NCBI RefSeq assembly: GCF_000619805.1
Contig: NZ_JHUV01000009.1
Span: 101,771-165,770 of the forward strand
DNA: 64,000 bases
Direction: 5' to 3'
Source of the DNA: Sulfurihydrogenibium subterraneum DSM 15120
GTDB lineage: Bacteria > Aquificota > Aquificia > Aquificales > Hydrogenothermaceae
Notes under the pieces: generated by a model
Seen by the model: only the letters and a program-made list of their open reading frames with translations
What the model was told of the DNA's origin: nothing
Databases searched by the model: none
Part shown: positions 1 through 64,000 of the stretch, piece by piece
Layout of the letters: each line of letters begins with the position of its first letter
Position numbering within the stretch: the first letter of the stretch is position 1
Program-made: the position numbers and the translations under genes

Positions 1-1
1 T

Positions 2-421
2 TTATCAAATTACATAGAAGGTCAGGTAAAATTAGATAGTGAAGTATCTTCTGAGCTTTTAATTACCATATTTACACCTCAAACTCCTCTTCATGATGGA
101 GCTGTTATTATAAAAGAAGGAAAGGTAGCTTACGCAAGGGCTTTTTTACCTCTTACAATATCTTCAGAAGTTCCTGAGAAAATAGGAACGAGGCATAGAG
201 CTGGAATAGGCATATCTGAGGAAACAGATGCTGTTGCAATAGTTGTTTCAGAAGAAAGAGGAGAGATATCAATTTGTGTAGATGGTAAAATCTACAAAAG
301 TCTGGATATTTTAGGTTTAAGAAAAAAACTCTACAAATTTTTAGGTGTAGAAAAACCCACTACTTTTGAAATACTAAGAAAAAAGTTAAGAGAAAAAAAT
401 GAAGCTAAAAAACAAACTTAA
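2..421 (+). CDS. cdaA: diadenylate cyclase CdaA (DAC domain), 5' truncated at the window edge
   Basis: The frame-2 translation reads ...TPLHDGAVIIKEGKVAYARAFLPLT...GTRHRAGIGISEETDAVAIVVSEERGEISI..., a typical DisA_N/DAC C-terminal region, with a stop at 419-421. Confidence 0.8.
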   Translation, partial: LSNYIEGQVKLDSEVSSELLITIFTPQTPLHDGAVIIKEGKVAYARAFLPLTISSEVPEKIGTRHRAGIGISEETDAVAIVVSEERGEISICVDGKIYKSLDILGLRKKLYKFLGVEKPTTFEILRKKLREKNEAKKQT

Positions 422-812
422 AAAATTAAAAATTGTAGTTTTTGAAAACTTTTCTTTAAAAGTTCTTTCTTTTATTGTGTCTTTTTTACTTTGGCTTAAC
501 GTCTCATCTCAAACCCACTCTAAATTTCAGGTATACAGTTATGTTGATATAATAGATATTCCACAAGATTTAGACGTTAAAAAAATAAAACCTGAAAAGG
601 TAAAAGTAATTTTAGAAGGTAAATATTCAGACAAATTCGATGATATTAAATTAAAAACTTTTGTTAGAGGGGATAAATTAAAAGAGGGTAAAAATGAACT
701 TCCTGTAGAAGTAATTATTAACTCTTCTAAATATAAGGTTGTATCAATACAGCCTGAAAATGTTATAATATTTACTTACAAAAATTCTACTCAAAACAAG
801 GAGAACCAATGA
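399..812 (+). CDS. small YbbR-like/CdaR-like protein with an N-terminal TM segment, in the position usually held by the cdaA regulator
   Basis: The ORF overlaps the cdaA stop, has a hydrophobic N-terminus, and sits in the conserved cdaA-cdaR position. The identity is weak. Confidence 0.4.
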   Translation: MKLKNKLKKLKIVVFENFSLKVLSFIVSFLLWLNVSSQTHSKFQVYSYVDIIDIPQDLDVKKIKPEKVKVILEGKYSDKFDDIKLKTFVRGDKLKEGKNELPVEVIINSSKYKVVSIQPENVIIFTYKNSTQNKENQ

Positions 813-2734
813 TAGAGATTTTTATAGAAGATTTAAACCAAAAGTTTAGCTATCCAGAAGGAATTACATTAAAGGAGATTTTACAAAATCTAAATGGCAA
901 GTTTAAAGATGTTGTTGGGGGGAAGTTTGAGGGAGAAATTGTAGATATACACACTCCTATAAGAAAATCTGGTAGTTTAAAGTTTTTAACAAAAAAAGAC
1001 CCAGAAAGTCTTGAAATTCTTAGACACTCTTTAGCTCACATTATGGCTCAAGCTTTAAAGGAAATCTATGGAGATAAAAATGTTCACCTTGGTGTAGGTC
1101 CTACTACTGAGAATGGTTTTTACTACGATGTAGAGATAGAAGGGGTAAGACTTACAGATGAAGACCTTCCAAAAATAGAAGAAAAAATGAAAGATATAAT
1201 AAAAAATGGCTATACGATAGAAAGGTACGAGCTGCCAAGAGAAGAAGCTGTAAAATTTTTTGAAGAAAAAAGAGAGATATACAAAATAGATATTATAAAA
1301 CACAACATTCCAGAAGGAGAGCCTATTTCACTTTACGAACAGGGGAATTTTGTTGACCTTTGTAGGGGACCACACCTTCCTTCTACAGATAAAGCTGGGT
1401 CATTTAAACTTGTATCAGTGTCTGGAGCTTACTGGAGAGGTAAAGAAACTAACCCAATGCTCCAAAGAATATACGGCGTTGCCTTCTGGACTGAAAAAGA
1501 TCTAAAAGATTATTTAAATATGTTAGAAGAAGCAAAGAAAAGAGACCATAGGAAAATTGGTAAAGAGTTAGAACTGTTTATGATTGATGAGGAAGTTGGT
1601 GGTGGGCTTGCAATATGGCTTCCAAAAGGTGCAATTATAAGAAAAGAGATAGAAGATGCATGGAAAGAAGAACATCTAAAAAGAGGATATCAGCTGGTTT
1701 ACACTCCCCATGTAGGTAAAGAACACTTATGGCAAACAAGTGGACACTTATCTTTCTACCAAGAGAATATGTACCCCAGAATGCAGATAGAAGAGGAAGG
1801 ATATTACGTCAAACCTATGAACTGTCCTTTCCACGTTGAGATATACAAATCAAAGCAAAGAAGTTATAAAGAATTACCTATAAGACTTGCAGAGCTTGGA
1901 ACGGTTTACAGATACGAAAGGAGTGGAGCTCTCCACGGACTTATGAGAGTTAGAGGATTCACCCAAGATGATGCTCATATTATATGTAGAGAAGACCAAG
2001 TAGAAGATGAAATTAAAGAGGTTTTAAACTTTGCGTTAGAAACCTTAAAATCCTATGGATTTGAAGAATTTGAAATTTATCTTTCAACAAGACCAGAAAA
2101 ATCTGTTGGTGATGATAGAATGTGGGAGGTAGCTACCCAGTCTTTAAGAAAAGCTATAGAGTCTACAGGTCTTGATTACAAAGTTGATGAAGGTGGAGGA
2201 GCTTTCTACGGTCCAAAAATTGACGTTAAAATAAAAGATGCCATAGGAAGAATGTGGCAGTGTTCTACTATCCAGTTTGATTTTAACCTTCCAGAGCGTT
2301 TTGATATGTACTATATAGGAGAAGATAACCAAAGACACAGACCTTATATGGTCCACAGGGCTATTTTTGGGTCTATAGAGAGATTTATTGGAGTGCTTAT
2401 AGAACATTATACAGGATTTTTACCAGTATGGCTTTCCCCTGTTCAGGTTAAGATTATTCCTATAGCTGATAAACATTTAGATTTTGCAAACAAAGTTAAA
2501 GACATTCTTTTACAAAACAAAGTAAGAGTAGAAGTAGATGATAGAAGTGAAAGAATGAATAAGAAAATTAGAGATGCGGAGCTACAAAAAGTTCCGTTTA
2601 TGTTGGTTATAGGAGATAAAGAAATAGAGAATAACTCTTTATCTGTAAGAGAAAAAGGAGTTGGTAAAACAGAAAGTATGAGCATAGATAACTTTGTTGA
2701 AAAGATAAGATTTTTAATAAAAGAAAAGAAATAA
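809..2734 (+). CDS. thrS: threonine--tRNA ligase
   Basis: 641 aa with a TGS-like N-terminus and class II aaRS core motifs (HRKIGKELELF, FYYDVEIEG, RGFTQDDAHI) and a C-terminal anticodon-binding domain. Confidence 0.95.
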   Translation: MIEIFIEDLNQKFSYPEGITLKEILQNLNGKFKDVVGGKFEGEIVDIHTPIRKSGSLKFLTKKDPESLEILRHSLAHIMAQALKEIYGDKNVHLGVGPTTENGFYYDVEIEGVRLTDEDLPKIEEKMKDIIKNGYTIERYELPREEAVKFFEEKREIYKIDIIKHNIPEGEPISLYEQGNFVDLCRGPHLPSTDKAGSFKLVSVSGAYWRGKETNPMLQRIYGVAFWTEKDLKDYLNMLEEAKKRDHRKIGKELELFMIDEEVGGGLAIWLPKGAIIRKEIEDAWKEEHLKRGYQLVYTPHVGKEHLWQTSGHLSFYQENMYPRMQIEEEGYYVKPMNCPFHVEIYKSKQRSYKELPIRLAELGTVYRYERSGALHGLMRVRGFTQDDAHIICREDQVEDEIKEVLNFALETLKSYGFEEFEIYLSTRPEKSVGDDRMWEVATQSLRKAIESTGLDYKVDEGGGAFYGPKIDVKIKDAIGRMWQCSTIQFDFNLPERFDMYYIGEDNQRHRPYMVHRAIFGSIERFIGVLIEHYTGFLPVWLSPVQVKIIPIADKHLDFANKVKDILLQNKVRVEVDDRSERMNKKIRDAELQKVPFMLVIGDKEIENNSLSVREKGVGKTESMSIDNFVEKIRFLIKEKK

Positions 2735-2743
2735 GGAGTTAAT

Positions 2744-3781
2744 ATGATAGGTAAGATTCTTGGAATGTTTTCTAACGACATAGGGGTAGACTTAGGAACT
2801 GCAAATACGTTGGTTTTTGTTAGAGGAAAAGGAATAGTATTAACAGAACCTTCAATTGTTGCAGTAGATAAGGTTCAAAACAAGGTTTTAGCTGTTGGAA
2901 AAGAAGCTAAAGAAATGGTAGGTAAAACACCTGAACACATACAGATTATAAGACCATTAAAAGACGGTGTTATAGCTGATTTTGATACAACTCAAGCAAT
3001 GCTTAAATACTTTATCCAAAAAGTCCACAACAACTTTCCACTTGTAAAGCTTATAAATCCAAGACCAAGAGTAATAATAGGAGTTCCGTCAGGAATTACT
3101 ACTGTTGAAAAAAGAGCTGTAATAGATGCTGCAAGGCAAGCAGGTGCAAGAGAGGTTTACCTTATAGCAGAGCCTATGGCAGCTGCAATAGGTGCAGGAC
3201 TACCTATAGAGCAACCAGGTGGAAATATGATAGTTGACATAGGAGGAGGAACGTCTGAAATAGCTGTTATATCTCTATCGGGATTGGTGATATCTAATTC
3301 CATTAGGATAGCTGGAGATGAAATGAACGAAGCTATTATAAACTATCTAAAAAGAAACTACCATATATTAATAGGTGAACAAACTGCAGAAAATATAAAA
3401 ATAAATCTTGGGTCTGCTATAGAATCAGAAAGAGATAATAAAACGATGGAGATTAGAGGTAGAGATATGGCAGGAATGCCAAGAAGTATAACAATTACAG
3501 GTAAAGATATTAGAGAAGCTCTGGAAGATGTTATCATTCAGATTGTTAATGCGGTAAAGTCAACTTTAGAAAAGACACCACCAGAATTAGCTGCAGATAT
3601 AGTTGAAAGAGGTATTGTTTTAGCTGGTGGTGGGTCTTTAATTTACGGACTTGATAAAAGATTAAAAAATGAAACAAACCTTCCTGTTGTTTACTGTGAT
3701 GACCCGTTAACTGCGGTTGCAAGAGGTATAGGAAAAGCTTTACAAAACATCGACCTTATAAAAAGAGTTTCTTTTAGATGA
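2744..3781 (+). CDS. mreB: rod shape-determining protein MreB
   Basis: Actin-fold motifs are present (GIDLGTANTLV, DIGGGTSE, LAGGGSL), and the gene lies upstream of mreC/mreD. Confidence 0.95.
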   Translation: MIGKILGMFSNDIGVDLGTANTLVFVRGKGIVLTEPSIVAVDKVQNKVLAVGKEAKEMVGKTPEHIQIIRPLKDGVIADFDTTQAMLKYFIQKVHNNFPLVKLINPRPRVIIGVPSGITTVEKRAVIDAARQAGAREVYLIAEPMAAAIGAGLPIEQPGGNMIVDIGGGTSEIAVISLSGLVISNSIRIAGDEMNEAIINYLKRNYHILIGEQTAENIKINLGSAIESERDNKTMEIRGRDMAGMPRSITITGKDIREALEDVIIQIVNAVKSTLEKTPPELAADIVERGIVLAGGGSLIYGLDKRLKNETNLPVVYCDDPLTAVARGIGKALQNIDLIKRVSFR

Positions 3782-3793
3782 TAGGTAAAGGAT

Positions 3794-4588
3794 TTGATTA
3801 AAGATGTTAAAAAACTTTTCTTAAAGACTTTAATATTCTTTATACTTATATCTATAACGATAATAATCATTTTTTCCTCTTTTTTTAAAAAAACGTCTAT
3901 AGACCTAATCGGTTTACCTAACAATGTTATTGTTAATGTAATGGAAGCTTTTAAAAGTTTTTCAACATACCTTAAAGACAAAAAGAGTATGGAAGAAGAA
4001 AATAAAAGTTTAAAAAAACAGACAGAGTTCTTAAAGTTAGAAAATCAAAAACTATCTTATTTAAAAACAGAAAATGATGAGCTGAGGAATCTTTTAGAAT
4101 TAAAAAATTTTTACGGTTTTAAAAAGACATTTGTCGCAAAAGTAGTAGGTTTTTCTCCTGACAACTGGGTTAATAGCTTTATTATTGATTTAGGGAGAAA
4201 TGAGGGTATAAAAGAAGGAGATATTGTTGTTAATCGAGGATACCTTATAGGTATTGTAAAGTTGGTAGGAGATAGATATTCACAAGTAATGTCTGTTAAT
4301 GATAAAAATTTTAAAATAACAGTTAGAACACGGAAAACTGGAGAGATTTGTTTTTACAATGGTTTAGATTATAAAAGAGGAATATTAAAGTATGTTCGTC
4401 CTGAGCAAGATATAAGACTTTCGGATATAGTCGAAACAACAGTTGTAAATTCTGGTAGTCCAGAAGGTATTCCAGTGGGGATTGTTAGGAAAATATCTAC
4501 AAAAGAAGGTGAGTTTTTTAGGGATGTGGAGGTGGAAACGTTTTACTATCCTTATAACTTAAACTATGTTTTGGTAGTTCAAAGATGA
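3794..4588 (+). CDS. mreC: rod shape-determining protein MreC
   Basis: N-terminal TM segment, a coiled-coil region, and a C-terminal beta-rich domain, in the mreB-C-D operon position. Confidence 0.8.
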   Translation: MIKDVKKLFLKTLIFFILISITIIIIFSSFFKKTSIDLIGLPNNVIVNVMEAFKSFSTYLKDKKSMEEENKSLKKQTEFLKLENQKLSYLKTENDELRNLLELKNFYGFKKTFVAKVVGFSPDNWVNSFIIDLGRNEGIKEGDIVVNRGYLIGIVKLVGDRYSQVMSVNDKNFKITVRTRKTGEICFYNGLDYKRGILKYVRPEQDIRLSDIVETTVVNSGSPEGIPVGIVRKISTKEGEFFRDVEVETFYYPYNLNYVLVVQR

Positions 4589-5070
4589 TTCACTATGGAA
4601 AGTACTTTTTAATTTTATTACTACTTATTATTTTACAATCAAGTCTGATTTTTAAAAGTTTACTAAATTTAGCTATAGTACCAGATTTTCTTTTGGTTTA
4701 TATTTTTTGGCTTGTGATAGAAGGTAAAGAAACATTAGCAAAAATTGTTGGCATTTTTGCAGGAATATTTTTAGACCTTATCAATCCTGATAAGACTTTT
4801 ATAAACGCATTTTCTTACTTTTTTTCTGCTATGTACATTCTAAGTTTTAAAGCAAAGTTTATACAGTTTAACTTCTTATTAAAGGTTTTAACAATTTTTC
4901 TTTTTAGCTTTATAGTCTACAGTTTAAAGACAGGCTATAGCTACTTTTCAACTGGATTTTTTTCAGAAAGAGACAAGGTTATATTAATATTTTACACTCT
5001 TTCAAATGTAGTGATGATTTATGTAATCTATTACTTAGATACGTTTTTGATAAAAAAAGATGAAGTTTAA
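4585..5070 (+). CDS. mreD: rod shape-determining protein MreD
   Basis: Polytopic membrane protein between mreC and PBP2. The start overlaps the mreC stop. Confidence 0.6.
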   Translation: MIHYGKYFLILLLLIILQSSLIFKSLLNLAIVPDFLLVYIFWLVIEGKETLAKIVGIFAGIFLDLINPDKTFINAFSYFFSAMYILSFKAKFIQFNFLLKVLTIFLFSFIVYSLKTGYSYFSTGFFSERDKVILIFYTLSNVVMIYVIYYLDTFLIKKDEV

Positions 5071-6856
5071 TAGATTTTATTTTTTAATAACTGTTATATT
5101 TTTAGTTTATTTAATTCTTGTTGGAAGACTTTTTTATCTTCAGATAATAAAGGGACAATATTATGCAGAGATATCTAATAGAAACTATATCAAGATATTT
5201 GAGTCAAACCCTCCCCGTGGAAAGATATACGACAGAAACGGTGTTTTACTTGCTTACGATGTCCCAACTTTTGATTTAATAGCTTTTCCTTATATTGTTA
5301 AAGAAAACTATAAGATTGAAGATTTAAAAGTTATTTTAAAAAATCTCTTTGAAATAGATTTAGATGAGAAAAATCAAAATATTATAAAGAAAAATCTACT
5401 TCCGAAGATAACTTTGAAAAAAAATTTAAATCAAAAAGATGTTGAGAATTTTTATAATTATAGCTACATGCTTAAAGGTTTTTATCTTGAAGTTGTTCCA
5501 AAAAGGGTATACACTCCTGAAGCAAACTACTTACCTCATATAATCGGATACGTTGGATACCCAACAAAAGAAGAGGTAGAAAAAAATCCTGATATAACTT
5601 TAAGCACACTTGTAGGAAAAAGTGGAATAGAGAAAATTTATGACCATATTTTAAGAGGAAAAGCAGGACAAAAAGCGGTTTTAGTTGATGCATTTGGTAG
5701 ACAAAAGAAAATCCTCTGGGAAAAAGACCCTCAAAAAGGAAATGATATTTATTTAAGTATAGATATAAGACTTCAAAAGATTATATACGAAACATTTAAA
5801 TCATCTGGACATAAATCTGGAGCTGTCGTTATTGTAGACCCAAACAGTTATCAAATTTTAGCAGCTCTTAGCTATCCTACTTACGATTTACAAAAATTTT
5901 ATGAAGGATTAAAATTAGAAGAATGGCAGGCTTTAACTGGGGATAAATACACTCCTTTAGTTGATAAAGTATTTAGTGGAAGGTATCCTCCAGGTTCTAT
6001 ATATAAGCCTTTAGTAAGTATAGCGGCATTAGAAGAAGGTGTAATAACTCCTGAAACAAGAATACTAAGCGGTTCAGAATTTAGCATAGGAAAGTACAAA
6101 TATAGAAACTGGAATAAAGCAGGATGTGGTTATATAAACGTAGCTCAAGCATTAGAGATGTCGTGCGATACTTTTTATTATCAAGTAGGTTTAAAATTAG
6201 GTGTTGATGATATTTATAAATATACTAAACTATTTGGTATAGGAGAAAAGTTAAATCCTGAGATTGAGAAAAAAGTGGCAATCGTTCCAAATAGAGAGTG
6301 GAAAAAGAAAGTTTTAAAACAGCCATGGTTTCATGGAGATACTGTTAACTTGAGCATAGGGCAAGGTTATCTCTCTATAACTCCTTTTGATGCTACTAAA
6401 ATAGTAGTACCAATAGTAAATGGTGGAAAAGTGTTAAAACCACAGATAATAAAAGGATATTATGATAATAAAAAACAGATGTTTGTATCTCTAAATCCAG
6501 AAGTTATAAGAGTTATAAAGATGAAAAAATGGAATTTAGATACAGTAAGGTATGGTATGTACCTTGTGGTTTATGGACCTCAAGGCACCGCTAAAGCTTT
6601 AAAATCGGTTCCAGTAAAGAATGCTGGGAAAACAGGTACAGCTCAGGTTTATACTTATCTTACACGGCAGAAGAAACATAGTAAATGGGATCTAAGAGAC
6701 CATGCTTGGTTTATAAGCTTTGCACCTTATGAAGACCCTAAATTGGCAGGAGTAGTGTTTGTAGAGCATGGAGAAAGTGGTGGTGGAGTTGCAGCTCCTT
6801 TAATGGCAAATATACTAAAAAGAGCTTTTAAAGAGGGAGTAGTAGATGTTAAATGA
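5060..6856 (+). CDS. mrdA: penicillin-binding protein 2 (elongasome transpeptidase)
   Basis: N-terminal TM plus dimerisation domain and a transpeptidase domain (SIYKP SxxK motif, KTGTA). It lies in the mre operon upstream of rodA. Confidence 0.9.
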   Translation: MKFNRFYFLITVIFLVYLILVGRLFYLQIIKGQYYAEISNRNYIKIFESNPPRGKIYDRNGVLLAYDVPTFDLIAFPYIVKENYKIEDLKVILKNLFEIDLDEKNQNIIKKNLLPKITLKKNLNQKDVENFYNYSYMLKGFYLEVVPKRVYTPEANYLPHIIGYVGYPTKEEVEKNPDITLSTLVGKSGIEKIYDHILRGKAGQKAVLVDAFGRQKKILWEKDPQKGNDIYLSIDIRLQKIIYETFKSSGHKSGAVVIVDPNSYQILAALSYPTYDLQKFYEGLKLEEWQALTGDKYTPLVDKVFSGRYPPGSIYKPLVSIAALEEGVITPETRILSGSEFSIGKYKYRNWNKAGCGYINVAQALEMSCDTFYYQVGLKLGVDDIYKYTKLFGIGEKLNPEIEKKVAIVPNREWKKKVLKQPWFHGDTVNLSIGQGYLSITPFDATKIVVPIVNGGKVLKPQIIKGYYDNKKQMFVSLNPEVIRVIKMKKWNLDTVRYGMYLVVYGPQGTAKALKSVPVKNAGKTGTAQVYTYLTRQKKHSKWDLRDHAWFISFAPYEDPKLAGVVFVEHGESGGGVAAPLMANILKRAFKEGVVDVK

Positions 6857-7980
6857 AAGAGTTAATATTTGAAAAACTTAAAAAAATAGATGTTATTGTC
6901 TTTTTTATAGCATTATTTTTAATTATATTTAGCATTTTTAACATATACAGTGCATCTTACCATGAATTTTCAAACTTATACATTAAACAGATAATTTTTG
7001 CAGTATTTTCTTTTTTTATAATTTTAACAACTACTTTTCTATTTGATTACAGATGGTTGTCTTCTGTATCTTTTTACCTTTACGGTTTAGGTATTTTTTT
7101 ACTTGTTTTAGTAAAGTTTATCGGAACAACGATTTTAGGTGCAAAAAGATGGATTAACCTTGGATTTTTTCAGCTACAGCCATCAGAAGTTATGAAATCT
7201 ATTATGATATTTTTTTCAGCAAATTACATATCATCTTCAAAACTTCCTTTATCCTTTAAAGACTTTTTAAAGTTAATGTTATTTTCGTCTATACCTTTTG
7301 TTTTAATATACACTCAACCAGATTTAGGAAGCGGTATAATGCTTCTATTACCTGTTTTTGCTATGGTATTTTTAGCTGGATTTAAGTTAAGATACATAAT
7401 TGGTTTTGCTTTAGTACTTGTCCTTATTTCTCCTTTAGTTTGGACTCACCTTAAAGATTATCAGAAAAATAGAATAATTGCTATTTTAAATCCAGAAGCT
7501 GACCCAAAAGGAACTGCTTATCATATAATTCAATCAAAAATAGCCATAGGTTCGGGAATGTTAACAGGTAAAGGATACCTTCAAGGTTCCCAATCAAAGT
7601 ACTACTTCTTACCTGAACAGCACACAGACTTTATATTTGCAACTATAGGAGAAGAGTGGGGATTTGTTGTATCTTTTTTACTTGTATCTTTATATCTTGT
7701 TTTATCTTTGAGAATATTTTTTATAGGAAGGCAGTTAAAAGATATGTTTGGAAAGTTTATATGCTACGGAGTAGCTTCTTTAATAGCTTTTCAATCTTTC
7801 ATAAACATTGCTATGAACTTAGCCATAGCTCCAGTTGTAGGAGTACCTCTGCCATTTTTAAGTTATGGTGGAACTGCTTTAATAATGTTTAGTTTTCTTA
7901 TAGGTTTAGTTTTGAATATTTCGTACATAAACAGTAAACAAAGCTTTCAACTATATACAGAAAACATAGGAGATTACTGA
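6853..7980 (+). CDS. rodA: peptidoglycan glycosyltransferase RodA (SEDS family)
   Basis: Ten-TM FtsW/RodA/SpoVE family hallmarks (PDLGSGIML, SYGGTA), immediately downstream of PBP2. Confidence 0.9.
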   Translation: MKELIFEKLKKIDVIVFFIALFLIIFSIFNIYSASYHEFSNLYIKQIIFAVFSFFIILTTTFLFDYRWLSSVSFYLYGLGIFLLVLVKFIGTTILGAKRWINLGFFQLQPSEVMKSIMIFFSANYISSSKLPLSFKDFLKLMLFSSIPFVLIYTQPDLGSGIMLLLPVFAMVFLAGFKLRYIIGFALVLVLISPLVWTHLKDYQKNRIIAILNPEADPKGTAYHIIQSKIAIGSGMLTGKGYLQGSQSKYYFLPEQHTDFIFATIGEEWGFVVSFLLVSLYLVLSLRIFFIGRQLKDMFGKFICYGVASLIAFQSFINIAMNLAIAPVVGVPLPFLSYGGTALIMFSFLIGLVLNISYINSKQSFQLYTENIGDY

Positions 7981-8660
7981 TGGATTTAGAATCTTTAAAA
8001 AATAATCAGTTAGAATTAGCTAAGAGATTAAAGTTGGAAGATAAGATAAACATAAATAAAATAAAGTTAGTAGCAGGTATAGATACTACCTTTTTAGACC
8101 CTTACAAAGAACCTACCTTAGCTATAAGCTGTATAGTTGTTTTAAATTTAGAGGATTTTTCTGTTGTTGAAGTAGTGTTTGGACAAAAAGAAATAGACTT
8201 TCCATACATACCAACCTTTTTAGCTTTTAGAGAGATTCCATCTATAATGGATGCTTATCAAAAATTGAAATCAGTTCCTGATGTTTTTATATTAGACGGT
8301 CAAGGAATACTTCACCCCAGAAAGATGGGGATAGCTTCCCATTTTGGAGTTATTACAGATACAGTTAGTATCGGTTGTGGTAAAAGTCTTTTGTATGGCA
8401 AGTACACTCAAATAGAAAACAAGCCAATGGCTTACAATCCTGTTTACGCAGATGGAGAATTAAGAGGTTATGCTTTAAGAGTTAAAAAAAATACTAACCC
8501 TATCTTTATATCTCCTGGGAATAACATATCCTTAAACAGCTCTCTTTATGTTATAATAAAAACAATAAAATCCTACAAACTACCTGAGCCTGTTAGATTG
8601 GCTCACAACTATTTAACAGAATATAGAAAAAAACTTCTGCAAGAGGTAAAAGATGGCTGA
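7980..8660 (+). CDS. nfi: endonuclease V (deoxyinosine 3' endonuclease)
   Basis: LVAGIDTTF...PYIPTFLAFRE...ILDGQGILHPR matches Endonuclease V family motifs. Confidence 0.85.
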   Translation: MDLESLKNNQLELAKRLKLEDKININKIKLVAGIDTTFLDPYKEPTLAISCIVVLNLEDFSVVEVVFGQKEIDFPYIPTFLAFREIPSIMDAYQKLKSVPDVFILDGQGILHPRKMGIASHFGVITDTVSIGCGKSLLYGKYTQIENKPMAYNPVYADGELRGYALRVKKNTNPIFISPGNNISLNSSLYVIIKTIKSYKLPEPVRLAHNYLTEYRKKLLQEVKDG

Positions 8661-9036
8661 AGAAAAAACAGCAGTTATAGAACTTACAGATCAAGGTTTT
8701 ATAGGTAGAATGGAAAACAAGGATTTTATTTTAAATCTCTCTAACACAACCTTTAACGCCACAGACTTAATGCTTATATCTATCGGATACTGCTTTGGTA
8801 TTACAGTAGATGCTTATGTGAAACATAAAAATTTAAGTATATCTAATTTAAAGATAAACGTAAAAGGAAAAAAACACGAAACAGAAAACAGGTACGAAAA
8901 AGTGGACATAGAAGTGTCCTTTGACGGAGATTTAACTCCAGAACAAAGAGAAAGAATTATCACGATAGGAAAAAGAGGCTGTACTGTAAGCAACTCTATG
9001 ATAAAAGCTCCAGAAATAAACGTAATCTTAATTTAA
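8653..9036 (+). CDS. OsmC/Ohr family peroxiredoxin-like protein
   Basis: 127 aa with the OsmC-like pattern and a conserved Cys pair (GYCFG ... RGCTVSNS). Confidence 0.75.
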   Translation: MAEEKTAVIELTDQGFIGRMENKDFILNLSNTTFNATDLMLISIGYCFGITVDAYVKHKNLSISNLKINVKGKKHETENRYEKVDIEVSFDGDLTPEQRERIITIGKRGCTVSNSMIKAPEINVILI

Positions 9037-9049
9037 AAAGGGTAGGATA

Positions 9050-9289
9050 ATGGAAACATTTTTTTTAGGTGTTATAGCTTTTTCAATGTTTTTTATAGCT
9101 ATTATGTCTTTGATTAGAACTATTTTCTGGGTTATAGTTGCACTAAAAGTTAGAGATTTAGTTAAAGATATACACTCAGATTATAGGCAACTTTACCCAA
9201 AAGTATCTAAGCTGATTGATAATGTAAGTGGAGTGTCGGGAGTTTTAGGAGTTTTTAGAATGTTTAAATTTTTTAGAGGTAAAAAATGA
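9050..9289 (+). CDS. small membrane protein, hypothetical
   Basis: 79 aa with two hydrophobic segments; translationally coupled to the next two small ORFs. Confidence 0.4.
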   Translation: METFFLGVIAFSMFFIAIMSLIRTIFWVIVALKVRDLVKDIHSDYRQLYPKVSKLIDNVSGVSGVLGVFRMFKFFRGKK

Positions 9290-9573
9290 GAAAGTTTATT
9301 AGCTTTTTAATATTTATTTTGGCTACTATAGGATTGGGTTATCTTGTGTATTCAAGAAGGGAAGAACTTAAAGAAAAAATTAAAGATTTGGAATGGAAAA
9401 TAAAAAATTCCAAGTTTTCTCAAAATGTCAAAAGTAAATTTGATGAGATAATCAATGATTTAAAGGATAGAGTTGATAATGTTGACAAAACTCAAGAAGA
9501 TGCTATACTTAATATAGTAGAAGATAAGATAAGAAAGTTAGAAGAATTAATTAAACAGGAGGAAATACGATGA
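9286..9573 (+). CDS. membrane-anchored coiled-coil protein, hypothetical
   Basis: N-terminal TM then a charged coiled-coil-like region; start/stop overlaps with its neighbours. Confidence 0.4.
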   Translation: MRKFISFLIFILATIGLGYLVYSRREELKEKIKDLEWKIKNSKFSQNVKSKFDEIINDLKDRVDNVDKTQEDAILNIVEDKIRKLEELIKQEEIR

Positions 9574-9863
9574 ACAAAAAAGCAGTATTAATAGCACTTG
9601 GTTCTGCTTTAGCAGCTGTTGGAGCGTACTTTGCCTATAAAAGAAAAGATGAGATTTTGGCAAAGTTATCTGATTTACAAGAATCTTTAAAAGAAATTGA
9701 GCTTACTGAGAAAGCAAAAACTGCATTTAATGATGTAGTGGAAAAATTATCATCCTTAGTTAAAAGAGGAGAAGAACTAACAGAAGAACAAAAAGCTAAA
9801 GAAATAGCAGAGCTCGAGGAAAAGGTAAAGAAGTTAGAAGAAGCAGTTAAAACAGAATCTTGA
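9570..9863 (+). CDS. membrane-anchored coiled-coil protein, hypothetical (same architecture as 9286-9573)
   Basis: N-terminal TM (LIALGSALAAVGAYFAY) then a K/E-rich helical region. Confidence 0.4.
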   Translation: MNKKAVLIALGSALAAVGAYFAYKRKDEILAKLSDLQESLKEIELTEKAKTAFNDVVEKLSSLVKRGEELTEEQKAKEIAELEEKVKKLEEAVKTES

Positions 9864-10759
9864 TAAAGGTTTTAAATGGGATTTTCGTCCCATTTTTTAT
9901 CTCTTTAATCTTAGCTATAAAAGATTACTTTAACAAAAATTATAGTTATCATAGTTCCGCGTTATCTTTTTATTTTTTTCTTTCTATGTTTCCACTGTTT
10001 ATATTCGTTTTTTCAATTTTAAGTTTTATAGCTTTTTTAAAGATATCGGAAATTTACTATATCGTTTATAAACTGTTTCCTAATGTTGCTGAAAATTTTT
10101 TGGAAAATGTTTTAAAATTTTACAATACTAACTTATCTACTAATTTATCTTTAATCAGTATTCTTTTATCTCTTTATTTTGGGAAAGACCTGTTTATAGC
10201 AATTCAGATGGCTTTTCATTACATTTGGGAGTTGGAATATACTCCAGATAGAAAAAAGTTATTTGTTTCGATTTTGGCTTTGCCTTTTTTAGTAATTATT
10301 TTTATTATCTTTTATCTTTTTAAGATTTTACTACAGTTTGTAGATGAGATTAAAAATTATTTAGAAAATTTTGATGTTATTTTTTTAAAGTGGTTAGTTG
10401 TTTTTGTAAACTTTTTGTATGAAAACATAGACACTATTTTTAGTTTGTTAAATATATCTGAAATGTTTACTTTTTTTATTATAGTATATCTTCTGTTTTA
10501 CTTTTTCATCCCAATAACAGTGGAAAAAAGGAAATTAGTTCTTATAATCTTTTTTGTTTCTGCGTGTTTATTTATAATGAGAATCTTGTTTGAAAGTGTG
10601 ATTATTCAGTTTTTATCAAAAAATCCATTATTTTTAACTGTAGGTTCTTTATTTGCCTTTTTAGTATGGGTTAAGTTGTCGTTTGATATTATATTAATAG
10701 GTCAAAGGATACTTTACTATTATAGTAAACACTCGGAAGGTAGAAACCCTTCCGAGTAA
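9860..10759 (+). CDS. YihY/BrkB family inner membrane protein
   Basis: Polytopic membrane protein with a YihY-like N-terminal motif (SALSFYFFLSMFPLFIFV). Confidence 0.7.
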   Translation: MIKVLNGIFVPFFISLILAIKDYFNKNYSYHSSALSFYFFLSMFPLFIFVFSILSFIAFLKISEIYYIVYKLFPNVAENFLENVLKFYNTNLSTNLSLISILLSLYFGKDLFIAIQMAFHYIWELEYTPDRKKLFVSILALPFLVIIFIIFYLFKILLQFVDEIKNYLENFDVIFLKWLVVFVNFLYENIDTIFSLLNISEMFTFFIIVYLLFYFFIPITVEKRKLVLIIFFVSACLFIMRILFESVIIQFLSKNPLFLTVGSLFAFLVWVKLSFDIILIGQRILYYYSKHSEGRNPSE

Positions 10760-10763
10760 ATCT

Positions 10764-11981
10764 TTAATATAATCTAAAGTGTCTATTTAAGAACTTCTGC
10801 CAAGTAGTTGGTAATTTATCTATCTCTTCTTGTGCTATCTTTAGAACCTTGTCTTTTATTTTGTTGATATCACAGGTAGCTCTGAGTTTTACGTCGCAAA
10901 CTTGAGGCTGGGTTATAGGTTTTCCTATCTGGCTTACAAGATAGCAGTATGCTTCTTCTACTTCTTCAATCTCTGCTACTATTCTTTCTGCCATATCCAT
11001 TGCAGCTGTATTATAAATCTTACCAATGTGGCTAACAGGGTTTTTACCTGCTGCAGCTTCTAAGCTCATAGGTCTGTAAGGTGTGATAAGTCCATTAACC
11101 CTGTTTCCTCTACCTACCTGTCCATCATCTCCAGCTTCTGCTGAAGTTCCTGTTACAGTTATGTAAACGGATTGATTATCTATATCGTCAGCTGTGTTTA
11201 TAAAGATATCAACGTGTTTTGTTGTTAATCTTTGAGCTATAGAATAAGCATAGTTGGTAACAATTTCTTTCTTTTCTATGTAATCTTTTATATCGTTTAC
11301 GTATTTATCAACAAAAGCCATAGCTATTGTAATTCTTATGTTGTCTTTATTTCTAACACCCATTATTTTAATATCTTCTCCAACGTAGGGATGGTCTTTT
11401 TTGAAATCTTTATTGTTTAAAGCTCTTTCAAGCTCGTAAACTATTGTTTCAATATCAGAAAAAGGAGCAAAACCAACACCAAAGGAAGTATCGTTAGCAA
11501 GAGGAATTTCACCTTTTAACTGGAATCTTTCAAAAAGCTCAACAAGATCTTTACTTCCAGGTTTTAGCTTAGGATGAATGATTACATGATTTACAATATC
11601 TAAATTTGGGATGTTTTCTTTTAACCATTTGTGAGCTGTTTCTACTGCAAGCTCCTTAACAGGAAGTTTTTTACCACCTTTTTCATCAATTGCTCTACCT
11701 GTTAGGTATATCTCTATAGGTTCTACTATTTTTCCACCTTTAAACTGAGGGTCTGCAACACCACCTATTAAAAGTGCTTTATCAACGTTATGGTGCATAA
11801 TTGCTCCAAACTCTTCTCTATAGAGATTGGATAAAGCTATAGAAAGCTCTTCTGCTAATGCATCACAGATAGTATCAGGGTGGCCTGTTCCTTTTCTTTC
11901 AACGATTTCAACAGGCTGAGAAGATACTTTTTCAAACTCTAAAATACCTACGTTGATATTTGCCAATCTAAACCTCCTCAA
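10764..11981 (-). CDS. archaeal-type S-adenosylmethionine synthetase (methionine adenosyltransferase, MAT)
   Basis: 405 aa with an N-terminus ...ERKGTGHPDTICDALAEELS... that resembles archaeal MAT rather than bacterial MetK (which has a GHPDK.. N-terminus and ~385 aa). Confidence 0.8.
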   Translation of the reverse strand: MRRFRLANINVGILEFEKVSSQPVEIVERKGTGHPDTICDALAEELSIALSNLYREEFGAIMHHNVDKALLIGGVADPQFKGGKIVEPIEIYLTGRAIDEKGGKKLPVKELAVETAHKWLKENIPNLDIVNHVIIHPKLKPGSKDLVELFERFQLKGEIPLANDTSFGVGFAPFSDIETIVYELERALNNKDFKKDHPYVGEDIKIMGVRNKDNIRITIAMAFVDKYVNDIKDYIEKKEIVTNYAYSIAQRLTTKHVDIFINTADDIDNQSVYITVTGTSAEAGDDGQVGRGNRVNGLITPYRPMSLEAAAGKNPVSHIGKIYNTAAMDMAERIVAEIEEVEEAYCYLVSQIGKPITQPQVCDVKLRATCDINKIKDKVLKIAQEEIDKLPTTWQKFLNRHFRLY

Positions 11982-12090
11982 GAGAAAAATTTGAGTTAAT
12001 TAGATTAGCATAAATTAATATATCTTGCAAATTTTTTTTAATAGGTGTAAAATATTTTTTCTTAAAATTGAAGTTTAAACGGAGGAATAG

Positions 12091-12384
12091 ATGGCAAAAG
12101 CTGTATTATCACCAAAAAAGTTAAAACACAAAAGAAGAGTAAAGAAAAACGTTAGAGTTTCGGAAAGAAGAAGACTTGAAAATAGATACCATGTCTCAAG
12201 AATGAAAACAGCATTTAAAAAGTTCTATGAAACGCTAAAGAAAGAAGGAAAAGAAGCTGCAGAGAAGCTATTACCAATTTGCCAAAAACTTGCATACAAA
12301 GCTGCTGCAAAAGGAGCTATCCACAAAAACGAAGCTGCAAGAAGAGTTTCAAGAGCTGCTAAAAGATTAAAACAAGTTGCATAA
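12091..12384 (+). CDS. rpsT: 30S ribosomal protein S20
   Basis: 97-aa, highly basic protein (KKLKHKRRVKKN...RRRLENRYHVSRMKTAFKKF) typical of bS20. Confidence 0.9.
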   Translation: MAKAVLSPKKLKHKRRVKKNVRVSERRRLENRYHVSRMKTAFKKFYETLKKEGKEAAEKLLPICQKLAYKAAAKGAIHKNEAARRVSRAAKRLKQVA

Positions 12385-12421
12385 ATAGAATTTCTGAGTA
12401 AAATATATTATAGATAAAGAT

Positions 12422-12495
12422 GGCGGTATAGCTCAGTTGGTTAGAGCACGCGGCTCATATCCGCGGTGTCCGGGGTTCGAATCCCTGTACCGCCA
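12422..12495 (+). tRNA. tRNA with a CAU anticodon (elongator Met or lysidine-modified Ile2)
   Basis: A cloverleaf is present: the acceptor stem GGCGGUA/UACCGCC is fully paired, so this is not an initiator. D-arm AGCTCAGTTGGTTAGAGC, anticodon stem CGCGG/CCGCG around loop CUCAUAU, and T-arm GGGGTTCGAATCCC. Confidence 0.85.
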
Positions 12496-12503
12496 CTTTT
12501 AAA

Positions 12504-13868
12504 ATGATAGAAAAAAAGTTCTTAAAAGCAATAAAAGATTTTTCTCTAATACATCCAAAAGACAAGGTCTTAATTGGGTTTTCTGGTGGTCCGGACTCAG
12601 TCGTCTTATCTTTTCTACTGAAAAAGTTCCAAGAATATTTCAAAATAGAGAAAATAGCCTTAGCCCATCTAAATCACAGCCTTAGAGAAGAGTCTGATAA
12701 AGATGAAGAGTTCTGTAAAAATTTTGGTCAAAAGTATGGTATTCCTGTTTTTACGAAAAAAGTAGATGTAAAAGCCATTGCAAAAAAAGAAAAAAAATCT
12801 ATAGAAGAAGCTGGAAGAGAAGAAAGGTATAAATTTTTTAAAGAAATTATGGAAAAAGAAAATTTTAACAAGTTGGCAACAGCTCATCACTTATCAGACT
12901 TGATAGAAACTATGTTTTTATGGTTTGTTCAAGGAAATAAAAAAGGCTTAAAAGGATTTAAACCTAATGAAGATAGCATAGTTAGACCTCTTTACTACGT
13001 TAAAAAGGAAGAGATATTAGAGTATTGCCATAAAAATAATTTATCTTATGTAATTGACAAATCAAATTTTGATAAAAGATACTTAAGAAATAAAGTAAGA
13101 TTAGACTTAATTCCAATTGCAAAAAAGATTAACCACAGCTTAGAAGAATCTCTGTTAAGATTATCTTTTTTTCAGTCTTTAGATGAAGAGTTTTTAGACA
13201 GTTATTCAAAAGATATTTTACAGTCTGTGATAAAAGAAAATTACTTAGATCTTAATTACTTAAATAATTTTCACAATGCTGTAAAGTATAGGGTAATTAC
13301 AGATTGGATATACGAAAAATCAGGGATATATCTATCTTATCAAAAAATTTTGAATATTTTAGACTTGTTGAAAACCAAGGGAACTAAGACAATACATCTA
13401 GAAAAAGACCTTCAACTTATAAAAGAGTATGATAAACTTTATTTAAATCACTCTCAAAAGGTGGAAAAATCTGATAAAGAGTATAAATTAAAAGTTGGAC
13501 AATCTATCTTTATAGAAGAATACGGAATAAGTTTAACTGCTTTTAAACCTACAAAAGAAGATATTGAAAAGATGAAAAAAAGTAAATGTATTGAATGTTT
13601 TGATATAGATTCAGATGAGTTTATATTAAGATTTAGAAAAGAAGGAGATAGATTTTTACCATTTGGAATGAAAAGTGAGAAAAAATTAAAGGATGTTTTT
13701 ATTGATTTAAAAATTCCTAAAAATATGAGAAATTCTATACCACTTTTAGTTTTTGGTGATAAAATATTATGGATAGTGGGTTATAAAAGGTCAGCCTACT
13801 ATCCAATAACCGAAAATTCAAAAAATCCTATATGTTTTAAAGTTAAGGAGGCACGAAGTTGCAGCTAA
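12504..13868 (+). CDS. tilS: tRNA(Ile)-lysidine synthetase
   Basis: PP-loop SGGPDS ([13 protein letters not shown]) and the TilS N-terminal domain, in the conserved position upstream of ftsH. Confidence 0.9.
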
Positions 13869-15751
13869 CAAGGAGTTTATTAATCTGGTTTATAATCGGT
13901 GCAATGATGATACTTGCATTTAATATGTTTGGTGCAAGACAGATAAGTGATTCAAAGGTGTCTTTTACCGATTTTATGACAATGGTAAATGAGAAAAAAG
14001 TTGTTGAGGCTACAGTTAGGGGAGAAGAACTTACAGCAGTCACCCAAGACGGTAAAAAAGTTGAAACTGTGATTCCACCGGGTTATTCAAAGCTTTACGA
14101 TATTTTATCTGAAAACGGAGTACAGGTCAAAGTTGTTTCTACAGAAAACAGCAGCTGGCTTATGACTTTACTTATATCTTGGCTTCCAATTCTACTCTTT
14201 ATAGGACTTTGGATTTTTATGATGAGACAAATGTCTGGTGGCCCAAATAGAGCCTTTTCTTTTGCAAAGAGTAAAGGAAAACTTTATTTAGAAGAAAGAC
14301 CAAATGTAAAGCTTGATGATGTTGCTGGAATGGATGAAGTAAAAGAAGAAGTAAAAGAAATCATAGAGTATTTAAAAGACCCTTCCAGGTATCAAAAGTT
14401 AGGCGGAAGAGCTCCTAAAGGTATTCTTCTTTATGGAGACCCGGGAGTAGGTAAAACATTACTTGCAAAAGCAATAGCAGGGGAAGCAAATGTTCCGTTT
14501 ATTTCTATCTCAGGTTCTGACTTTGTTGAGATGTTTGTTGGAGTAGGAGCTGCAAGAGTTAGAGACCTTTTTGAAACAGCGAAAAAACATGCACCTTGTC
14601 TTATATTCATTGATGAGATAGATGCAGTAGGTAGAGCAAGAACAGGTGTTGGTTTTGGTGGTGGACACGATGAAAGAGAGCAAACCTTAAACCAATTACT
14701 TGTTGAGCTTGATGGTTTTGATACAAACGAAGGGATTATAGTTATTGCTGCAACCAACAGACCAGATATATTAGACCCAGCACTTTTAAGACCAGGAAGA
14801 TTTGACAGACAGATATCTGTTCCAAAGCCTGATGTTAAGGGTAGATACGAAATCTTAAAAGTTCACATTAATAAAAAGAATATACCTTTAGCAGAAGATG
14901 TAGATTTAATGACTATAGCAAAAGGAACTCCTGGATTTTCAGGAGCTGACCTTGCAAATCTTGTAAATGAGGCTGCATTACTTGCTGCCAGAAGAAAGAA
15001 AGAAAAAGTAGGTATGCAAGAGTTAGAGGACGCTCTTGACAGGATAATGATGGGGTTAGAAAGAAAAGGAATGGCTATAACACCAAAAGAAAAAGAAAAA
15101 ATAGCCTACCATGAAGTAGGACACGCATTAGTTGGAGTTATGTTAGAAGAAGCAGATCCACTACACAAAGTCTCTATCATACCAAGAGGAATGGCTCTTG
15201 GTGTAACTGTAAATCTTCCAGAAGAGGATAGACATCTTTATTCAAAGAGAGATTTAATGGCAAGAATGCTACAGCTTTTTGGTGGAAGAGCTGCAGAGGA
15301 AGTTTTCTACGGTAAAGATGGTATTACAACAGGAGCTGAAAACGATTTAATGAGAGCTACAGAGCTTGCTTACAGAATAGTTGCAGCTTGGGGTATGAGT
15401 GATGAAATAGGTCCTATAAATGTGCCAATGAGCAGAAGTGGAAGTATATTTATGGGTGGACAAGGCATAGAGATAAGTGAAGAAACTGCAAGGAAGATAG
15501 ATGAAGAAGTTAACAAGATTTTAAGAGAATCTTATCAAAAAGCAAAAAATATAGTAGAAACTTATAAAGATGCTGTTATTGCAGTTGTTCAGCTTTTACT
15601 TGATAAAGAGACTATAACCTGTGAAGAGATGTTTGCAATCCTAAAAGAGTATGGTGTACCTGTGTTAAACAGATGTAGAAAGTTTGAAAATGTTAATGTT
15701 ATAACAGATTCAGCAGCCCCAGATGTACCCCCAGCAGAGCTATCTGATTAA
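13859..15751 (+). CDS. ftsH: ATP-dependent zinc metalloprotease FtsH
   Basis: Two TM segments, AAA+ Walker [12 protein letters not shown], and a zinc site HEVGHA. It uses a TTG start preceded by AAGGAGG. Confidence 0.95.
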
Positions 15752-15763
15752 AGAGGGCTGAAA

Positions 15764-16513
15764 TTGGTAGATACTCACTGTCATCTTGACATGCTACCTC
15801 AGAAAGATATAGTAGAAAGTGTAAAAACTTTAGATTATCTACTTACAATCGGGTGTGATAAAGAAGAGATAAAAAAAGGAATAGAGTTAGGTAATAAATA
15901 CGAAAACGTTTTTGTAGCGATAGGATATCATCCTTACGATGTAGGAGATTTAACTGACGGAGATATAGAAGAGTTAGAGAGATTAGCAAAAGAAAATCCT
16001 AAAGTTATAGCGATAGGTGAGTGTGGTTTAGATTTTTACAGAGATAAAACCTTAAAAGAAAAGCAAGAATACTTTTTTAAAAAACAGATAGAGCTTGCAA
16101 AAAAGTTAAGAAAACCCCTAATAATACACTCAAGAAGTGCAGATAGAGAGACAGAAAAAGTATTATCTCAGTATGATCCTTTTGAAAACGGAGGTATTAT
16201 GCACTGTTTTGGAGGGGATGAGAGATTGATGGAGTTTTCTTTAGAAGCAGGGTTTTACATATCTTTTGCAGGGAATATAACTTACCCTAAAGCAGATAAC
16301 CTTAGAAATATCCTAAAAAAAGTTCCATTAGATAGACTTTTGTTAGAGACAGATAGTCCATTTTTATCTCCTCAAAAAGTAAGGGGAACTCAAAACAAGC
16401 CTTCTAACATATACTATACTTTAGAGTTTGCTTCTGAGCTTTTAGGTATTGAAAAAAATAAGCTTGAAAGGATAACCGACGAAAACTTTAAACGGTTATT
16501 CAGCCTTAGTTAA
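15764..16513 (+). CDS. tatD: TatD family metal-dependent DNase/hydrolase
   Basis: N-terminal DTHCHLD, a TIM-barrel amidohydrolase pattern, and conserved H/E/D residues. Confidence 0.9.
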   Translation: MVDTHCHLDMLPQKDIVESVKTLDYLLTIGCDKEEIKKGIELGNKYENVFVAIGYHPYDVGDLTDGDIEELERLAKENPKVIAIGECGLDFYRDKTLKEKQEYFFKKQIELAKKLRKPLIIHSRSADRETEKVLSQYDPFENGGIMHCFGGDERLMEFSLEAGFYISFAGNITYPKADNLRNILKKVPLDRLLLETDSPFLSPQKVRGTQNKPSNIYYTLEFASELLGIEKNKLERITDENFKRLFSLS

Positions 16514-16545
16514 AACACACCAACCCGTAAACTCGTTAGTATTAG

Positions 16546-17184
16546 TTATTTTCTTATAAAAGCTTGTTCTAAAGCCTTTCTTATATCTTCAAAAAATACA
16601 GCTTCCTCTCTTGGATTTCTTAACACATAAGCGGGGTGGTAAGTTATGTAAACTTTTTTGCCTTCGTATTCTAATATGCTTCCCCTTTCTTTTGTTATTT
16701 TTGTCTCTCTTTTAAATATACCTCTGTAAGCAGTTGCGCCAAGTAAACATAAAACAGAAGGGTTGATTATCTCTATCTGTCTTTTAAGGTATGGAAAGCA
16801 TGCCTCTTGCTCTTCTATAGTTGGGGTTCGGTTGTTTGGTGGTCTGCATTTGTTTATGTTTGCAATGTAAACGTCGCTTCGTTTATAACCTGCTGATTCT
16901 ATTGCTTTTGTTAGAAGTTGCCCCGCTTTACCTACAAACGGTCTTCCTTGTTTATCTTCTTCTTCTCCCGGAGCTTCTCCTATAAACATAATCGGAGAGT
17001 TTGGATTACCCTCTCCTAAAACTGCTTGTTTTCTGTTTTTGTGTAAATCGCATTTTGTACAGTTTTGAATCTCTTGGTTGATTTGGTTTAAAAGTTTGAG
17101 TTTTTCGTCAGCTTTGTTATTTTCTAAAATAATTTCATTAAAACCCATATCTTTCATTACTTTTAAAAAGTTTTTCAGCTCCAA
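16546..17184 (-). CDS. uracil-DNA glycosylase, family 4 (thermostable, Fe-S containing)
   Basis: CTKCDLHKNR ... GEGNPNSPIMFIGEAPGEEEDKQGRPFVGKAGQLL is the family-4 UDG signature. Confidence 0.85.
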   Translation of the reverse strand: MELKNFLKVMKDMGFNEIILENNKADEKLKLLNQINQEIQNCTKCDLHKNRKQAVLGEGNPNSPIMFIGEAPGEEEDKQGRPFVGKAGQLLTKAIESAGYKRSDVYIANINKCRPPNNRTPTIEEQEACFPYLKRQIEIINPSVLCLLGATAYRGIFKRETKITKERGSILEYEGKKVYITYHPAYVLRNPREEAVFFEDIRKALEQAFIRK

Positions 17185-17194
17185 GATTTATCCT

Positions 17195-17743
17195 TTATTT
17201 TGAAGTAGGTGTTTGGTTTAAATGTTTTTTGGTGGCATAAATTCCAAACTGGATAAAATCTTCATCTTTGTAAATAGATGGTTTTGTGTTGATTTCTTTT
17301 TTTGCTTTGTTATACCATACTTCTTCTTGGCCTTGACTGATAATATCAGAAGGTGCAACAAACACGTTAGACCTTGCTATTTCTATACACTTGCTATCTT
17401 GCAGGTAGCAGAGAATACAGAAAACTTCTTTAAATGGTGCGTGGTAAAAAAGATACATCTCTCCGTCTGTGTTTGATACAGGAATGTCTAAAACTTCTTG
17501 ATTTTCTACAAAGAGTTTTATTCTTAAAGTTTTGTTTTCAAGCTGTTTTTTTAGGTCTTCTTTTATAAACCAATAGGTGTAAAATTTAGATGGGTTCACA
17601 GGGAGAATAACTATCTTTGTAATGTCAAATCTTACTGGAATTTGATAGTCTTGGGTTTGGGGTTTTAAGACTTCGTCTTTTGTGTGTAGTATGTGACTTG
17701 AAAGGTTATCTTCCTGAATACTAAGTTTTATTATTTCGTTCAT
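17195..17743 (-). CDS. hypothetical protein co-transcribed with glgA
   Basis: 182-aa ORF whose start overlaps the glgA stop. It has no recognisable motifs. Confidence 0.4.
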
Positions 17744-19170
17744 AAAATAACCTCTCTACTGTATTTTATGCTTTCATACAGTTTTATGTACTTCTGTGCT
17801 GTGCTTTCTATTGAAAAATCAAATCCCATAACTTTTCTTTGGAGATCTGAAAACTTCTGTTTGTTGTTATACAGGTCTATGGCTCTATTTATAGCGTTTA
17901 AAAATTCGTGCTTGTCTGGGTTGTCAAAAAGTATTCCATAACCGTCAGGCTGGGAAATGTCTTTTACAGTATCGTTTAAACCTCCTGTTCTACGGGCAAC
18001 TACTAAAGTTCCGTATCTCATAGCTATCATCTGGTTTAAACCACAGGGTTCAAACAAAGAAGGCATTAAAAGAAAGTCTCCACTTGCATACATTTTTCTA
18101 CTTATAGATTCATCATATCCTACTTTGGTAAATATGTTTTCATATTTTCCTTTAATACTTTCAAAAAAGTCGTTGTATCCTCTATCTCCACTACCTAATA
18201 TAGCAAGATTTATAGGCAATTTAGAAAGTTCTTCTATAGTATCTTTTATCAGGTCTATACCTTTTTGTTGTGCAAACCTTCCTATAAAGACAAACAAGGG
18301 TTTATCTTCTTCTAAACCAAATTCTTTTAAAAATAGCTTTTTATTTGTAAGTTTTTTTTCAATGGTGTACTCACAGAATTTTTCATATATATGCTTATCT
18401 GTTTCTGGATTCCATATGTTGTAATCAATACCATTTATTATTCCGTAGAGTTTATTTTCGTACTTCCTCAGCAAACCGTCTAAACCAAATCCATATTCGG
18501 GCTTGAGTATCTCTTTTGCGTAAGTAGGGCTTACAGTTGTGATTGCACTACTAAAAACTATTCCACCTTTTAAAAAATTCACTTTATCGTAAAACTCAAG
18601 AGCTTCCATATGGAATAAATCCCATCCAAGATTAAGTCTTTCTATTGCAAATTTATCAAATATTCCTTGGTATGCTAAGTTATGGATTGTAAGTACAGTT
18701 CTAACGTTATGCCAGTTGTATTTGTAGTAAGTTAGAACAGGTATTAATGATGTTTGCCAGTCGTTGACGTGTATTATGTCTGGATTTAATTCTTCTTTTC
18801 TTATAAACTCCATTACTGCGTATGAGAAAGCACCAAATCGTATATCATTGTCTGGATAATCTCCTTCTGGAGTTCCGTAAAGATAATCTCTCCCAAAGAG
18901 TTCATCGTTTTTTAAAAAGAAAAACGTAACGTTATCTATCAGTTTGTAAACTTCAAAAGTGTAATTTCTACCATTTAAGAAAACATCTATAAAAACGTTT
19001 ATAGACTTAATCTTATGTTTTTCTAAGTCAACGGATTTGTAAAGTGGCATGAAGCCAAAGACTTTTAAGCCCTTTTTTGCTATCTCTTTAGGCAAAGATC
19101 CGCTTATATCCGCCAATCCTCCCGTTTTTGCAAAAGGATAAATTTCACTTGATGCAAACACTACTTTCAT
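17740..19170 (-). CDS. glgA: glycogen synthase (ADP-glucose type)
   Basis: N-terminal [26 protein letters not shown] and a GT5/GT1 C-terminal domain. Confidence 0.95.
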
Positions 19171-20205
19171 TTATACTACCTCTCTTAAAAACTTTGCAGC
19201 TTCTTCTGGAGAAGTTGGGTTTATATAATAATCAGTTCCCAGTTCGAATCCTGCAAGTGTAGTTATCCGAGGTAGTATTTCTATGTGCCAATGAAAGTAT
19301 TTGTTAATGTGATTAAATATTTCTTTGTTTACAACATCATCTCTGTAAGGTGGAGCTGAGCACAGAATCATATTAAAAGGCGGATTTATTAAAGTTTTGT
19401 CTAATTTTTTAACTGTAAACCTCATTACGTCTGCAAGGTTTTTCATTGTATCTTCTGTTATTGTAGAAAAGTCGTGGGAGTGGAATTTAGGAGCTATTTT
19501 AATTTCAAATGGGTACAAGCTTGCGTAAGGACAGTAGGATATAAAGTTTTCATTTTCGTAGATAACTCTCTCACCAAGTTGAGATTCTAACTTTATCTCA
19601 TCACAGGTATAACATCTTTCTTTTTCTAAAAAGTGTTTTTGAGATTGTAAAATCATTGTAAGTGGTTGTTTTGGTATTGTTGGAAGGGCTATAAGCTGAC
19701 TATGAGAGTGGACTAAACTTTTTCCGGCTTCTTTTCCGTGATTTTTAAAAATATGAACATACTTAATTCTATAGTCGTTATAAAGGGATTTCATCCTTTC
19801 TCTAAAAGCTATAAACATATTTATAAAGTCTTGTTCCTCAAAATCTTGAATATGTTTAAAATGATCAGGTGTTTCTACGATTACTTCGTGGGCACCAAAA
19901 CCACCTTTTTTGTCAAAGATGTAATAACCATCTGACAATGGAGAGTTTTCAATTCTTAACGCAGGGTATCTGTTTGGAAAAACTCTTACAAGCCATCCTG
20001 GAGTGTTTGGAGCTGAAGCGTCAGGTCTGATTGCAAATATTTCTGGAGGAGTTTTGTCTTCGTTTCCATATTCAAAAGGGCATTTAGATATATCCGTTAT
20101 AGGCTCTTCGTAAATAGACACGTTGTAATCGTGAGGTCTTTTTGACCTTTCAGTTGCTATTATAACCCACGTATCTTTTAGGTAGTTGTATCTAAATTCA
20201 GACAT
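19171..20205 (-). CDS. galT: galactose-1-phosphate uridylyltransferase-like protein (GalT/HIT family)
   Basis: HIT-like nucleotidyltransferase motif (VHSHSQLIALP), a Cys/His metal site near the N-terminus, and two GalT half-domains. Confidence 0.75.
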   Translation of the reverse strand: MSEFRYNYLKDTWVIIATERSKRPHDYNVSIYEEPITDISKCPFEYGNEDKTPPEIFAIRPDASAPNTPGWLVRVFPNRYPALRIENSPLSDGYYIFDKKGGFGAHEVIVETPDHFKHIQDFEEQDFINMFIAFRERMKSLYNDYRIKYVHIFKNHGKEAGKSLVHSHSQLIALPTIPKQPLTMILQSQKHFLEKERCYTCDEIKLESQLGERVIYENENFISYCPYASLYPFEIKIAPKFHSHDFSTITEDTMKNLADVMRFTVKKLDKTLINPPFNMILCSAPPYRDDVVNKEIFNHINKYFHWHIEILPRITTLAGFELGTDYYINPTSPEEAAKFLREVV

Positions 20206-20208
20206 TTT

Positions 20209-21009
20209 TTATCTTCCTATTATTCCTTCTGTTGGAGAGGACGCAGAGGCATACATCTTTTTAGGTATTCTTCCTGCAAGGTAAGCAAGTCTTCCTGCTA
20301 TTACTGCATGTTTCATTGCAACAGCCATCTTTATTGGGTCTTTTGCACCAGCTATTGCTGTGTTCATAAGTACACCGTCAACTCCAAGTTCCATAACCAT
20401 TGCAGCATCAGAAGCTGTTCCTATCCCTGCATCAACTATCACAGGTATTTTTACCGCTTCTTTTATAAATAAAATGTTGTAAGGATTTTGAAGTCCAAGA
20501 CCAGACCCTATTGGAGCTGCCAGTGGCATTACAGCTGCACATCCTATATCTTCAAATCTTTTTGCCATTACTGGGTCATCTGTGATGTAAGGTAAAACTG
20601 TAAAACCTTCTTTTACAAGTATTTCAGCTGCTTTTAGAGTTTCTACCATATCAGGATAAAGTGTTTTTTGGTCTCCTATAACTTCAAGTTTTACAAATCC
20701 GTGTCCTAATGCTTCCCTTGCAAGTCTTGCCGTTAAAACTGCTTCTTCTGCGGTATAACATCCTGCAGTGTTTGGAAGTATCATTATTTTTTTAGTGTCT
20801 ATGTAATCAAGAAGGTTTTCTTTTGTTGGGTCTGTAATGTTAACCCTTCTAACAGCAACAGTTATTATTTCAGCTCCAGAAGCTTCTGTGGCTTCTTTTG
20901 TCTCTTTAAAATCTTTATATTTTCCAGAACCTACTATTAATCTTGATTTAAATGCTTTTCCACCAATCACCAGTTTATCTTCTTTTAAGAATTTTTCTAA
21001 GTCGAACAT
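20209..21009 (-). CDS. thiG: thiazole synthase
   Basis: [19 protein letters not shown]...ITVAVRRVN, a ThiG TIM-barrel pattern. Confidence 0.9.
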
Positions 21010-21090
21010 TTAATGCCTCCTGAGGTTATTCCTACAATTAAAATTTAGGTTTTATTTTATCAGTTTCAAAAAATAAAGTAAATGGAGAAT

Positions 21091-22482
21091 TCATAGATAT
21101 ACATACTCTTTTAACTTTACTATGTGAGGGTTTAAGTTTGTTTCTTCTTTTACTTTTTCTTTAAATACTTGCATCACTTCTGGTTCTCCGTGAATTAAGA
21201 AAACGGATTGTAAGTCTTTTGTAGTTTTAATGAATTTTATCAGACTGCTTTGATCGGCATGAGCCGAAAAACCGTTTATCGTGTAAATTCTTGCTTTTAC
21301 AGCTACCTCTTCTCCGTATATCTTTACAACCTTTGCACCATCTACAATCTGTCTGCCTAACGTTCCTTTTGCTTGATATCCAACAAAGATAACAGAAGAG
21401 TTTTCTCTCCACAAGTTGTGTTTTAAGTGATGCTTTATCCTTCCTCCATTACACATCCCACTTCCTGCCATTATAATAGCTCCTGACTCTATGTCGTTAA
21501 TCTTTCTTGATGCTTCCACTGACTCTGTAAAGTTAACCCAAGGGAAAACAAACGGATTTTGTCCTCTTTTTAAATATTCTAAAACCTCTCCGTTTAACTG
21601 ATTTGGAAATTGTAGAAAAAGTTTGGTTGCAGAGATTGCCAGAGGGCTGTCTAAGAAAATTTTACACTGTGGAAGTTCAGCGTTATCGTACATTTTTCTT
21701 AGGATAAAAAGTATCTCTTGGGCTCTCTCTAATGCAAATGTAGGAATTACTACATTCCCTCCGTCTTTGAAGCTTTCAATAATGGCTGTTTTAAACTCTT
21801 CTATCGTTTGGTCTAAAGGTTTATGGTTTCTATTTCCGTATGTAGATTCTATAAATAAAACATCAGCGTTTTTTGGATAATCTATAGGTTTTATTACAAG
21901 TTTGTTGTCTATTCCTAAGTCTCCTGAAAATATAATTTTTTTAGTGTTAGAGTTTTCTTTAACTGTAAGTTCAACATATCCACTTCCAAGGATATGTCCT
22001 GCATTTCTAAATATAATTTCAACATTTTTTGACAATTTATACTTTTCATTATATTCTAAGAGCACTTTGAAATACTCCATAGCCTCAAATACGTCATCTT
22101 CATCGTATAAAGGAGGCTTTGCTTCTTCTGGTTTACCTCTTCTTAAAGCTTTTTTATAGTTAACTTTATACTCTTCTGCCATAACTTTTGAAGCGTCTAA
22201 AAGCATAATCCTTGCAACTGCGTACGTAGCTCTTGTAGAGATTATCTTTCCTCTAAATCCTTGCTTAACCAGTAAAGGAATCCTTCCACAGTGGTCTATG
22301 TGGGCGTGGGTAAGTATAAGATAATCAATGTCTTTAGGATTAAATCCAAAAGGCTCGTAGTTTTTATCTTCTTCTAAACCTTGAAACATTCCACAGTCTA
22401 TAAGTATGTTCATATGGTCAACTTTAACTAAATGACACGAACCTGTTATACCTTCTACTCCACCAAACGATTGTACTATCAT
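21091..22482 (-). CDS. metallo-beta-lactamase fold beta-CASP family RNA-metabolising hydrolase
   Basis: HAHIDHCGRIPLL (HxHxDH), an MBL core, and a C-terminal beta-CASP-like region. 463 aa. Confidence 0.75.
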   Translation of the reverse strand: MIVQSFGGVEGITGSCHLVKVDHMNILIDCGMFQGLEEDKNYEPFGFNPKDIDYLILTHAHIDHCGRIPLLVKQGFRGKIISTRATYAVARIMLLDASKVMAEEYKVNYKKALRRGKPEEAKPPLYDEDDVFEAMEYFKVLLEYNEKYKLSKNVEIIFRNAGHILGSGYVELTVKENSNTKKIIFSGDLGIDNKLVIKPIDYPKNADVLFIESTYGNRNHKPLDQTIEEFKTAIIESFKDGGNVVIPTFALERAQEILFILRKMYDNAELPQCKIFLDSPLAISATKLFLQFPNQLNGEVLEYLKRGQNPFVFPWVNFTESVEASRKINDIESGAIIMAGSGMCNGGRIKHHLKHNLWRENSSVIFVGYQAKGTLGRQIVDGAKVVKIYGEEVAVKARIYTINGFSAHADQSSLIKFIKTTKDLQSVFLIHGEPEVMQVFKEKVKEETNLNPHIVKLKEYVYL

Positions 22483-22493
22483 ACAAATCTCCT

Positions 22494-23129
22494 TTAATGA
22501 TGATGGTGTCCTATTCCAAAGGCTCTAAGTATTGTCCAGATACCAAAAATAATAATAATAACTCCTGCCAACTTAGATAAATTCTTTCTGGTAGCTGGAG
22601 ATATAGAAGCTAACAATCTGGAAGAGAATAACATCGCAGGAATTGTCCCAAGCCCAAAAAAGAACATTGTAAGCATACCTTTAAAAGGGTCTTTATCTAA
22701 AACAGCTTTCATTAAAAATGCGTACACTAAAGGACAAGGTAGAAAGCCGTTAAACATACCTAAAAAGAAAGGAGATTTTCTAAATGCATTTAACATATCA
22801 GATATTGTAAAAAATATCACGTCTAAAAAAGGAACGCCTTTCTCTTTTATACTTCCCACAACCTGCAGTCCAAACACAATCATTCCAACACCTAAAAATA
22901 CAGATAAACCTTTTTGAAATATTTGAAACTCAAAATTATGAAAGTACATCCCAAGCAGTCCTGCTAAAAATCCAAGGAATACGTAAGTAAAAACTCTGCC
23001 AAAGTTGTAGAGAATATTACCAATCCAAAAGTTTTTGTAGATAATCAAAGACGGAATAGCACCACACATTCCGATACAGTGGTAAGAACCTAAAAACCCA
23101 CCTAAGAAAATCATAAAGTATTCAAGCAA
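22494..23129 (-). CDS. DsbD_2/UreH-like polytopic membrane protein with a C-terminal His4 tail, putative metal or thiol transporter
   Basis: Six predicted TM segments, a YHCIGMCGAIP motif, and a C-terminal GHHHH. Confidence 0.4.
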   Translation of the reverse strand: MLEYFMIFLGGFLGSYHCIGMCGAIPSLIIYKNFWIGNILYNFGRVFTYVFLGFLAGLLGMYFHNFEFQIFQKGLSVFLGVGMIVFGLQVVGSIKEKGVPFLDVIFFTISDMLNAFRKSPFFLGMFNGFLPCPLVYAFLMKAVLDKDPFKGMLTMFFFGLGTIPAMLFSSRLLASISPATRKNLSKLAGVIIIIFGIWTILRAFGIGHHHH

Positions 23130-23262
23130 ACAAGCACCCTAAACGGTTATATTTGATAAATAGAATAAGTTAAAAAAATTACTCAGTCAATAGATTTAAA
23201 AATCAAAATCTTAATTAAGATGAAAATTTTTAAGTGATTGATTTAAAAAGGCAAAAAAATTT

Positions 23263-23291
23263 TTGACAAGCCCTACATATAGTGTTATACT
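23263..23291 (+). promoter_or_regulatory. sigma70-like promoter for nrdBA (TTGACA-17 bp-TATACT)
   Basis: TTGACA at 23263-23268 and TATACT at 23286-23291 with a 17-nt spacer, ~35 bp upstream of the nrdB start. Confidence 0.55.
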
Positions 23292-23316
23292 TTTAAAAAT
23301 AAACTATATATAGTGG
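23271..23316 (+). promoter_or_regulatory. two NrdR-box-like palindromes overlapping the nrdB promoter and RBS
   Basis: cTACATATAGTGTt (23274-23287) and aACTATATATAGTGg (23302-23316) resemble the NrdR operator consensus acaCwAtATaTwGtgt, and they are paired ~29 bp apart. Confidence 0.4.
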
Positions 23317-23325
23317 AGGTACATC

Positions 23326-24306
23326 ATGGCACTTATCGGTAAAACCTCAGTTAGAGATAACATCAGACTCTCAGAAAATCCTAAGTACCCAGTTTTCAGA
23401 GAGCTTTACACAAAACAGAAAAAAGCAGTATGGTTTCCAGAAGAGCTTAACATACAACAAGACGTTTTAGATTACAAATCTTTAACACCTACAGAAAAAG
23501 AACTTTTTGATTCAGCAGTTGGATACTTTGCATCTTCAGAGCTACTGGTTCAAAACGTTTTAGGAAATGGATTTTTCCCTGTTTTAACAGACCCTTACGC
23601 AAAAATGAGTTTTTCAACTCAGATGTTTATGGAAAACATTCATTCAGACTTTTTTGAAATAATCCTTAACTCTTTTGATATGGACAGAAAAAGAATTTAC
23701 AACATTACCCTTGAAGATAAACTTTTAGAAGAAAAACAGGAGCTTATAGTAAGAGCTGTTGATAGAATAACTTACGGTAAAGCTGACCCTGACACTTTAG
23801 AAGGAAAAAAACAAATTCTAACTTCTATCCTTTTAAATAACATCATACAAGAAGGACTGTTTTTCTACTCTGCCTTTGCACACTTTTTTGCTATGAAGGA
23901 TACTGGAAAGATGAAAAATGTTGTTGCAGGAGTGGAGCTGATACTTATTGACGAGTCTTTACATCTACAAAACGGTATAGAAGCTATTCTTACAATGGTA
24001 GAGGAAAATCCTGAGATTGTTGATGATTATGATTTTGTTGAAAATATAAGACAGTCTATTATAGATGCGGTAGAGCTTGAACTAAACTATTTAAAAACAA
24101 AATTTGGAGGAACGACTATATTTGGAGTGTCTTACAACGAGCTTGAAAGGTACATGAAGTATATTGCAGACAGAAGACTTGTAGAGCTTGGCTTTGAGCC
24201 TCAGTTTGGTATAAATCAAAACCCTCTTAAATTCTTGCAAAAAGAAGACGTTAAAAAATTAACAAACTTCTTTGAAGTATCATCTACTGAATACACAAAC
24301 TTCTAA
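23326..24306 (+). CDS. nrdB: ribonucleoside-diphosphate reductase beta subunit (class I R2)
   Basis: Ferritin-like fold with di-iron ligand motifs (EN.HSDFF..., ESLHLQ), directly upstream of nrdA. Confidence 0.9.
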   Translation: MALIGKTSVRDNIRLSENPKYPVFRELYTKQKKAVWFPEELNIQQDVLDYKSLTPTEKELFDSAVGYFASSELLVQNVLGNGFFPVLTDPYAKMSFSTQMFMENIHSDFFEIILNSFDMDRKRIYNITLEDKLLEEKQELIVRAVDRITYGKADPDTLEGKKQILTSILLNNIIQEGLFFYSAFAHFFAMKDTGKMKNVVAGVELILIDESLHLQNGIEAILTMVEENPEIVDDYDFVENIRQSIIDAVELELNYLKTKFGGTTIFGVSYNELERYMKYIADRRLVELGFEPQFGINQNPLKFLQKEDVKKLTNFFEVSSTEYTNF

Positions 24307-24320
24307 AAAGGAGGAGGTTC

Positions 24321-27300
24321 ATGCAAAGAATTGTTATAAAGAGGGACGGAACTGTAGAAAAGTTCCAGATGAAAAAACTTGTAGATGCTATCTTTGCACT
24401 TTTAGAAGGCTTGGAGCTTCCTGATGATTACGAGATAGTATTTAAAGTAGCAAAAGAGCTTGATTTAAAAATTCCAGAAAAAGTTACAACAGAAGAACTT
24501 GATTATCTTGTGTTAAAGGCTATAGAACACCTTATACCAAAAAACTACATATACGACACACTTGCTACAAGACAGCTCCTAAAAATAATAAATAGAAGAA
24601 TAGACAGAAGATTTAGATCGTTTAAAGATTACATAAACTATGCAGTAGAAGAAAAGCTGTTAAAACCAGAGTTATTACAGTTTGATTTAGACAGAATAGA
24701 AAATGCAATAGACTACTCAAGGGATTACAACCTTGACTACTTTGGACTTTCTACCTTAAAAGACAGATACTTAATGAAAGATAGAGAATTTGAGACTATA
24801 GAAAAACCTCAATGGTTTTTTATGAGAGTTGCTATGGGAATAGGCAACACAGAAGACGAAATAATCAAGATATACAACAAACTTTCAAACCTTGAGTACT
24901 TACATTCCACACCAACACTGTTTAACTCTGGAACCCTTACAAATCAGTATAGCAGTTGTTTTCCTGCAGGAACACCTGTTATAACAAAAGATGGAGTAAA
25001 AAATATAGAGGATATTAAAATCGGAGATGTTGTCCTAACAGCTGAAGGAAATTACAGAGTAGTTTCAGGTTTATTTAGCAGAAAATATCAAAGAGACCTC
25101 TACAAACTTCACGTTTGGGGATTGTGGGGTAAAGAGGAAACTGTAAAGGCAACTGATGACCATAAATTTTTAGTGTTAAAAAAAGAAGATATAGAGTGTA
25201 ATAGAAAATTTGTTAAAGTCTGTCCTCCTTATCAAAATACTGAAAAATGTTATCCTGTTAAGAAACAGTATGCTTATACGTGTGAAGAAGTTGAAACTAA
25301 CTTGTTAGAAAATTTAAAATGGGTTGAAGCAAAAGATATAGAAGCTGGAGATTACATAGTTATTCCATATCCAAAAGAGATAAGTGAAAAGGTTGAGCTA
25401 AATATTTTAGATTATGTTGATAATCCTTACTTAGTAGAAAAAGATGGCTTTATTTACAAAGTAAACCATGACAAACAAAAAAGAACGCCAGAATTTAACA
25501 ATCAAATAAACAAAATCAAAAGTAGGATAAAAATTGATTACGATTTTATGAGATTTTTAGGTTATTATGTTGCTGAAGGTTATATTAATAAATCTGGAAA
25601 TAAACTTTCTACTGTGTTTACTTTTGGAGTTAAAGATAAAGAGTTTATTGAAGATGTTATCTCTTTAAGTAAAAAACTTTTTGATATCAATCCAACTGTA
25701 GCACATAATAAGGATAATTCAGTAAGAATTACTATAAACAGCACATATCTATCCCAATTTATTAAAAATTTAGTAGGAACAGGATTCAATAAAAAAATTC
25801 TTCCTCCAGAAGTAATGCTTGCAAATCCAGAAGCTCAAAAAGGTTTAATAGTAGGTTTATTTAGAGGAGATGCTACAGCTGTAAGCGACGGATACAGACT
25901 TACACTTTCAAATAAAACCCTTATTTACCAAACATTCCATATTTTATTAAGGATAGGAAGTTTACCAAGAATATCGAAAGCTTTAAAAAATCAGCTTGCT
26001 ACTGAAGACCCTTATTCCGTTCACATATCCATAAATGACAGTGAAGATTTAATAAAACTTATAAACAAAGACACCTACAAGATAACAGCAAAACCAGATA
26101 AAACAAAAATAAACAGCTACAGATTCAGATACAAAGACTTTGTTTTCTACAAAATAACGAAAGTAGAAAAAGAAACCTTTGACGGAATTGTTTACGACTT
26201 TGAAGTTAGAGGAGACCACAGCTTCACAGCTAACTTAGTTGCAGCACATAACTGCTACGTCAACGTTGTCGATGACTCTTTAGAGTCTATTATGGATAAA
26301 GCAAAAGAGACCGCATTTTTAGCCAAGTATGCTGGAGGAGTTGGAACAGATGTAACCAGAATAAGAGCAACAGGCTCAAAAATACACTCTCTTAACGCAA
26401 AATCGTCAGGAATAATACCGTTTATAAAAATCTTTGACACGATAGTAAACGCAATTCAGCAAGGTGGTAGGAGAAGAAGCTCCCAAGTTATGTATCTACA
26501 ACCTTGGCATTTAGACGTAGAAGCATTCTTAGACTTAAGAGAAACTACAGGAAACCCTTACTTTAGAACACCTTCTCTCAATACAGCTCTCTGGATGCCA
26601 GATGAACTTATGAGAAGAATAAAAGAAGGAGAGCCTATTTACCTTTTTGACCCAGCAGAATGTCCAAAATTAGTCACAGCATGGGGAGAGGAGTTTAAAA
26701 AAGAGTATGAAAAATGTATAGAAAAAGCGGAAAAAGGCGAGTTAAAACTATGGAAGAAAATAGACAGTAAAGACTTTTATAAAAAGTATCTCTTTAAACT
26801 TGCTAAAACAGGTCATCCCTGGCTCACGTTTAAAGACAGACACAACGAAAAAAACCCTTGCCCTCAGTATAGCGTAATAAACTCATCTAACCTTTGTACC
26901 GAAATAAGTATTCCAAACTCTCCTGAGAGTACTGCAGTTTGTACGCTTGCATCGGTTAATTTAGCAAGGCACGTAAAAGAAGATAAATCAGACTTTGACT
27001 GGGACAAGTTGAAAGACACATTAGAAACTATGGTTGTTGCCCTTGACAATATCCTTGATAAAAACTTCTATCCTTCAGAAGAATCAAGAAAGAATACAAT
27101 GGATTTAAGACCAATTGGCATCGGAGTTATGGGATTTCACGAAGCACTGATAAAGTTAGGAATCTCTTACGATAGTGATAAAGCAGTTGAAACAGCAAGG
27201 AAGATAGCCAAGTTTATGAGAGAGGTAACATACGCAAAATCTCAGGAGCTGGCAAAAGAAAGAGGAGCATTCCCTCACTACTATGAAGCAAACTACGATT

Positions 27301-27989
27301 ATCCACCAAGAAGAAACGCCGTCTTATTAGCTATAGCACCAACAGCTTCCATATCAATTATAGCCGGAACCTCTTCAAGTATAGACAACTATTTCTCTAA
27401 TATCTTCTCGAGGGATACACTGTCAGGAAAGTTTATAGTTATAAACAAACCACTTATGAAAGAGTTAGAAGAAAGTGGATTATGGTCAGAGGAGCTGGCG
27501 GAAAAGATAAAAGCCCACCAAGGAAGTATCCAGTACATAGAAGAGTTAGACGGTAAGATAGATAAATCTCTATATAAAACAGCTTACGAAGTATCACCTT
27601 ACAGACAGATAGATATAGCAGCTGCATTCCAAGAGCACATAGATCAAGCAGTGTCTAAGTCTTTATACATAGAGGAAGATTTAAGAGATAAGATGGAAGA
27701 TATATACATGTACGCTTGGGAAAAAGGTTTAAAATCTACTTACTACTGCTTTATCGATAAAACAGTCAAAGGTGAAAAGTACACTATGAATGTTAATAAA
27801 CGTGGAGAAAGAAGAGGTTTTGGACTTGCAAGAAGAAACGATAAAGAGTTAGAAAAAGAGCTTGAGGAAATTGAAAAACAGGCAAGGGAAAAGTATGGAG
27901 ATGAAGTTGTAGATGCTGTAAAAAGCGGTAATATAGAAGGCTGTCCAACAGACCCTTTACTTGCAAAGATATGTCCAAGTTGTGAGTAA
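24321..27989 (+). CDS. nrdA: ribonucleoside-diphosphate reductase alpha subunit (class I) interrupted in-frame by an intein
   Basis: ATP-cone N-terminus and an RNR barrel (NLCTEI, catalytic cysteines, C-terminal CPSCE tail). Extein length ~790 aa once the 432-aa intein is removed. Confidence 0.95.
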   Translation: MQRIVIKRDGTVEKFQMKKLVDAIFALLEGLELPDDYEIVFKVAKELDLKIPEKVTTEELDYLVLKAIEHLIPKNYIYDTLATRQLLKIINRRIDRRFRSFKDYINYAVEEKLLKPELLQFDLDRIENAIDYSRDYNLDYFGLSTLKDRYLMKDREFETIEKPQWFFMRVAMGIGNTEDEIIKIYNKLSNLEYLHSTPTLFNSGTLTNQYSSCFPAGTPVITKDGVKNIEDIKIGDVVLTAEGNYRVVSGLFSRKYQRDLYKLHVWGLWGKEETVKATDDHKFLVLKKEDIECNRKFVKVCPPYQNTEKCYPVKKQYAYTCEEVETNLLENLKWVEAKDIEAGDYIVIPYPKEISEKVELNILDYVDNPYLVEKDGFIYKVNHDKQKRTPEFNNQINKIKSRIKIDYDFMRFLGYYVAEGYINKSGNKLSTVFTFGVKDKEFIEDVISLSKKLFDINPTVAHNKDNSVRITINSTYLSQFIKNLVGTGFNKKILPPEVMLANPEAQKGLIVGLFRGDATAVSDGYRLTLSNKTLIYQTFHILLRIGSLPRISKALKNQLATEDPYSVHISINDSEDLIKLINKDTYKITAKPDKTKINSYRFRYKDFVFYKITKVEKETFDGIVYDFEVRGDHSFTANLVAAHNCYVNVVDDSLESIMDKAKETAFLAKYAGGVGTDVTRIRATGSKIHSLNAKSSGIIPFIKIFDTIVNAIQQGGRRRSSQVMYLQPWHLDVEAFLDLRETTGNPYFRTPSLNTALWMPDELMRRIKEGEPIYLFDPAECPKLVTAWGEEFKKEYEKCIEKAEKGELKLWKKIDSKDFYKKYLFKLAKTGHPWLTFKDRHNEKNPCPQYSVINSSNLCTEISIPNSPESTAVCTLASVNLARHVKEDKSDFDWDKLKDTLETMVVALDNILDKNFYPSEESRKNTMDLRPIGIGVMGFHEALIKLGISYDSDKAVETARKIAKFMREVTYAKSQELAKERGAFPHYYEANYDYPPRRNAVLLAIAPTASISIIAGTSSSIDNYFSNIFSRDTLSGKFIVINKPLMKELEESGLWSEELAEKIKAHQGSIQYIEELDGKIDKSLYKTAYEVSPYRQIDIAAAFQEHIDQAVSKSLYIEEDLRDKMEDIYMYAWEKGLKSTYYCFIDKTVKGEKYTMNVNKRGERRGFGLARRNDKELEKELEEIEKQAREKYGDEVVDAVKSGNIEGCPTDPLLAKICPSCE
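24957..26252 (+). mobile_element. intein (432 aa) with a LAGLIDADG homing-endonuclease domain inside nrdA
   Basis: It starts with Cys after ...QYSS and ends ...VAAHN, followed by the extein Cys (CYVN). Block A CFPAGTPVITKDG, LAGLIDADG-like LGYYVAEGY and LIVGLFRGDAT, and a terminal HN. Confidence 0.85.
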
Positions 27990-27995
27990 AAAAAT

Positions 27996-28178
27996 ATGAT
28001 AAAAAAAGAAGATTTAGAAAAAGAAATAGAAAATCTACCGGAGGAGGTTGTATCCTCCGGTTATTCTAAAGGATACAATCCAAACGACATACTTTGCCGA
28101 ATGTGTGCTTACAAATCCTGCATGCAAGAAAAACAAGGTAGGCTACTTCTTGGAAGCAAACTAAAAAAGAAACCCTGA
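27996..28178 (+). CDS. small hypothetical protein (60 aa) downstream of nrdA
   Basis: Short ORF in the operon position. It contains CRMCAYKSC. Coding status is uncertain. Confidence 0.25.
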   Translation: MIKKEDLEKEIENLPEEVVSSGYSKGYNPNDILCRMCAYKSCMQEKQGRLLLGSKLKKKP

Positions 28179-28248
28179 TTTAAAACATTTATCTTTTTAT
28201 CAAAAACAGTAAAATTTTATAAAACTAACTTTAAAGGACTATCTAAAT

Positions 28249-29589
28249 TTGAAGTACATAAAAACAGACATCACCTGTAGATTAGATAATCTTCCTTGGA
28301 CACCTTTTCATACAAAATTTGTTATAGCCCTTGGTATAACATGGATTTTAGATGCTTTTGAGGTAGTTATTGTAAGTGTTGTACTAAAATCTATGTCAAA
28401 GAGTCTTAATCTTTCTACCTTTGAATCTTCTTGGCTTGTAAGCAGTTTTTTAATAGGAGCTCTCGTAGGAGCTTTTATCTTTGGTTATCTTGCAGACAAG
28501 TACGGAAGAAAAAAGATATTTTTTATAACACTACTTTTATACTCATTAGGAACTTTTTTAACAGGATTTACTAACTCTTTTTATGAGGTACTGTTTTTTA
28601 GATTTATAACAGGTCTTGGACTTGGTGGAGAGTTTTCTGCTATCCATTCTGCCATAGATGAGTTTGTACCTTCTAAATACAGAGGAAGAGTTGACGGGTT
28701 TATAACAGCTTCTTGGAATTTTGGTAGTATTCTTGCTTCTTTAACAGGAATGTATCTACTTTCAAATCTTCCAGAAGACAGAGCTTGGAGGTATGCTTTT
28801 TTATTTGGAGGAGTACTGGCTTTAATTATAGTAGTAGTTAGATTTTTTATCCCTGAATCTCCGCGATGGCTAATATCAAAAGGTTATACAGAAAAAGCAC
28901 ATCAGATATTAGAAAGTATTGAAAAAAAATATAAAGTAAAACCAATAGAAAAAGAGTGTAATATCCCAGTATTTGAAGGAAGTTTATACGATTCTATAAA
29001 GATTATCTTTAAAAAGTATAAAGGAAGATTTTTATTTGGAACTGCTATGAGTTTTACAATACTCACAACCTACTACGGTTTTATAACAATATTACCGCTG
29101 GTTATAACCAATGAATACAACCTTCCCACTTCAGAGATACCTAAACTCCTTCTTTATGCAAGTATAGGAGGATTTATAGGAGGTTTAGTTGTATCGTTTT
29201 TATCTGATACGATAGGAAGAAGGGCAACAGGAACGATTATAGCTTTAATATCAATGCTTTTATCAACTTTGTTTTTATTTTCTCAAGATATTTACTCTAC
29301 CGTTTTTATATACTCTCTATTTGCTTATTCTTTTGCAAGTGTTGCCTACGTGTCAGCTATGGAGATTTATCCTTCATACTTAAGGGCTACTGCTGTAGGG
29401 ATTCTATCTGTAATAGGAAGACTGTCAGGTATTTTAGCTCCACCTTTACTTACATTCTTATCTCAGATAAACTATAAGTATTCAATATTAGGATTGACAA
29501 GCTTCTGGCTTGTAGGTTTTATAGGATTTTTTATATGGTCTAAGTTTGGCGTAGAAGCAAAGGGAAAATCAATAGAAGAGATAAGTTAA
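28249..29589 (+). CDS. MFS transporter (sugar-porter / metabolite:H+ symporter-like)
   Basis: Twelve TM segments and the MFS signature GRKKIFFITLLLYSLGTF. It appears to use a TTG start. Confidence 0.8.
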   Translation: MKYIKTDITCRLDNLPWTPFHTKFVIALGITWILDAFEVVIVSVVLKSMSKSLNLSTFESSWLVSSFLIGALVGAFIFGYLADKYGRKKIFFITLLLYSLGTFLTGFTNSFYEVLFFRFITGLGLGGEFSAIHSAIDEFVPSKYRGRVDGFITASWNFGSILASLTGMYLLSNLPEDRAWRYAFLFGGVLALIIVVVRFFIPESPRWLISKGYTEKAHQILESIEKKYKVKPIEKECNIPVFEGSLYDSIKIIFKKYKGRFLFGTAMSFTILTTYYGFITILPLVITNEYNLPTSEIPKLLLYASIGGFIGGLVVSFLSDTIGRRATGTIIALISMLLSTLFLFSQDIYSTVFIYSLFAYSFASVAYVSAMEIYPSYLRATAVGILSVIGRLSGILAPPLLTFLSQINYKYSILGLTSFWLVGFIGFFIWSKFGVEAKGKSIEEIS

Positions 29590-29906
29590 ACTCTTTCTAC
29601 TTGATAAGTATCTTTTTTATCTTGGTAGTATAATACAATCTTAAATTCAGATAGTCCTTTTAAAATTTCTTTCATTACATCATCTTTTAATTTTACGTAA
29701 GTCTTTGTTGAAGATAAATTTTCTTTATACTCGTCAGGATAGTTTTCTACGTCATAAACCGTATCTTGAGTTTGCCATACCCTTTTTATAAGTCCAAAGG
29801 TTGAGTGTTCTTGTATCTCTATTGGAAACATTGAGATAATTTGACTGTCTAAAATCTCTATCTCTACTTTTTGAGGATAAAATCTTGTAAGTTTAAATTT
29901 TATCAT
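29586..29906 (-). CDS. hypothetical protein
   Basis: 106-aa ORF with no recognisable motif. Confidence 0.35.
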   Translation of the reverse strand: MIKFKLTRFYPQKVEIEILDSQIISMFPIEIQEHSTFGLIKRVWQTQDTVYDVENYPDEYKENLSSTKTYVKLKDDVMKEILKGLSEFKIVLYYQDKKDTYQVERV

Positions 29907-29913
29907 TTTTAAT

Positions 29914-29934
29914 AAAAGGGGCTAAAAGCCCCCT
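29914..29934 (-). terminator. rho-independent terminator downstream of the peroxiredoxin gene
   Basis: The minus strand reads GGGGCTTTTAGCCCC followed by TTTTATTAAAAAT. Confidence 0.6.
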
Positions 29935-29942
29935 CTATGTTA

Positions 29943-30548
29943 TTACTCTTGAAGAGCTTCGTAAACGTGTCCTACTAACTCTTCTGATGGTTTTAAAGTT
30001 TTCTTTCCTGGTTCCCATTTAGCAGGACATGCTTCGTCTGGATGAGACATTAGATACGCGTTAGCTTTCATCTTTCTAACTAACTCATCAGCGTTTCTAC
30101 CTACATTGTAGAAGTTAACTTCTGATGATACAAGTTTACCTTCTGGGCTTATGATGAAAGTTCCTCTTAAAGCAAAACCTGTATTGCAGTCATAAACTCC
30201 AAACATTCTTGAGATTTTTCCTGTTGGGTCAGCTCCCATTGGATACTTAACGTTAGCTAAAAGTTTTTCATCTTTTTGCCATGCAAGGTGAACAAATTTT
30301 GTATCTGTAGATACAGAAACAACTTCAGCACCTAACTTTTTCAATTCTTCATACTTTTCTGCTAAATCTGCAAGCTCTGTTGGGCATACAAACGTAAAGT
30401 CTGCTGGATAGAAGAATAGGATAGTCCACTTGTTTTCTTTTTTAGCATCTGCAAGTGAAAACTTTCCAAACTTTCCTGTTGCAGGCTCATATGTTTCCAT
30501 TTCAAAATCTGGGACTTGCTGACCTACTAAGATTACTTTTTCTTCCAT
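29943..30548 (-). CDS. 2-Cys peroxiredoxin (AhpC/Prx1 family)
   Basis: Peroxidatic Cys motif FTFVCPTE and a resolving Cys in the C-terminal EACPAKWEPG. Confidence 0.9.
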   Translation of the reverse strand: MEEKVILVGQQVPDFEMETYEPATGKFGKFSLADAKKENKWTILFFYPADFTFVCPTELADLAEKYEELKKLGAEVVSVSTDTKFVHLAWQKDEKLLANVKYPMGADPTGKISRMFGVYDCNTGFALRGTFIISPEGKLVSSEVNFYNVGRNADELVRKMKANAYLMSHPDEACPAKWEPGKKTLKPSEELVGHVYEALQE

Positions 30549-30839
30549 GATATTACCTCCCTTTGAAGTTTTTTACAATACTAATGATAACAATTCTTAA
30601 TAATGTTTTAAAATGATTACTATCATAATAGTGAATTACTTTTTAGATTTTTGCAACAATTTTTGAATTTTTGCAAAATAAAACATTGTTATTAAGATTT
30701 TTATGCTTACAACAGTTTTTTATTTTGGCATAAGGTTTGCATATTGTAAAATTGAAGTTAAATTAAAAATCCGTAATTGACTTTTGAATTTGAATAGGAT
30801 AATCTATATCACTGAAAATTTTAACAGGAGGTATGTAGT

Positions 30840-31163
30840 ATGAAGAAGTTAGTATTATCTGCACTTTCAGTTGCAGTAATGGCTGCAGGTTCTTTTGCGG
30901 CTGATGGAAAAGCTCTTTTCCAATCAAAAGGTTGTACAGCTTGCCACCAAGCAGCTGCTGACACTGTAGGACCATCTTTAAAGAAAATAGCTGCTGCTTA
31001 CGCAGGTAAAGAAGCAGATTTAATCAAGTTCTTAAAAGGTGAAGGAAAGGCAATAGTTGACCCTGCAAAAGAAGCTGTAATGAAACCACAAATTAACACA
31101 ACTAAAGCTATGAAAGATGATGAATTAAAAGCATTAGCTCAATTCATGCTTTCTCACAAGTAA
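30840..31163 (+). CDS. class I c-type cytochrome (c552/c555-like) with signal peptide
   Basis: A signal peptide, then GCTACHQ (CxxCH) and a downstream Met ligand region. Confidence 0.85.
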   Translation: MKKLVLSALSVAVMAAGSFAADGKALFQSKGCTACHQAAADTVGPSLKKIAAAYAGKEADLIKFLKGEGKAIVDPAKEAVMKPQINTTKAMKDDELKALAQFMLSHK

Positions 31164-31170
31164 TCTGCTA

Positions 31171-31196
31171 AAAGGGGGATATTTCCCCCTTTTTAT
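31171..31196 (+). terminator. rho-independent terminator after the first cytochrome c gene
   Basis: AAGGGGGATATTTCCCCCTT hairpin followed by TTTTAT. Confidence 0.7.
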
Positions 31197-31202
31197 CCTA
31201 AA

Positions 31203-31568
31203 ATGAAGGTTATATACAGTTTTATTTTAATTGCTCTATTTATTTCTGTATCATATGGTATTGAAGGTAAAGACCTGTATATAAAACATGGCTGTAATGC
31301 CTGCCACGACCCATTTGAAAGAAAAACTGGACCATCTTTCAAAGAAATATTCCAAAGATATGGTACAAGTAAATCAGCAATAGAAAAGGTTGCAAAACTT
31401 ATAATAAAACCAAACCCTTCTAACTGGCCTGGATTTGCTTATATGCCACCTTATAACATCTCTTATCAAGAAGCTCTAAAGTTAGCTGAGTATGTTTTAA
31501 TACATTCTCAAAAAGAAAAACAGATAAAAAAACAGGAAGGTTCACTTCCTGAAAGTGAAGCTTTTTAA
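31203..31568 (+). CDS. second monohaem c-type cytochrome
   Basis: An N-terminal hydrophobic signal/anchor, then GCNACHD (CxxCH). Confidence 0.75.
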
Positions 31569-32437
31569 GAATCTTTATTTTCTATCTTAGAATGTTTTAA
31601 AAGGTCTAATAATTCCACTGGTAAGGGTAAAAGTATAGTGTTTGAGCTGTACTGACCTACTGTTGATATTGTTTCTAAGTATCTGAGCTGAATTGCCAAT
31701 GGATGTTTTGCAAGGAGTTCTGCAGCTTCAGTAAGTTTTTGTGCAGCTTGATACTCTGCTTCTGCTTGTATGATTTTTGCTCTTCTTTCTCTCTCAGCTT
31801 CTGCTTGTCTGGCTATCGCTCTTTTTAACTCTTCTGTAATGTCTATTCTTTTTAACTCTACAGCTACAACCTTAACACCCCACTGGTCTGTTTCTTGGTC
31901 TATTATCTCTTGTAATTTTGCGTTTATTTTATCTCTTTGAGATAACAGTTCGTCAAACTCTGCCTGACCGCATACACTTCTTAAAGTTGTTTGAGATATT
32001 TGAGATGTTGCATAAAGATAGTTTTCTACGTTAACTACTGCTTTTACTGGGTCTATGACTTTAAAATATACTACCGCATCAACTTGCACAGATACGTTAT
32101 CTTTTGTAATTACATCTTGAGTAGGAACATCCATTGTTACTACTCTTAAGTCAACTTTAACCATTTTGTCTATAAATGGAATAAGTATAAATAACCCCGG
32201 CCCTTTTGCTTTGCCTAAGACTCTTCCAAGTCTAAATATAACAGCTCTTTCATACTCATTTACAATCTTAACAGATGTAGCTATAAATATTATCAATAGA
32301 ACGACTAAAACCGGTATAAAACCTGCCATAGCAATCACACCTCCAAATTCAGATAAAAAAGATAAAATATTTTCCAATCCTATTATTGATGCTATAAAAA
32401 TAATTCCAAAAACTAAAAAAGCAATTAAATCTTTCAT
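31565..32437 (-). CDS. SPFH/band-7 (stomatin/prohibitin-like) membrane protein
   Basis: N-terminal TM segments followed by an SPFH domain ([12 protein letters not shown]...) and a coiled-coil C-terminus. Confidence 0.85.
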
Positions 32438-32754
32438 TTTTGTGCTACTATTTCTTCAATCCAATTTAAGTAATCCTCTGACCCATCTACAATTGGAAGG
32501 GCTATTATTTCAGGAACTGTATAACTATGGAGTTTTTTTACTTCTTCTTTTAACTTTCCGAAAAGGTCTTTTTTTGTCTTTATTACCATCAATGATTCAT
32601 CATAATTTTCTATATTTCCTTTCCAGAAGAATGTTGAGTTAACTTTTTCAACAATATTAACACATGCTGCTAATTTATTTTCAATCAAATGATTAGCTAT
32701 CTTTTTTGCTTCTTCAAAAGAAGAGGTAGTTATTAAAACAACTATGTAGCTCAT
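32434..32754 (-). CDS. cutA: divalent-cation tolerance protein CutA
   Basis: 106 aa with the CutA1 signature (KLAACVNI...). Confidence 0.85.
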
Positions 32755-32769
32755 CTTAAAACCCCTTTT

Positions 32770-33657
32770 TTAATCTATAAATCTTTTTGTTATGTCATGA
32801 TAGCTGTCTATTCTTCTATCTCTGAAAAACGGCCAAGTTGTTCTTACAGAGTCTATTATAGATAAATCTATCTCACAAATCAACTCTTCTTCTATATCAG
32901 TTGACCCTTTTAATATAAGCTCTCCGTAAGGGTTTGATACAAAACTCTGTCCCCAAAACTCTATTCCTTCTTTTCCGTCTGGACTGGCTTCAAATCCTAC
33001 TCTGTTTACTGCTACTACGTAGCAACCGTTTGCAACTGCGTGTCCTCTTTGAACTGTTTCCCATGCGTTGTACTGCTGTTTTCCAAATTGGTCTTTTTCT
33101 GAAGGAAGCCAACCTATGGCCGTAGGATAAAATATTATCTTTGCACCTGATAAGGCTGTTAACCTTGCAGCTTCTGGATACCACTGATCCCAGCATATTA
33201 AAACTCCAATGTCCGAGTACTTTGTTCTAAAAGTTTTGTATCCTAAATCTCCGGGAGTAAAGTAAAACTTTTCGTAAAAGTGAGGGTCGTCTGGAATGTG
33301 CATCTTTCTGTACTTTCCTAAATATCTACCATCTGCATCTATTACCACTGCGGTGTTATGATAGATTCCATCTGATCTTTTTTCAAACAGTGAAGCTATA
33401 ATCACGACGTTGTTGTCCTTTGCAACTTTCTGTAAGGTTTTTACTGTAGGACTTTCTTCATTTACCGTTTCAGCAAGTCTAAAGTAATCCCAATCTTCTA
33501 CTTGACAGAAGTACTTTGACTTAAAAAGCTCTTGGGTAGATACTATATTAGCTCCACTTTTTGCTAAGGATTTAATTTTTTCTATTGTTTTTTCAAAGTT
33601 TTCGTTTAAATCATCACTACAGCTCATCTGAATAAGTCCAACATTTACCTTATCCAT
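32770..33657 (-). CDS. carbon-nitrogen hydrolase (nitrilase superfamily), N-carbamoylputrescine amidase-like
   Basis: N-terminal VGLIQMSC, a catalytic E-K-C triad context (..TQELF.., ..VLICWDQWYPE..). Confidence 0.8.
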   Translation of the reverse strand: MDKVNVGLIQMSCSDDLNENFEKTIEKIKSLAKSGANIVSTQELFKSKYFCQVEDWDYFRLAETVNEESPTVKTLQKVAKDNNVVIIASLFEKRSDGIYHNTAVVIDADGRYLGKYRKMHIPDDPHFYEKFYFTPGDLGYKTFRTKYSDIGVLICWDQWYPEAARLTALSGAKIIFYPTAIGWLPSEKDQFGKQQYNAWETVQRGHAVANGCYVVAVNRVGFEASPDGKEGIEFWGQSFVSNPYGELILKGSTDIEEELICEIDLSIIDSVRTTWPFFRDRRIDSYHDITKRFID

Positions 33658-33713
33658 ATTTCACCTCAAAAAGTTTTATAATATTTTAACTATTTTTCTT
33701 AGGAGATAAATCA

Positions 33714-35078
33714 TTGTTTATAGGTAAAGTTAGGAAAATCCACTTTATAGGTATTGGCGGCTCTGGAATGAACGGAATTGCAGAGCTCCTTCTAAATCAA
33801 GGTTATACAATTTCAGGAAGTGATTTAAAAGAGTCTTATACAACTCAACGATTAAGAGAGTTAGGAGCAAAAGTATATATAGGGCACAGTGAAGAAAATG
33901 TTAAAGATGTTGATGTTGTTGTATACTCTTCTGCTGTAAAATCAGACAATCCAGAGTTAAAAAAGGCAAAGGAGCTTGGTATCCCTACTATTCCAAGGGG
34001 AGAGATGCTTGCAGAGTTGATGAGATTTAAATACGGAATAGCTATAGCAGGTTCTCACGGAAAAACTACCACCACGTCAATGGTAGGAACAGTTTTAGGG
34101 AAAACAGGTTTTGACCCTACAGTAGTTATAGGTGGAAAGTTAGAGGCATACGGAAGTAATGCAAAGTTAGGAAGAGGAGAGTTTTTAGTAGCTGAATCTG
34201 ACGAAAGTGATGGGTCTTTTTTAAAACTTACACCTACAATCGTATCGATTAACAACATAGATTTAGAGCATCTTGGATTTTATAAAGACTTGGAAGATAT
34301 AAAAAACGCTTTTGTAGAGTTTGCCAATAAAGTCCCTTTTTATGGGTCTGTTGTTGTTAATATTGATGATGAGAATGTAAAAAGTATAATTCCAAGGATA
34401 GAAAGAAAAGTCATAAAGTTTGGTCTTTCTGAAGATGCAGAAATAAGAGGCTATGACTTAAGACTTATAAAGGGAAGGTATAAGTTTAAAGTTAACGATT
34501 TTGGAGAGATACATCTATCAATCCCTGGTATCCACAACGTCTATAATGCTCTTGCTACTATTGCTATCTGTAATGAGCTTGGAGTTCCTTTCTGTGTGAT
34601 AAAAGAGTCTTTGGAAAACTTTAAAAATGCAAAAAGAAGATTTGAGATTAAATACAGTAATGAAATTTTGGTAATAGACGATTATGCACACCATCCTACA
34701 GAGATAAAAGCAACTCTCTCAGCTGCCAGAGATATGTATGGTCAAAACCGTATAGTATCAGTCTTTCAACCTCACAGATACAGTAGAGTTCATTCTTTGT
34801 TTGAAGAGTTTGTAGAGTCTTTTGACATACCAGATATTGTAATAATCACAGATATATACTCTGCAGGAGAAAGTCCAATAGAAGGTGTATCAGGAGAGAT
34901 ACTGGCAGACAAGATAAGAGAAAGAAGAGATAACGTCTTTTATGTAAAAGATATAAACGAAGCTGAAAGTTTATTAAAAAGTATCCTAAAAAACGGCGAT
35001 GTTGTTTTAACGATGGGAGCTGGAAATATTACACAACTTAGTGATAATCTTGCAAGGTACTTAGAGGAAAAACATTAA
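33714..35078 (+). CDS. murC: UDP-N-acetylmuramate--L-alanine ligase
   Basis: IHFIGIGGSGMNGIAELL N-terminal Rossmann motif and a Mur ligase central P-loop GSHGKTTTT. Confidence 0.95.
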   Translation: MFIGKVRKIHFIGIGGSGMNGIAELLLNQGYTISGSDLKESYTTQRLRELGAKVYIGHSEENVKDVDVVVYSSAVKSDNPELKKAKELGIPTIPRGEMLAELMRFKYGIAIAGSHGKTTTTSMVGTVLGKTGFDPTVVIGGKLEAYGSNAKLGRGEFLVAESDESDGSFLKLTPTIVSINNIDLEHLGFYKDLEDIKNAFVEFANKVPFYGSVVVNIDDENVKSIIPRIERKVIKFGLSEDAEIRGYDLRLIKGRYKFKVNDFGEIHLSIPGIHNVYNALATIAICNELGVPFCVIKESLENFKNAKRRFEIKYSNEILVIDDYAHHPTEIKATLSAARDMYGQNRIVSVFQPHRYSRVHSLFEEFVESFDIPDIVIITDIYSAGESPIEGVSGEILADKIRERRDNVFYVKDINEAESLLKSILKNGDVVLTMGAGNITQLSDNLARYLEEKH

Positions 35079-35080
35079 AA

Positions 35081-36433
35081 ATGTTAAACAAAAGATTTGT
35101 TGACTATAACAATATGTCTCTTCTTACAGACCTTTACGAGCTTACTATGGCTCAGGTCTACTTTGAAAAAGGTATCAATAAGACATCTGTATTTAATTTT
35201 TTTATAAGACCTACAACAAAAAGAAATTATTTTTTATTCACAGGATTAGACCTATTGATAGATTATCTGCTGAATATAAAGTTTACAGATGAAAATATAG
35301 AGTTTTTAAGGTCAACAGGTAAGTTTAAGGAAGATTTTTTAAATTACCTAAAAAATTTTAAATTTACAGGAAACCTATACTCTGTAGATGAAGGAAAAAT
35401 CGTATTTGCAAACGAGCCGATAGTTCAAGTAGAAGCTCCTATTATAGAGGCTCAAATAATAGAAACTTTTTTAATAAACACTCTGCAAATATCCATTTTA
35501 GTAGGAACAAAGGCTTTAAGATGTTATAGTGTGGCTCCAGATAAGATTTTAATAGATTTTGGACTTAGAAGAGCTCACGGAACAGATGCAGGAATGATTG
35601 CAGCAAGAAGCAGTTATATAGCTGGATTTGCTGGAACGTCAAACGTACTTGCAGGTAAGATTTTTAGAATACCAATCTATGGAACGATGGCACACTCTTT
35701 TGTAATGGCACACGACAGTGAAGAAAAAGCATTTGAAAATTTTGCATCTGTTTATCCAGAAAATACAATATTTTTAGTAGATACTTACGACACTATAGAA
35801 GGTGTTAAAAATGCCATAAAAGTAGCAAAGAAAAAAGGTATAAGGATAAAGGGAATAAGGTTAGATAGCGGAGATTTGCTGAACCTTTCAAAAGAAGCAA
35901 GAAAACTTTTAGATGTTAACGGTTTTAGAGATGCAATAATCTTTGCAAGTGGAGGGATTAACGAGTATAAGATAAAAGACCTTGTAGATAAAAGAGCTCC
36001 TATAGATGGTTATGGAGTAGGAACTGAATTGGTCGTAAGTGCAGACCTTCCTTACTTAGACTGTGCTTATAAACTTGTTGAGTATGACGGAAAGCCAAAA
36101 ATGAAGCTCAGTACCAAAAAGATTACCGTTCCCTATAAAAAACAACTCTACAGAATTTTTAGAAATGGAAAGATACTTAAAGATGTAGTAAGCCATTTTG
36201 ATGAGCAGGTAGAAGACGGTGTAAAAATGTTAAAACTTTACATAAAAGATGGAGAGCTTGTTAGAAACAGTCCTTCTATCTCTGAAATAAGAGAAAAAAC
36301 TTTGATAAACTTTAAGACTATACCAGACACTTTTAAATCCATTACTCAGTATATGACAATTAATCCAGAAATATCTCCAAGACTTATGAAAATGGCGGAA
36401 GACTTAAGGAAGTCAATAAAATCAGGAGTTTAA
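35081..36433 (+). CDS. pncB: nicotinate phosphoribosyltransferase
   Basis: N-terminal LLTDLYELTMAQVYF and an NAPRTase family barrel. Confidence 0.9.
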   Translation: MLNKRFVDYNNMSLLTDLYELTMAQVYFEKGINKTSVFNFFIRPTTKRNYFLFTGLDLLIDYLLNIKFTDENIEFLRSTGKFKEDFLNYLKNFKFTGNLYSVDEGKIVFANEPIVQVEAPIIEAQIIETFLINTLQISILVGTKALRCYSVAPDKILIDFGLRRAHGTDAGMIAARSSYIAGFAGTSNVLAGKIFRIPIYGTMAHSFVMAHDSEEKAFENFASVYPENTIFLVDTYDTIEGVKNAIKVAKKKGIRIKGIRLDSGDLLNLSKEARKLLDVNGFRDAIIFASGGINEYKIKDLVDKRAPIDGYGVGTELVVSADLPYLDCAYKLVEYDGKPKMKLSTKKITVPYKKQLYRIFRNGKILKDVVSHFDEQVEDGVKMLKLYIKDGELVRNSPSISEIREKTLINFKTIPDTFKSITQYMTINPEISPRLMKMAEDLRKSIKSGV

Positions 36434-36435
36434 TT

Positions 36436-37275
36436 ATGAAACTAATATACACTTTGATTTTTCTACTTATACTACCATCTTTTGCACAAGTAAACGTTAT
36501 AACCACAATTAAGCCCCTTGCAGACATAGTAAAAGAAATAGGAAAAGAAAGAGTGTCAGTAGATTATTTAATACCTTCCAATGTGAACTTTCATCTTTAT
36601 GAATACAAACCTCAAGATATGAAAAAGGTTTATAAAGCAGATATCTTTATTTTTATTGGCTCAGGAGAACCAAATGTAGATAGTATAGTAAAGTCTCTTC
36701 CAAAAGATAATGTACTAAAAGTTATTGATATAAAAGGAATGTATCTTATAAAGGAAGAAGACCACGACGAAGTTCATCCAGCTGTATGGTTAGACCCTGA
36801 GAATGCAAAAGTTATAGCTAAAGAAGTATCTTTTTTACTTTCTAAAAAAGACCCAAAAAACAGAGAGTTTTATCAAAAAAATGCTCAAAACTTTATAAAA
36901 CAGTGTGATGAGGTTTTAAACTACGGTAAAAGTAAACTCTCAACCCTAAAAAATAAATATTTTGTTTCATATCATTACGAGTTTCCTTACTTTATAAACA
37001 GATTTGGTTTAGTATACTTAGCGGAGATAGAGATAGGACACGGGAGAGAACCTACCCCTAAACATATTTTAGACGTAATTCAAAAAATGAAAAAATACAA
37101 CGTAAAAACGGTCTTTACTTCAAAACAGTTTTACAATCCTAAAACGGTGAAGGTTGTGTTAGATCAAGTAGGTGGAAAGGTTGTTTTCTTAGATACTATG
37201 GGAGAAAAAACCTCCTACATTGAGATGATGAGATTTAACATAGACCAAGTTTACAACGGGCTGGCTACACAATAG
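36436..37275 (+). CDS. metal (Zn/Mn) ABC transporter substrate-binding protein, TroA/ZnuA family
   Basis: A signal peptide and a cluster-9 SBP fold with conserved His residues (HLYEYKPQD, DHDEVHPAVWLDP). Confidence 0.8.
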   Translation: MKLIYTLIFLLILPSFAQVNVITTIKPLADIVKEIGKERVSVDYLIPSNVNFHLYEYKPQDMKKVYKADIFIFIGSGEPNVDSIVKSLPKDNVLKVIDIKGMYLIKEEDHDEVHPAVWLDPENAKVIAKEVSFLLSKKDPKNREFYQKNAQNFIKQCDEVLNYGKSKLSTLKNKYFVSYHYEFPYFINRFGLVYLAEIEIGHGREPTPKHILDVIQKMKKYNVKTVFTSKQFYNPKTVKVVLDQVGGKVVFLDTMGEKTSYIEMMRFNIDQVYNGLATQ

Positions 37276-38185
37276 CCAGCATCTTTTCTAAAGGTATTCT
37301 TGCTTTTTCTATAGTATCTTCATCTAAAACAACTTCATTTATCTCTTTTTCTAACACTTCCAAAACTTTATCAAGTGTATTTTTCTTCATATCACAGCAG
37401 TGAACAGAACCGCAATAGTCTGCAGCTTGAGGGAAAACATAATTTTTGTTAGGATTTTTCTTTTTAAGGTAATGATGAATACCGACTTCCGTACCTATTA
37501 TTACAGTGTCAGCTTCACAGGTTGTAGCGTACTCTATTATCTGAGTTGTACTTCCTACAAAGTCTGCTATCTCTACAGTGTCTGTATTACATTCAGGATG
37601 GACTGCTATTTTAGCGTCAGGATACTGTTTCTTTAATGCTAAAAGAGTTTCTTTTGATAGGTTAAAGTGGGGAGGACAAAAACCTTTCCAAAGTATAAAC
37701 TCTTTTTCTGGAACTTGTTTTGCTACATAGCTTCCTAAAAACTGGTCTGGCACAAATATTATTTTTTTTGCATCTAACGACTTTACAACTTTAACCGCAT
37801 TTCTTGAAGTAACTATTATGTCCGATACTGTTTTTACATCTGCGTTTGTATTTATGTAAGATACTACTACAGCGTCTGGATGTTGCTGTTTTAACTTTTT
37901 TACTCCTTCCACTGTTGCCATATCTGCCATTGGGCAACCACTTTCAGGGTTAGGATGGAGGACTTTCTTTGTAGGGTTTAGTATCTTTGCCGTTTCTGCC
38001 ATAAATCTAACACCGCAGAAAACTATTATGTCAGCATCAGACTTTTGAGCTACTCTTGACAACTCTAAAGAGTCTCCAATGTAATCTGCTATATCCTGTA
38101 TCTCTGGTCTTTGGTAGTAGTGGGCAAGTATAACTGCGTTTTTTTCTTTCTTCAGCTGATTTATTCTTTCTACAATGTTATCCAC
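37265..38185 (-). CDS. nadA: quinolinate synthase
   Basis: VILAHYYQRPEIQDIADYIGDSLELS and three conserved Cys for the [4Fe-4S] cluster. Confidence 0.95.
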   Translation of the reverse strand: MDNIVERINQLKKEKNAVILAHYYQRPEIQDIADYIGDSLELSRVAQKSDADIIVFCGVRFMAETAKILNPTKKVLHPNPESGCPMADMATVEGVKKLKQQHPDAVVVSYINTNADVKTVSDIIVTSRNAVKVVKSLDAKKIIFVPDQFLGSYVAKQVPEKEFILWKGFCPPHFNLSKETLLALKKQYPDAKIAVHPECNTDTVEIADFVGSTTQIIEYATTCEADTVIIGTEVGIHHYLKKKNPNKNYVFPQAADYCGSVHCCDMKKNTLDKVLEVLEKEINEVVLDEDTIEKARIPLEKMLAIV

Positions 38186-38322
38186 TAAACACCCCCATAA
38201 AAATTTGTTAATAATTTATAACACAAGTTGTTTTTATTCAATATAGGAACCGATGATAAAAATCATTTATTTTATGGTTAAATAATTTTAACTTTAAATT
38301 AATGTGTATAATGGAGGTTTGT

Positions 38323-38793
38323 ATGAGAAGATTTTTAATTTTACTGCTTGTAATCTTTGGATTTTCTTTTGGAGAGATGAAAGCTCCAGAATTTAGTTTA
38401 AAAGATGAAGATGGAAAAGTTGTAAAACTTTCAGACTTAAAAGATAGTGTAGTTTTACTAAACTTTTGGGCAACTACCTGCCACTCTTGTAGAAAAGAGC
38501 TTCCAGAGTTAGAAAAGTTGTATCAGCAGTATAAAGATAAAGTAAAGTTTTACGCTATTGTGATAGATACAGAAGACCCTCAAAAAATTAAAAAAGCTAA
38601 AAAAGAGATAGGCTTTTCTTTTCCTGTTTTAATCGGTAATTACCAAGTTATGGAAAAGTATAGAATTATAGGTACTCCTATAACCTACATTTTAGGTAAA
38701 GATAACACAATAGGAAAGATTTTTATAGGACCACAACCGATAGAAAAAATAAAAGAGGCAATAGATAAACAACTTCAAAAACAAGGAGCGTAA
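38323..38793 (+). CDS. thioredoxin-fold thiol:disulfide oxidoreductase (TlpA/ResA-like), secreted
   Basis: A signal peptide and WATTCHSC (CxxC) in a redoxin fold. The likely start is the ATG at 38323, preceded by GGAGG. Confidence 0.75.
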   Translation: MRRFLILLLVIFGFSFGEMKAPEFSLKDEDGKVVKLSDLKDSVVLLNFWATTCHSCRKELPELEKLYQQYKDKVKFYAIVIDTEDPQKIKKAKKEIGFSFPVLIGNYQVMEKYRIIGTPITYILGKDNTIGKIFIGPQPIEKIKEAIDKQLQKQGA

Positions 38794-38795
38794 AG

Positions 38796-39644
38796 ATGGA
38801 AAATATAACACTATGGGCTGCATTTTTAGGAGGGATACTTGCATTTTTATCTCCTTGCGTCCTTCCTATAATACCTGGATATATCGCTTACATATCTGGC
38901 GTATCTGCAACCTCTGTTGATACAGAAAAAAAGATAGACTGGCAAACAGTAATATCAGCTGTAGCTTTTGTTTTAGGATTTTCTATTGTATTTACTCTAC
39001 TTGGAGCTGCATCTACTTTTGTAGGTCAGTTTCTGCAAGAGTATAAATCTGTTATATCAAAGATTGCTGCAATTGTTGTAATACTTTTAGGTATTCACTT
39101 TACAGGAGTTTTACAGTCAGCCAAAGCTAAAGTATTTGTTTTATCAATAGGTGGGTTGTCTTTACTGTACTACCTTTATGAAATAATATCGTTAAAACAG
39201 TATTTTAGTACAGGGTTTTTTATTTTTCTACTTGGATTATCTTTGGTTGTATTTTATTTTTCAGGAGCTTACAGAATTCTGTATGAACAGAAAACAACGG
39301 AAGTAAGGAAAAAACCACCAGGTCCAATTGGAGCTTTTTTAGTAGGACTTGCCTTTGCTTTAGGATGGACTCCTTGTATAGGACCTATTTTAGGTGCTAT
39401 ACTACTTGTTGCTTCTCAGCAGGAGACAGTAAACCAAGGAATGCTCCTTCTATTTGCTTTCTCTATGGGATTAGGTATACCATTTGTACTAACTGCAGCT
39501 GCTATAAATCTATTTTTTAAGTTTTTTGCAGTAGTAAGAAAATACTTTTTATTTATTGAGGTTGCAGGAGGAATACTTCTTATCCTTATAGGCATTCTTT
39601 TAATGACAGGAAACTTTGAGAAAATATCATCAATGCTCGGTTAA
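38796..39644 (+). CDS. ccdA: cytochrome c-type biogenesis protein CcdA (DsbD-family thiol-disulfide transporter)
   Basis: Polytopic protein with conserved Cys in TM1 and TM4 (LSPCVLPIIPGY..., GWTPCIGPILG). Confidence 0.85.
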   Translation: MENITLWAAFLGGILAFLSPCVLPIIPGYIAYISGVSATSVDTEKKIDWQTVISAVAFVLGFSIVFTLLGAASTFVGQFLQEYKSVISKIAAIVVILLGIHFTGVLQSAKAKVFVLSIGGLSLLYYLYEIISLKQYFSTGFFIFLLGLSLVVFYFSGAYRILYEQKTTEVRKKPPGPIGAFLVGLAFALGWTPCIGPILGAILLVASQQETVNQGMLLLFAFSMGLGIPFVLTAAAINLFFKFFAVVRKYFLFIEVAGGILLILIGILLMTGNFEKISSMLG

Positions 39645-39676
39645 TGCTATAATAGAATAAAAAAACCGAGGTGTTG

Positions 39677-40942
39677 ATGGCTAACGTTTCTACAAAGAAA
39701 GTTGCCCTATCTGGAATGGTGGGCAACATCTTAGAGTGGTACGATTTTACACTTTACGGTTATTTAGCGGTTATTCTATCAAAACTTTTTTTTCCTTCTG
39801 ATAACGAGGTTGTATCCTTGCTTGCATCTTTTGGAGCTTTTGCAGTTGGTTTTTTCTTTAGACCTTTAGGCTCTGTTATTCTTGGTTATATAGGTGATAA
39901 GTACGGTAGAAAAAAAGCTTTAATTATCTCTATATTCTTAATGGCTTTTCCTACCTTTTTTATAGGACTGCTTCCTACCTACAACGATATTGGTATTTTA
40001 GCTCCCATACTTCTTATAATCCTAAGAATACTTCAAGGTATATCTACAGGAGGAGAGTACACAACTTCTGTCTCATTTGTTGTAGAGCATTCTCCTGATG
40101 AAAAGAGAGGATTTTACGGCAGTATAAATCTGCTTGGAGCTGTAATAGGTATAATGTTTGGGTCTTTGATGGGAGCTTTTCTCACTTCTGTTTTTGATAA
40201 AGAGAGTTTAGAAGCTTTTGGATGGAGGATAGGTTTTCTGTTTGGTATAGTCCTTGCGTTTGTAGGTATTTTTCTTAGAAGAAAGGCTGAAGAAACTCCA
40301 ATATTTTTAGCCATTGAAGAAGAAAATAAAACAAAAAATCCACTTTTAAAGACGTTTATTCATCATCCAAAAGAATTTTTAACGTCGATTATTTATAGCT
40401 CCTTACAAGGTGTTGCCTTTTTTCTACTGTTTGTTTACTTACCAACCTATTATCAGAAAGTGTTGAACATAAAACCTTCTACAGCTTTATTTATAAACAG
40501 TCTTGCAATGTTTGTTTTAATTCTAATGATACCTATAATGGCTTACTTTTCTGATAAAGTAGGTAGAAAACCGTTTTTATTGGTCTCAACTTTCTTTTAC
40601 AGCGTTTCTTCAGTCTTTTTGTTTAAATTAATACTTACTGGAGATATTACAAAAATCATAGTAGCACATGTTTTATTTGCTGTAATATCTTCAGGATTTA
40701 TGGCTATACTTCCTACTTTCTTAATAGAAACTTTTCCTGCTGACGTTAGGAATACAGCATTTTCTGTAGGATACAATATAGCACTTGGTATATTTGGCGG
40801 GACTGTTCCTTTGGTTGCAACTTATTTAATATCTAAAACACAAAATCCATTATCTCCGTCTTTTTACCTTTCTGCTGTTGCATTTATTGTATTTATTACT
40901 ACATTGTTTATAAAAGAGACTAAAAACAAACCACTTTATTAA
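39677..40942 (+). CDS. MFS transporter, metabolite:H+ symporter (MHS) family
   Basis: ILEWYDFTLYGYLA..., GRKKALIISI, and 12 TM segments. Confidence 0.8.
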   Translation: MANVSTKKVALSGMVGNILEWYDFTLYGYLAVILSKLFFPSDNEVVSLLASFGAFAVGFFFRPLGSVILGYIGDKYGRKKALIISIFLMAFPTFFIGLLPTYNDIGILAPILLIILRILQGISTGGEYTTSVSFVVEHSPDEKRGFYGSINLLGAVIGIMFGSLMGAFLTSVFDKESLEAFGWRIGFLFGIVLAFVGIFLRRKAEETPIFLAIEEENKTKNPLLKTFIHHPKEFLTSIIYSSLQGVAFFLLFVYLPTYYQKVLNIKPSTALFINSLAMFVLILMIPIMAYFSDKVGRKPFLLVSTFFYSVSSVFLFKLILTGDITKIIVAHVLFAVISSGFMAILPTFLIETFPADVRNTAFSVGYNIALGIFGGTVPLVATYLISKTQNPLSPSFYLSAVAFIVFITTLFIKETKNKPLY

Positions 40943-40946
40943 GGAG

Positions 40947-41339
40947 TTGTATATGGCTAAGGTTGTAAAATTTAACTTTGAAGATTTACAAGAAAATACT
41001 ACAACAGAAGATAAACAGCAGGAAACTCCTCAGCAAGATGAAAAAGATCTTATAAGACAAGCTTTAGAAGACCATGTACTTTCAAACTTTGCCGTAAAAA
41101 CTATACTAGGAATGAACTTTGTATATAAAGTCAATAAAAACGACGTAGGAGTTATAGGACAACTTGCTTACGAGCACAAAAGAAGACCTGGGGTGTTTGT
41201 TGCAGATTACATAGCAAAAGGATATAAACAAAAAGACAAGTATATAATAGACAGTCTTGCATTTGAACTAGGAGAACCAGAATTTTATAAACAGATCTTT
41301 AACATTCTAAAAGCTAAAAAGGCTCTTCCAGAGTTATAA
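40947..41339 (+). CDS. hypothetical protein (130 aa) whose stop codon abuts the right end of the TnpB element
   Basis: ORF with an acidic, Q-rich N-terminus and no motif. The stop TAA at 41337-41339 is immediately followed by the element's terminal hairpin. Confidence 0.4.
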   Translation: MYMAKVVKFNFEDLQENTTTEDKQQETPQQDEKDLIRQALEDHVLSNFAVKTILGMNFVYKVNKNDVGVIGQLAYEHKRRPGVFVADYIAKGYKQKDKYIIDSLAFELGEPEFYKQIFNILKAKKALPEL

Positions 41340-41560
41340 GGTACACTTACAGATACTAACTGGTAAACAAATGTAATCAAAAGATTATAAAAAATTGTTT
41401 ACCAGTGTTCTCTTGCAGTGTACCCGTAATGGCCTTCTACCTGCTATCTCTAATAAAGACTCGCAGGTTACTTTTGAAATTAAGTTAAGTGTTAATCTTA
41501 TCGGCCTCGAAAGTTTGTCTATTAGTGTTTCCTCGTCTATTAGAGGCTTTGCCTCTTTCC
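41338..41560 (-). ncRNA. candidate omega-RNA (reRNA)-like scaffold overlapping the tnpB 3' end and right end
   Basis: By analogy with IS605 TnpB elements, the omega-RNA derives from the tnpB 3' end plus the right end. This ~220-bp segment is the part conserved in the ORF-less derivative copy, and it contains nested inverted repeats (41360-41370/41395-41405 and 41340-41352/41413-41425). Confidence 0.3.
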
Positions 41561-43007
41561 TTAATATGTTATAACTCCCTACTGCATTTGCGTTAAATAC
41601 TTTATTCGTTATGTTATCTTTATATAGCCCTCTTTTTATTCTTATTCCGTTATAAAGTTGGTTTAATTTCTCTTTTAACTGCTTTAAAATTCCTTCATTC
41701 CCTTCCGTTTTTGCTTTTAAATACTCTTTCCCTGTTTCTAATACTTTGTGTAAATCTGCAAATGGTGATGTCTTACTTGTAAATTCTTCTGCTACTTCTG
41801 TTAATTTTACTCCGTATTCTTCTAATTTATATTTTAACTGATTTATTAGCTTTCTAAAAGGTATGTTTACAAAGTTTTGGTTTGTTTTTGTGCTGAGGTT
41901 TATTCCGTTTTTACTTTCTGTTGCTCCTTTTCCTATATAGACTTCTTTATGTCCTGTTTCATTTAAAAAGTCTGTTATTTTTCTTGTTATCTTATGGAAT
42001 GTATCTGTTATCCATCTGTTTCTGTATGCTGATAATTCTTTTTGTTTTTTTATTAGTAGTTTCTTTTCTTTCTCTAAGGCTGTTGTATCTAAATTGTCTT
42101 TTTGTAGTTTGTTTATCTGGTTTTGAATGTTATCTATTTTTGATTGCAGTTTTGCTTTTTCTTTGTTATACCACTGATTTATTGATTTTATTTCTTTGCC
42201 TGATACTATTATTGTCTGTAATTCTTTGTTTGTTGAAAAGAGTGTTATTAGATTATCAAGTCCTAAATCTATTCCTGCTATGTGTGTTTTTTCTTGATTA
42301 GAGTTAATTTGTGTTTCTGGTATTGTGTAAACTATATCCACGTATATATCGCTTGCTATAAACTTTATTCTTGCTGATTTTATTTCATAGTTAAAGTCTT
42401 TTGGTAATTTTACTTTTAGATACTGTTTTTCTTCTTTATTATTTGTTAGTGTTATTAGTAGATGTTTTCCTTTTTCTTCTTCTAATACTTTAAATGTGTT
42501 TACATTAAGTTCTGCTGTAAATGATGGAATGTCTTTTAATTTTTTAGCTTTTGGTGGTCTTGGAATTGCATTGAAGGAATTTGAATTTTCTTTATATTTT
42601 TGTATGCTTTTGAAAAAACTTTTGTAGTCTTTTATAAGTTGTCTTATTAGTGTTTGGACTGTGTAGTTGTTTTTTATTTTTTGTTTTTGTTTTATTAGTT
42701 TATCTTGAAAATCTTTTAGCTGGTTTACTTTCTCTATATTATCTGTAATAGTTTTAAATTCTTTAAGTTTTTCTATGAAATTCTCTTTACTTTCTCTTGG
42801 TTTATAACCTTTATTATTTACAAGTGCATACAGATAACTCTCATTTAGTATCCATCTTCCGTAGTTTTGTTGATATATTTTGTTGAAGATAATAAGCAGG
42901 TTTCTAAATTGCGCTAATGAGTATAGAAGGTTTGATATTTTTTCTTTTCTCTGTTTTCCGCTTATCCTGATGCTTAGTATTCTTTTTGCTGTTTTATTTA
43001 ATTGCAT
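41385..43007 (-). CDS. TnpB-like (IS605 OrfB family) protein, 540 aa, with degenerate RuvC-II/III residues and no zinc finger
   Basis: TnpB-like N-terminal region (RILSIRISGKQRKEKISNLLYSLAQFRNLLIIFNKIY), a WED-like segment, and a RuvC-I motif IAGIDLGLDNL. The YKLEEYGVKLTEVAEEFTSKTSP segment aligns to the TnpB RuvC-II to zinc-finger junction but has no Cys. The RuvC-III-like motif FNANAVGSYNIL carries Asn where the catalytic Asp is expected. The whole protein has only 2 Cys. Confidence 0.6.
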   Translation of the reverse strand: MQLNKTAKRILSIRISGKQRKEKISNLLYSLAQFRNLLIIFNKIYQQNYGRWILNESYLYALVNNKGYKPRESKENFIEKLKEFKTITDNIEKVNQLKDFQDKLIKQKQKIKNNYTVQTLIRQLIKDYKSFFKSIQKYKENSNSFNAIPRPPKAKKLKDIPSFTAELNVNTFKVLEEEKGKHLLITLTNNKEEKQYLKVKLPKDFNYEIKSARIKFIASDIYVDIVYTIPETQINSNQEKTHIAGIDLGLDNLITLFSTNKELQTIIVSGKEIKSINQWYNKEKAKLQSKIDNIQNQINKLQKDNLDTTALEKEKKLLIKKQKELSAYRNRWITDTFHKITRKITDFLNETGHKEVYIGKGATESKNGINLSTKTNQNFVNIPFRKLINQLKYKLEEYGVKLTEVAEEFTSKTSPFADLHKVLETGKEYLKAKTEGNEGILKQLKEKLNQLYNGIRIKRGLYKDNITNKVFNANAVGSYNILRKEAKPLIDEETLIDKLSRPIRLTLNLISKVTCESLLEIAGRRPLRVHCKRTLVNNFL

Positions 43008-43118
43008 TTAATATTTTTTTTGCTTTTATTTGTATAATCATATAATTTTTTGATATAATTTGTCAATAAGTTTTAAGAAACTATAGGCTATATATTCACT
43101 AAAAAGAGAGGTTTAAAA

Positions 43119-44252
43119 ATGGCACTACCAACATTAAGAATAGGAAAATATGAGATAGAGTATCCTATAATACAAGGAGGTATGGGAGTAGGTATATCTT
43201 GGGAGAACTTAGCTGGAAACGTAAGCAAAAATGGCTGTCTTGGTGTTGTATCCTCTGTTGGAACAGGTTATAGACATCCTAACTACGTTAAATTAAAAGA
43301 TGGAAGACCTGTAGGTAGTAAGTATATACACAATAAAGAAGCTCTGACAAAAATAATAAAAGATGCTAAAGAGATTGCAGGTGGAGAAAAAGCTGTAATA
43401 GGTGTTAACATACTTTGTGCAATTACAGACTATGACAGAGTTGTTAGAGATTCAATTGAAGCAGGAGCAAACATTATTATATCTGGAGCAGGACTTCCAC
43501 TTAGACTGCCAGAATACGCTGAAGGGTCAGACGCTGCATTAGTACCAATAGTATCATCTGCAAGGGCATTAAGAGTGATATGTAAACACTGGAAGAAAAA
43601 ATACAACAGACTACCTGATGCAGTAGTTTTAGAAGGACCTTTATCTGGTGGACACCAAGGTATCCCTTACGAAGACTGTTTTAAACCTGAATACCAACTG
43701 GAAAACCTACTACCAGAAGTTTTAAAAGAGAGAGACATGTGGGGAGACTTTCCCGTTATAGTGGCCGGTGGTATATGGAGTAAAGAAGATATTGAGTGGT
43801 ACATTTCTCAAGGTGCAGCTGGTGTTCAGATGGGAACAAGGTTTGTAGGTACATACGAATGTGATGCTTCTATGGAGTTTAAAAAAGTTATAATAAACGC
43901 GAAAAAGGAAGATATTGTTCTTTTAAAATCTCCTGTTGGATATCCTGCAAGAGGGATAGTTACAAAGCTGATTAAAGATATAGAGAATGGTACAGCTCCA
44001 GAGGTTAAATGTGCTTCTAACTGTGTAGTTCCTTGCAACCACGGAGAAGAGGCTAAAAAAGTAGGCTACTGTATAGCAGATAGGCTGGGAGATGCCTACC
44101 TTGGAAGGGTAGAAACAGGACTATTCTTTTCAGGTGCAAACGGCTATAGGATAAAAAGGCTCGTATCTGTAAAAGACCTTATAAGAGAATTGGTGGAAGG
44201 TATTCCTTCTGGGCAGGAAATTCCAGAAGAAATAGAATTAGTAAAAACTTAA
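43119..44252 (+). CDS. NAD(P)H-dependent flavin oxidoreductase, nitronate monooxygenase/FabK-like family
   Basis: TIM-barrel FMN motif (PIIQGGMGVGISW..., GAAGVQMGTRF). Confidence 0.8.
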   Translation: MALPTLRIGKYEIEYPIIQGGMGVGISWENLAGNVSKNGCLGVVSSVGTGYRHPNYVKLKDGRPVGSKYIHNKEALTKIIKDAKEIAGGEKAVIGVNILCAITDYDRVVRDSIEAGANIIISGAGLPLRLPEYAEGSDAALVPIVSSARALRVICKHWKKKYNRLPDAVVLEGPLSGGHQGIPYEDCFKPEYQLENLLPEVLKERDMWGDFPVIVAGGIWSKEDIEWYISQGAAGVQMGTRFVGTYECDASMEFKKVIINAKKEDIVLLKSPVGYPARGIVTKLIKDIENGTAPEVKCASNCVVPCNHGEEAKKVGYCIADRLGDAYLGRVETGLFFSGANGYRIKRLVSVKDLIRELVEGIPSGQEIPEEIELVKT

Positions 44253-44265
44253 AAATGGTAAAAGG

Positions 44266-46278
44266 GTGGAGGCTTTACTTACAGGTTGGATTGTATACTT
44301 TGGAGTATTTTATCTAACTAAGCATAGAGAAGTTAAATATGAATCTGTTTTTTATACAATCATAGCTTTTTTTGTTTCATTATTAGAGTTATACCTTTAT
44401 TATAAAACGTACGCTTTTACTTTATTTCCATTTATAATTTTTTTACTTGCCGTTTCCCTTTTTAATCCAAATAAAAAAAGATACATTATTTTGTTTTTTT
44501 ACTATTTCTTGTTATCTGGATTTAGTTTTTACTTTTCTAATGTTAGAGATTTATTAGTTTCGATGAGTTATTTACCACTATTTACGTTCTCTCTAACATC
44601 AAATAGACAAACAGTTATTTTTTATACATTATCTATTTTTTTATCTTTCATATCTTACTTTAATGAATTTTTATCGTTAGGATTAATATTAGTATTTATT
44701 TCTTTTTATAACATTCTTAATTATCTATCAAAAATTGAAGACGAAAAAGAGAGTTTTAAAATTTCAGTTGCAAAAACGATAGATAGTGAGATAAAAAGAG
44801 AGTTTGAAAAGTTAGAGTTTAAACTTCAAACAGCTTATAAAAAGTTAAAAGAACTTTTTAAATTAAGTATTTTTACAGTTAAAGAACTTTCGTCCTCAGA
44901 TATGGCAAATAAGATAGTTGAGGGGCTTGTTAATATGGGCTACAGTGGGACTTTTGTAAAACTTACAAAGGAAGGTATTCAAAAAAAAGAAGGATTTTTT
45001 CCAAACTACAAAATTTACGTCAATTCTGATGAATATTCTGTAGCTCTTTATGACGATAACAAAGTTGTTTTAATTCCTTTAACAAGTGAAAATCAAAATT
45101 TGGGGATGATAGGAGTTTACTCTAAGATCCCCCTTACTGCTGAAGAGGTAGAATTTTTAATCACTTATGCTAACACTATATCAACATCTATTGCAAAAAC
45201 TAACTTTCTTTTAGAAAAAATTAAATTGAGAGATTTAGTACAAAAAACTATAGAATCTATAGATTTAGGAATTATTGTTTTAAATAAGGAATTTAATATA
45301 GAACTTATCAACAAATCAGCCAAAATCTTACTTAGGGAAGATGAAGAATCTGAAAATTTCTTTGGACATTTTACTATTTTAAAAAATATGGAGAATGAAT
45401 TTAAAGAAGTTATAAACTCAAAAAAGAGTTTTGAGAAAAAAATAACAATTTCAGAAAATCCAAAAAAAATTTGGGAAATAAAAGCTTTTCCAATTTTAAC
45501 TCAAGAAGAAACTATCGAAAATATTGTTATAATTATAGAAGATATTACAGAAAAAGTAGAAATGGAAAATCAAATACTACAGTCTGAAAAGTTGGCAGTC
45601 ATTGGAAGATTGGTTGCAAGTATATCCCATGAAGTTAAAAATCCTTTATCTATAATAAACCAGAGCGCGTATTCGTTAAAGAGAAAAATTAACAAAGCTT
45701 GTAAAGAAAACATTGATGATCTTTTAGGACCGATTGATAGGATAGAAAGAAATGTTCATAGGGCAAACGATATAGTTGAAAGGTTGCTGAATTTTACTAA
45801 ACCTTATTATTCCAAAGTCGAAACTATAACTTTGAAGGAAGTTCTAGAAGAAGCAATAAAATTATCCTTTTTGCAAGCCAAAAGATCCGATATTTCAATT
45901 TCTAAAAGATTGACTAATGCTTATATTAAAGGTGATAAAAATGCTTTAGTTCAGTTATTTATAAATATTTTAATAAATGCAATAGAATCTATAAAGAACA
46001 AAGGTTCTATAATTATAAAAACTTATAAGAATAAAAAAGATGGTAAAGTCATAATTAAAATAAAGGATACGGGAATAGGGATTCCTTCAGAATACTTGGA
46101 TAAAATTTTTGAACCATTTTTTACAACAAAAGAAAGTGGTACAGGACTTGGTCTTGCTGTCGCTTATAGAATTGTAGAAAGCCACGGTGGTAAAATATAC
46201 GTTGAAAGCGAGGAAGGGAAAGGCACAGAATTTACAGTAGAACTACCTTTGTATAGAGAGGGAGATGATGGAAAGTAA
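44266..46278 (+). CDS. sensor histidine kinase with a multi-TM N-terminal domain
   Basis: ~6 TM segments, a PAS/GAF-like middle region, an HisKA H-box (SHEVKNPLS), and HATPase N/G boxes ([15 protein letters not shown]). GTG start. Confidence 0.85.
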
Positions 46279-47674
46279 AGGCTACATACTTTTAGTAGAT
46301 GACGAAGAAGACATTTTGTTGTCATTTAAAGAGATTCTTGAAGATGAAGGCTATAAAGTTGACATATCTCCAGACCCAAAAAAAGCTATTGAAATGGTGA
46401 AACAGAACGATTACGACCTTATAATATCAGACCTTAAAATGCCACAAATGACTGGCGACGAATTTTTAAAAGAGATAAGAAAATTTAATGACATCTCCAG
46501 TTTCATAGTTTTAACCGCTTACGGAACAGTTGATACAGCTGTAGATTGTATGAAACATGGTGCGTTTGATTACATATCAAAACCTATCGATTTTAACGAT
46601 GAAAGAACTTGGAACATGATAAAGGAAGCTATAGAACTTTCTAAATCTAAGAAAAATACTATTTTTTACAAAAACTATTTGGCTACTCTAAAAAACTCTT
46701 CTGATATAGAAAATATAATTACTGTAAACCCCTTAATGAAAGAGATTTTAGAGTATTTGAAAAAAATTGCTAACTTTGACTTTACAGTTTTGATATACGG
46801 TGAAAGTGGTGTAGGTAAAGAGTTATTTGCGAAGGCTATACATAATTTAAGTAATAGAAGAAACAAAATATTTTTACCTATAAACTGTGCAACTATTTCT
46901 AAAGATGTTATGGAATCTGAATTTTTTGGCGTTAAAAAAGGCGTTTTTACTGGAGCTGACACAGACAGAGCAGGTATATTAGAGATGGCAGATGGAGGAA
47001 CTGTCTTCTTAGATGAAATATCAGAGATGCCTTTAGACCTTCAAGCTAAATTTTTAAGATTTTTACAAGAAAAAGAAGTAAGGAGAATAGGAGATACAGT
47101 TTCTAAAAAGGTTGACGTTAGAGTGATAGCAGCTACAAACAAAGACCTAAAACAACTTGTAAAAGAAGGGAAATTCAGAGAAGACCTTTACTACAGACTA
47201 GAAGGAATAAAGATAGAGATACCACCTTTAAGAGAGAGAAAGGAAGATATTCCTATTTTGGCCTACCACTTTTTAGAAGAGTTCAACAAAAATTATCAAA
47301 CAAATATAAAAGGATTTACACAAGAAGCTTTACAACTTCTTGTTAACTATCACTGGGAAGGAAATGTTCGTCAACTTGAAAACGTTGTAAGGGAAGCTTG
47401 TATAATCGCCCTTGCAAAAAAAGAATACATAGATGCTTCCTGTTTACCTTCCTACATATCAGGGCAGGATAACAGTAAAGCTATGATTTTTGATTACAAC
47501 TTGGCAAAAAAGTTAAACGACCAGACCTTTACAACTAAGTATTTAAAAAATCTTCTTGCTTTCACAAAAGGAAATATTTCCAGAGCCGCAAGACTTGCAA
47601 ATATAGAGAGACAGTCTTTACAAAAACTTCTTAAAAAGTACGGTGTAGACCCTTCAGAGTTTAGAAAAGAGTGA
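46265..47674 (+). CDS. sigma54-dependent response regulator (NtrC family)
   Basis: A receiver domain (DLIISDLKMP), an AAA+ sigma54 activator domain (GESGVGKE, GAFTGA-like VFTGADT), and a C-terminal Fis-type HTH. Confidence 0.9.
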   Translation: MMESKGYILLVDDEEDILLSFKEILEDEGYKVDISPDPKKAIEMVKQNDYDLIISDLKMPQMTGDEFLKEIRKFNDISSFIVLTAYGTVDTAVDCMKHGAFDYISKPIDFNDERTWNMIKEAIELSKSKKNTIFYKNYLATLKNSSDIENIITVNPLMKEILEYLKKIANFDFTVLIYGESGVGKELFAKAIHNLSNRRNKIFLPINCATISKDVMESEFFGVKKGVFTGADTDRAGILEMADGGTVFLDEISEMPLDLQAKFLRFLQEKEVRRIGDTVSKKVDVRVIAATNKDLKQLVKEGKFREDLYYRLEGIKIEIPPLRERKEDIPILAYHFLEEFNKNYQTNIKGFTQEALQLLVNYHWEGNVRQLENVVREACIIALAKKEYIDASCLPSYISGQDNSKAMIFDYNLAKKLNDQTFTTKYLKNLLAFTKGNISRAARLANIERQSLQKLLKKYGVDPSEFRKE

Positions 47675-48214
47675 TTATTTATCTAAGAATATTTTAGAAC
47701 CTGTAGTACCTCTTTGACCTTGGTACTTTCCTCTGTAAGGCTTCTCGGCTTTATCTACCATTTGAGCAAAAACCAGCTGACATATTCTCATCTCTGGGTA
47801 TATCTTTATAGGGACAGAGTTTGCATTGTAAAATTCAAGGGTAATAGTTCCTTCAAACCCTGCATCTACCCATCCAGCATTTTCTATAAAAAGTCCAAGC
47901 CTGCCTAAAGAAGACCTTCCCTCTACAAAAGCAGTTATAAAATCTGGAAGTTTTATATACTCTATAGTTGTTGCTAAGACAAACTGTTTAGGTTTTATTA
48001 TAAAACCTTCTGTAGAAGCTTCCTCTTTTACCAATCTGTTTGAAAAATAAGGGTCTTTTACATCTAAAACGTCAATATCTTCTGGATAAACTAAAAAGTC
48101 GTATCCAAGTCTTAAATCTACAGAAGATGGTTGTATCTGAACATCATCAAGAGGGTCTATAACAAGTAAGCCTTCACTTATATACTTTCTTATGGTCTTG
48201 TCATTTAAAATCAT
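47675..48214 (-). CDS. dcd: dCTP deaminase
   Basis: MILNDKTIRKYI...VDLRLG and a dUTPase-like fold. Confidence 0.9.
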   Translation of the reverse strand: MILNDKTIRKYISEGLLVIDPLDDVQIQPSSVDLRLGYDFLVYPEDIDVLDVKDPYFSNRLVKEEASTEGFIIKPKQFVLATTIEYIKLPDFITAFVEGRSSLGRLGLFIENAGWVDAGFEGTITLEFYNANSVPIKIYPEMRICQLVFAQMVDKAEKPYRGKYQGQRGTTGSKIFLDK

Positions 48215-48250
48215 TGTATTATATTATAGCAAAATTTTTTTATAAAAGAG

Positions 48251-48784
48251 GTGTTTAAGTTGACTATTTATCTAAATCTTAAAGAAGAGCTTAAAAGAGA
48301 GCCTTTTAAAGAAATAGATTTAAAAATTCCTTTAAAAGATTTAGACTTACCAGAAAATTATTATCCTGAAGATAAAGACTTAGACATTAAACTACATCTT
48401 TTAAAAGACAAAGATGGATACGTAATTACGATAACTTTAAACACAACTATAAATATGAGTTGTGATAGATGTTTAACAGTTTTTCCTCAAAAGTTTGACT
48501 TTACAGAAAGTATAGTATTTACAAAAAATTTAGATAAACATCAAGAACTAACTGAAGAAGACCTATACTCTGAATACTTGGAAGATGAAGAAAAGTTTAA
48601 CTTAAATGAGTTTGTTAGAGAAGAGATTATAGTTAACACACCTATGAAAGTGTTATGTAGTGAAGATTGTAAAGGTTTATGTCCTTACTGTGGTATTAAC
48701 AAAAACGAAGAATCTTGCGATTGTGAAATTAAGATGAGAAGAAAAGAATCTCCTTTTGCAAAACTTCAAAAACTTCTAAAGTAA
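48251..48784 (+). CDS. yceD: YceD/DUF177 family protein (large ribosomal subunit accumulation)
   Basis: An acidic protein with a C-terminal Cys cluster (CKGLCPYCG...CDC), in the conserved position upstream of rpmF-plsX-fabH. Confidence 0.8.
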
Positions 48785-48831
48785 TCTGGTATAATATTTG
48801 CTTTAATTTTGAAAAAGGAGGTTTTTTAGAT

Positions 48832-49008
48832 ATGGCAGTACCAAAGAGGAAAAAATCAAAAGCTAAAACAGCAATGAGAAGAGCACAGTGGAAACTATCA
48901 TTACCAGGCTTATCTTTATGCCCTGAGTGTGGACAGCCAAAAGCTCCCCACAGAGTTTGCCCTCACTGTGGATACTACAAAAATAAAGAGGTAATTGAGG
49001 TCGTATAA
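48832..49008 (+). CDS. rpmF: 50S ribosomal protein L32
   Basis: [22 protein letters not shown]...[20 protein letters not shown] (58 aa, with a zinc ribbon). It is below the 60-aa ORF-track cutoff and has a GGAGG RBS. Confidence 0.9.
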
Positions 49009-50070
49009 GTGTATATAGCCCTTGATGCAATGGGAGGAGACTACGCTCCTCTCTGTAATATAAAAGGTGCGATAGAATTTGCAAAAGAGTATAAAATAGG
49101 AGTTTACTTAGTAGGGAATGAAGAAATCCTAAAACAAGAAATCAAAAAACATAATCTATCAATAGAAAATCTACCTATAGAAATTATCAATGCTCCTGAA
49201 GTTATAGAGATGCACGAAGCTCCTTCTGTAGCTCTAAGAAAAAAAAGAAACTCTTCAATGCATGTAGCCGGTAAACTTGTAAGAGAAGAGAAAGCTTCTG
49301 CTTTTGTTTCAGCAGGAAATACTGGCGCAGCTATGAGTGTAGGAAAGTTTATAATTGGAGCTGCTGAAGGAATAGAAAGACCCGGAATTGCAGTTGCTTT
49401 CCCGAATAAAAAAGGTGGAAGAACTGTTTTAATAGATGTAGGAGCAAATGTTGACAGCAGACCAAGACATCTTCTTTACTTTGCAGTGATGGGACATACA
49501 TATGTAAAAGAGATACTAAAAACCTCTGATAATCCTCGTGTAGGAATACTAAGCATAGGAGAGGAAGAAGGAAAAGGAAACGAACTTGTGAAAGATACAT
49601 ATCCACTTCTTAAAATGACAAATTTAAACTTTGTAGGTAATGCAGAAGGGAGAGACATTTTTACTGGAGATTTTGACGTTATTGTGTGTGATGGATTTGT
49701 AGGAAATGTAGTTTTAAAAACCAGTGAAAGCCTTGGAATGATAATTCTTGAAATGATTAAAGAAGAAGTAGAAAAAAGTTTAGTCTCTAAGATAGGAGCT
49801 GCTCTTATGCTACCTGCTTTAAGAAGATTTAAAAAGAAAGCAGATTTCGCAGAATACGGAGGGGCCCCTCTTTTAGGGACTAAAGGAACATGTATAATAA
49901 CCCACGGAAGAGCTGACGAGAGAGCTATAAAAAATGCTTTAAAATTTGCATCTGAATTTGTGAATCACGACTTTAACAAAAAGTTATTAGATAATATAAA
50001 TCTACTACTTCCAGAAGAGTTAAGAAAATCCAAAGAAGATGATTTAAATGGAGATTTAAATGGGCAGTAA
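49009..50070 (+). CDS. plsX: phosphate acyltransferase PlsX
   Basis: [13 protein letters not shown]-terminus and the PlsX fold. GTG start directly after the rpmF stop. Confidence 0.95.
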
Positions 50071-50992
50071 AATAACTGGCCTTGGAATGTACGTTCCAGA
50101 AAGAGTCTTAACAAACTTTGATTTAGAAAAAATATTGGATACATCAGACGAATGGATTACAACAAGAACAGGTATAAAAGAAAGGCATATAGCTGATGAG
50201 TGGGTAAAGGCAAGTGATTTAGCATTACATTCATCAAAAGAAGCTATAGAGATGGCTGGAATATCTCCAAAAGATATTGACGTTATTTTAGTTGCAACAT
50301 CTACCCCTGATATGATATTCCCATCAACAGCCTGTTTTCTATCTGATAAGTTAGGATGTAAAAATCCAATGGCTTTTGACTTTTCAGCTGCTTGTAGTGG
50401 GTTTATATATGGTCTTACTATAGCTGATAGTTTTATAAAATCTGGAAAAGCAAATCACATTTTAGTTGTAGGAAGTGAAGTTTTTTCTAAGATAATAGAT
50501 TGGTCTGATAGAACTACTGCAGTACTTTTTGGAGATGGGTCGGGAGCGATTGTTTTGTCTAAATCCAATGATAGTAGTGATATACTTTCTACAGTTATGA
50601 AATCTGAAGGTTCTCACTGGCAATTGCTTCACTGTCAAGTTGGTGAAAAACTGAGAATGCAAGGAAGAGAAACGTTTAAACATGCTATAAAATCTATGGA
50701 GCAAGCTTGTAATAAAGCTTTAGCCAAGGCTGGATTAACAAAAGATGATATAAAACTTGTAATACCTCATCAAGCAAATATTAGAATAATAGATGCATTG
50801 GCAGAAAAGTTAGAAATTCCAAAAGAAAAAGTTTACGTTAATATTCATAAGTATGGAAATACAAGTGCAGCCTCTATACCTATTGCTATGTATGAGGCTT
50901 ATAAAGAAGGAAAAATAAATAGAGATGATTATATTCTTTTAACTGCCTTTGGTGGCGGTTTAACGTGGGGAGCTGTAGTTATAAGATTTTAA
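50060..50992 (+). CDS. fabH: 3-oxoacyl-ACP synthase III
   Basis: Catalytic Cys (AACSGF) with His/Asn motifs, and a C-terminal GGGLTWGA. Confidence 0.95.
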
Positions 50993-51477
50993 AACTCTAT
51001 ATTCTTTTCAAAATCTTCTGGTTTTAGAGAGTCTATCCACTCTTTTATATCTTCTTCTTCTAAATCTATTTCTTTATTTCCATTTTTTACCTGGTTTAAG
51101 ACTTCTTGGGATACGTATATCGGACTTCCTGACCTTAAGGCTATGTTCACAGCATCACTTGGTCTTGCATCTACTTCAACTATATTTCCGTTTGCATCTT
51201 TCAGAATTATTGAAGCGTAGAACGTATTATCCTTTACAGTATGTATATTTACTTTTTCCACTGTTGAAGATAAAGATTCTATTAGTGTTGTTATTAAATC
51301 GTACGTTAATGGTCTTGGGTAGGTCATACACTCTAAATACATAGCTATCGAGTTTGCTTCAAAAACTCCTATCCAGATAGTAAGAATATCGTTGGTTTCT
51401 TTCCCTTTTAGCACTAAAACAGGCATGTTTGTAATTGGGTCTAAAGTGATTCCTTGTACGTCCATTTCTACCATCAT
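50989..51477 (-). CDS. bifunctional nuclease (BFN/DUF151) family protein
   Basis: [28 protein letters not shown] matches the DUF151/BFN pattern. Confidence 0.7.
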
Positions 51478-51478
51478 T

Positions 51479-52792
51479 TTAATCGCCTCCGTTTATTCTT
51501 CCTTCTAAAGAAAATCTATTTACTTTTTCAATTTTTACATTTACAATTTGTCCAATATAATCCTGTGGACCTTCTACGTGGACTAACTTGTTAGTCCTTG
51601 TTCTTCCAGTTAATTTTCCTTCTTCGTTTATCTCTTCTATTAAGACTTCTACCGTTTTTCCTTCGTAAGATAAATTCTTCTTAAAAGTTATATCTTTTTG
51701 TATGTTTATCAAGTCGTTTAGCCATTTTGATACTGTTTCTGGTGATTCTGTCATAGGCATATCAGCTGCTGGCGTTCCTGGCCTTGGTGAGTATTTAAAT
51801 GCAAACACTTGGTTGTACTCTACTTCTTTTATAACTTTAACGGTTTCAAGGTAATCTTCGTAAGTTTCTCCTGGAAATCCTACGATTATGTCAGTAGAAA
51901 GAGCTATGTCAGGAATGTACTTTTTAAGTAGCTCAATCTTTTGAAGATACTCTTTTTGTGTGTAGCCTCTATCCATTGCTTGTAGTATTTTATCAGACCC
52001 TGCCTGTATAGGAAGGTGAAGAGCTTCACATACTTGTGGTAGGTCTGCCATTACTTTTATCGTGTCTTCGTCTAAGTCTCTTGGGTGTCCTGTGGTAAAT
52101 CTTATTCTTTCTACATCTGGAACGCTGGCTACAGCTTGCAAGAGCTCCCAGAATTTAACGTCTCCTAAGTCTTTACCGTATGCCGTTACGTTTTGACCTA
52201 TTAAATGAATCTCTTTAACGCCATCTTCTACTAAAAATTGGACTTCTCTTAAAATGTCTCCTATTCTACGGCTTCTTTCTCTTCCTCTTGTTGTAGGAAC
52301 TATACAGTAAGTACACTTTTTATCACATCCTCTTATAACAGTTACAAAAGCTGTGTATTTATTTTCTCTGACCGTTGGAAACTGGTCTAAAAGATTTTCG
52401 TTTTCGTCTATCTCTTCAAGTATTTCAACTGCTTTGTTTCCAGATTTTGCTTCTTCAAGGAGCTGTGGTAGATGGTGTATGTTTGTTGTTCCAAAAACCA
52501 TATCTATAAAAGGAGCTTTTTGTAGTATCTCGTAGCCTGCTCTCTGGGCTAAGCATCCACAAACGCCAATAACTGCGTTTGGTTTATCTTTTTTTATTTT
52601 TTTAAACTCTCCTAAAGCGGATAAAACTTTTTGGTCTGGTTTTTCTCTTACAGAGCAGGTATTTACTAAAATGACGTCTGCATCTTTCCAGTCTTCTGCT
52701 GGCTCATAACCTAATGTTTTTAATATACCTGCCATCTTTTCAGAGTCGTTAACGTTCATCTGACAGCCAAAAGTTCTTATGTAATACTTCAT
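51479..52792 (-). CDS. miaB: tRNA-i6A37 methylthiotransferase MiaB
   Basis: MTTase N-terminal Cys triad (FGCQMN...), a radical-SAM CxxxCxxC (CDKKCTYC), and a TRAM domain. Confidence 0.9.
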   Translation of the reverse strand: MKYYIRTFGCQMNVNDSEKMAGILKTLGYEPAEDWKDADVILVNTCSVREKPDQKVLSALGEFKKIKKDKPNAVIGVCGCLAQRAGYEILQKAPFIDMVFGTTNIHHLPQLLEEAKSGNKAVEILEEIDENENLLDQFPTVRENKYTAFVTVIRGCDKKCTYCIVPTTRGRERSRRIGDILREVQFLVEDGVKEIHLIGQNVTAYGKDLGDVKFWELLQAVASVPDVERIRFTTGHPRDLDEDTIKVMADLPQVCEALHLPIQAGSDKILQAMDRGYTQKEYLQKIELLKKYIPDIALSTDIIVGFPGETYEDYLETVKVIKEVEYNQVFAFKYSPRPGTPAADMPMTESPETVSKWLNDLINIQKDITFKKNLSYEGKTVEVLIEEINEEGKLTGRTRTNKLVHVEGPQDYIGQIVNVKIEKVNRFSLEGRINGGD

Positions 52793-52802
52793 TCCTTACC
52801 TC

Positions 52803-54113
52803 TTATTTGTTTTCAAAAACTCTTTTGTATATATAATCAATATTCTTTAAAAATTCATCAACATTAAAAATTTTGTCTATTTCTTCTTTTGTCAAGCGTG
52901 AATTAACATCAGGGTCTTGTAAGAGGGTATCCTTAAACATTAGTCCTTCTGTATCCCAAGCTTTCATAGCGTTTCTCTGGACTATATCGTAAGCTTCGTC
53001 TCTTGATAGTCCTTTTTCTACCAGTGCAACCAATACTTTTGATGAGAAGTATAAACCTTTTGATTTATCCATATTTTTTCTCATGTTTTCAGGATAGACA
53101 ACTAAGTCTTTTAAAACATTTTTTGTAAGGTGTAGTATGTAATCAAGGGCTATGGCAGTATCAGGCATAATAACTCTTTCAACTGATGAGTGGGATATAT
53201 CTCTTTCGTGCCATAGGGCTATATCTTCCATTGCTGGAATTGCGTTTGCCCTTATTACTCTTGCAAGTCCTGTAATTCTCTCACAGGTTATAGGATTTTT
53301 CTTGTGAGGCATTGCGGAAGAGCCTCTTTGTCCTTTTTTAAATGGTTCTTGAGCTTCTAAAACTTCAGTCCTTTGTAAGTGTCTTATCTCAACTGCTATT
53401 TTTTCTAATGAAGAAGCTGTTATTGCCATAGCCGTCATAAACTCTGCATGTCTATCTCTTTGTATAACCTGATTTGCAACAGGCTCAGGTTTTAGTCCAA
53501 GCTCTGCAAGGGTAAGTTCTTCAAGTTGTGGTGGAATGTTTGAATAGGTTCCAACAGCTCCTGAAATTGTTCCTACTGACACTACTTCCCTTGCATTTTC
53601 AAGTCTTCTTTTATTTCTTTTAAACTCTTCATACCACAGGGCAAACTTTAAGCCGAAAACCATTGGTTCAGCGTGAACTCCGTGAGTCCTTCCCATCATA
53701 ACAGTATCTTTGTATTTAAATGCATTTTCTTTAAGTATCTCTAAAAGCTCGTCAACACTTTCTATAAGTAGGTCTAAAGCTTCTCTCATAACAAGGGCTA
53801 AAGCTGTATCTATAACATCCGAGGAAGTAAGTCCAAGGTGTATGTACCTTCCGTTTTCTCCTACCTGTTGGGCTACAGCTGTTACGAATGCTAAAACGTC
53901 GTGGTTGTATATTTTGTCAAGCTCGTGTATCTTTTCTACTGTTTGGTCATCTATATGAGTCTTTTCTATAATTTCTTTTAAAGCATCGTCTGGGATTTTC
54001 CCCATTTTATTCCAAGCCTTACAAACGGCTATCTCTACATCAAGCCATTTTTGAAATTTATTTTTTTCGCTCCATATATAACCCATCTGTTCTCTTGTGT
54101 ATCTTTTTATCAT
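52803..54113 (-). CDS. purB: adenylosuccinate lyase
   Basis: Fumarase/ASL family signature ([10 protein letters not shown]) in a 436-aa protein. Confidence 0.95.
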
Positions 54114-55558
54114 GAGAGCTCCTCTTTTAGTATTTTGTTAACAAGTTGTGGATTTGCTTTTCCTTTTGTTTCTTTCATTATTTGACCTACTAAAAATCCT
54201 AATATTTTTTCGTTTCCTGATTTGTATTTTTCTACTTCTGCTGGGTGTTTTTCTAAGACTGCTTTTACTATAGACCTGATTTCATCTTCGTTTGATATTT
54301 GTTTTAAACCCTTTTCTTCTACTATACTTTTTGGTGATTTTCCTGTTTCAAAGGCAATGTCAAAGACTTCTTTTGCTATCTTTCCTGATATTGTTCCATC
54401 TGCTATGAGAGATATAAGCTCTGCAAAACTAACAGGTGAAATAGGTGAATTTTCTATTTCTATACCTTTTTCGTTTAATCTTCCAAGTAGTTCGTTTAGA
54501 ATCCAGTTTGAGACTAATTTTGGATTTTGTGAAAAGTGTTTAATTACTTCTTCAAAGTAGTTTGCAAGATTTTTATCTGACGTTAAAACTTCTGCATCAT
54601 AAGGTGGAAGGTTAAAGGATTGAATGTATCTGTGATACTTTTGGTCTGGGAGCTCTGGAAGGGATTTTTTTATCTCTTCTATCTGGGAATCTTTTAAGAC
54701 TATTGGTAGTAGGTCTGGGTCTGGGAAGTATCTGTAGTCGTGTGCCTCTTCTTTTGTTCTCATTGTGTAGGTTTTACCTGAATCTGGGTCAAAGAGTCTT
54801 GTCTCTTGGATTATTTTTTCTCCTTTTTTTAGGAGTTTTGCCTGTCTTTCTATTTCGTATTCAATGGCTTTTACTATAAATCTAAATGAGTTTATGTTTT
54901 TAAGTTCTACTTTTGTTCCAAGTTGGCTTGCGCCTTTTGGTTTTAGTGATATGTTAACGTCACATCTAAGCTGTCCTTTTTCCATATCAGCTTCTGATAC
55001 GCCTATGTATCTCATTATGTTTCTTAGTTTTTCTAAATACTTCCTTGCCTCTTCAGCTGAAGATATATCTGGCTCGGTAACTATTTCCATTAAAGGAGTT
55101 CCAGCTCTGTTTAAATCTACGTAGGATTTGCTACCTTCGTGTATGGTTTTTCCTGCATCTTCTTCTATATGAAGTCTGTGGATTCTTATCTTTTTAAACT
55201 CATCTTCTAACTTTATCTCTATGTAGCCATCTGTTGCTAAGGGTTTGTCATACTGAGATATTTGATAACCTTTTGGAAGGTCAGGATAAAAGTAATTTTT
55301 CCTTGCCATTATTGAAAGGTTGTGGACTTTACAATTTAAGGCTAAAGCTGCTTTTACAGCATACTCAATGGCTGTTTTGTTTATTACAGGTAAGCTACCA
55401 GGGTGGGCAAGGCATACAGGACATATGTTTGTGTTAGGTGGAGCTCCATACTCTACCTTACATCCACAAAACATTTTTGTTTTTGTGTTCATCTGGACGT
55501 GGGTTTCAAGACCTATAACTACGTCAAACTCTTTTTCTAAAGCTACAGCTGACTCCAT
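54110..55558 (-). CDS. gatB: Asp-tRNA(Asn)/Glu-tRNA(Gln) amidotransferase subunit B
   Basis: [20 protein letters not shown]...[13 protein letters not shown]-terminus and a C-terminal YqeY-like domain. Confidence 0.95.
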
Positions 55559-55577
55559 CTTTTTACCTCTTTATAGA

Positions 55578-55877
55578 TTATTTTTTTCCAGAAAGTGGAG
55601 CTTTAAGGTTTTTTATAGCTCTCTCTGATGCAAATTTGTATCTTATGTCTTGTTTTGCTAATTTTTCTAACTCTGCTTTAATCTGTTTTTCAGCTTCATC
55701 ACTAGCGTTTTTATAGCCAAGGACGTAGGCAACTATGGCTATTAGTGCAAAGCCAAAAAACTCAACTATTTTCCCTAAAACTGTAGATGTTGATTGTAAA
55801 AATAAACCTCCAACTGCCATTATTATTCCAGCTGCAAGAATAAACTTCCAGTATTTTAAGATAGTTTCTCCAAGCAT
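55578..55877 (-). CDS. small membrane protein, hypothetical
   Basis: The longer ORF (to 56000) would overlap tRNA-Ser. An internal ATG at 55875-55877 is preceded by AAGGAG, giving a ~99-aa protein with two TM segments. Confidence 0.4.
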   Translation of the reverse strand: MLGETILKYWKFILAAGIIMAVGGLFLQSTSTVLGKIVEFFGFALIAIVAYVLGYKNASDEAEKQIKAELEKLAKQDIRYKFASERAIKNLKAPLSGKK

Positions 55878-55957
55878 AATAACTCCTTGTGGTGAAAATT
55901 TTTTAATATTATACTTGAATTTTTTATAAGATTGGAGTATATTATAAATCTGCTTAC

Positions 55958-56045
55958 GGAGGAGTGGCTGAGTGGACGAAAGCGGGTGATTTGAAATCAC
56001 TTGAGGGTTGACAGCCCTCCGGGGGTTCGAATCCCTCCTCCTCCG
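55958..56045 (+). tRNA. tRNA-Ser (UGA anticodon)
   Basis: 88 nt with acceptor GGAGGAG/CTCCTCC, anticodon stem GGTGA/TCACT around loop TTTGAAA (anticodon TGA), a long variable arm, and T-arm GGGGGTTCGAATCCCTC. Confidence 0.9.
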
Positions 56046-56349
56046 CTTAACATTTACCTTGACAACCGAATAGGTTTTAATCCCACTTAAGTTTTTGATA
56101 ATCTGGTAAAATTAACTTATTAATAACAATTATTATTAAGTTTTGCATCGTGATAACAGAAAATATATTATTGTAATAATCAAGTAGTGATAAGGGTGAA
56201 AGTGGGAATATAATAGAAAATATATTTGCATTATGTGAGGTTTGATGCAATTAACCTCAATTTGTGAGCGGTTAACGAAAATAAAAACTGCCAGCAAACC
56301 AGTATCATTACTTGATTATTTAAAATTTTTTATTTTTAAAAATTAACGG

Positions 56350-56907
56350 GTTTTGTCTGAACTATGTGGGATAGAAAGGAAAATCAAAAAAATAGCTGAA
56401 GAAGAGCTACAAGCTGGTTTTGTCTGAACTATGTGGGATAGAAAGTTGAAGCTGCTTTGTTAACAACTTCTGCTTTTATTACGTTTTGTCTGAACTATGT
56501 GGGATAGAAAGGAACATTTTTTTATTATTTTCTTTTTTATTTTTTCTAGTTTTGTCTGAACTATGTGGGATAGAAAGACGAGTGCTGTTATTATAGCACC
56601 CGCATAAGGAAAAAGTTTTGTCTGAACTATGTGGGATAGAAAGTTTCTAACATGACATCATCAATCTCAAAATATTTTTTGGTTTTGTCTGAACTATGTG
56701 GGATAGAAAGTCATCGTATTGAGAGGTAAATTTTATCACTGGGACTAAGTTTTGTCTGAACTATGTGGGATAGAAAGTAATTCTCCCTGCCACGAATGAC
56801 TGCACTGATACCTGTTTTGTCTGAACTATGTGGGATAGAAAGGTTTTTCTTCTGGGTTGTAGTATTTCCTGTATTCCTGTTTTGTCTGAACTATGTGGGA
56901 TAGGTTT
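56350..56907 (+). CRISPR. CRISPR array of nine 29-nt repeats (GTTTTGTCTGAACTATGTGGGATAGAAAG) and eight 36-38-nt spacers. The last repeat is degenerate, and no cas genes occur within the window.
   Basis: Perfect direct repeats begin at 56350, 56417, 56483, 56549, 56615, 56682, 56749 and 56814, with a degenerate copy at 56879-56907 (...GGGATAGgttt). An AT-rich 300-bp leader lies between tRNA-Ser and the first repeat. The repeat 3' end, ATAGAAAG, resembles a Cas6-type 8-nt handle. Confidence 0.9.
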
Positions 56908-56957
56908 AATTACAATTTTTAAACAGAGAGCTTATAAAAACGATTATGATATCGTTT

Positions 56958-57231
56958 ATAGTTTCTAAAAACTTATTGACAAATCATATCGAAAGATTAT
57001 ATAATTATGTATATGAAAGCAAAAGAATATTAAAAGTTTTAAGAATAAGTAGAATAACATAATTAATGAAAGAGGCAAAGCCTCTAAGGACGGTAAGATT
57101 AACGCTTAACTTAATTTGAAAAGTAACCTGCGAGTCTCTATTAGAGATAGCAGGTAGAAGGCCATTACGGGTACACTGCAAGATAGCTTTGTTTACCAGT
57201 TAGTATCTGTAAGTGTACCTTGAATGATGAA
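56958..57231 (+). mobile_element. internally deleted (MITE-like) derivative of the 41338-43080 TnpB element, in the opposite orientation
   Basis: 56958-57047 aligns, on the opposite strand, to 43000-43080 (for example ATAGTTTCTAAAAACTTATTGACAAAT). 57061-57231 aligns to 41340-41550 with a ~30-bp internal deletion and a 41-to-6-bp indel. Its + strand still encodes a C-terminal remnant, ...KVTCESLLEIAGRRPLRVHCK, interrupted by a TGA. Confidence 0.6.
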
Positions 57232-57395
57232 AAATAGAGTGTATAAGTTTTACACTATCAAGGAAGCTGTAAGAAATCTCTAGCTAATTTTAAATAAGTT
57301 TAAACCCAAAACAATGATTATCATTACAATAATAGAAGCTATAAGTAAGATTTTTAGTTTTCGATTTTCTGCTTTCACTTCATTTAATTTTTTTC

Positions 57396-57968
57396 TTACA
57401 GGCGAAAAACTGCTTTGACCTCCTCTAACATCTTTTTTCTCTCTTCATCTGATACGTATGGTACAGCATAAAATATTTTGTGCTGAATAACTTTCATTCC
57501 GCAGAAGGTAAATATTCCACCTATTGTCTTTTTCAAACATTCTGACATTCCAGTAGATACAGCTGTATTTTCATCTTCTCCCATAGTATTGAAAATAATT
57601 ACTTTTTTGTCAGTTAGAAGTGGTTTTATTTCGCCGTTTTCTTCAGCGTAAGCAAAACCGTAAGAAAAAACTCTATCTATGTATCCTTTTAGTATAGCTG
57701 GCATTGAGTACCACCATATTGGATGAATTACAACTAGTGTATCAGCATTTTTTACAAGGGTTTGTTGATGTTTAACATCGTCTAAAACTTTGCTTTGCAT
57801 TATAGCTTCAAAGCCTTGAGGTTTTAACACTGGGTCAAAGTTTATTTGGTACAAATCTACAGTTTCAAAGCTTTTTCCTGCATTTTTTAAAGTTTCTTCA
57901 ATAGTACTTTTTATAGCAGAGTTAAAACTCTTTGGATTTGGATGAGCGTAGATTATAAGATAATCCAT
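57396..57968 (-). CDS. NAD(P)H dehydrogenase (quinone)-like flavodoxin-fold oxidoreductase
   Basis: MDYLIIYAHPNPKSFN... is a Flavodoxin_2 pattern, 190 aa. Confidence 0.75.
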   Translation of the reverse strand: MDYLIIYAHPNPKSFNSAIKSTIEETLKNAGKSFETVDLYQINFDPVLKPQGFEAIMQSKVLDDVKHQQTLVKNADTLVVIHPIWWYSMPAILKGYIDRVFSYGFAYAEENGEIKPLLTDKKVIIFNTMGEDENTAVSTGMSECLKKTIGGIFTFCGMKVIQHKIFYAVPYVSDEERKKMLEEVKAVFRL

Positions 57969-58023
57969 GTGAAACCTCCTTTGTGAGAATTTATTTTTGC
58001 TTAAAATCTAATATTGCATAAGT

Positions 58024-58251
58024 TCATGTTGCATATGCGACAAGTTCATCGTTAAAAGTTATCTCTACTACTGCAAAAGCAACACTTTTACCGATTTTTA
58101 AAACTTTACCAATAGCTTTTAAAGTGCCTTTCTTTGCAGGTGCATGTTTAAGGCTCTCCCTGTTAGATATAAATCCTAAAATTTCAAATATCACTCCCAT
58201 CATCGTTAAAGCTATTGCAAAATGCACTGTAGGTGGATGTAGCTCTGTCAT
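58024..58251 (-). CDS. small membrane protein, possibly DUF2231-like
   Basis: HPPTVHFAIAL motif and one TM segment. 75 aa. Confidence 0.3.
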   Translation of the reverse strand: MTELHPPTVHFAIALTMMGVIFEILGFISNRESLKHAPAKKGTLKAIGKVLKIGKSVAFAVVEITFNDELVAYAT

Positions 58252-58253
58252 TG

Positions 58254-58937
58254 TTATTCCCCCTTATAATAACTTTCATCTTTAAACTTTACTTTTAAAT
58301 GAGTTCCATCACAGAAAGGCTTATTTTTTGAGTTTCCACATCTACAGAGTGTAATTCTATTTCTTATCTGATAAATGTATCCTTTCGAGGATTCTATCGG
58401 TATTCCACCTTTTACCCATATAGCAGAACTAACCCCTTTTAGATTATCTTCTAAAATAGTTATCTCTTTTTCTAAATTAGGTTCAATGTAATTACCATTT
58501 TTATCCTTTAAAACTAATCTTCCTGAAGGACAGTTTGAAACTATTTGTAAAATATCTTCATACTTTTCCTTATTATTTGGTTCTTTTATGATATCCCATA
58601 TTCCTTTTCCTTTTAGACAAAATCTTGCAGATGCACAAAGATACTTAATATCTAAAAGGTCTAAATCCTGTCCTTCAAATGTTTTGATATGCTCATCTTT
58701 AATCTCAATATCAGCTGTTTCTTCACCATCAAATCCTTGTTTATGTGAACCATTACAAAAAGGTTTGTTTTTTGATAGTCCACATCTACACAAAGCATAA
58801 GTTTCTTTTGTCTCAAATTTTTCCATTTTTTTCCAAGATTGAGGTATTATCATTTTATAGCTAATCATTTCTTCTCTGTATAGAGGAATATTACCTTCTA
58901 CTAAATATGGACCATTTTTTAGAACTTTTATTTTCAT
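58254..58937 (-). CDS. CDGSH-type iron-sulfur domain protein (two CDGSH motifs)
   Basis: CRCGLSKNKPFCNGSH and CRCGNSKNKPFCDGTH, the 2Fe-2S NEET-fold signatures. Confidence 0.8.
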   Translation of the reverse strand: MKIKVLKNGPYLVEGNIPLYREEMISYKMIIPQSWKKMEKFETKETYALCRCGLSKNKPFCNGSHKQGFDGEETADIEIKDEHIKTFEGQDLDLLDIKYLCASARFCLKGKGIWDIIKEPNNKEKYEDILQIVSNCPSGRLVLKDKNGNYIEPNLEKEITILEDNLKGVSSAIWVKGGIPIESSKGYIYQIRNRITLCRCGNSKNKPFCDGTHLKVKFKDESYYKGE

Positions 58938-59043
58938 TGATTAACTCCGGCTTTTGACTTAAGAATAAGAAGTGGTTATAGATTCTGATATATACTATGA
59001 TTTAAGTCATAAAAAAGCCCTCAGATAGAGGGCTGTGAATGGT

Positions 59044-59268
59044 TTAGCTATTTTTTGATAGAAACTCTTTTATCTTTAGCTCCATCAAATCTTTAAGGTA
59101 AAGTTTTCTTCTTTTTAATCTTTCTTCTTCTGCTTCCAGCTCTGGATCAGGTGGAAAGTGTTTTTCAATTTTAGAAACTTTCCATTCTAAATCTTTGTGT
59201 TCTTCGTACCAGTGTTTAAACTCTTCGTCTGTTTCTAAAAGTTTTTGAATTGCTTCTTCCCTTGTCAT
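59044..59268 (-). CDS. small coiled-coil protein, DUF465-like
   Basis: A 74-aa helical protein with an HxxL...LE pattern. Weak. Confidence 0.35.
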   Translation of the reverse strand: MTREEAIQKLLETDEEFKHWYEEHKDLEWKVSKIEKHFPPDPELEAEEERLKRRKLYLKDLMELKIKEFLSKNS

Positions 59269-59295
59269 AGCTTCACTCCTTTATTTAAAATTTTT

Positions 59296-60579
<1,284 letters not shown>

Positions 60580-60591
60580 TTATAACATGGC

Positions 60592-61527
60592 TTAAAAATG
60601 TCTAAAACCTCTGTTGTCTAACTTTTGAACTTTTCCTTGAGTTTTTAAGTAAACTCCTTCTCCTTCTTCTACGTATCCTATTTTTATTAAGTCTAAATCT
60701 TTATCGGAAGTTAAGGCAAGTTCGTACTCTTCTCCGCTATAAAAAATATACTCGTAAGGGTCTTTATTGTACTTTTGGCAAAACATTTTTAATCTTTCGT
60801 CAATTGGTAATTTTTCCTTTTCTATTACTATCTTTACTTTACTTTTTTCCGATATATGTCTTAAATCTGATACTAAACTATCGCTTACGTCTATACAGCT
60901 TGAAGATAGTTTTACTTTTTCTAAAAGGTCTATCCTTGCTTTTGGTTTGTAATGTTTTTGTATTAACTGTTTTTCAAACTCTTCATAACTATCTTTATTC
61001 ATTAAGATAAGTTCTAATCCTGCTTTTGATAAACCTAAGTTTGAAGATATATAAACATACTCTCCTGCCTTTGCTTTGTCTCTTCCTATAAATCTATCTG
61101 TCTGTCCTACCATTGACATGTCTATCATGAGCTGTTTTGAAGAAGATACATTTCCACCTATTGTAAAAAATCCGTAGTAGTCTTGAGCTTCTTTAATGCC
61201 TTCGTAAACGCCTTTTATAAACTCGTAATTTAAATCTTTTGGTAGAGCAAGAGAGATTAAAGCCCATCTTGGTTTTCCACCACAAGAGACTATATCGCTT
61301 ACATTTGAAGTAGAAAGCTTCCAACCTAAATCTTTTGGATTTATCTTCTCTTTAAGAAAGTGGGAGCCTTCCACTTGAATATCAACAGTAAAAAGTAAAA
61401 ACTCACTTCCTACTTTAACACAGGCACAGTCATCGCCATAGCCTACAATAACATCTTGGTCGTTTATTGGTAAAATCCGATTTAACTTATCAATAAGCCC
61501 AAACTCGCCTAACTCTTGGATTTTCAT
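60592..61527 (-). CDS. thiL: thiamine-monophosphate kinase
   Basis: N-terminal EFGLIDKL...GDDCA and an AIR-synthase-related fold. Confidence 0.8.
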   Translation of the reverse strand: MKIQELGEFGLIDKLNRILPINDQDVIVGYGDDCACVKVGSEFLLFTVDIQVEGSHFLKEKINPKDLGWKLSTSNVSDIVSCGGKPRWALISLALPKDLNYEFIKGVYEGIKEAQDYYGFFTIGGNVSSSKQLMIDMSMVGQTDRFIGRDKAKAGEYVYISSNLGLSKAGLELILMNKDSYEEFEKQLIQKHYKPKARIDLLEKVKLSSSCIDVSDSLVSDLRHISEKSKVKIVIEKEKLPIDERLKMFCQKYNKDPYEYIFYSGEEYELALTSDKDLDLIKIGYVEEGEGVYLKTQGKVQKLDNRGFRHF

Positions 61528-62702
61528 TAAAACATAAGCCTCATAGCTTCTTTTACTTCTTCCATTGTTTTACTGGCTATTTCCCTTGCTTTTTCGTTTC
61601 CTTCAGCTATTATTCTATCAAGTAGCTGTCTGTCTTTTTCCAATTCTTTTCTTTTTTCTCTGATGGGGGACAAAAATTTGTTTATGTTTTCTGCAAGTAT
61701 TTTTTTACACTCTATACATCCTATCTCTGCACTTCTACACTTTTGGTCTATCTGTTTTACTGTTTCCTCATCAGTAAAGTACTTGTGATAGCTAAATACA
61801 TTACAGACCTCTGGTCTTCCGGGGATAGATTTTTTAACTCTCTGGGTGTCTGTTTTCATAGATAAAACTTTTTTGTTTAACTGCTGTTCATCTTCACTAA
61901 GGGCTATCGTGTTTCCGTAAGATTTAGACATCTTTCTTCCATCTGTTCCAAGCAGTTTTGAAGCTTCTGTAAGTAATGCTTTTGGTTCTACAAAAACAGG
62001 TTTGTAAAGGTGGTTAAACCTTCTTGCTATTTCTCTGGTTATTTCTATGTGAGGAAGCTGGTCTTCTCCTACAGGGACTGCTTGCGCTTTGTAGATGAGT
62101 ATATCAGAAGCCATTAAAACTGGATAACCAAAAAATCCATAAGTATCTATATCTTTGCCTATATCTCCCTCTTTTAAATTAAATACTATCTCGTTTGATA
62201 GACTTTCATCTATAGATAGCTTTATCAAGCTTTCTTTAAGATATTCAAAATCTATTTCTTTTTTATGATAAAAACTTTCATAAACTATCTGTCTTACTGT
62301 ATCTTCTTCTATTTTTATACCTTTTCCAAATAAAAAGTCTCTAACATACTGAAAAAATAGGTTAAATTTTAAATCTTTGTAAGATGGGTTTAGTTCAAGC
62401 CAGCTTTTAGGTGTTATCATTCCAAGAAGTAATGTTAGTTCTGCGTGCTGTTTTACAGCTGACTGGACAAAGATTGTGGCTTTTGACGGGTCTATTCCGC
62501 AGGATATCCAGTCTATAACAAGGTCGTATATATTTTCCTTTAAATCAGAGGTGTCTTTATACTTGTTTGTTAAAGCATGCCAATCTGCAACAAAGAAAAA
62601 ACATTCATCACTGTTTTGAAGGTTAATCCAGTTTTTTATAACACCAAAGTAATGTCCAAGATGGAGCTTACCAGTTGGACGCATACCACTAACTATTCTC
62701 AT
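61527..62702 (-). CDS. trpS: tryptophan--tRNA ligase
   Basis: Class I motifs: HIGH-like PTGKLHLGHY and KMSKS (GRKMSKSYGN). Confidence 0.85.
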   Translation of the reverse strand: MRIVSGMRPTGKLHLGHYFGVIKNWINLQNSDECFFFVADWHALTNKYKDTSDLKENIYDLVIDWISCGIDPSKATIFVQSAVKQHAELTLLLGMITPKSWLELNPSYKDLKFNLFFQYVRDFLFGKGIKIEEDTVRQIVYESFYHKKEIDFEYLKESLIKLSIDESLSNEIVFNLKEGDIGKDIDTYGFFGYPVLMASDILIYKAQAVPVGEDQLPHIEITREIARRFNHLYKPVFVEPKALLTEASKLLGTDGRKMSKSYGNTIALSEDEQQLNKKVLSMKTDTQRVKKSIPGRPEVCNVFSYHKYFTDEETVKQIDQKCRSAEIGCIECKKILAENINKFLSPIREKRKELEKDRQLLDRIIAEGNEKAREIASKTMEEVKEAMRLMF

Positions 62703-62759
62703 AAAGCATCCTCCGATTTTTGTTATAATAATTTTACGATAAATTTGGAGGTTTTAAAA

Positions 62760-63257
62760 TTGATAAGAGGAAAAGTTTGGAAATTTAGAGATGACGTAGA
62801 TACAGACCAGATAATACCTGCAAGATACCTTGTTACAACAGACCCTAAAGAGCTTGCAAAACACGTTATGGAAGATGCAGACCCTACTTTTCCGTCAAAA
62901 GTGAAAGAAGGAGATATTTTGGTTGCAGGTAAAAACTTTGGTTGTGGTTCATCAAGGGAGCACGCTCCACTGGCTATAAAAGGAGCTGGCATATCAGCAG
63001 TAGTTGCAGAATCTTTTGCAAGAATATTTTTCAGAAATGCTATTAACTTAGGACTTTTGATAATAGAATCTCCAGAAGCTGCAAAAGAAGCTGACGAAGG
63101 AGATGTACTTGAAATAGATATAAACCAAGGTGTTATTAGAAACATTACCAAAGGAAAAGAGTATAAAATAAAACCACTTCCAGAAAACTTGCAAGCAATT
63201 TTAAAAACAGGTGGTTTAATGGAGTATGCAAAAGAAAGGATAAAGAATGCTTCATAA
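62760..63257 (+). CDS. leuD: 3-isopropylmalate dehydratase small subunit (aconitase-family swivel domain)
   Basis: IRGKVWKFRDDVDTDQIIPARYL is the LeuD signature. TTG start at 62760 after GGAGG; the upstream in-frame extension in the ORF track is probably not translated. Confidence 0.85.
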   Translation: MIRGKVWKFRDDVDTDQIIPARYLVTTDPKELAKHVMEDADPTFPSKVKEGDILVAGKNFGCGSSREHAPLAIKGAGISAVVAESFARIFFRNAINLGLLIIESPEAAKEADEGDVLEIDINQGVIRNITKGKEYKIKPLPENLQAILKTGGLMEYAKERIKNAS

Positions 63258-64000
63258 TTTAGTTGTACCTGTAGACCTTACAGATACAGGTAAAAAAGCT
63301 TTAGAAGTAGCGGTTAAAATCTCAAAAGAGTTTAACTCTAAAGTATGGATTATAACAGTTTTAGAAAAGCCAAACATTCCCTTTCTGCAGGATCTTCCAG
63401 AGGAAGAAAGAAATGCAATTTTATCTTTAAATGAAAAACTTAAAAGCAAAGCCATAGAAACCCTTGAAAGTTATAAGGAATATCTTAAAACTCAAGATGT
63501 AGATACAGAGTATAAAATATTAGAAGGTGATACAGTAGAAAGTATTTTGGACTTTTGTGAAACTATTGCTCCAGATTTAATTATAATGCCATCTCATCGA
63601 AAGTCAGATATAGAATTACAGGCTATAGGAAGTGTGTCTTTAAGGGTTGCGTCAAAGTCAAAATACCCAGTATTAGTTATAAAAGGGTCTTCTTTAAACT
63701 TTAATAAAATTGCTGTAGCTTACGACTTTTTACCATCTTCCCAAGAAGCTCTTGAATTTACACTTTCCTTATCAAAACATTTTGGTAGTAAAATAGTTGT
63801 TATACACGCAGACAATGACAGAAATTATTCTCACCTAAAATCTGTCCTTGAAAAAGTAAGACAGCACAAAATTGAAAAACTTCAGCAGTTGAAAAATCTC
63901 TATGAAAATATTGAAGTTTATCTAACAGAAGGAAGTCCTGATAAAGTAATTATAGAAAAAGCAGTAAAAGAAAACGCAGATTTAATAGTTGTAGGAAAAA
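63247..64000 (+). CDS. tandem universal stress protein (UspA) domain protein, 3' truncated at the window edge
   Basis: Two USP-like halves (LVVPVDLTD...VLVIKG and IAVAYDF...LIVVGK). The ATG overlaps the leuD stop. Confidence 0.8.
   Translation, partial: MLHNLVVPVDLTDTGKKALEVAVKISKEFNSKVWIITVLEKPNIPFLQDLPEEERNAILSLNEKLKSKAIETLESYKEYLKTQDVDTEYKILEGDTVESILDFCETIAPDLIIMPSHRKSDIELQAIGSVSLRVASKSKYPVLVIKGSSLNFNKIAVAYDFLPSSQEALEFTLSLSKHFGSKIVVIHADNDRNYSHLKSVLEKVRQHKIEKLQQLKNLYENIEVYLTEGSPDKVIIEKAVKENADLIVVGK

Follow-up and report, generated by a model that had tools for sequence, protein, structure and literature searches.

Mutation of any residue of the RuvC catalytic triad (D-E-D, or DED) abolishes TnpB activity (literature cited in 10.1101/2023.11.30.569447). 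The position of the Glu differs between described groups. In active Fanzors, an alternative Glu (Ealt) is located six residues before the first cysteine of the zinc finger (Yoon et al. 2023, PMC10711439). In the RIIr clades, in which RuvC-II is rearranged, Gly takes the place of the canonical Glu and another Glu compensates for it; these clades are predicted to be active, show mobility like that of other clades and, for the major ones, retain the zinc finger (Altae-Tran et al. 2023, PMC10691335). Zinc-finger loss has been reported for some large TnpB branches, and the C4 zinc finger is therefore not strictly defining for TnpB. The TldRs, TnpB-like repressors with a dead nuclease, carry clade-conserved lesions and by definition retain at most one of the three DED residues; their C-terminus is frequently truncated, and they lack transposon ends, are linked to host or phage genes (fliC, oppF), and use guides that match promoters (Wiegand et al., 10.1101/2023.11.30.569447). 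The same authors warned that TnpBs with an alternative Glu are spuriously scored as dead (preprint 10.1101/2023.11.30.569447).

The element described here is located in a 64-kb stretch of Sulfurihydrogenibium subterraneum DNA, hereafter the window. Its TnpB protein resembles the TnpBs of the RIIr clades and of the 'Ealt + D-Phi-G' clade (Yoon et al. 2023), with Gly at the canonical Glu position, Glu at the Ealt position, and a GIDLG (D-hydrophobic-G) motif. Other features shared with RIIr/Ealt TnpBs, which are often found on IS607-type elements, are a predicted guide RNA at the 3' end, a fixed T at the right end, abundance in Aquificota and, in a relative of the window element, a serine-recombinase tnpA. 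Unlike these TnpBs, the window protein is devoid of any zinc finger, is not accompanied by tnpA, and bears a D474N substitution. Compared to ISDra2 TnpB (PDB 8EXA, 8H1J), the predicted WED/REC/RuvC fold is similar (Foldseek E 1e-8 to 1e-10), as are a guide RNA that would begin at the gene's 3' end and extend through the right end and the logic of a TAM and a flanking guide. By contrast, ISDra2 TnpB has the canonical Glu, a CxxC zinc finger, a length of ~400 aa, and a Y1 TnpA partner, whereas the window protein comprises 540 aa, its helical N-terminal/REC part is longer, and its similarity to ISDra2 TnpB lies below direct phmmer detection.

RuvC motifs of the window TnpB

The tnpB gene (41385..43007, minus strand) encodes a 540-aa protein that matches one from Sulfurihydrogenibium subterraneum at 100% identity. 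HMM searches and structure prediction, both proposed in a preliminary description of the locus, confirmed the TnpB architecture that it had assigned to this ORF. The protein passed the cut-offs of NCBIfam guided_TnpB NF040570 (107.3 bits; curated cut-off 100), Pfam OrfB_IS605 (47.6; cut-off 30.5) and Pfam TNB (29.4; cut-off 26.3). The TNB match is limited to profile positions 1-33 of 60, indicating that the zinc-ribbon half is missing. A phmmer search of PDB sequences returned only spurious apolipoprotein matches and no direct match to ISDra2 TnpB, and a family profile was required for alignment to Cas12f. The AlphaFold2 model (pLDDT 85.6) had Cas12f (AsCas12f), TnpB (ISDra2, ISFba1) and Fanzor2 structures as best Foldseek matches (E 1e-13 to 1e-8), and it predicts a WED/REC/RuvC fold of the Cas12f/TnpB kind.

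The motifs quoted previously were all recovered at their places: GIDLGLDNL starts at residue 245, EVYIGKGAT at 355, the Cys-free stretch YKLEEYGVKLTEVAEEFTSKTSPFADL at 393, and FNANAVGSYNIL at 471, with C515 and C531, close to the C-terminus, as the only cysteines. To assess these positions we used 103 close homologues, 149 diverse representatives at 50% identity, and a 49-sequence alignment, A1; in the search with the family, 971 clusters scored E<=1e-30. The catalytic Asp of RuvC-I in GIDLG, D247 (codon 42267..42269, minus strand), is intact, and is Asp in 103/103 close homologues and in 144 of the 149 representatives, the other five having gaps. At the canonical position of the RuvC-II Glu stands G359 (codon 41931..41933, minus strand), since the profile alignment to AsCas12f sets '...yiG' opposite 'iqmE', which bears the catalytic Glu. 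This residue is Gly in 102/103 close homologues, invariant in A1, and Gly or Ser in 148/149 representatives.

An alternative Glu is provided by E407 (codon 41787..41789, minus strand), conserved as Glu in 103/103 close homologues and 145/149 representatives. Where the first zinc-finger cysteine would be, the protein has S414, and E407 lies six residues upstream, in line with the ExxxxxxC rule (PMC10711439). In the AlphaFold2 secondary structure, a strand at 401-405 is followed by the loop bearing E407. We infer that E407 probably acts as the catalytic alternative Glu of RuvC-II. E364 and E404 were also considered as compensating residues and were rejected, because they are Glu in only 30/149 and 46/149 representatives, respectively. 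CxxC pairs are absent from the window protein and from its clade (103 close homologues and 149 representatives), and a helical hairpin, residues 419-452 in the window TnpB, stands in place of the zinc finger in this clade.

Judged from these alignments, the window protein appears to be a TnpB of the rearranged RuvC-II (Ealt/RIIr) type, with Gly at the canonical Glu position and Glu at the alternative one. The Ealt, zinc-finger-less clade to which it belongs is large, and common in Aquificota and other thermophiles. Since the canonical Glu and the zinc finger are normally absent from this clade, motif-based 'dead TnpB' calls will yield false positives. Indeed, the two features initially taken as signs of inactivation are clade-wide, with Gly at 359 in nearly all close homologues, Gly or Ser in nearly all representatives, and no CxxC. 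The statement that RuvC-II lacks an acidic residue is correct for the canonical position, occupied by Gly, but not for the Ealt position, where E407 is near-invariant. As regards an intact D/E/D set and a zinc finger elsewhere in the sequence, which would have spoken against inactivation, the Glu was found, at E407, but residue 474 is Asn and there is no zinc finger. The D-E-D triad of the window TnpB hence appears incomplete, with D247 and E407 present and Asn474 as the third residue.

Boundaries, guide RNA and ancestry of the element

Empty sites were located via protein homologues of the neighbouring 130-aa gene product and their contigs; a metagenome scan with the same 130-aa protein gave one distant match of no use. 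In the relatives L014/L015 and L012/L013, the empty site reads ...GAGTTATAA|TATATTCAC..., while in the window the same two flanks, ...GAGTTATAA and TATATTCAC..., enclose an insertion that runs from GGTACAC to CTATAGGCTA. The flanking genes of the relatives with this precise empty site differ by dS 0.10-0.26. The whole inserted element spans 1751 bp, at 41340..43090 on the minus strand, with 41339-43089 as the alternative because one T is common to both junctions. The comparison supports the proposal of a tnpB-only element with recognisable ends, and replaces the extent first given for it, 41338-43080, by one with a 1-nt ambiguity. No target-site duplication was detected at the element junctions compared with the empty site. 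The TAA stop of the 130-aa gene is located at 41337-41339, and the element end abuts it, as had been noticed. The stop was already present before the insertion, as the empty sites of relatives demonstrate, and the insertion starts at it or one base inside.

The left end (43008..43090, minus strand) carries a sigma-70-like promoter, TTGACA-18-TATGAT (43066..43037), with 11/12 matches in a promoter scan. It is preceded by a 5' flank that reads TATAT along the element strand (43090..43094, minus strand) and is a putative TAM-like motif. The 5' flanks of other copies are CATAT (L001), AATAT (L007), TATAT (L008), GATAT (L006 and the second copy in the window, described below) and TACAT (L005), suggesting a TAM consensus of about (N)AYAT. 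TATAG was rejected as the TAM, since the empty site puts the boundary inside TATAG and the flank ends with ...ATAT. At the other side, the nucleotide flanking the right end is T in 8/8 copies compared, namely the window element, the deleted second copy, L001, L005, L006, L007, L008 and L010.

A guide-RNA (omega/reRNA) scaffold is predicted at 41339..41563 (minus strand), overlapping the 3' end of tnpB and reaching the right end. Its fold has a z-score of -5.4, and RNAalifold identified compensatory changes in 8/30 and 12/34 pairs across 7-8 loci. The scaffold contains the right-end hairpin CTGGTAAACAA...TTGTTTACCAG, and its core, GTAnCCTGCGAGTCT...GATAGCnGGTAG, is kept even at 50% protein identity. 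The hairpin at the right end is strong (z -3.6), and none is present at the left end. In an Rfam scan, the guide-RNA region was unmatched and only tRNAs and CRISPR repeats were reported. These data are consistent with a structured guide RNA extending from the tnpB 3' end to the right end, with its guide in the flank. From the empty-site junction and the usual organisation of TnpB systems, the predicted guide segment, TATAACTCTGGAAGAGCC... (41319..41338, minus strand), would be the 3' flank directly beyond the right end, which is antisense to the final codons of the 130-aa gene; its boundaries are likewise putative. The two guides predicted for the window, TATAACTCTGGAAGAG and TGAATGATGAAAAATA, have no TAM-adjacent second target within the 64 kb.

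The element had been labelled IS605/IS1341-like, but the layout of its relatives points instead to IS607 ancestry. L017 has a serine-recombinase tnpA that overlaps the tnpB start, and L006 retains a 24-aa tnpA relic, whereas tblastn found no MerR-HTH serine-recombinase tnpA in the 64-kb window, suggesting that the window element is a tnpA-less derivative. No Y1 transposase was found across nine distinct homologous insertions (L001-L008, L010, L016, L017; several are duplicates). The element resembles IS1341-type tnpB-only elements in having no internal transposase gene, and differs from IS1341/IS605 (Y1) in that its relatives indicate a serine-recombinase, IS607 origin. The existence of a short, internally deleted copy keeping both ends recalls the PATE/MITE-like deletion derivatives of IS200/IS605/IS607. 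With regard to the junctions, the IS607 criterion is an identical dinucleotide at junctions and target, and here the junctions and the empty site share only one nucleotide (T). IS200/IS605 elements, IS1341 included, are characterised by a Y1 (HUH) tnpA partner, insertion 3' of a short motif with no duplication, and subterminal hairpins at both ends; of these, the window element shows the lack of a duplication, a 5' motif of about ATAT shared with other copies, and a hairpin at the right end.

Across the inspected loci, homologues sit in unrelated gene neighbourhoods, and a comparison of these loci with the window, meant to provide additional empty sites, revealed no synteny. A scan of the genome collection with a degenerate 33-nt right-end pattern matched only two MAG loci. 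With its precise empty site, TAM-like motif, guide, covarying scaffold and link to an IS607-type tnpA, the locus offers a cleanly resolved example for the clade.

The Asn474 substitution

The claim that Asn occupies the position of the catalytic Asp in RuvC-III was verified. N474 (codon AAT, 41586..41588, minus strand) is a private lesion: the residue is Asp in 102/103 close homologues and Asn in the window protein alone, which is also the sole non-Asp sequence among 144 aligned diverse representatives, the other 143 having Asp. Relatives have GAT at this codon and the window copy AAT, a single G-to-A transition, and we take the substitution to be of recent origin. N474 is the only departure of the window protein across 80 columns conserved at least 93%. 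The ORF is intact and dN/dS is ~0.18 for the branch of the window protein and ~0.20 for its sister, giving no sign of relaxed constraint and making a retained DNA-binding function possible. By analogy with other RuvC/RNase H enzymes, D474N most likely abolishes or cripples cleavage in the window copy. That the sole change at a conserved site hits a catalytic residue has a chance expectation of about 3 in 80, and fits equally selection for a dead binder, selection by the host against the nuclease, and a recent accident. From a single N474 sequence, accident and selection cannot be distinguished.

We consider it probable that the locus is a 1751-bp, tnpA-less selfish TnpB/omega-RNA element, of which this copy was recently disabled by D474N, and not a domesticated TldR-like regulator. 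The element is inserted directly behind the stop of a small conserved gene in Sulfurihydrogenibium subterraneum. In an active member of the clade, tnpB would be driven by the left-end promoter, the 3' end of the transcript would fold into the scaffold, and the DNA immediately beyond the right end would supply the guide; the ribonucleoprotein would then cut empty sites in which about (N)ATAT is followed by a guide match. In the window copy, D474N would disable cleavage but neither RNA binding nor DNA targeting.

The window TnpB is like TldRs in that one RuvC catalytic residue is replaced, with the remaining fold and the guide-RNA region apparently intact. The likeness to TldRs drawn in the preliminary description goes no further: only one catalytic residue of the three is altered, the lesion is private, the C-terminus is untruncated, and the element is a recent insertion with intact ends, absent from close relatives, with no conserved host-gene partner and no target found in the window. 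It is therefore unlikely that the protein is an exapted, nuclease-dead binder of the TldR or dCas12 kind, kept by selection, using its own guide RNA or that of the 268-bp copy, and perhaps repressing a target. Such a role would fit a full-length ORF in which the catalytic Asp is the sole change over the conserved columns, a dN/dS equal to that of active-looking relatives, and a second copy with a good promoter and most of a scaffold that is better kept than its left end. A recent mutation would explain the constraint signal equally well, and one arm of a covarying stem is missing from the second copy, which apparently comes from another subvariant. Beside N474 being known from one sequence among all homologues and representatives compared, homologues show no conserved gene neighbourhood, and neither guide has a further TAM-adjacent site in the window. 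A narrower proposal is that a naturally nuclease-dead TnpB, still inside an intact mobile element and under purifying selection, is only beginning to be domesticated, and binds DNA with its own guide RNA and perhaps also with that of the promoter-bearing second copy; this is in our view rather unlikely.

That the nuclease is still active appears quite improbable, whether Asn474 is tolerated at high temperature in the rearranged active site or is a sequencing or assembly error for Asp. TnpB active sites are malleable, with His at the RuvC-III position in some clades, AAT and GAT differ by one base, and the remainder of the window protein is conserved. However, the near-invariance of Asp474 in both homologue sets implies a strong functional need, loss of any triad residue is reported to abolish activity (10.1101/2023.11.30.569447), and the data give no hint of a sequencing error. 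Extending inactivity to the entire family, as a large clade of RNA-guided binders, would account for the clade-wide Gly/Ser at the canonical Glu position and the absence of CxxC, but seems extremely improbable: D247, E407 and D474 are near-invariant across the clade, which is unexpected without catalysis, E407 falls at the published Ealt position used by active Fanzors (PMC10711439), and members are mobile, are present in multiple copies and occupy varied genomic settings, one with an IS607-type tnpA. The private D474N could be of modest interest as a naturally occurring thermophile dTnpB, and could also capture the onset of inactivation.

The second, internally deleted copy

A second, deleted copy in the window, reported before, was recovered by BLASTN and alignments at about 56953-57220 (56953..57220, plus strand). 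It comprises 268 bp, is internally deleted and lacks tnpB. It retains the left-end promoter, here TTGACA-18-TATAAT, and most of the scaffold, but in the right-end hairpin the 5' arm is missing. By BLASTN, its identity to the element is 84% in the left-end part and 94-100% in the right-end part. Mismatches amount to 7/165 in the scaffold part versus 14/87 in the left-end part (Fisher p=0.003), and a different subvariant appears to be the source of the copy.

An orphan CRISPR array adjoins this tnpB-less copy.

Catalytic residues of the TnpB protein

The minus-strand ORF at 41385..43007 encodes a 540-aa protein that is 100% identical to a S. subterraneum protein annotated as RNA-guided endonuclease InsQ/TnpB family. 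The HMM search and structure prediction proposed in the preliminary description place it in the TnpB family, with a TnpB/Cas12f-like fold. The protein passes the curated cut-offs of Pfam OrfB_IS605 and NCBIfam guided_TnpB, and the best PDB matches of its AlphaFold2 model (49 homologues, mean pLDDT 85.6) in Foldseek are Cas12f, ISDra2 and ISFba1 TnpB, and Fanzor2 complexes (E 1e-13 to 1e-8). The Pfam TNB match covers only profile positions 1-33 of 60, indicating that the zinc-ribbon half is missing. The motifs quoted earlier are where they had been placed, and C515 and C531 are the only cysteines. Motifs, cysteine count, family HMMs and fold all agree that the initial observation was correct; its interpretation as an apparently nuclease-dead protein with three lesions is only partly supported.

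We aligned 103 close homologues (each at least 450 aa, 37-83% identity) from Persephonella, Venenivibrio, Desulfurobacterium, Hydrogenobacter, Aquifex and hot-spring metagenomes. An exhaustive profile search over 1.84 billion cluster representatives further returned 971 clusters at E<=1e-30, and the best 149 representatives were examined. RuvC-I D247 is invariant in the 103 homologues. The canonical RuvC-II Glu position (G359) is Gly in 102 of the 103, "...vyiG" of the family lying opposite "tiqmE" of AsCas12f in the family-profile alignment, and Gly or Ser in 148 of the best 149. Some 48 residues further on, Glu (E407) is found in all 103 homologues and in 145/149 representatives. Its distance to S414, the downstream counterpart of the first zinc-finger Cys, is exactly six residues (family ...vdEsyTSKtS..., compared with ...dPxyTSQxCxxC). 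CxxC pairs occur in none of the 103 homologues, at least two CxxC motifs in one of the best 149, and in the AlphaFold2 model the zinc ribbon gives way to a helical hairpin (residues 419-452).

This pattern of Gly at the canonical position, alternative Glu and zinc-finger loss matches published clades. Altae-Tran et al. 2023 (PMC10691335) reported clades in which the RuvC-II Glu has become Gly, compensated by another Glu, which they consider probably active and equal to other clades in mobility; they also note that some large TnpB branches lack the zinc finger and that TnpBs are particularly abundant in Aquificae. Yoon et al. 2023 (PMC10711439) defined the alternative Glu (Ealt) as lying six positions before the first CxxC and set apart an Ealt clade whose RuvC-I motif is D-hydrophobic-G; GIDLG in our protein is such a motif. 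The preprint on TldRs, TnpB-like nuclease-dead repressors (10.1101/2023.11.30.569447), warns that RuvC-II flexibility leads to spurious "dead" calls. Since the Gly and the zinc-finger loss are family-wide and published, two of the three supposed lesions are normal family characters and not signs of inactivation.

The third, Asn at the RuvC-III catalytic Asp, is genuine and private to this protein. The family motif reads FNAD(L/A)VGA(L/Y)NI, with Asp in 102 of the 103 homologues; D474 is present in 143 of the best 149 representatives, that is, in all the other aligned ones, Asn being found in the window TnpB alone. Codon 474 is AAT in the window versus GAT in relatives, a single transition, and among 80 columns at least 93% conserved this is the only one at which the protein deviates. 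RuvC/RNase H-type nucleases, TnpB in particular, are known to lose activity when any residue of the DED triad is changed (cited in 10.1101/2023.11.30.569447), so Asn474 should abolish or greatly reduce cleavage.

Insertion site, ends and type of the element

In close relatives, the orthologue (128 aa) of the upstream 130-aa gene is directly followed by a nitronate monooxygenase gene; the flanking genes of the closest relative differ from those of the window by dS 0.10-0.26. Comparison of the empty site (...CCAGAGTTATAA|TATATTCACTAAAAAG...) with the occupied one (...GAGTTATAA[GGTACAC...CTATAGGCTA]TATATTCAC...) defines a 1751-bp insertion at 41340-43090 on the minus strand; the target is not duplicated, and a single T leaves the boundaries ambiguous by one nucleotide. 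The element end abuts the neighbour's stop codon exactly, as first noticed; this TAA and the C-terminus KALPEL already exist in the empty site, and the neighbour protein is unaltered. Homologues lie between HhH-GPD and DUF501 genes (L001-3), between permease and citrate synthase genes (L004/5), or in further unrelated contexts (L006-8, L016, L017). With these unrelated neighbourhoods and an empty site in relatives, the element is a mobile insertion.

Read on the element strand, the sequence 5' of the element ends in ...AATATAT, and that of other copies in CATAT, AATAT, TATAT, GATAT or TACAT, suggesting a putative target-adjacent motif (TAM)-like sequence of approximately (N)AYAT. The guide is predicted to be the 3' flank, TATAACTCTGGAAGAG.... 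A guide RNA read through past the right end (41319-41339, minus strand) would run antisense to the end of the 130-aa gene, its final codons and stop. This gene (40947-41339, plus strand) matches no Pfam family, but 20 homologues show it to be conserved within Sulfurihydrogenibium and across other members of the Hydrogenothermaceae. Its start in the ORF list is a TTG; in the NCBI annotation and in the homologues the protein begins two codons later, with MAKVVKF, and is 128 aa long.

The predicted guide-RNA scaffold occupies the final ~225 nt (41339-41563, minus strand); this stretch folds far more stably than shuffled sequence (z = -5.4) and matches no Rfam family. Consensus structures from 7-8 loci contain compensatory changes in 8/30 and 12/34 pairs: the stem CCUGC/GCAGG becomes CCUGU/ACAGG and CCCGU/ACGGG in other loci, and CUGGUAAACAA/UUGUUUACCAG in the right-end hairpin is replaced by GUAGAAGG/CCUUUUAC. 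A promoter-like TTGACA-18-TATGAT lies in the left end.

No transposase gene was found inside the element and its ends, defined by the empty site, are intact, upholding its description as tnpB-only with recognisable ends. The IS605/IS1341-like label is less well supported. In Desulfurobacterium thermolithotrophum (L017, CP002543), a MerR-HTH/resolvase (serine-recombinase) gene (L017:1912-2514, 200 aa) precedes a 50%-identical family tnpB and overlaps its start by 14 nt, an IS607 layout. Upstream of the L006 tnpB lies a tnpA relic (1937-2008, 24 aa), the C-terminus of such a gene, and none of the loci inspected shows a Y1 transposase. A T just after the right end in 8/8 copies compared recalls the fixed right-flanking nucleotide of IS607-type elements (PMC10711439), although one nucleotide, not two, is common to the window element's junctions. 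From these sequence features, we describe the element as a probable tnpA-less derivative of an IS607-like Ealt-TnpB element, rather than IS605/IS1341. At L016, on an 883-kb contig, two tnpB genes of the family, encoding 524 and 507 aa, stand tail to tail (2501-5731); one is the representative of a 28-member cluster, suggesting a genome that has this family in many copies.

Second copy and CRISPR array

The second, deleted copy previously noticed is present at 56953-57220 (plus strand, 268 bp), without tnpB or the 5' arm of the right-end hairpin. Relative to the full copy, the scaffold part is the better conserved, with mismatches at 7/165 positions against 14/87 in the left-end part (p=0.003). 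However, its subvariant-specific bases are shared with L007/L010, so that another element was probably its source. Most of the scaffold is retained, as is a near-consensus left-end promoter (TTGACA-18-TATAAT), from which a guide-RNA-like transcript carrying the guide TGAATGATGAAAAATA could be made on its own. The copy lies 45 bp beyond the degenerate last repeat of a CRISPR array (56350-56907, plus strand), which has nine repeats of 29 nt (GTTTTGTCTGAACTATGTGGGATAGAAAG; Rfam CRISPR-DR43). With no cas gene among the neighbouring ORFs checked (GatB, flavodoxin-like, CDGSH, AdoHcyase), the array looks orphan within the window.

Origin of the D474N change

The element is of a known kind, a TnpB/guide-RNA transposon whose TnpB belongs to the rearranged-RuvC-II, zinc-finger-less clade, and the new detail at this locus is one private, probably inactivating point mutation. 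Nei-Gojobori dN/dS is 0.16-0.19 between the window gene and relatives, and ~0.18 and ~0.20 on the window and sister branches, with no detectable relaxation of constraint. Thus, either D474N arose recently, within about the last tenth of the branch at most, or the protein has remained useful. The chance that the sole conserved-site change falls on one of the three catalytic residues is ~4%, mild support for selected inactivation, whether by host selection against a genotoxic nuclease or by selection for a binder.

Exaptation as a functional dead binder would fit the latter, but we consider it unlikely: N474 occurs in a single sequence, the insertion is recent with intact ends, homologous loci have no conserved partner gene, and neither copy's guide has a second TAM-adjacent match within the 64-kb window. 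TldRs, by contrast, carry clade-conserved lesions leaving fewer than two DED residues, are often truncated, have lost their transposon ends and are linked to host genes, none of which applies here; for a promoter target, the search covered the 64-kb window and found no such site in it. Still less probable, in our view, is that the protein remains active or that the Asn codon is a sequencing error. We conclude that the gene is probably a recently disabled copy of a selfish element.

What the first reader, a model, noticed from the sequence alone, without database searches (positions are those of the whole stretch)
56046..56907. CRISPR array directly downstream of tRNA-Ser(UGA) with no cas genes in the window
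Nine identical 29-nt repeats with 36-38-nt spacers and a degenerate terminal repeat make a bona fide array. Its leader is the AT-rich 300 bp after tRNA-Ser. Within 60 kb there is no cas1, cas2, cas6 or effector, and the flanking genes are gatB, a small membrane protein, an NAD(P)H oxidoreductase and a CDGSH protein. The repeat has a weak CTATGTGGGATAG hairpin, and its 3' end ATAGAAAG resembles the 8-nt handle left by Cas6 in type I/III systems, so the array is probably served in trans by a cas locus elsewhere. The placement next to a tRNA and the MITE suggests an integration hot spot. Spacer 3 is low-complexity A/T (gaacatttttttattattttcttttttattttttcta).
Basis: seen in the sequence. Interest (0 to 1): 0.6.

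Follow-up and report, generated by a model that had tools for sequence, protein, structure and literature searches.

The report
Remote CRISPR array, cas6 encoded elsewhere
This is a genuine but ordinary secondary CRISPR array of the type I-B repeat family in Sulfurihydrogenibium subterraneum: it has a conserved leader, and its matching Cas6 processing enzyme is encoded on another contig of the same genome.

Summary
The array is real, with a small correction to the count. There are eight identical 29-nt repeats (GTTTTGTCTGAACTATGTGGGATAGAAAG) plus one terminal repeat truncated at its 3' end, and eight unique 36-38-nt spacers, at 56350-56907 (+). No cas gene lies in the window or in the 4 kb beyond its end.

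The array is not an orphan in the genomic sense. The source is S. subterraneum, which encodes a Cas6 (WP_028949877.1) on a different contig, at the position of the type I-B operon of S. azorense (90% identical Cas6).

The 303 nt after tRNA-Ser are a true leader. They are 89% identical to the leader of the cas-adjacent I-B array of S. azorense Az-Fu1.

The repeat is identical to that of an array beside a cmr(III-B)-cas6 locus in another MAG, whose Cas6 groups with Hydrogenothermaceae sequences. It matches the S. azorense I-B array at 28 of 29 positions and a Bacillus plasmid I-B array at 27 of 29.

S. azorense MAGs carry the same array at the same tRNA-Ser site, with different spacers.

One caveat: in S. 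subterraneum an IS110-family element interrupts cas8b just after cas6, and the rest of the operon could not be seen.

The neighbouring MITE is an internally deleted TnpB element. No protospacers were found. This is an ordinary finding of low novelty.

The parts
55958..56046 (+). tRNA-Ser(UGA). Homology with the S. azorense cas-adjacent leader begins about 10 nt after its 3' end.
   Evidence: ARAGORN; Rfam tRNA, 57 bits; leader alignment
56047..56349 (+). CRISPR leader, 303 nt, 26% G+C. It is 89% identical to the leader of the cas-adjacent type I-B array of S. azorense Az-Fu1, 85% to the leader at the same tRNA-Ser site in an S. azorense MAG, and 66% to the leader of a cmr-cas6 array.
56187..56214 (+). 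Candidate leader promoter, GTGATA-16-TATAAT (10 of 12). The -10 hexamer is kept in all aligned leaders and the -35 in the window and the cmr-cas6 leader (GTGATG in S. azorense). Inferred promoter of the pre-crRNA.
56239..56256 (+). Leader motif GGTTTGATGCAATTAACC. It corresponds to a GGTTYRMTGCAAAAT-like block found in the leaders of related type I-B arrays from a Bacillus plasmid and from hot-spring metagenome contigs.
56350..56907 (+). CRISPR array: 8 identical 29-nt repeats, 1 terminal repeat truncated at its 3' end, and 8 unique spacers of 36-38 nt.
56879..56907 (+). Terminal repeat GTTTTGTCTGAACTATGTGGGATAG followed by GTTT. In S. azorense the terminal repeat is complete (…ATAGAAAG) and is followed by GTTTAGG. 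The window copy therefore looks like the same junction with a 4-nt AAAG deletion.
56957..57221 (+). MITE: an internally deleted copy of the TnpB element at 41338-43093. Only the left end and the 3'/right end are retained.
56976..57005 (+). Perfect sigma-70 consensus (TTGACA-18-TATAAT) inside the MITE left end. The full-length element has TTGACA and TATGAT at the same place, upstream of tnpB.
57054..57221 (+). Part of the MITE that matches the tnpB 3' end and right end at 94-100% identity. The stretch 57040-57240, which includes it, folds with z = -3.4. Inferred to be an omega-RNA (reRNA) scaffold. Homology ends exactly at 57221.
41338..43093 (-). Full-length TnpB-only element. The 540-aa TnpB (41388-43007) matches OrfB_IS605, Cas12f1-like_TNB and NCBIfam guided_TnpB (107 bits against a cut-off of 100). 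It is the parent of the MITE and is not a CRISPR effector of this array.
54113..55558 (-). gatB, the flanking housekeeping gene used for synteny.
55581..55877 (-). Small 99-aa protein conserved next to gatB in S. azorense and S. yellowstonense; no family match.
57399..57968 (-). Flavodoxin_2 NAD(P)H-dependent oxidoreductase (WP_028950404.1), the downstream flank.

Best explanation
This is a secondary CRISPR array of the Cas6b / type I-B repeat family, located away from any cas genes, in Sulfurihydrogenibium subterraneum. It consists of a complete, conserved leader, eight repeat-spacer units and a decayed terminal repeat, all read on the + strand away from tRNA-Ser. The proposed mechanism has four steps. 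(1) Transcription starts in the leader, probably at the conserved GTGATA-16-TATAAT promoter about 135 nt before repeat 1 (inferred). (2) The pre-crRNA is cut within each repeat by the Cas6 encoded on another contig (WP_028949877.1), leaving an 8-nt AUAGAAAG 5' handle. The presence of the gene is shown; the cleavage and its position are inferred from what is known of Cas6 enzymes of type I-B and type III systems. (3) The crRNAs are loaded into whatever effector the genome still has. That would be the type I-B Cascade if the operon is functional, or a type III-B Cmr complex, as in a relative whose cmr-cas6 locus sits beside an array with the identical repeat (inferred). (4) Because the leader is about 89% identical to that of the cas-adjacent array in S. 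azorense, a Cas1-Cas2-Cas4 integrase could add spacers here as well. That this works in the lineage is indicated by S. azorense MAGs, whose arrays at the same site share trailer-side spacers but differ in their other spacers, including those nearest the leader. In S. subterraneum itself, an IS110-family insertion in cas8b means that I-B interference may currently be off.
For: Array anatomy. Repeat family: Rfam CRISPR-DR43. The repeat matches at 27 of 29 positions the array downstream of cas6-cas8b1-cas7-cas5-cas3 on a Bacillus plasmid. It matches at 26 of 29 the array downstream of a complete hot-spring I-B operon with cas4-cas1, at 28 of 29 the array beside the complete I-B operon of S. azorense Az-Fu1, and at 29 of 29 the array beside cmr1-6 plus cas6 in MAG contig JAEDZT010000270. 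Orientation: in all related arrays the degenerate repeat is at the end far from the leader. Leader homology. Cognate Cas6 in the same genome. It is 90% identical to the Az-Fu1 Cas6 without gaps, 76% identical to the Cas6 beside the identical repeat, and has the glycine-rich C-terminal motif GIGNRTGQGFG. The synteny of the cas6 locus matches the Az-Fu1 I-B operon. The same assembly GCA_046297635.1 carries both the tRNA-Ser-site array (contig 3) and a complete I-B operon with its own array (contig 33). Two S. azorense MAG arrays share 2 spacers on the trailer side.
Against: Only cas6 and 61 codons of cas8b could be seen in S. subterraneum. An IS110-family transposase gene follows, and the Logan contig ends inside it. 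Whether cas7, cas5, cas3, cas4, cas1 and cas2 or any cmr genes exist in this genome is therefore unknown. No protospacer was found in INPHARED phages, PLSDB plasmids, IMG/VR (seven spacers, exact 22-26-mers), the window or any fetched locus. No expression data are available. The array is short (8 spacers, against 14 in the complete S. azorense MAG array at this site, at least 5 in a second MAG array cut by a contig end, and 24 beside the Az-Fu1 cas operon), and a MITE has landed beside it.
Confidence: 0.8

Rival explanations
1. The array is a relic of a decaying system. The IS110 insertion in cas8b has inactivated the type I-B system, so the array is still transcribed and perhaps processed, but it no longer acquires spacers or directs interference.
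For: cas8b is interrupted after codon 61 by an IS110-family element. The array has only 8 spacers against 14-24 in the complete S. azorense arrays. The terminal repeat has lost 4 nt. A MITE sits 50 nt downstream. In S. azorense Az-Fu1 the array at this very site has already been lost to an IS that cuts the leader. No spacer matches were found.
Against: All 8 repeats are identical. The leader is 89% conserved, including its -10 promoter hexamer. cas6 is full-length and 90% identical to its orthologue. The IS insertion may be recent or specific to the strain. The genes after the IS were not seen and may be intact and expressed. A type III effector could still use the crRNAs.
Confidence: 0.3
2. 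The crRNAs from this array are used mainly by a type III-B (Cmr) complex rather than by type I-B Cascade.
For: The identical 29-nt repeat and a homologous leader lie directly beside cmr1-cmr6, a SAVED-Lon (CalpL-like) gene and cas6 in contig JAEDZT010000270. That Cas6 is 76% identical to the S. subterraneum Cas6. Type III-B CalpL systems are described in papers that name the genus, judging from titles and abstracts found.
Against: No cmr gene of S. subterraneum was seen. Its cas6 sits at the position of the I-B operon, not at a cmr locus.
Confidence: 0.2
3. This is a true orphan array, with no cas genes anywhere in the genome.
For: There are no cas genes in the 64-kb window or in the 4 kb beyond it. 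An exact 24-mer of the repeat was not found in the GTDB representative genomes.
Against: Cas6 WP_028949877.1 is annotated in S. subterraneum on a 436,944-bp contig and is present in the same sequencing run.
Confidence: 0.02
4. The array belongs to the Cas12f-like/TnpB protein encoded 13 kb upstream (a type V-like system).
For: PADLOC Cas12f and Cas12u models hit the 540-aa protein at 41388-43007.
Against: The protein passes the NCBIfam guided_TnpB cut-off. It lies inside a transposon-like unit whose ends recur as a MITE. Thirteen kilobases of housekeeping genes separate it from the array. The repeat family is tied to Cas6 and type I-B or III-B loci in five independent contexts.
Confidence: 0.01

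Closest known systems
Array beside the type I-B operon of Sulfurihydrogenibium azorense Az-Fu1 (CP001229, about 755.6-757.2 kb; cas6-cas8b-cas7-cas5-cas3-cas4-cas1-cas2)
   Same: The repeat matches at 28 of 29 positions. The roughly 300-nt leader is 89% identical. The Cas6 is 90% identical to the S. subterraneum Cas6. The cas locus has the same genomic neighbours.
   Different: That array is adjacent to its cas genes and has 25 repeats. The window array is on another contig from cas6, sits next to tRNA-Ser, has 9 repeats and uses the ATAGAAAG variant, which in S. azorense survives only in terminal repeats.
Array at the same tRNA-Ser site in S. azorense MAGs (GCA_029335825.2, GCA_046297635.1)
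   Same: The flanks are the same (gatB, small protein, tRNA-Ser, leader, array, oxidoreductase). The leader is 85% identical. The terminal repeat is identical to the window repeat. The array is remote from the I-B operon of the same assembly.
   Different: No spacers are shared. The arrays have 14 and at least 5 spacers. Two unknown ORFs and a solitary repeat follow the array there, where the window has a MITE.
Array beside a type III-B cmr1-6 / SAVED-Lon / cas6 locus in MAG contig JAEDZT010000270 (GCA_017880035.1)
   Same: The repeat is identical at 29 of 29 positions. The leader is homologous (66%). The Cas6 is 76% identical.
   Different: That array is adjacent to a Cmr effector locus, and no cmr genes were seen for S. 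subterraneum.
Type I-B arrays on Bacillus cereus-group plasmids (for example Bacillus sp. DX3.1, NZ_CP128161) and on hot-spring metagenome contigs (Ga0308396_1001120)
   Same: Same repeat family (27 of 29 and 26 of 29 positions). Spacers of 35-38 nt, against 36-38 nt here. The terminal repeat is degenerate at its 3' end. A leader motif is shared. Their Cas6 proteins are homologous to one another and to the Hydrogenobaculum-like Cas6 whose family includes the S. subterraneum Cas6, at 28-36% identity.
   Different: They come from different phyla, and their arrays are adjacent to the cas genes and co-oriented with them.
Rfam RF01352 CRISPR-DR43
   Same: All eight full repeats score 36.2 bits against a gathering score of 35.
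   Different: The match is on the - strand. Comparison with cas-adjacent relatives shows that the transcribed orientation is +.

Membership tests
CRISPR array | At least 3 near-identical direct repeats of 23-47 nt, separated by unique spacers of similar length | tested here: met
   8 identical repeats plus 1 degenerate 29-nt repeat; 8 unique spacers of 36-38 nt; 0 matches expected by chance
CRISPR array | A+T-rich leader at one end and a degenerate repeat at the other | tested here: met
   303-nt leader with 26% G+C, 89% identical to a cas-adjacent leader. The terminal repeat is truncated at its 3' end, as in related arrays
CRISPR array | Spacers derived from mobile genetic elements | tested here: inconclusive
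   No credible match in phages, plasmids, IMG/VR, the window or the fetched loci. Viruses from this habitat are poorly sampled.
CRISPR array | Transcribed and processed into crRNAs | not testable with these tools
   No RNA data. There is only a promoter-like site whose -10 hexamer is kept in all aligned leaders.
Type I-B / Cas6b repeat family | Repeat sequence found next to cas6-cas8b-cas7-cas5-cas3 operons | tested here: met
   27 of 29 positions match a Bacillus plasmid I-B array, 26 of 29 a hot-spring I-B array, and 28 of 29 the S. azorense I-B array
Type I-B / Cas6b repeat family | Cognate Cas6 encoded in the same genome | tested here: met
   WP_028949877.1 [S. subterraneum] is full-length at 265 aa, 90% identical to the Az-Fu1 I-B Cas6, and matches Pfam Cas_Cas6_C
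Type I-B / Cas6b repeat family | Intact signature gene cas8b and the rest of the effector and adaptation modules in the same genome | tested here: inconclusive
   Only 61 codons of cas8b are seen before an IS110-family insertion, and the contig ends there
Orphan array (genome without cas genes) | No cas gene anywhere in the genome | tested here: not met
   cas6 is present on a 436,944-bp contig of the same assembly
Remote (cas-distal) array | No cas genes within about 10-20 kb of the array | tested here: met
   None in the 56 kb upstream or in about 11 kb downstream, that is 7 kb of window plus 4 kb of Logan contig. cas6 is on a different contig.
Array served by type III-B (Cmr) | cas10/cmr genes in the same genome | not tested
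   Seen only in a relative with the identical repeat.
MITE of an IS200/IS605-family TnpB element | Both ends of a full-length tnpB element retained, with the coding region deleted | tested here: met
   56949-57034 matches 43093-43007 (84%). 57054-57221 matches 41572-41338 (94-100%), with homology ending at the same base in both copies. TnpB passes the NCBIfam cut-off.

The most novel reading that the evidence does not exclude
The gap between tRNA-Ser/gatB and the oxidoreductase gene may be a recurrent landing and exchange site for whole leader-array modules in Sulfurihydrogenibium. Four observations point that way. A paralogue of the cas-adjacent leader and array begins about 10 nt after the tRNA 3' end. 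S. yellowstonense has an unrelated array in the opposite orientation at the same place. Az-Fu1 has lost the array to an IS. S. azorense MAGs carry a two-gene cassette bracketed by the terminal repeat and a solitary repeat. Together these would suggest that CRISPR arrays, and genes captured between repeats, move as cassettes by repeat- or tRNA-directed recombination. In S. subterraneum the array might outlive a broken I-B effector because a type III system or Cas6 alone still uses it.
Probability: 0.15. Interest if true: 0.45.

Novelty: already known. Interest (0 to 1): 0.2.

Why it matters
It matters little beyond correct annotation. Secondary arrays far from their cas operon are common in thermophiles. 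A survey of Aquificales found 1-13 arrays per genome, only some of them next to cas genes (PMC4227106). The useful outcome is a correction: an array without cas genes in a 64-kb view is not an orphan, since the cognate cas6 lies on another contig. The comparative picture may interest people who study CRISPR locus dynamics in hot-spring Aquificae, but it does not open a new question. That picture includes a conserved leader, the same site occupied differently in four relatives, an IS110 in cas8b, and a MITE derived from a TnpB element beside the array.

Tried and rejected
- **Repeat in representative genomes and metagenomes.** An exact 24-mer of the repeat gave 0 hits in GTDB representative genomes and 0 in JGI metagenomes. 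MAG GCA_017880035.1, which does carry the repeat, was not hit either.
- **Looser repeat pattern.** It found 19 metagenome loci, all ATATAAA-type relatives, and none in IMG/VR.
- **Spacers.** There was no credible hit in phages or plasmids. Seven exact sub-spacer scans of IMG/VR gave nothing. There were no self-matches in the window or in 118 fetched loci, apart from chance 16-17-mers of the low-complexity spacer 3.
- **Cas6 searches seeded from the Bacillus plasmid Cas6.** These returned only Firmicutes-type hits, and two look-ups of such hits were uninformative. The search that succeeded used a Hydrogenobaculum-like Cas6 from a metagenome locus, followed by cluster listings.
- **Failed look-ups.** Three window proteins chosen to extend beyond the window end were not on record. 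The 265-aa Cas6 form also failed; the 260-aa gene call worked.
- **Unknown ORFs.** The two ORFs beside the S. azorense arrays are not Cas6 (hhalign) and match nothing in PADLOC or PHROGs. The 556-aa ORF beyond the window end is a TPR protein, not a Cas8.
- **TnpB as effector.** This idea was rejected (see the rival explanations).
- **Literature.** A search for S. subterraneum cas genes gave nothing.

Full report
**1. The observation**

The region holds eight perfect copies of GTTTTGTCTGAACTATGTGGGATAGAAAG on the + strand, starting at 56350, 56417, 56483, 56549, 56615, 56682, 56749 and 56814. None is expected by chance. A ninth copy at 56879-56907 matches over 25 nt and ends GTTT. The eight spacers are unique and 36-38 nt long.

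Rfam CRISPR-DR43 matches every full repeat just above its gathering score. tRNA-Ser(UGA) ends at 56046, and the 303 nt up to repeat 1 are 26% G+C. The flanking genes are as described.

**2. No cas genes nearby**

I scanned 63 window ORFs against PADLOC and most of them against Pfam. The only cas-like hit is a 540-aa protein at 41388-43007 (-). It passes the NCBIfam guided_TnpB cut-off.

A Logan contig (SRR3314047_17) is 100% identical to window 57192-64000 and continues 3,968 nt past the window end. The genes there are a Usp protein, a TPR protein, a 206-aa unknown and transketolase. The array is therefore at least 56 kb from any cas operon on one side and about 11 kb on the other.

**3. Source organism**

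Exact protein look-ups place the window in Sulfurihydrogenibium subterraneum, on a 250,102-bp NCBI contig. The closest representative genome retrieved through GatB was S. yellowstonense SS-5, at 88% amino-acid identity.

**4. Which kind of repeat**

A BLAST of the array against plasmids hit CRISPR arrays on Bacillus cereus-group plasmids. In Bacillus sp. DX3.1 the repeat GTTTTATCTGAACTATGTGGGATATAAAG (27 of 29 positions) follows cas6-cas8b1-cas7-cas5-cas3 on the same strand.

A looser pattern found 19 metagenome loci. One carries WYL-cas6-cas8b-cas7-cas5-cas3-cas4-cas1 followed by the array. Another carries an array followed by cas6.

The Cas6 proteins of these loci are mutually homologous at 28-36% identity. 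In all of these arrays the repeat reads GTTTT…AAA(G/C/T) away from the leader, and the last repeat is degenerate at its 3' end. This fixes the + orientation here.

The repeat RNA folds only weakly: -5.6 kcal/mol at 37 °C, z = -1.95. That is compatible with a Cas6 that recognises sequence rather than structure. The 8-nt AUAGAAAG handle is an inference from what is known of Cas6 in type I-B and type III systems.

**5. The cas locus in trans**

Seeding a homology search with the metagenomic Cas6 that turned out to be Hydrogenobaculum-like returned an Aquificae-rich family. Cluster listings showed members from S. azorense (Az-Fu1 ACN99082.1 and MAGs) and from S. subterraneum. The S. subterraneum member is WP_028949877.1, 265 aa, on a 436,944-bp contig.

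The same gene lies on Logan contig SRR3314047_69, from the same run as the contig that is identical to the window. It is 90% identical, without gaps, to the Az-Fu1 Cas6.

In Az-Fu1 that gene heads a complete type I-B operon, cas6-cas8b-cas7-cas5-cas3-cas4-cas1-cas2. A 25-repeat array follows, with the repeat GTTTTGTCTGAACTATGTGGGATATAAAG (28 of 29). The upstream neighbours are the same in S. subterraneum: histone deacetylase, Mur ligase, NUDIX, thioredoxin-TPR and LolA.

In S. subterraneum only 61 codons of cas8b follow cas6, at 80% identity to the cas8b of S. azorense MAGs. An IS110-family transposase gene then lies on the opposite strand, and the Logan contig ends inside it.

**6. A second association**

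A MAG contig (JAEDZT010000270, 29% G+C) carries a SAVED-Lon gene, cmr1-cmr6 and cas6. Next to them is an array of nine repeats identical to the window repeat at 29 of 29 positions, with a homologous leader. Its Cas6 is 76% identical to the S. subterraneum Cas6. In this lineage, crRNAs with this repeat therefore serve both type I-B and type III-B loci.

**7. The leader**

I aligned the 303 nt after tRNA-Ser with four other sequences: the leader of the Az-Fu1 cas-adjacent array, the leader at the same tRNA-Ser site in an S. azorense MAG, the cmr-cas6 array leader, and the Az-Fu1 remnant at the tRNA-Ser site. Identities are 89%, 85%, 66% and 82% respectively.

The blocks shared by all include TTTTGCATCGTGA-AA-AGAAAATATATTATT and a GTGAT(A/G)-16-TATAAT promoter-like site. 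A shorter motif, GGTTYRMTGCAAAAT-like, is shared even with the Bacillus and hot-spring I-B leaders. Homology with the Az-Fu1 cas-adjacent leader begins about 10 nt after the tRNA 3' end. The 'A+T-rich 300 bp' is thus a real, conserved CRISPR leader, paralogous to the cas-adjacent one.

**8. The same site in relatives**

- **S. azorense MAGs.** They have tRNA-Ser, leader and array at the same place, with 14 and at least 5 spacers. The two MAG arrays share two trailer-side spacers with each other and none with the window. Their terminal repeat is the ATAGAAAG variant used throughout the window array.
- **One assembly with both loci.** GCA_046297635.1 holds this remote array and also a complete I-B operon with its own array on another contig.
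- **Az-Fu1.** It keeps tRNA-Ser and the first 214 nt of the leader. A DDE transposase follows and there is no array.
- **S. yellowstonense.** It has a different array next to the same small protein and gatB genes: GTTTGTAGCCTACCTATGAGGAATTGAAC, 18 repeats, opposite orientation, and no tRNA on the contig.

The site is therefore variable. The array of the azorense/subterraneum lineage looks inherited, and in S. azorense its spacer content has changed between MAGs.

**9. The MITE**

Window 56949-57034 matches 43093-43007 at 84%. Window 57054-57221 matches 41572-41338 at 94-100%. Homology ends at the same base in both copies. The MITE is therefore an internally deleted copy of the TnpB element.

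It keeps a perfect TTGACA-18-TATAAT promoter. It also keeps the structured 3' part (z = -3.4), which in TnpB elements encodes the guide RNA scaffold; that role is inferred here. It is unrelated to the function of the array.

**10. Targets**

No protospacer was found anywhere. The PAM and the targets remain unknown.

**11. Verdict**

This is a bona fide, ordinary, cas-distal CRISPR array of a known repeat family. Its current activity in S. subterraneum is uncertain because cas8b is interrupted. Interest is low.

Noticed in passing
window 41338-43093 (-) and 56957-57221 (+): A TnpB-only element encodes an unusually long, 540-aa TnpB and has a non-autonomous derivative next to the CRISPR array. 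The MITE keeps a perfect sigma-70 promoter and the structured part resembling an omega-RNA. The predicted guide would be 57222 onward (GAATGATGAAAAATAG).
   Followed up: partly
L118 10780-12030 (Logan SRR3314047_69, S. subterraneum): An IS110-family transposase gene interrupts cas8b after codon 61, directly downstream of an intact cas6. The contig ends inside the IS, so the state of the rest of the I-B operon is unknown.
   Followed up: partly
L108 11449-13207; L109 11420-13173 (S. azorense MAGs): Two ORFs of 211 and 251 aa, and a 44-aa ORF, lie between the terminal repeat of the tRNA-Ser array and a solitary further repeat copy. This is a gene cassette bracketed by CRISPR repeats. The ORFs have no match in Pfam (on record), PADLOC or PHROGs, and they are not Cas6.
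   Followed up: partly
L002 1185-2348 (S. yellowstonense SS-5): A different CRISPR array (GTTTGTAGCCTACCTATGAGGAATTGAAC, 18 repeats) occupies the equivalent position next to the small protein and gatB genes. It is in the opposite orientation, and there is no tRNA-Ser on the contig.
   Followed up: partly
L113 1262-1410: A 150-nt fragment, 79% identical to the middle of the window's CRISPR leader (56117-56266), lies upstream of a 280-aa ORF and the SAVED-Lon (CalpL-like) gene of a type III-B locus. No repeats follow it.
   Followed up: no
window 58027-58251 (-): This 75-aa ORF is a fusion remnant. Compared with S. azorense, about 583 bp are deleted, which joins the start of the DUF2231 gene to the end of the 4HBT thioesterase gene (window 58141 corresponds to L107 9834 and 9250).
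   Followed up: partly
window 24321-27986 (+): The ribonucleotide reductase large subunit (1,222 aa) carries an intein with a LAGLIDADG homing endonuclease domain.
   Followed up: no
L098 1317-3900; L104 255-6800: Hydrogenobaculum-like metagenome contigs carry very long arrays of the same repeat family in which the repeats are unusually heterogeneous, with many single-base variants along one array.
   Followed up: no
window 10767-11981 (-): An archaeal-type S-adenosylmethionine synthetase (Pfam PF01941) lies in this bacterial genome.
   Followed up: no
window 56239-56256 and leaders of L082, L091, L094: A short leader motif (GGTTYRMTGCAAAAT-like) recurs upstream of type I-B arrays of this repeat family in different phyla: roughly 110 nt before repeat 1 in the window and the two metagenome leaders, and about 80 nt before it on the Bacillus plasmid. 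It may be a binding site for a regulator or an integration host factor.
   Followed up: partly

Follow-up and report, generated by a model that had tools for sequence, protein, structure and literature searches.

The TnpB-bearing IS200/IS605 transposons, with the guide RNAs that they encode, are the closest described counterparts of the element reported here. [quoted passage not shown] The reRNA of ISDra2 is about 150 nt long, of which the last ~16 nt are derived from the flank (PMC8612924). In addition, standalone omega-RNAs without an effector gene co-occur with effector-bearing loci and act in trans (Altae-Tran 2021, in the account given by PMC10691335), and PATE-like derivatives of IS605 often encode omega-RNAs for use in trans (Meers et al., bioRxiv 10.1101/2023.03.14.532601). 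[quoted passage not shown] Here, an element of about 260 bp beside a CRISPR array of Sulfurihydrogenibium subterraneum was analysed within a 64 kb stretch of DNA (the window). This mini element belongs to an already described class of element, and it is likely a non-autonomous, ORF-less derivative of a solo-TnpB (IS1341-like) IS200/IS605-type element, comparable to standalone omega-RNA and PATE-like elements. It keeps exactly what an element that needs only an RNA would require, namely a promoter-bearing left end, a three-helix scaffold of ~150 nt and the right end.

The mini element is found between a tRNA-Ser gene (55958-56046), which is the 5′ neighbour of the CRISPR leader, and a flavodoxin-like NAD(P)H oxidoreductase gene (57396-57968, - strand), which is its own 3′ neighbour. 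The leader (56047..56349, + strand), an AT-rich and ORF-free stretch of ~300 nt from the tRNA-Ser to the first repeat, contains promoter-like sites on the + strand and is followed by the array (56350..56907, + strand), which comprises nine 29-nt repeats GTTTTGTCTGAACTATGTGGGATAGAAAG and eight spacers of 36-38 nt. From the left-hand leader, the repeat 3′ end ATAGAAAG and the right-hand terminal repeat (56879-56907), which is degenerate at its 3′ end (…ATAGGTTT), we infer that the array would be transcribed from the + strand; the repeat end is one that we take to resemble the 3′ end of type I/III repeats. The strand of the Rfam CRISPR repeat models was assumed to be arbitrary, and the CRISPR-DR43 match to the array, which lies on the - strand, was given no weight for its orientation. 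No cas genes were present among the annotated genes, which cover ~20 kb to 64 kb of the window. Between the array and the mini element is a trailer of 49 nt (56908..56956, + strand), where a weak hairpin AAACGAT-tatgat-ATCGTTT (56938-56957) is found and no terminator-like site on the + strand; further decayed CRISPR repeats were not detected above the null in the trailer, the mini element or the flank, and the array spacers had no matches in the window, mini element included. As a side observation, a Logan contig of the same strain, which starts at 41426 and is 14,739 bp long, should end near 56164, ~185 nt before the first repeat. A break at this point suggests that further arrays of the genome share the repeat-proximal part of this leader. 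As well, a 32-aa ORF, MKAENRKLKILLIASIIVMIIIVLGLNLFKIS (57280-57378, - strand), which has a hydrophobic C-terminal stretch and might encode a small membrane protein, comes shortly after the 3′ end of the flavodoxin-like gene, at 60 nt from the mini right end, and is uncalled in the Logan annotation.

The first-pass annotation had described 56958-57231 as a miniature, TnpB-derived copy of an element at 41338-43080 in inverted orientation, and the relationship was borne out, with 270 of 296 aligned positions identical (~91%) in a gap-tolerant pairwise map and with a parent ORF that matches TnpB models. The right end of the element is at 57220 (...GTACCT) rather than 57231, homology with the full copy reaching 57221; the element, made up of left end, scraps, omega-RNA scaffold and right end, thus occupies 56962..57220 on the + strand. 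A repeat search returned four inverted matches between the full and mini copies, namely 43015-43093/56949-57027 (84%), 41540-41565/57062-57087 (96%), 41393-41507/57087-57201 (89%) and 41338-41371/57188-57221 (100%). The family right-end profile matched the mini element with E=1e-38 (nhmmer), and the window holds this one mini and one full copy, a third being absent. Logan contigs of the same strain break within the shared repeat at 41426 and 57192.

When mapped block by block, 56949-57034 of the mini element and its upstream edge corresponds to parent 43093-43007 (83-93% identity) and contains the left end and the 5′ UTR, 57035-57061 consists of 27 nt of unassignable scraps with no parent counterpart, and the 3′ part is assembled from 57062-57086 (parent 41565-41541, 96%), 57087-57183 (parent 41507-41411, 95%) and 57184-57220 (parent 41375-41339, 95%). 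Both ends of the TnpB-bearing parent are therefore kept, the left at 83-93% and the right-end blocks at 95-96% identity, and retention of the left end had been correctly noted. The ~40 nt of the ORF 5′ end that had been thought to persist are not there: left-side homology ends at the A of the parent ATG (57034 = 43007), and the start codon is gone from the mini element. Similarly, the 3′/right-end segment is retained as proposed, but it measures ~160 nt (57062-57220) instead of ~180 bp and, compared with the parent, has lost ~33-36 nt at one internal place and 35 nt at another. The loss of more than 1.4 kb of coding sequence agrees with the pairwise map, no ORF of at least 60 aa remains (the longest overlapping one being 58 aa and antisense), and the C-terminal remnant KVTCESLLEIAGRRPLRVHCK, preceded by an in-frame TGA, was recovered in the mini element as described. 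The element shares the orientation of the array and is inverted relative to the full copy; 49 nt separate the last repeat from TATAG (56957..56961, + strand), the candidate TAM, which abuts the left end on its 5′ side. By analogy with the ISDra2 reRNA, the predicted guide is TGAATGATGAAAAATAGAGT (57221..57240, + strand), the flank directly 3′ of the right end.

The full-length parent-type element occupies 41339..43080 on the - strand, with the left end at 43080, the right end at 41339 and TATAG at 43081-43085 (- strand). Its tnpB gene (41385..43007, - strand) encodes a protein of 540 aa (WP_051524389.1), which scored 107 bits (1e-30) against NCBIfam guided_TnpB (NF040570, cut-off 100) and exceeded the gathering thresholds of PF01385 and PF07282 (Pfam OrfB_IS605 and Cas12f1-like_TNB). 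The protein had no match in the PDB by phmmer, while the family profile matched weakly, in the RuvC-II region of Cas12f only. Members of this family are ~500-550 aa long, the close ones being from Aquificota, and have no zinc-finger cysteines (TSKTSPFAD). In the RuvC domain, D247 is present in the parent TnpB, and the canonical Glu of RuvC-II is replaced family-wide by Gly (VYIGKG vs Cas12f M-EDL), with an invariant alternative Glu, E407, one strand later. Codon 474 (41586..41588, - strand), in the RuvC-III motif FNADxxG, is AAT (Asn) in the window tnpB, whereas the relatives have GAT and Asp is found in 20 of 20 aligned homologs; the remaining ORF is intact, and the Asn occurs in the window copy only. 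The codon-474 base is identical in the Logan assembly of SRR3314047, which possibly derives from the same reads as the reference. Since Asn474 replaces the RuvC-III Asp, this TnpB, the sole cognate one in view, is probably inactive as a nuclease, and the substitution suggests a recent inactivation. In the parent TnpB and the homologs P0007-P0125, the ORF spans the entire omega-RNA scaffold, and the stop codon is placed in the loop of the terminal hairpin.

Other genes of the same window may be mentioned here. A 130-aa ORF at the parent right end (40947-41339) was considered as a TnpA and rejected, as it had no Pfam match. In the Logan annotation, the ribonucleotide reductase large subunit (1222 aa, 24321-27989, + strand) matches Pfam families of intein and LAGLIDADG type, which suggests that it contains an intein. 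A CxxCH haem c-binding motif is present in each of two tandem small ORFs (30840-31165 and 31205-31568, + strand); the first of these is where a Logan contig appears to end (~31070), perhaps owing to the similarity of the two ORFs.

The identification of the 3′ segment kept in the mini element as an omega-RNA scaffold, which had been proposed from its position, is supported by a comparative analysis of right ends from hot-spring metagenomes (TnpB 83% identical), Persephonella hydrogeniphila (74%), Venenivibrio (56%) and further metagenome contigs. Three helices were predicted by RNAalifold, namely a 6-bp stem-loop, a nested 12-bp stem-loop and a long terminal hairpin. Across an alignment of nine sequences, the 30 base pairs are paired in 97.8% of cells and 10 of the 30 show compensatory changes, a result that no shuffle of the columns reached in 500 trials; with the 3′ partners displaced by 1-3 columns, 33-44% remained paired. 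Stem-loop 1 (AGAGGC-aaa-GCCTCT, 57071..57085, + strand) has 6 pairs, all paired in the nine sequences and 2 of them compensatory, while stem-loop 2 (57126..57155, + strand) is a nested helix, ACCTGC..GTCTCT-att-AGAGAT..GCAGGT, with 12 pairs, 5 of them compensatory, and an invariant G-U pair. The terminal hairpin GGGTACACT...AGTGTACCT (57169..57220, + strand), whose presence in the mini element had been reported and is upheld, has a closing pair that is the last right-end nucleotide, and it represents a short form without the 35-nt distal part of the full-length copies. Several of the pairs are invariant G-U, which would read as C-A on the opposite strand and so place the scaffold on the sense strand. 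The same three helices appear when the mini element is folded as a single sequence (z = -2.9), and from stem-loop 1 to the right end it measures 150 nt. Relative to the parent, the mini scaffold has 9 differences, of which 8 are unpaired and 1 turns U-G into C-G, so that no pair is broken. Moreover, the DNA of the last ~230 nt of full-length elements is strikingly conserved. The segment therefore combines a position at the 3′ end of tnpB and the right end, the sense strand and a covariation-backed structure. A search of either copy against Rfam 15 returned no families, even at E <= 10, and the whole-window search was likewise empty on the scaffold.

In addition to the scaffold, the left end of the mini element contains a predicted sigma-70 promoter, TTGACA-18 nt-TATAAT (56976..57005, + strand), which agrees with the consensus at 12 of 12 positions. 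Promoter-like sequence is present at the equivalent left-end site of the parent copy (11/12), of a second ORF-less copy described below (9/12) and of relatives. The mini scaffold is thus equipped with its own putative promoter ~60 nt upstream, which would make read-through from the array unnecessary for its expression.

Among family members, TATAG stands at the left homology boundary of six independent sites (the full copy, the mini element, L003, L009, L010/L012 and L011), and at a seventh, L007, the boundary is TATAA. Homology at the right end stops at …GT(A/G)CCT, and the flanks differ directly after it with no flank duplication, so that insertion 3′ of the motif without target-site duplication, as is typical of IS200/IS605 elements, was seen at seven independent sites, and TATAG is a candidate TAM of the family. 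No tnpA adjoins the family elements at eight sites, and the window contains no TATAG-flanked second match to either predicted guide. The second ORF-less copy, L011, was found at positions ~962-1219 of a 6-kb contig from an uncultured Aquificales MAG, between a membrane-protein-like ORF and a gene for a fumarase C-terminal part, on a contig without an array. It has TATAG, the left-end promoter-like site, stem-loop 2 and the short terminal hairpin but no tnpB; its stem-loop 1, ATCGGC-ttt-GCCGAT, carries compensatory changes, and its fold contains the same three modules (z = -5.4). Two segments are absent from both L011 and the mini element, namely the ~35-nt linker after stem-loop 1 and the distal part of the terminal hairpin, the latter holding the tnpB stop codon in full-length copies. 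Since the same trimmed architecture recurs in a divergent lineage, the sequences suggest that the two dropped segments may be needed for the protein only.

A scan of the genome collection with a 22-mer common to both copies gave 0 matches and likewise missed the relatives L003-L010. A degenerate two-block pattern gave 1 match among genomes (L011), 2 among metagenomes (both full-length) and 0 among viral contigs; these scans also missed L003-L010, and their counts are no basis for a copy-number estimate. The nhmmer profiles recovered all known copies and no new ones. Homologs of the downstream flavodoxin-like gene (nearest 77% identical) were found in other gene contexts, with no synteny and no empty site. 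Two observations concern individual relatives. In L010 (~2990-3003) and L012 (~160-175), only 5 nt part TATAG from the annotated tnpB ATG and there is no left-end promoter; as the element abuts a methyltransferase gene and overlaps its 3′ end, it may rely on read-through transcription. In L003 (10155-11638) and L005 (7536-9019), which represent a relative with TnpB 83% identical, a cas2-cas1-cas4 cluster is located ~3.5 kb downstream of the element, with four housekeeping genes between, on a contig without an array.

As has been described for standalone omega-RNA and PATE elements, the mini element has both ends, a scaffold, no protein gene and the family motif adjacent to it, and a compatible TnpB is encoded elsewhere in its genome. 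It differs from them in that its scaffold is shortened relative to the parent by the loss of two internal segments and that the cognate TnpB has Asn474, and the likeness is drawn from one mini copy known in 64 kb of genome. Compared with ISDra2 TnpB and its reRNA (PMC8612924), an RNA of ~150 nt would likewise be formed from the tnpB 3′ end and the right end with a predicted guide from the flank, and a 5-nt motif likewise stands 5′ of the left end (TTGAT in ISDra2, TATAG here) with no target duplication. Unlike ISDra2, the system has very low protein similarity to it, no zinc-finger cysteines, Gly for the RuvC-II Glu, a protein of ~500-550 aa and no adjacent tnpA. The Gly in place of the RuvC-II Glu, the alternative E407 and the NAD-type RuvC-III recall TnpB clades with rearranged RuvC-II such as RIIr-5 (PMC10691335), a likeness based on motif resemblance and not on tree placement, while the absence of a C4 zinc finger has been described for another clade, RIIIr-4 (PMC10691335).

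If the mini element functions as the published systems do, the left-end promoter would transcribe the scaffold together with ~16-20 nt of the right-hand flank, and the cognate TnpB, encoded 14 kb away, would take up this RNA in trans. The RNA-TnpB complex would then recognise the empty site, TATAG followed by TGAATGATG..., and break-induced repair would reverse the excision; the empty allele predicted at the mini site is ...CGTTTATAG joined directly to TGAATGATG.... The array trailer would represent dispensable intergenic DNA with a TATAG by chance, in which the mini element landed. Alternatively, it could have arrived at full length and been reduced at the site, instead of transposing as a mini element. 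With Asn in place of the RuvC-III Asp in the one cognate TnpB in view, the pair may already be a decaying relic that binds without cutting.

That the element lies past the degenerate terminal repeat, in the orientation of the array and with the leader on the far side, was stated correctly in the first-pass annotation, the gap being 49 nt; its further suggestion, that this configuration bears on the origin of type V tracrRNA/effector modules, was not sustained. Under a functional coupling of this kind, read-through array transcripts would carry the scaffold as a tracrRNA-like partner or as crRNA/omega-RNA hybrids of a nascent type V system. Like the type V tracrRNA/crRNA modules of Cas12b/e/f, the mini scaffold comes from a TnpB-family right end close to an array, and among the routes proposed for the origin of Cas12 systems is the insertion of a transposon beside an array that was already there (PMC10691335). 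The shared orientation, the 49 nt from the last repeat and the missing terminator-like site on the + strand between array and scaffold mean that read-through is possible, but the features that distinguish type V modules, an anti-repeat and an adjacent effector with the array downstream, are lacking. The best repeat duplexes reach -13.7 kcal/mol on the + transcript and -16.3 kcal/mol on the - transcript, within both the shuffled (-15.1 +/- 2.3) and genomic (-15.9 +/- 2.1) distributions, and ungapped complementarity to the repeat in the mini region is at chance level, in agreement with the annotation's own failure to see an anti-repeat. No Cas12/TnpB-like effector gene is present between 43.1 and 64 kb, and the sole tnpB in view, with its N474, is 14 kb upstream of the array on the opposite strand. 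The polarity is also wrong, since the array lies 5′ of the scaffold and a read-through transcript would have its spacers 5′ of the scaffold and more than 150 nt away, as against the 3′ guides of TnpB (PMC8612924) and the downstream arrays of Cas12 (PMC10691335). Arrays are found near none of the other seven family sites, L011 included; of the eight sites examined, only that of the mini element is near one. As noted above, the repeat end ATAGAAAG is presumably of type I/III character, unlike type V, and the mini element has its own promoter. Coupling to the array is accordingly the least credible of the readings weighed here, and read-through into the mini element would have no obvious consequence. 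The position beside the array is best read as a chance landing in tolerant intergenic DNA, with the adjacency incidental, and this matches the simpler account that the annotation had also offered, insertion of a MITE-like derivative into the array trailer.

Two further readings were weighed. The mini element might be an inert relic, that is, a full-length TnpB element in the trailer that was eroded in place by deletions and is now untranscribed and unused, its helices reflecting recent origin. This is a possibility of some weight, though clearly the less likely one, as it would account for at least 4 blocks parted by deletions plus 27 nt of scraps, for the single mini and single full copy in 64 kb, for a resident TnpB that is apparently catalytically damaged, and for a scaffold whose 95% identity to the parent is not significantly above the expectation from half the left-end divergence. 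It agrees poorly with a promoter at 12/12 consensus positions, above the 11/12 of the parent, and with 0 of 9 scaffold differences breaking a pair; moreover, the divergent ORF-less copy L011 has the same kept and deleted modules elsewhere, which argues for a recurring, selected architecture over random erosion. Alternatively, the Asn474 TnpB and the standalone guide RNA might together form a domesticated, nuclease-dead and TldR-like regulator of a TATAG-flanked target. TnpB domestication has precedent (PMC10705468), the RuvC-III Asp is replaced within an otherwise intact 540-aa ORF, and the guide RNA has a separate promoter. This reading is nevertheless very improbable: the change is one substitution in the window copy only, with Asp in 20/20 homologs, and so looks like recent decay and not conserved exaptation, both guides are merely the flanks of their own right ends, a TATAG-flanked second target is absent from the window, and the ends of the element are preserved, as they are in mobile copies. 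It would be similarly surprising if the Asn474 TnpB and the streamlined guide RNA by the array were a nuclease-dead DNA-binding pair under co-option rather than a decaying transposon; such a pair could regulate a target in the manner of TldR or, with lower probability, represent the first step to an array-linked effector.

With the non-autonomous guide-RNA element as the preferred reading, the TnpB right end found next to the CRISPR array belongs to an ordinary element of its class in dispensable DNA and does not mark a type V intermediate. Moreover, the two divergent ORF-less copies, which have the same helices and the same losses, provide a natural map of the minimal scaffold for a thermophilic TnpB family with a rearranged RuvC-II and no zinc finger. 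The family is further marked by a clear TATAG as candidate TAM and by conservation of the left-end promoter.
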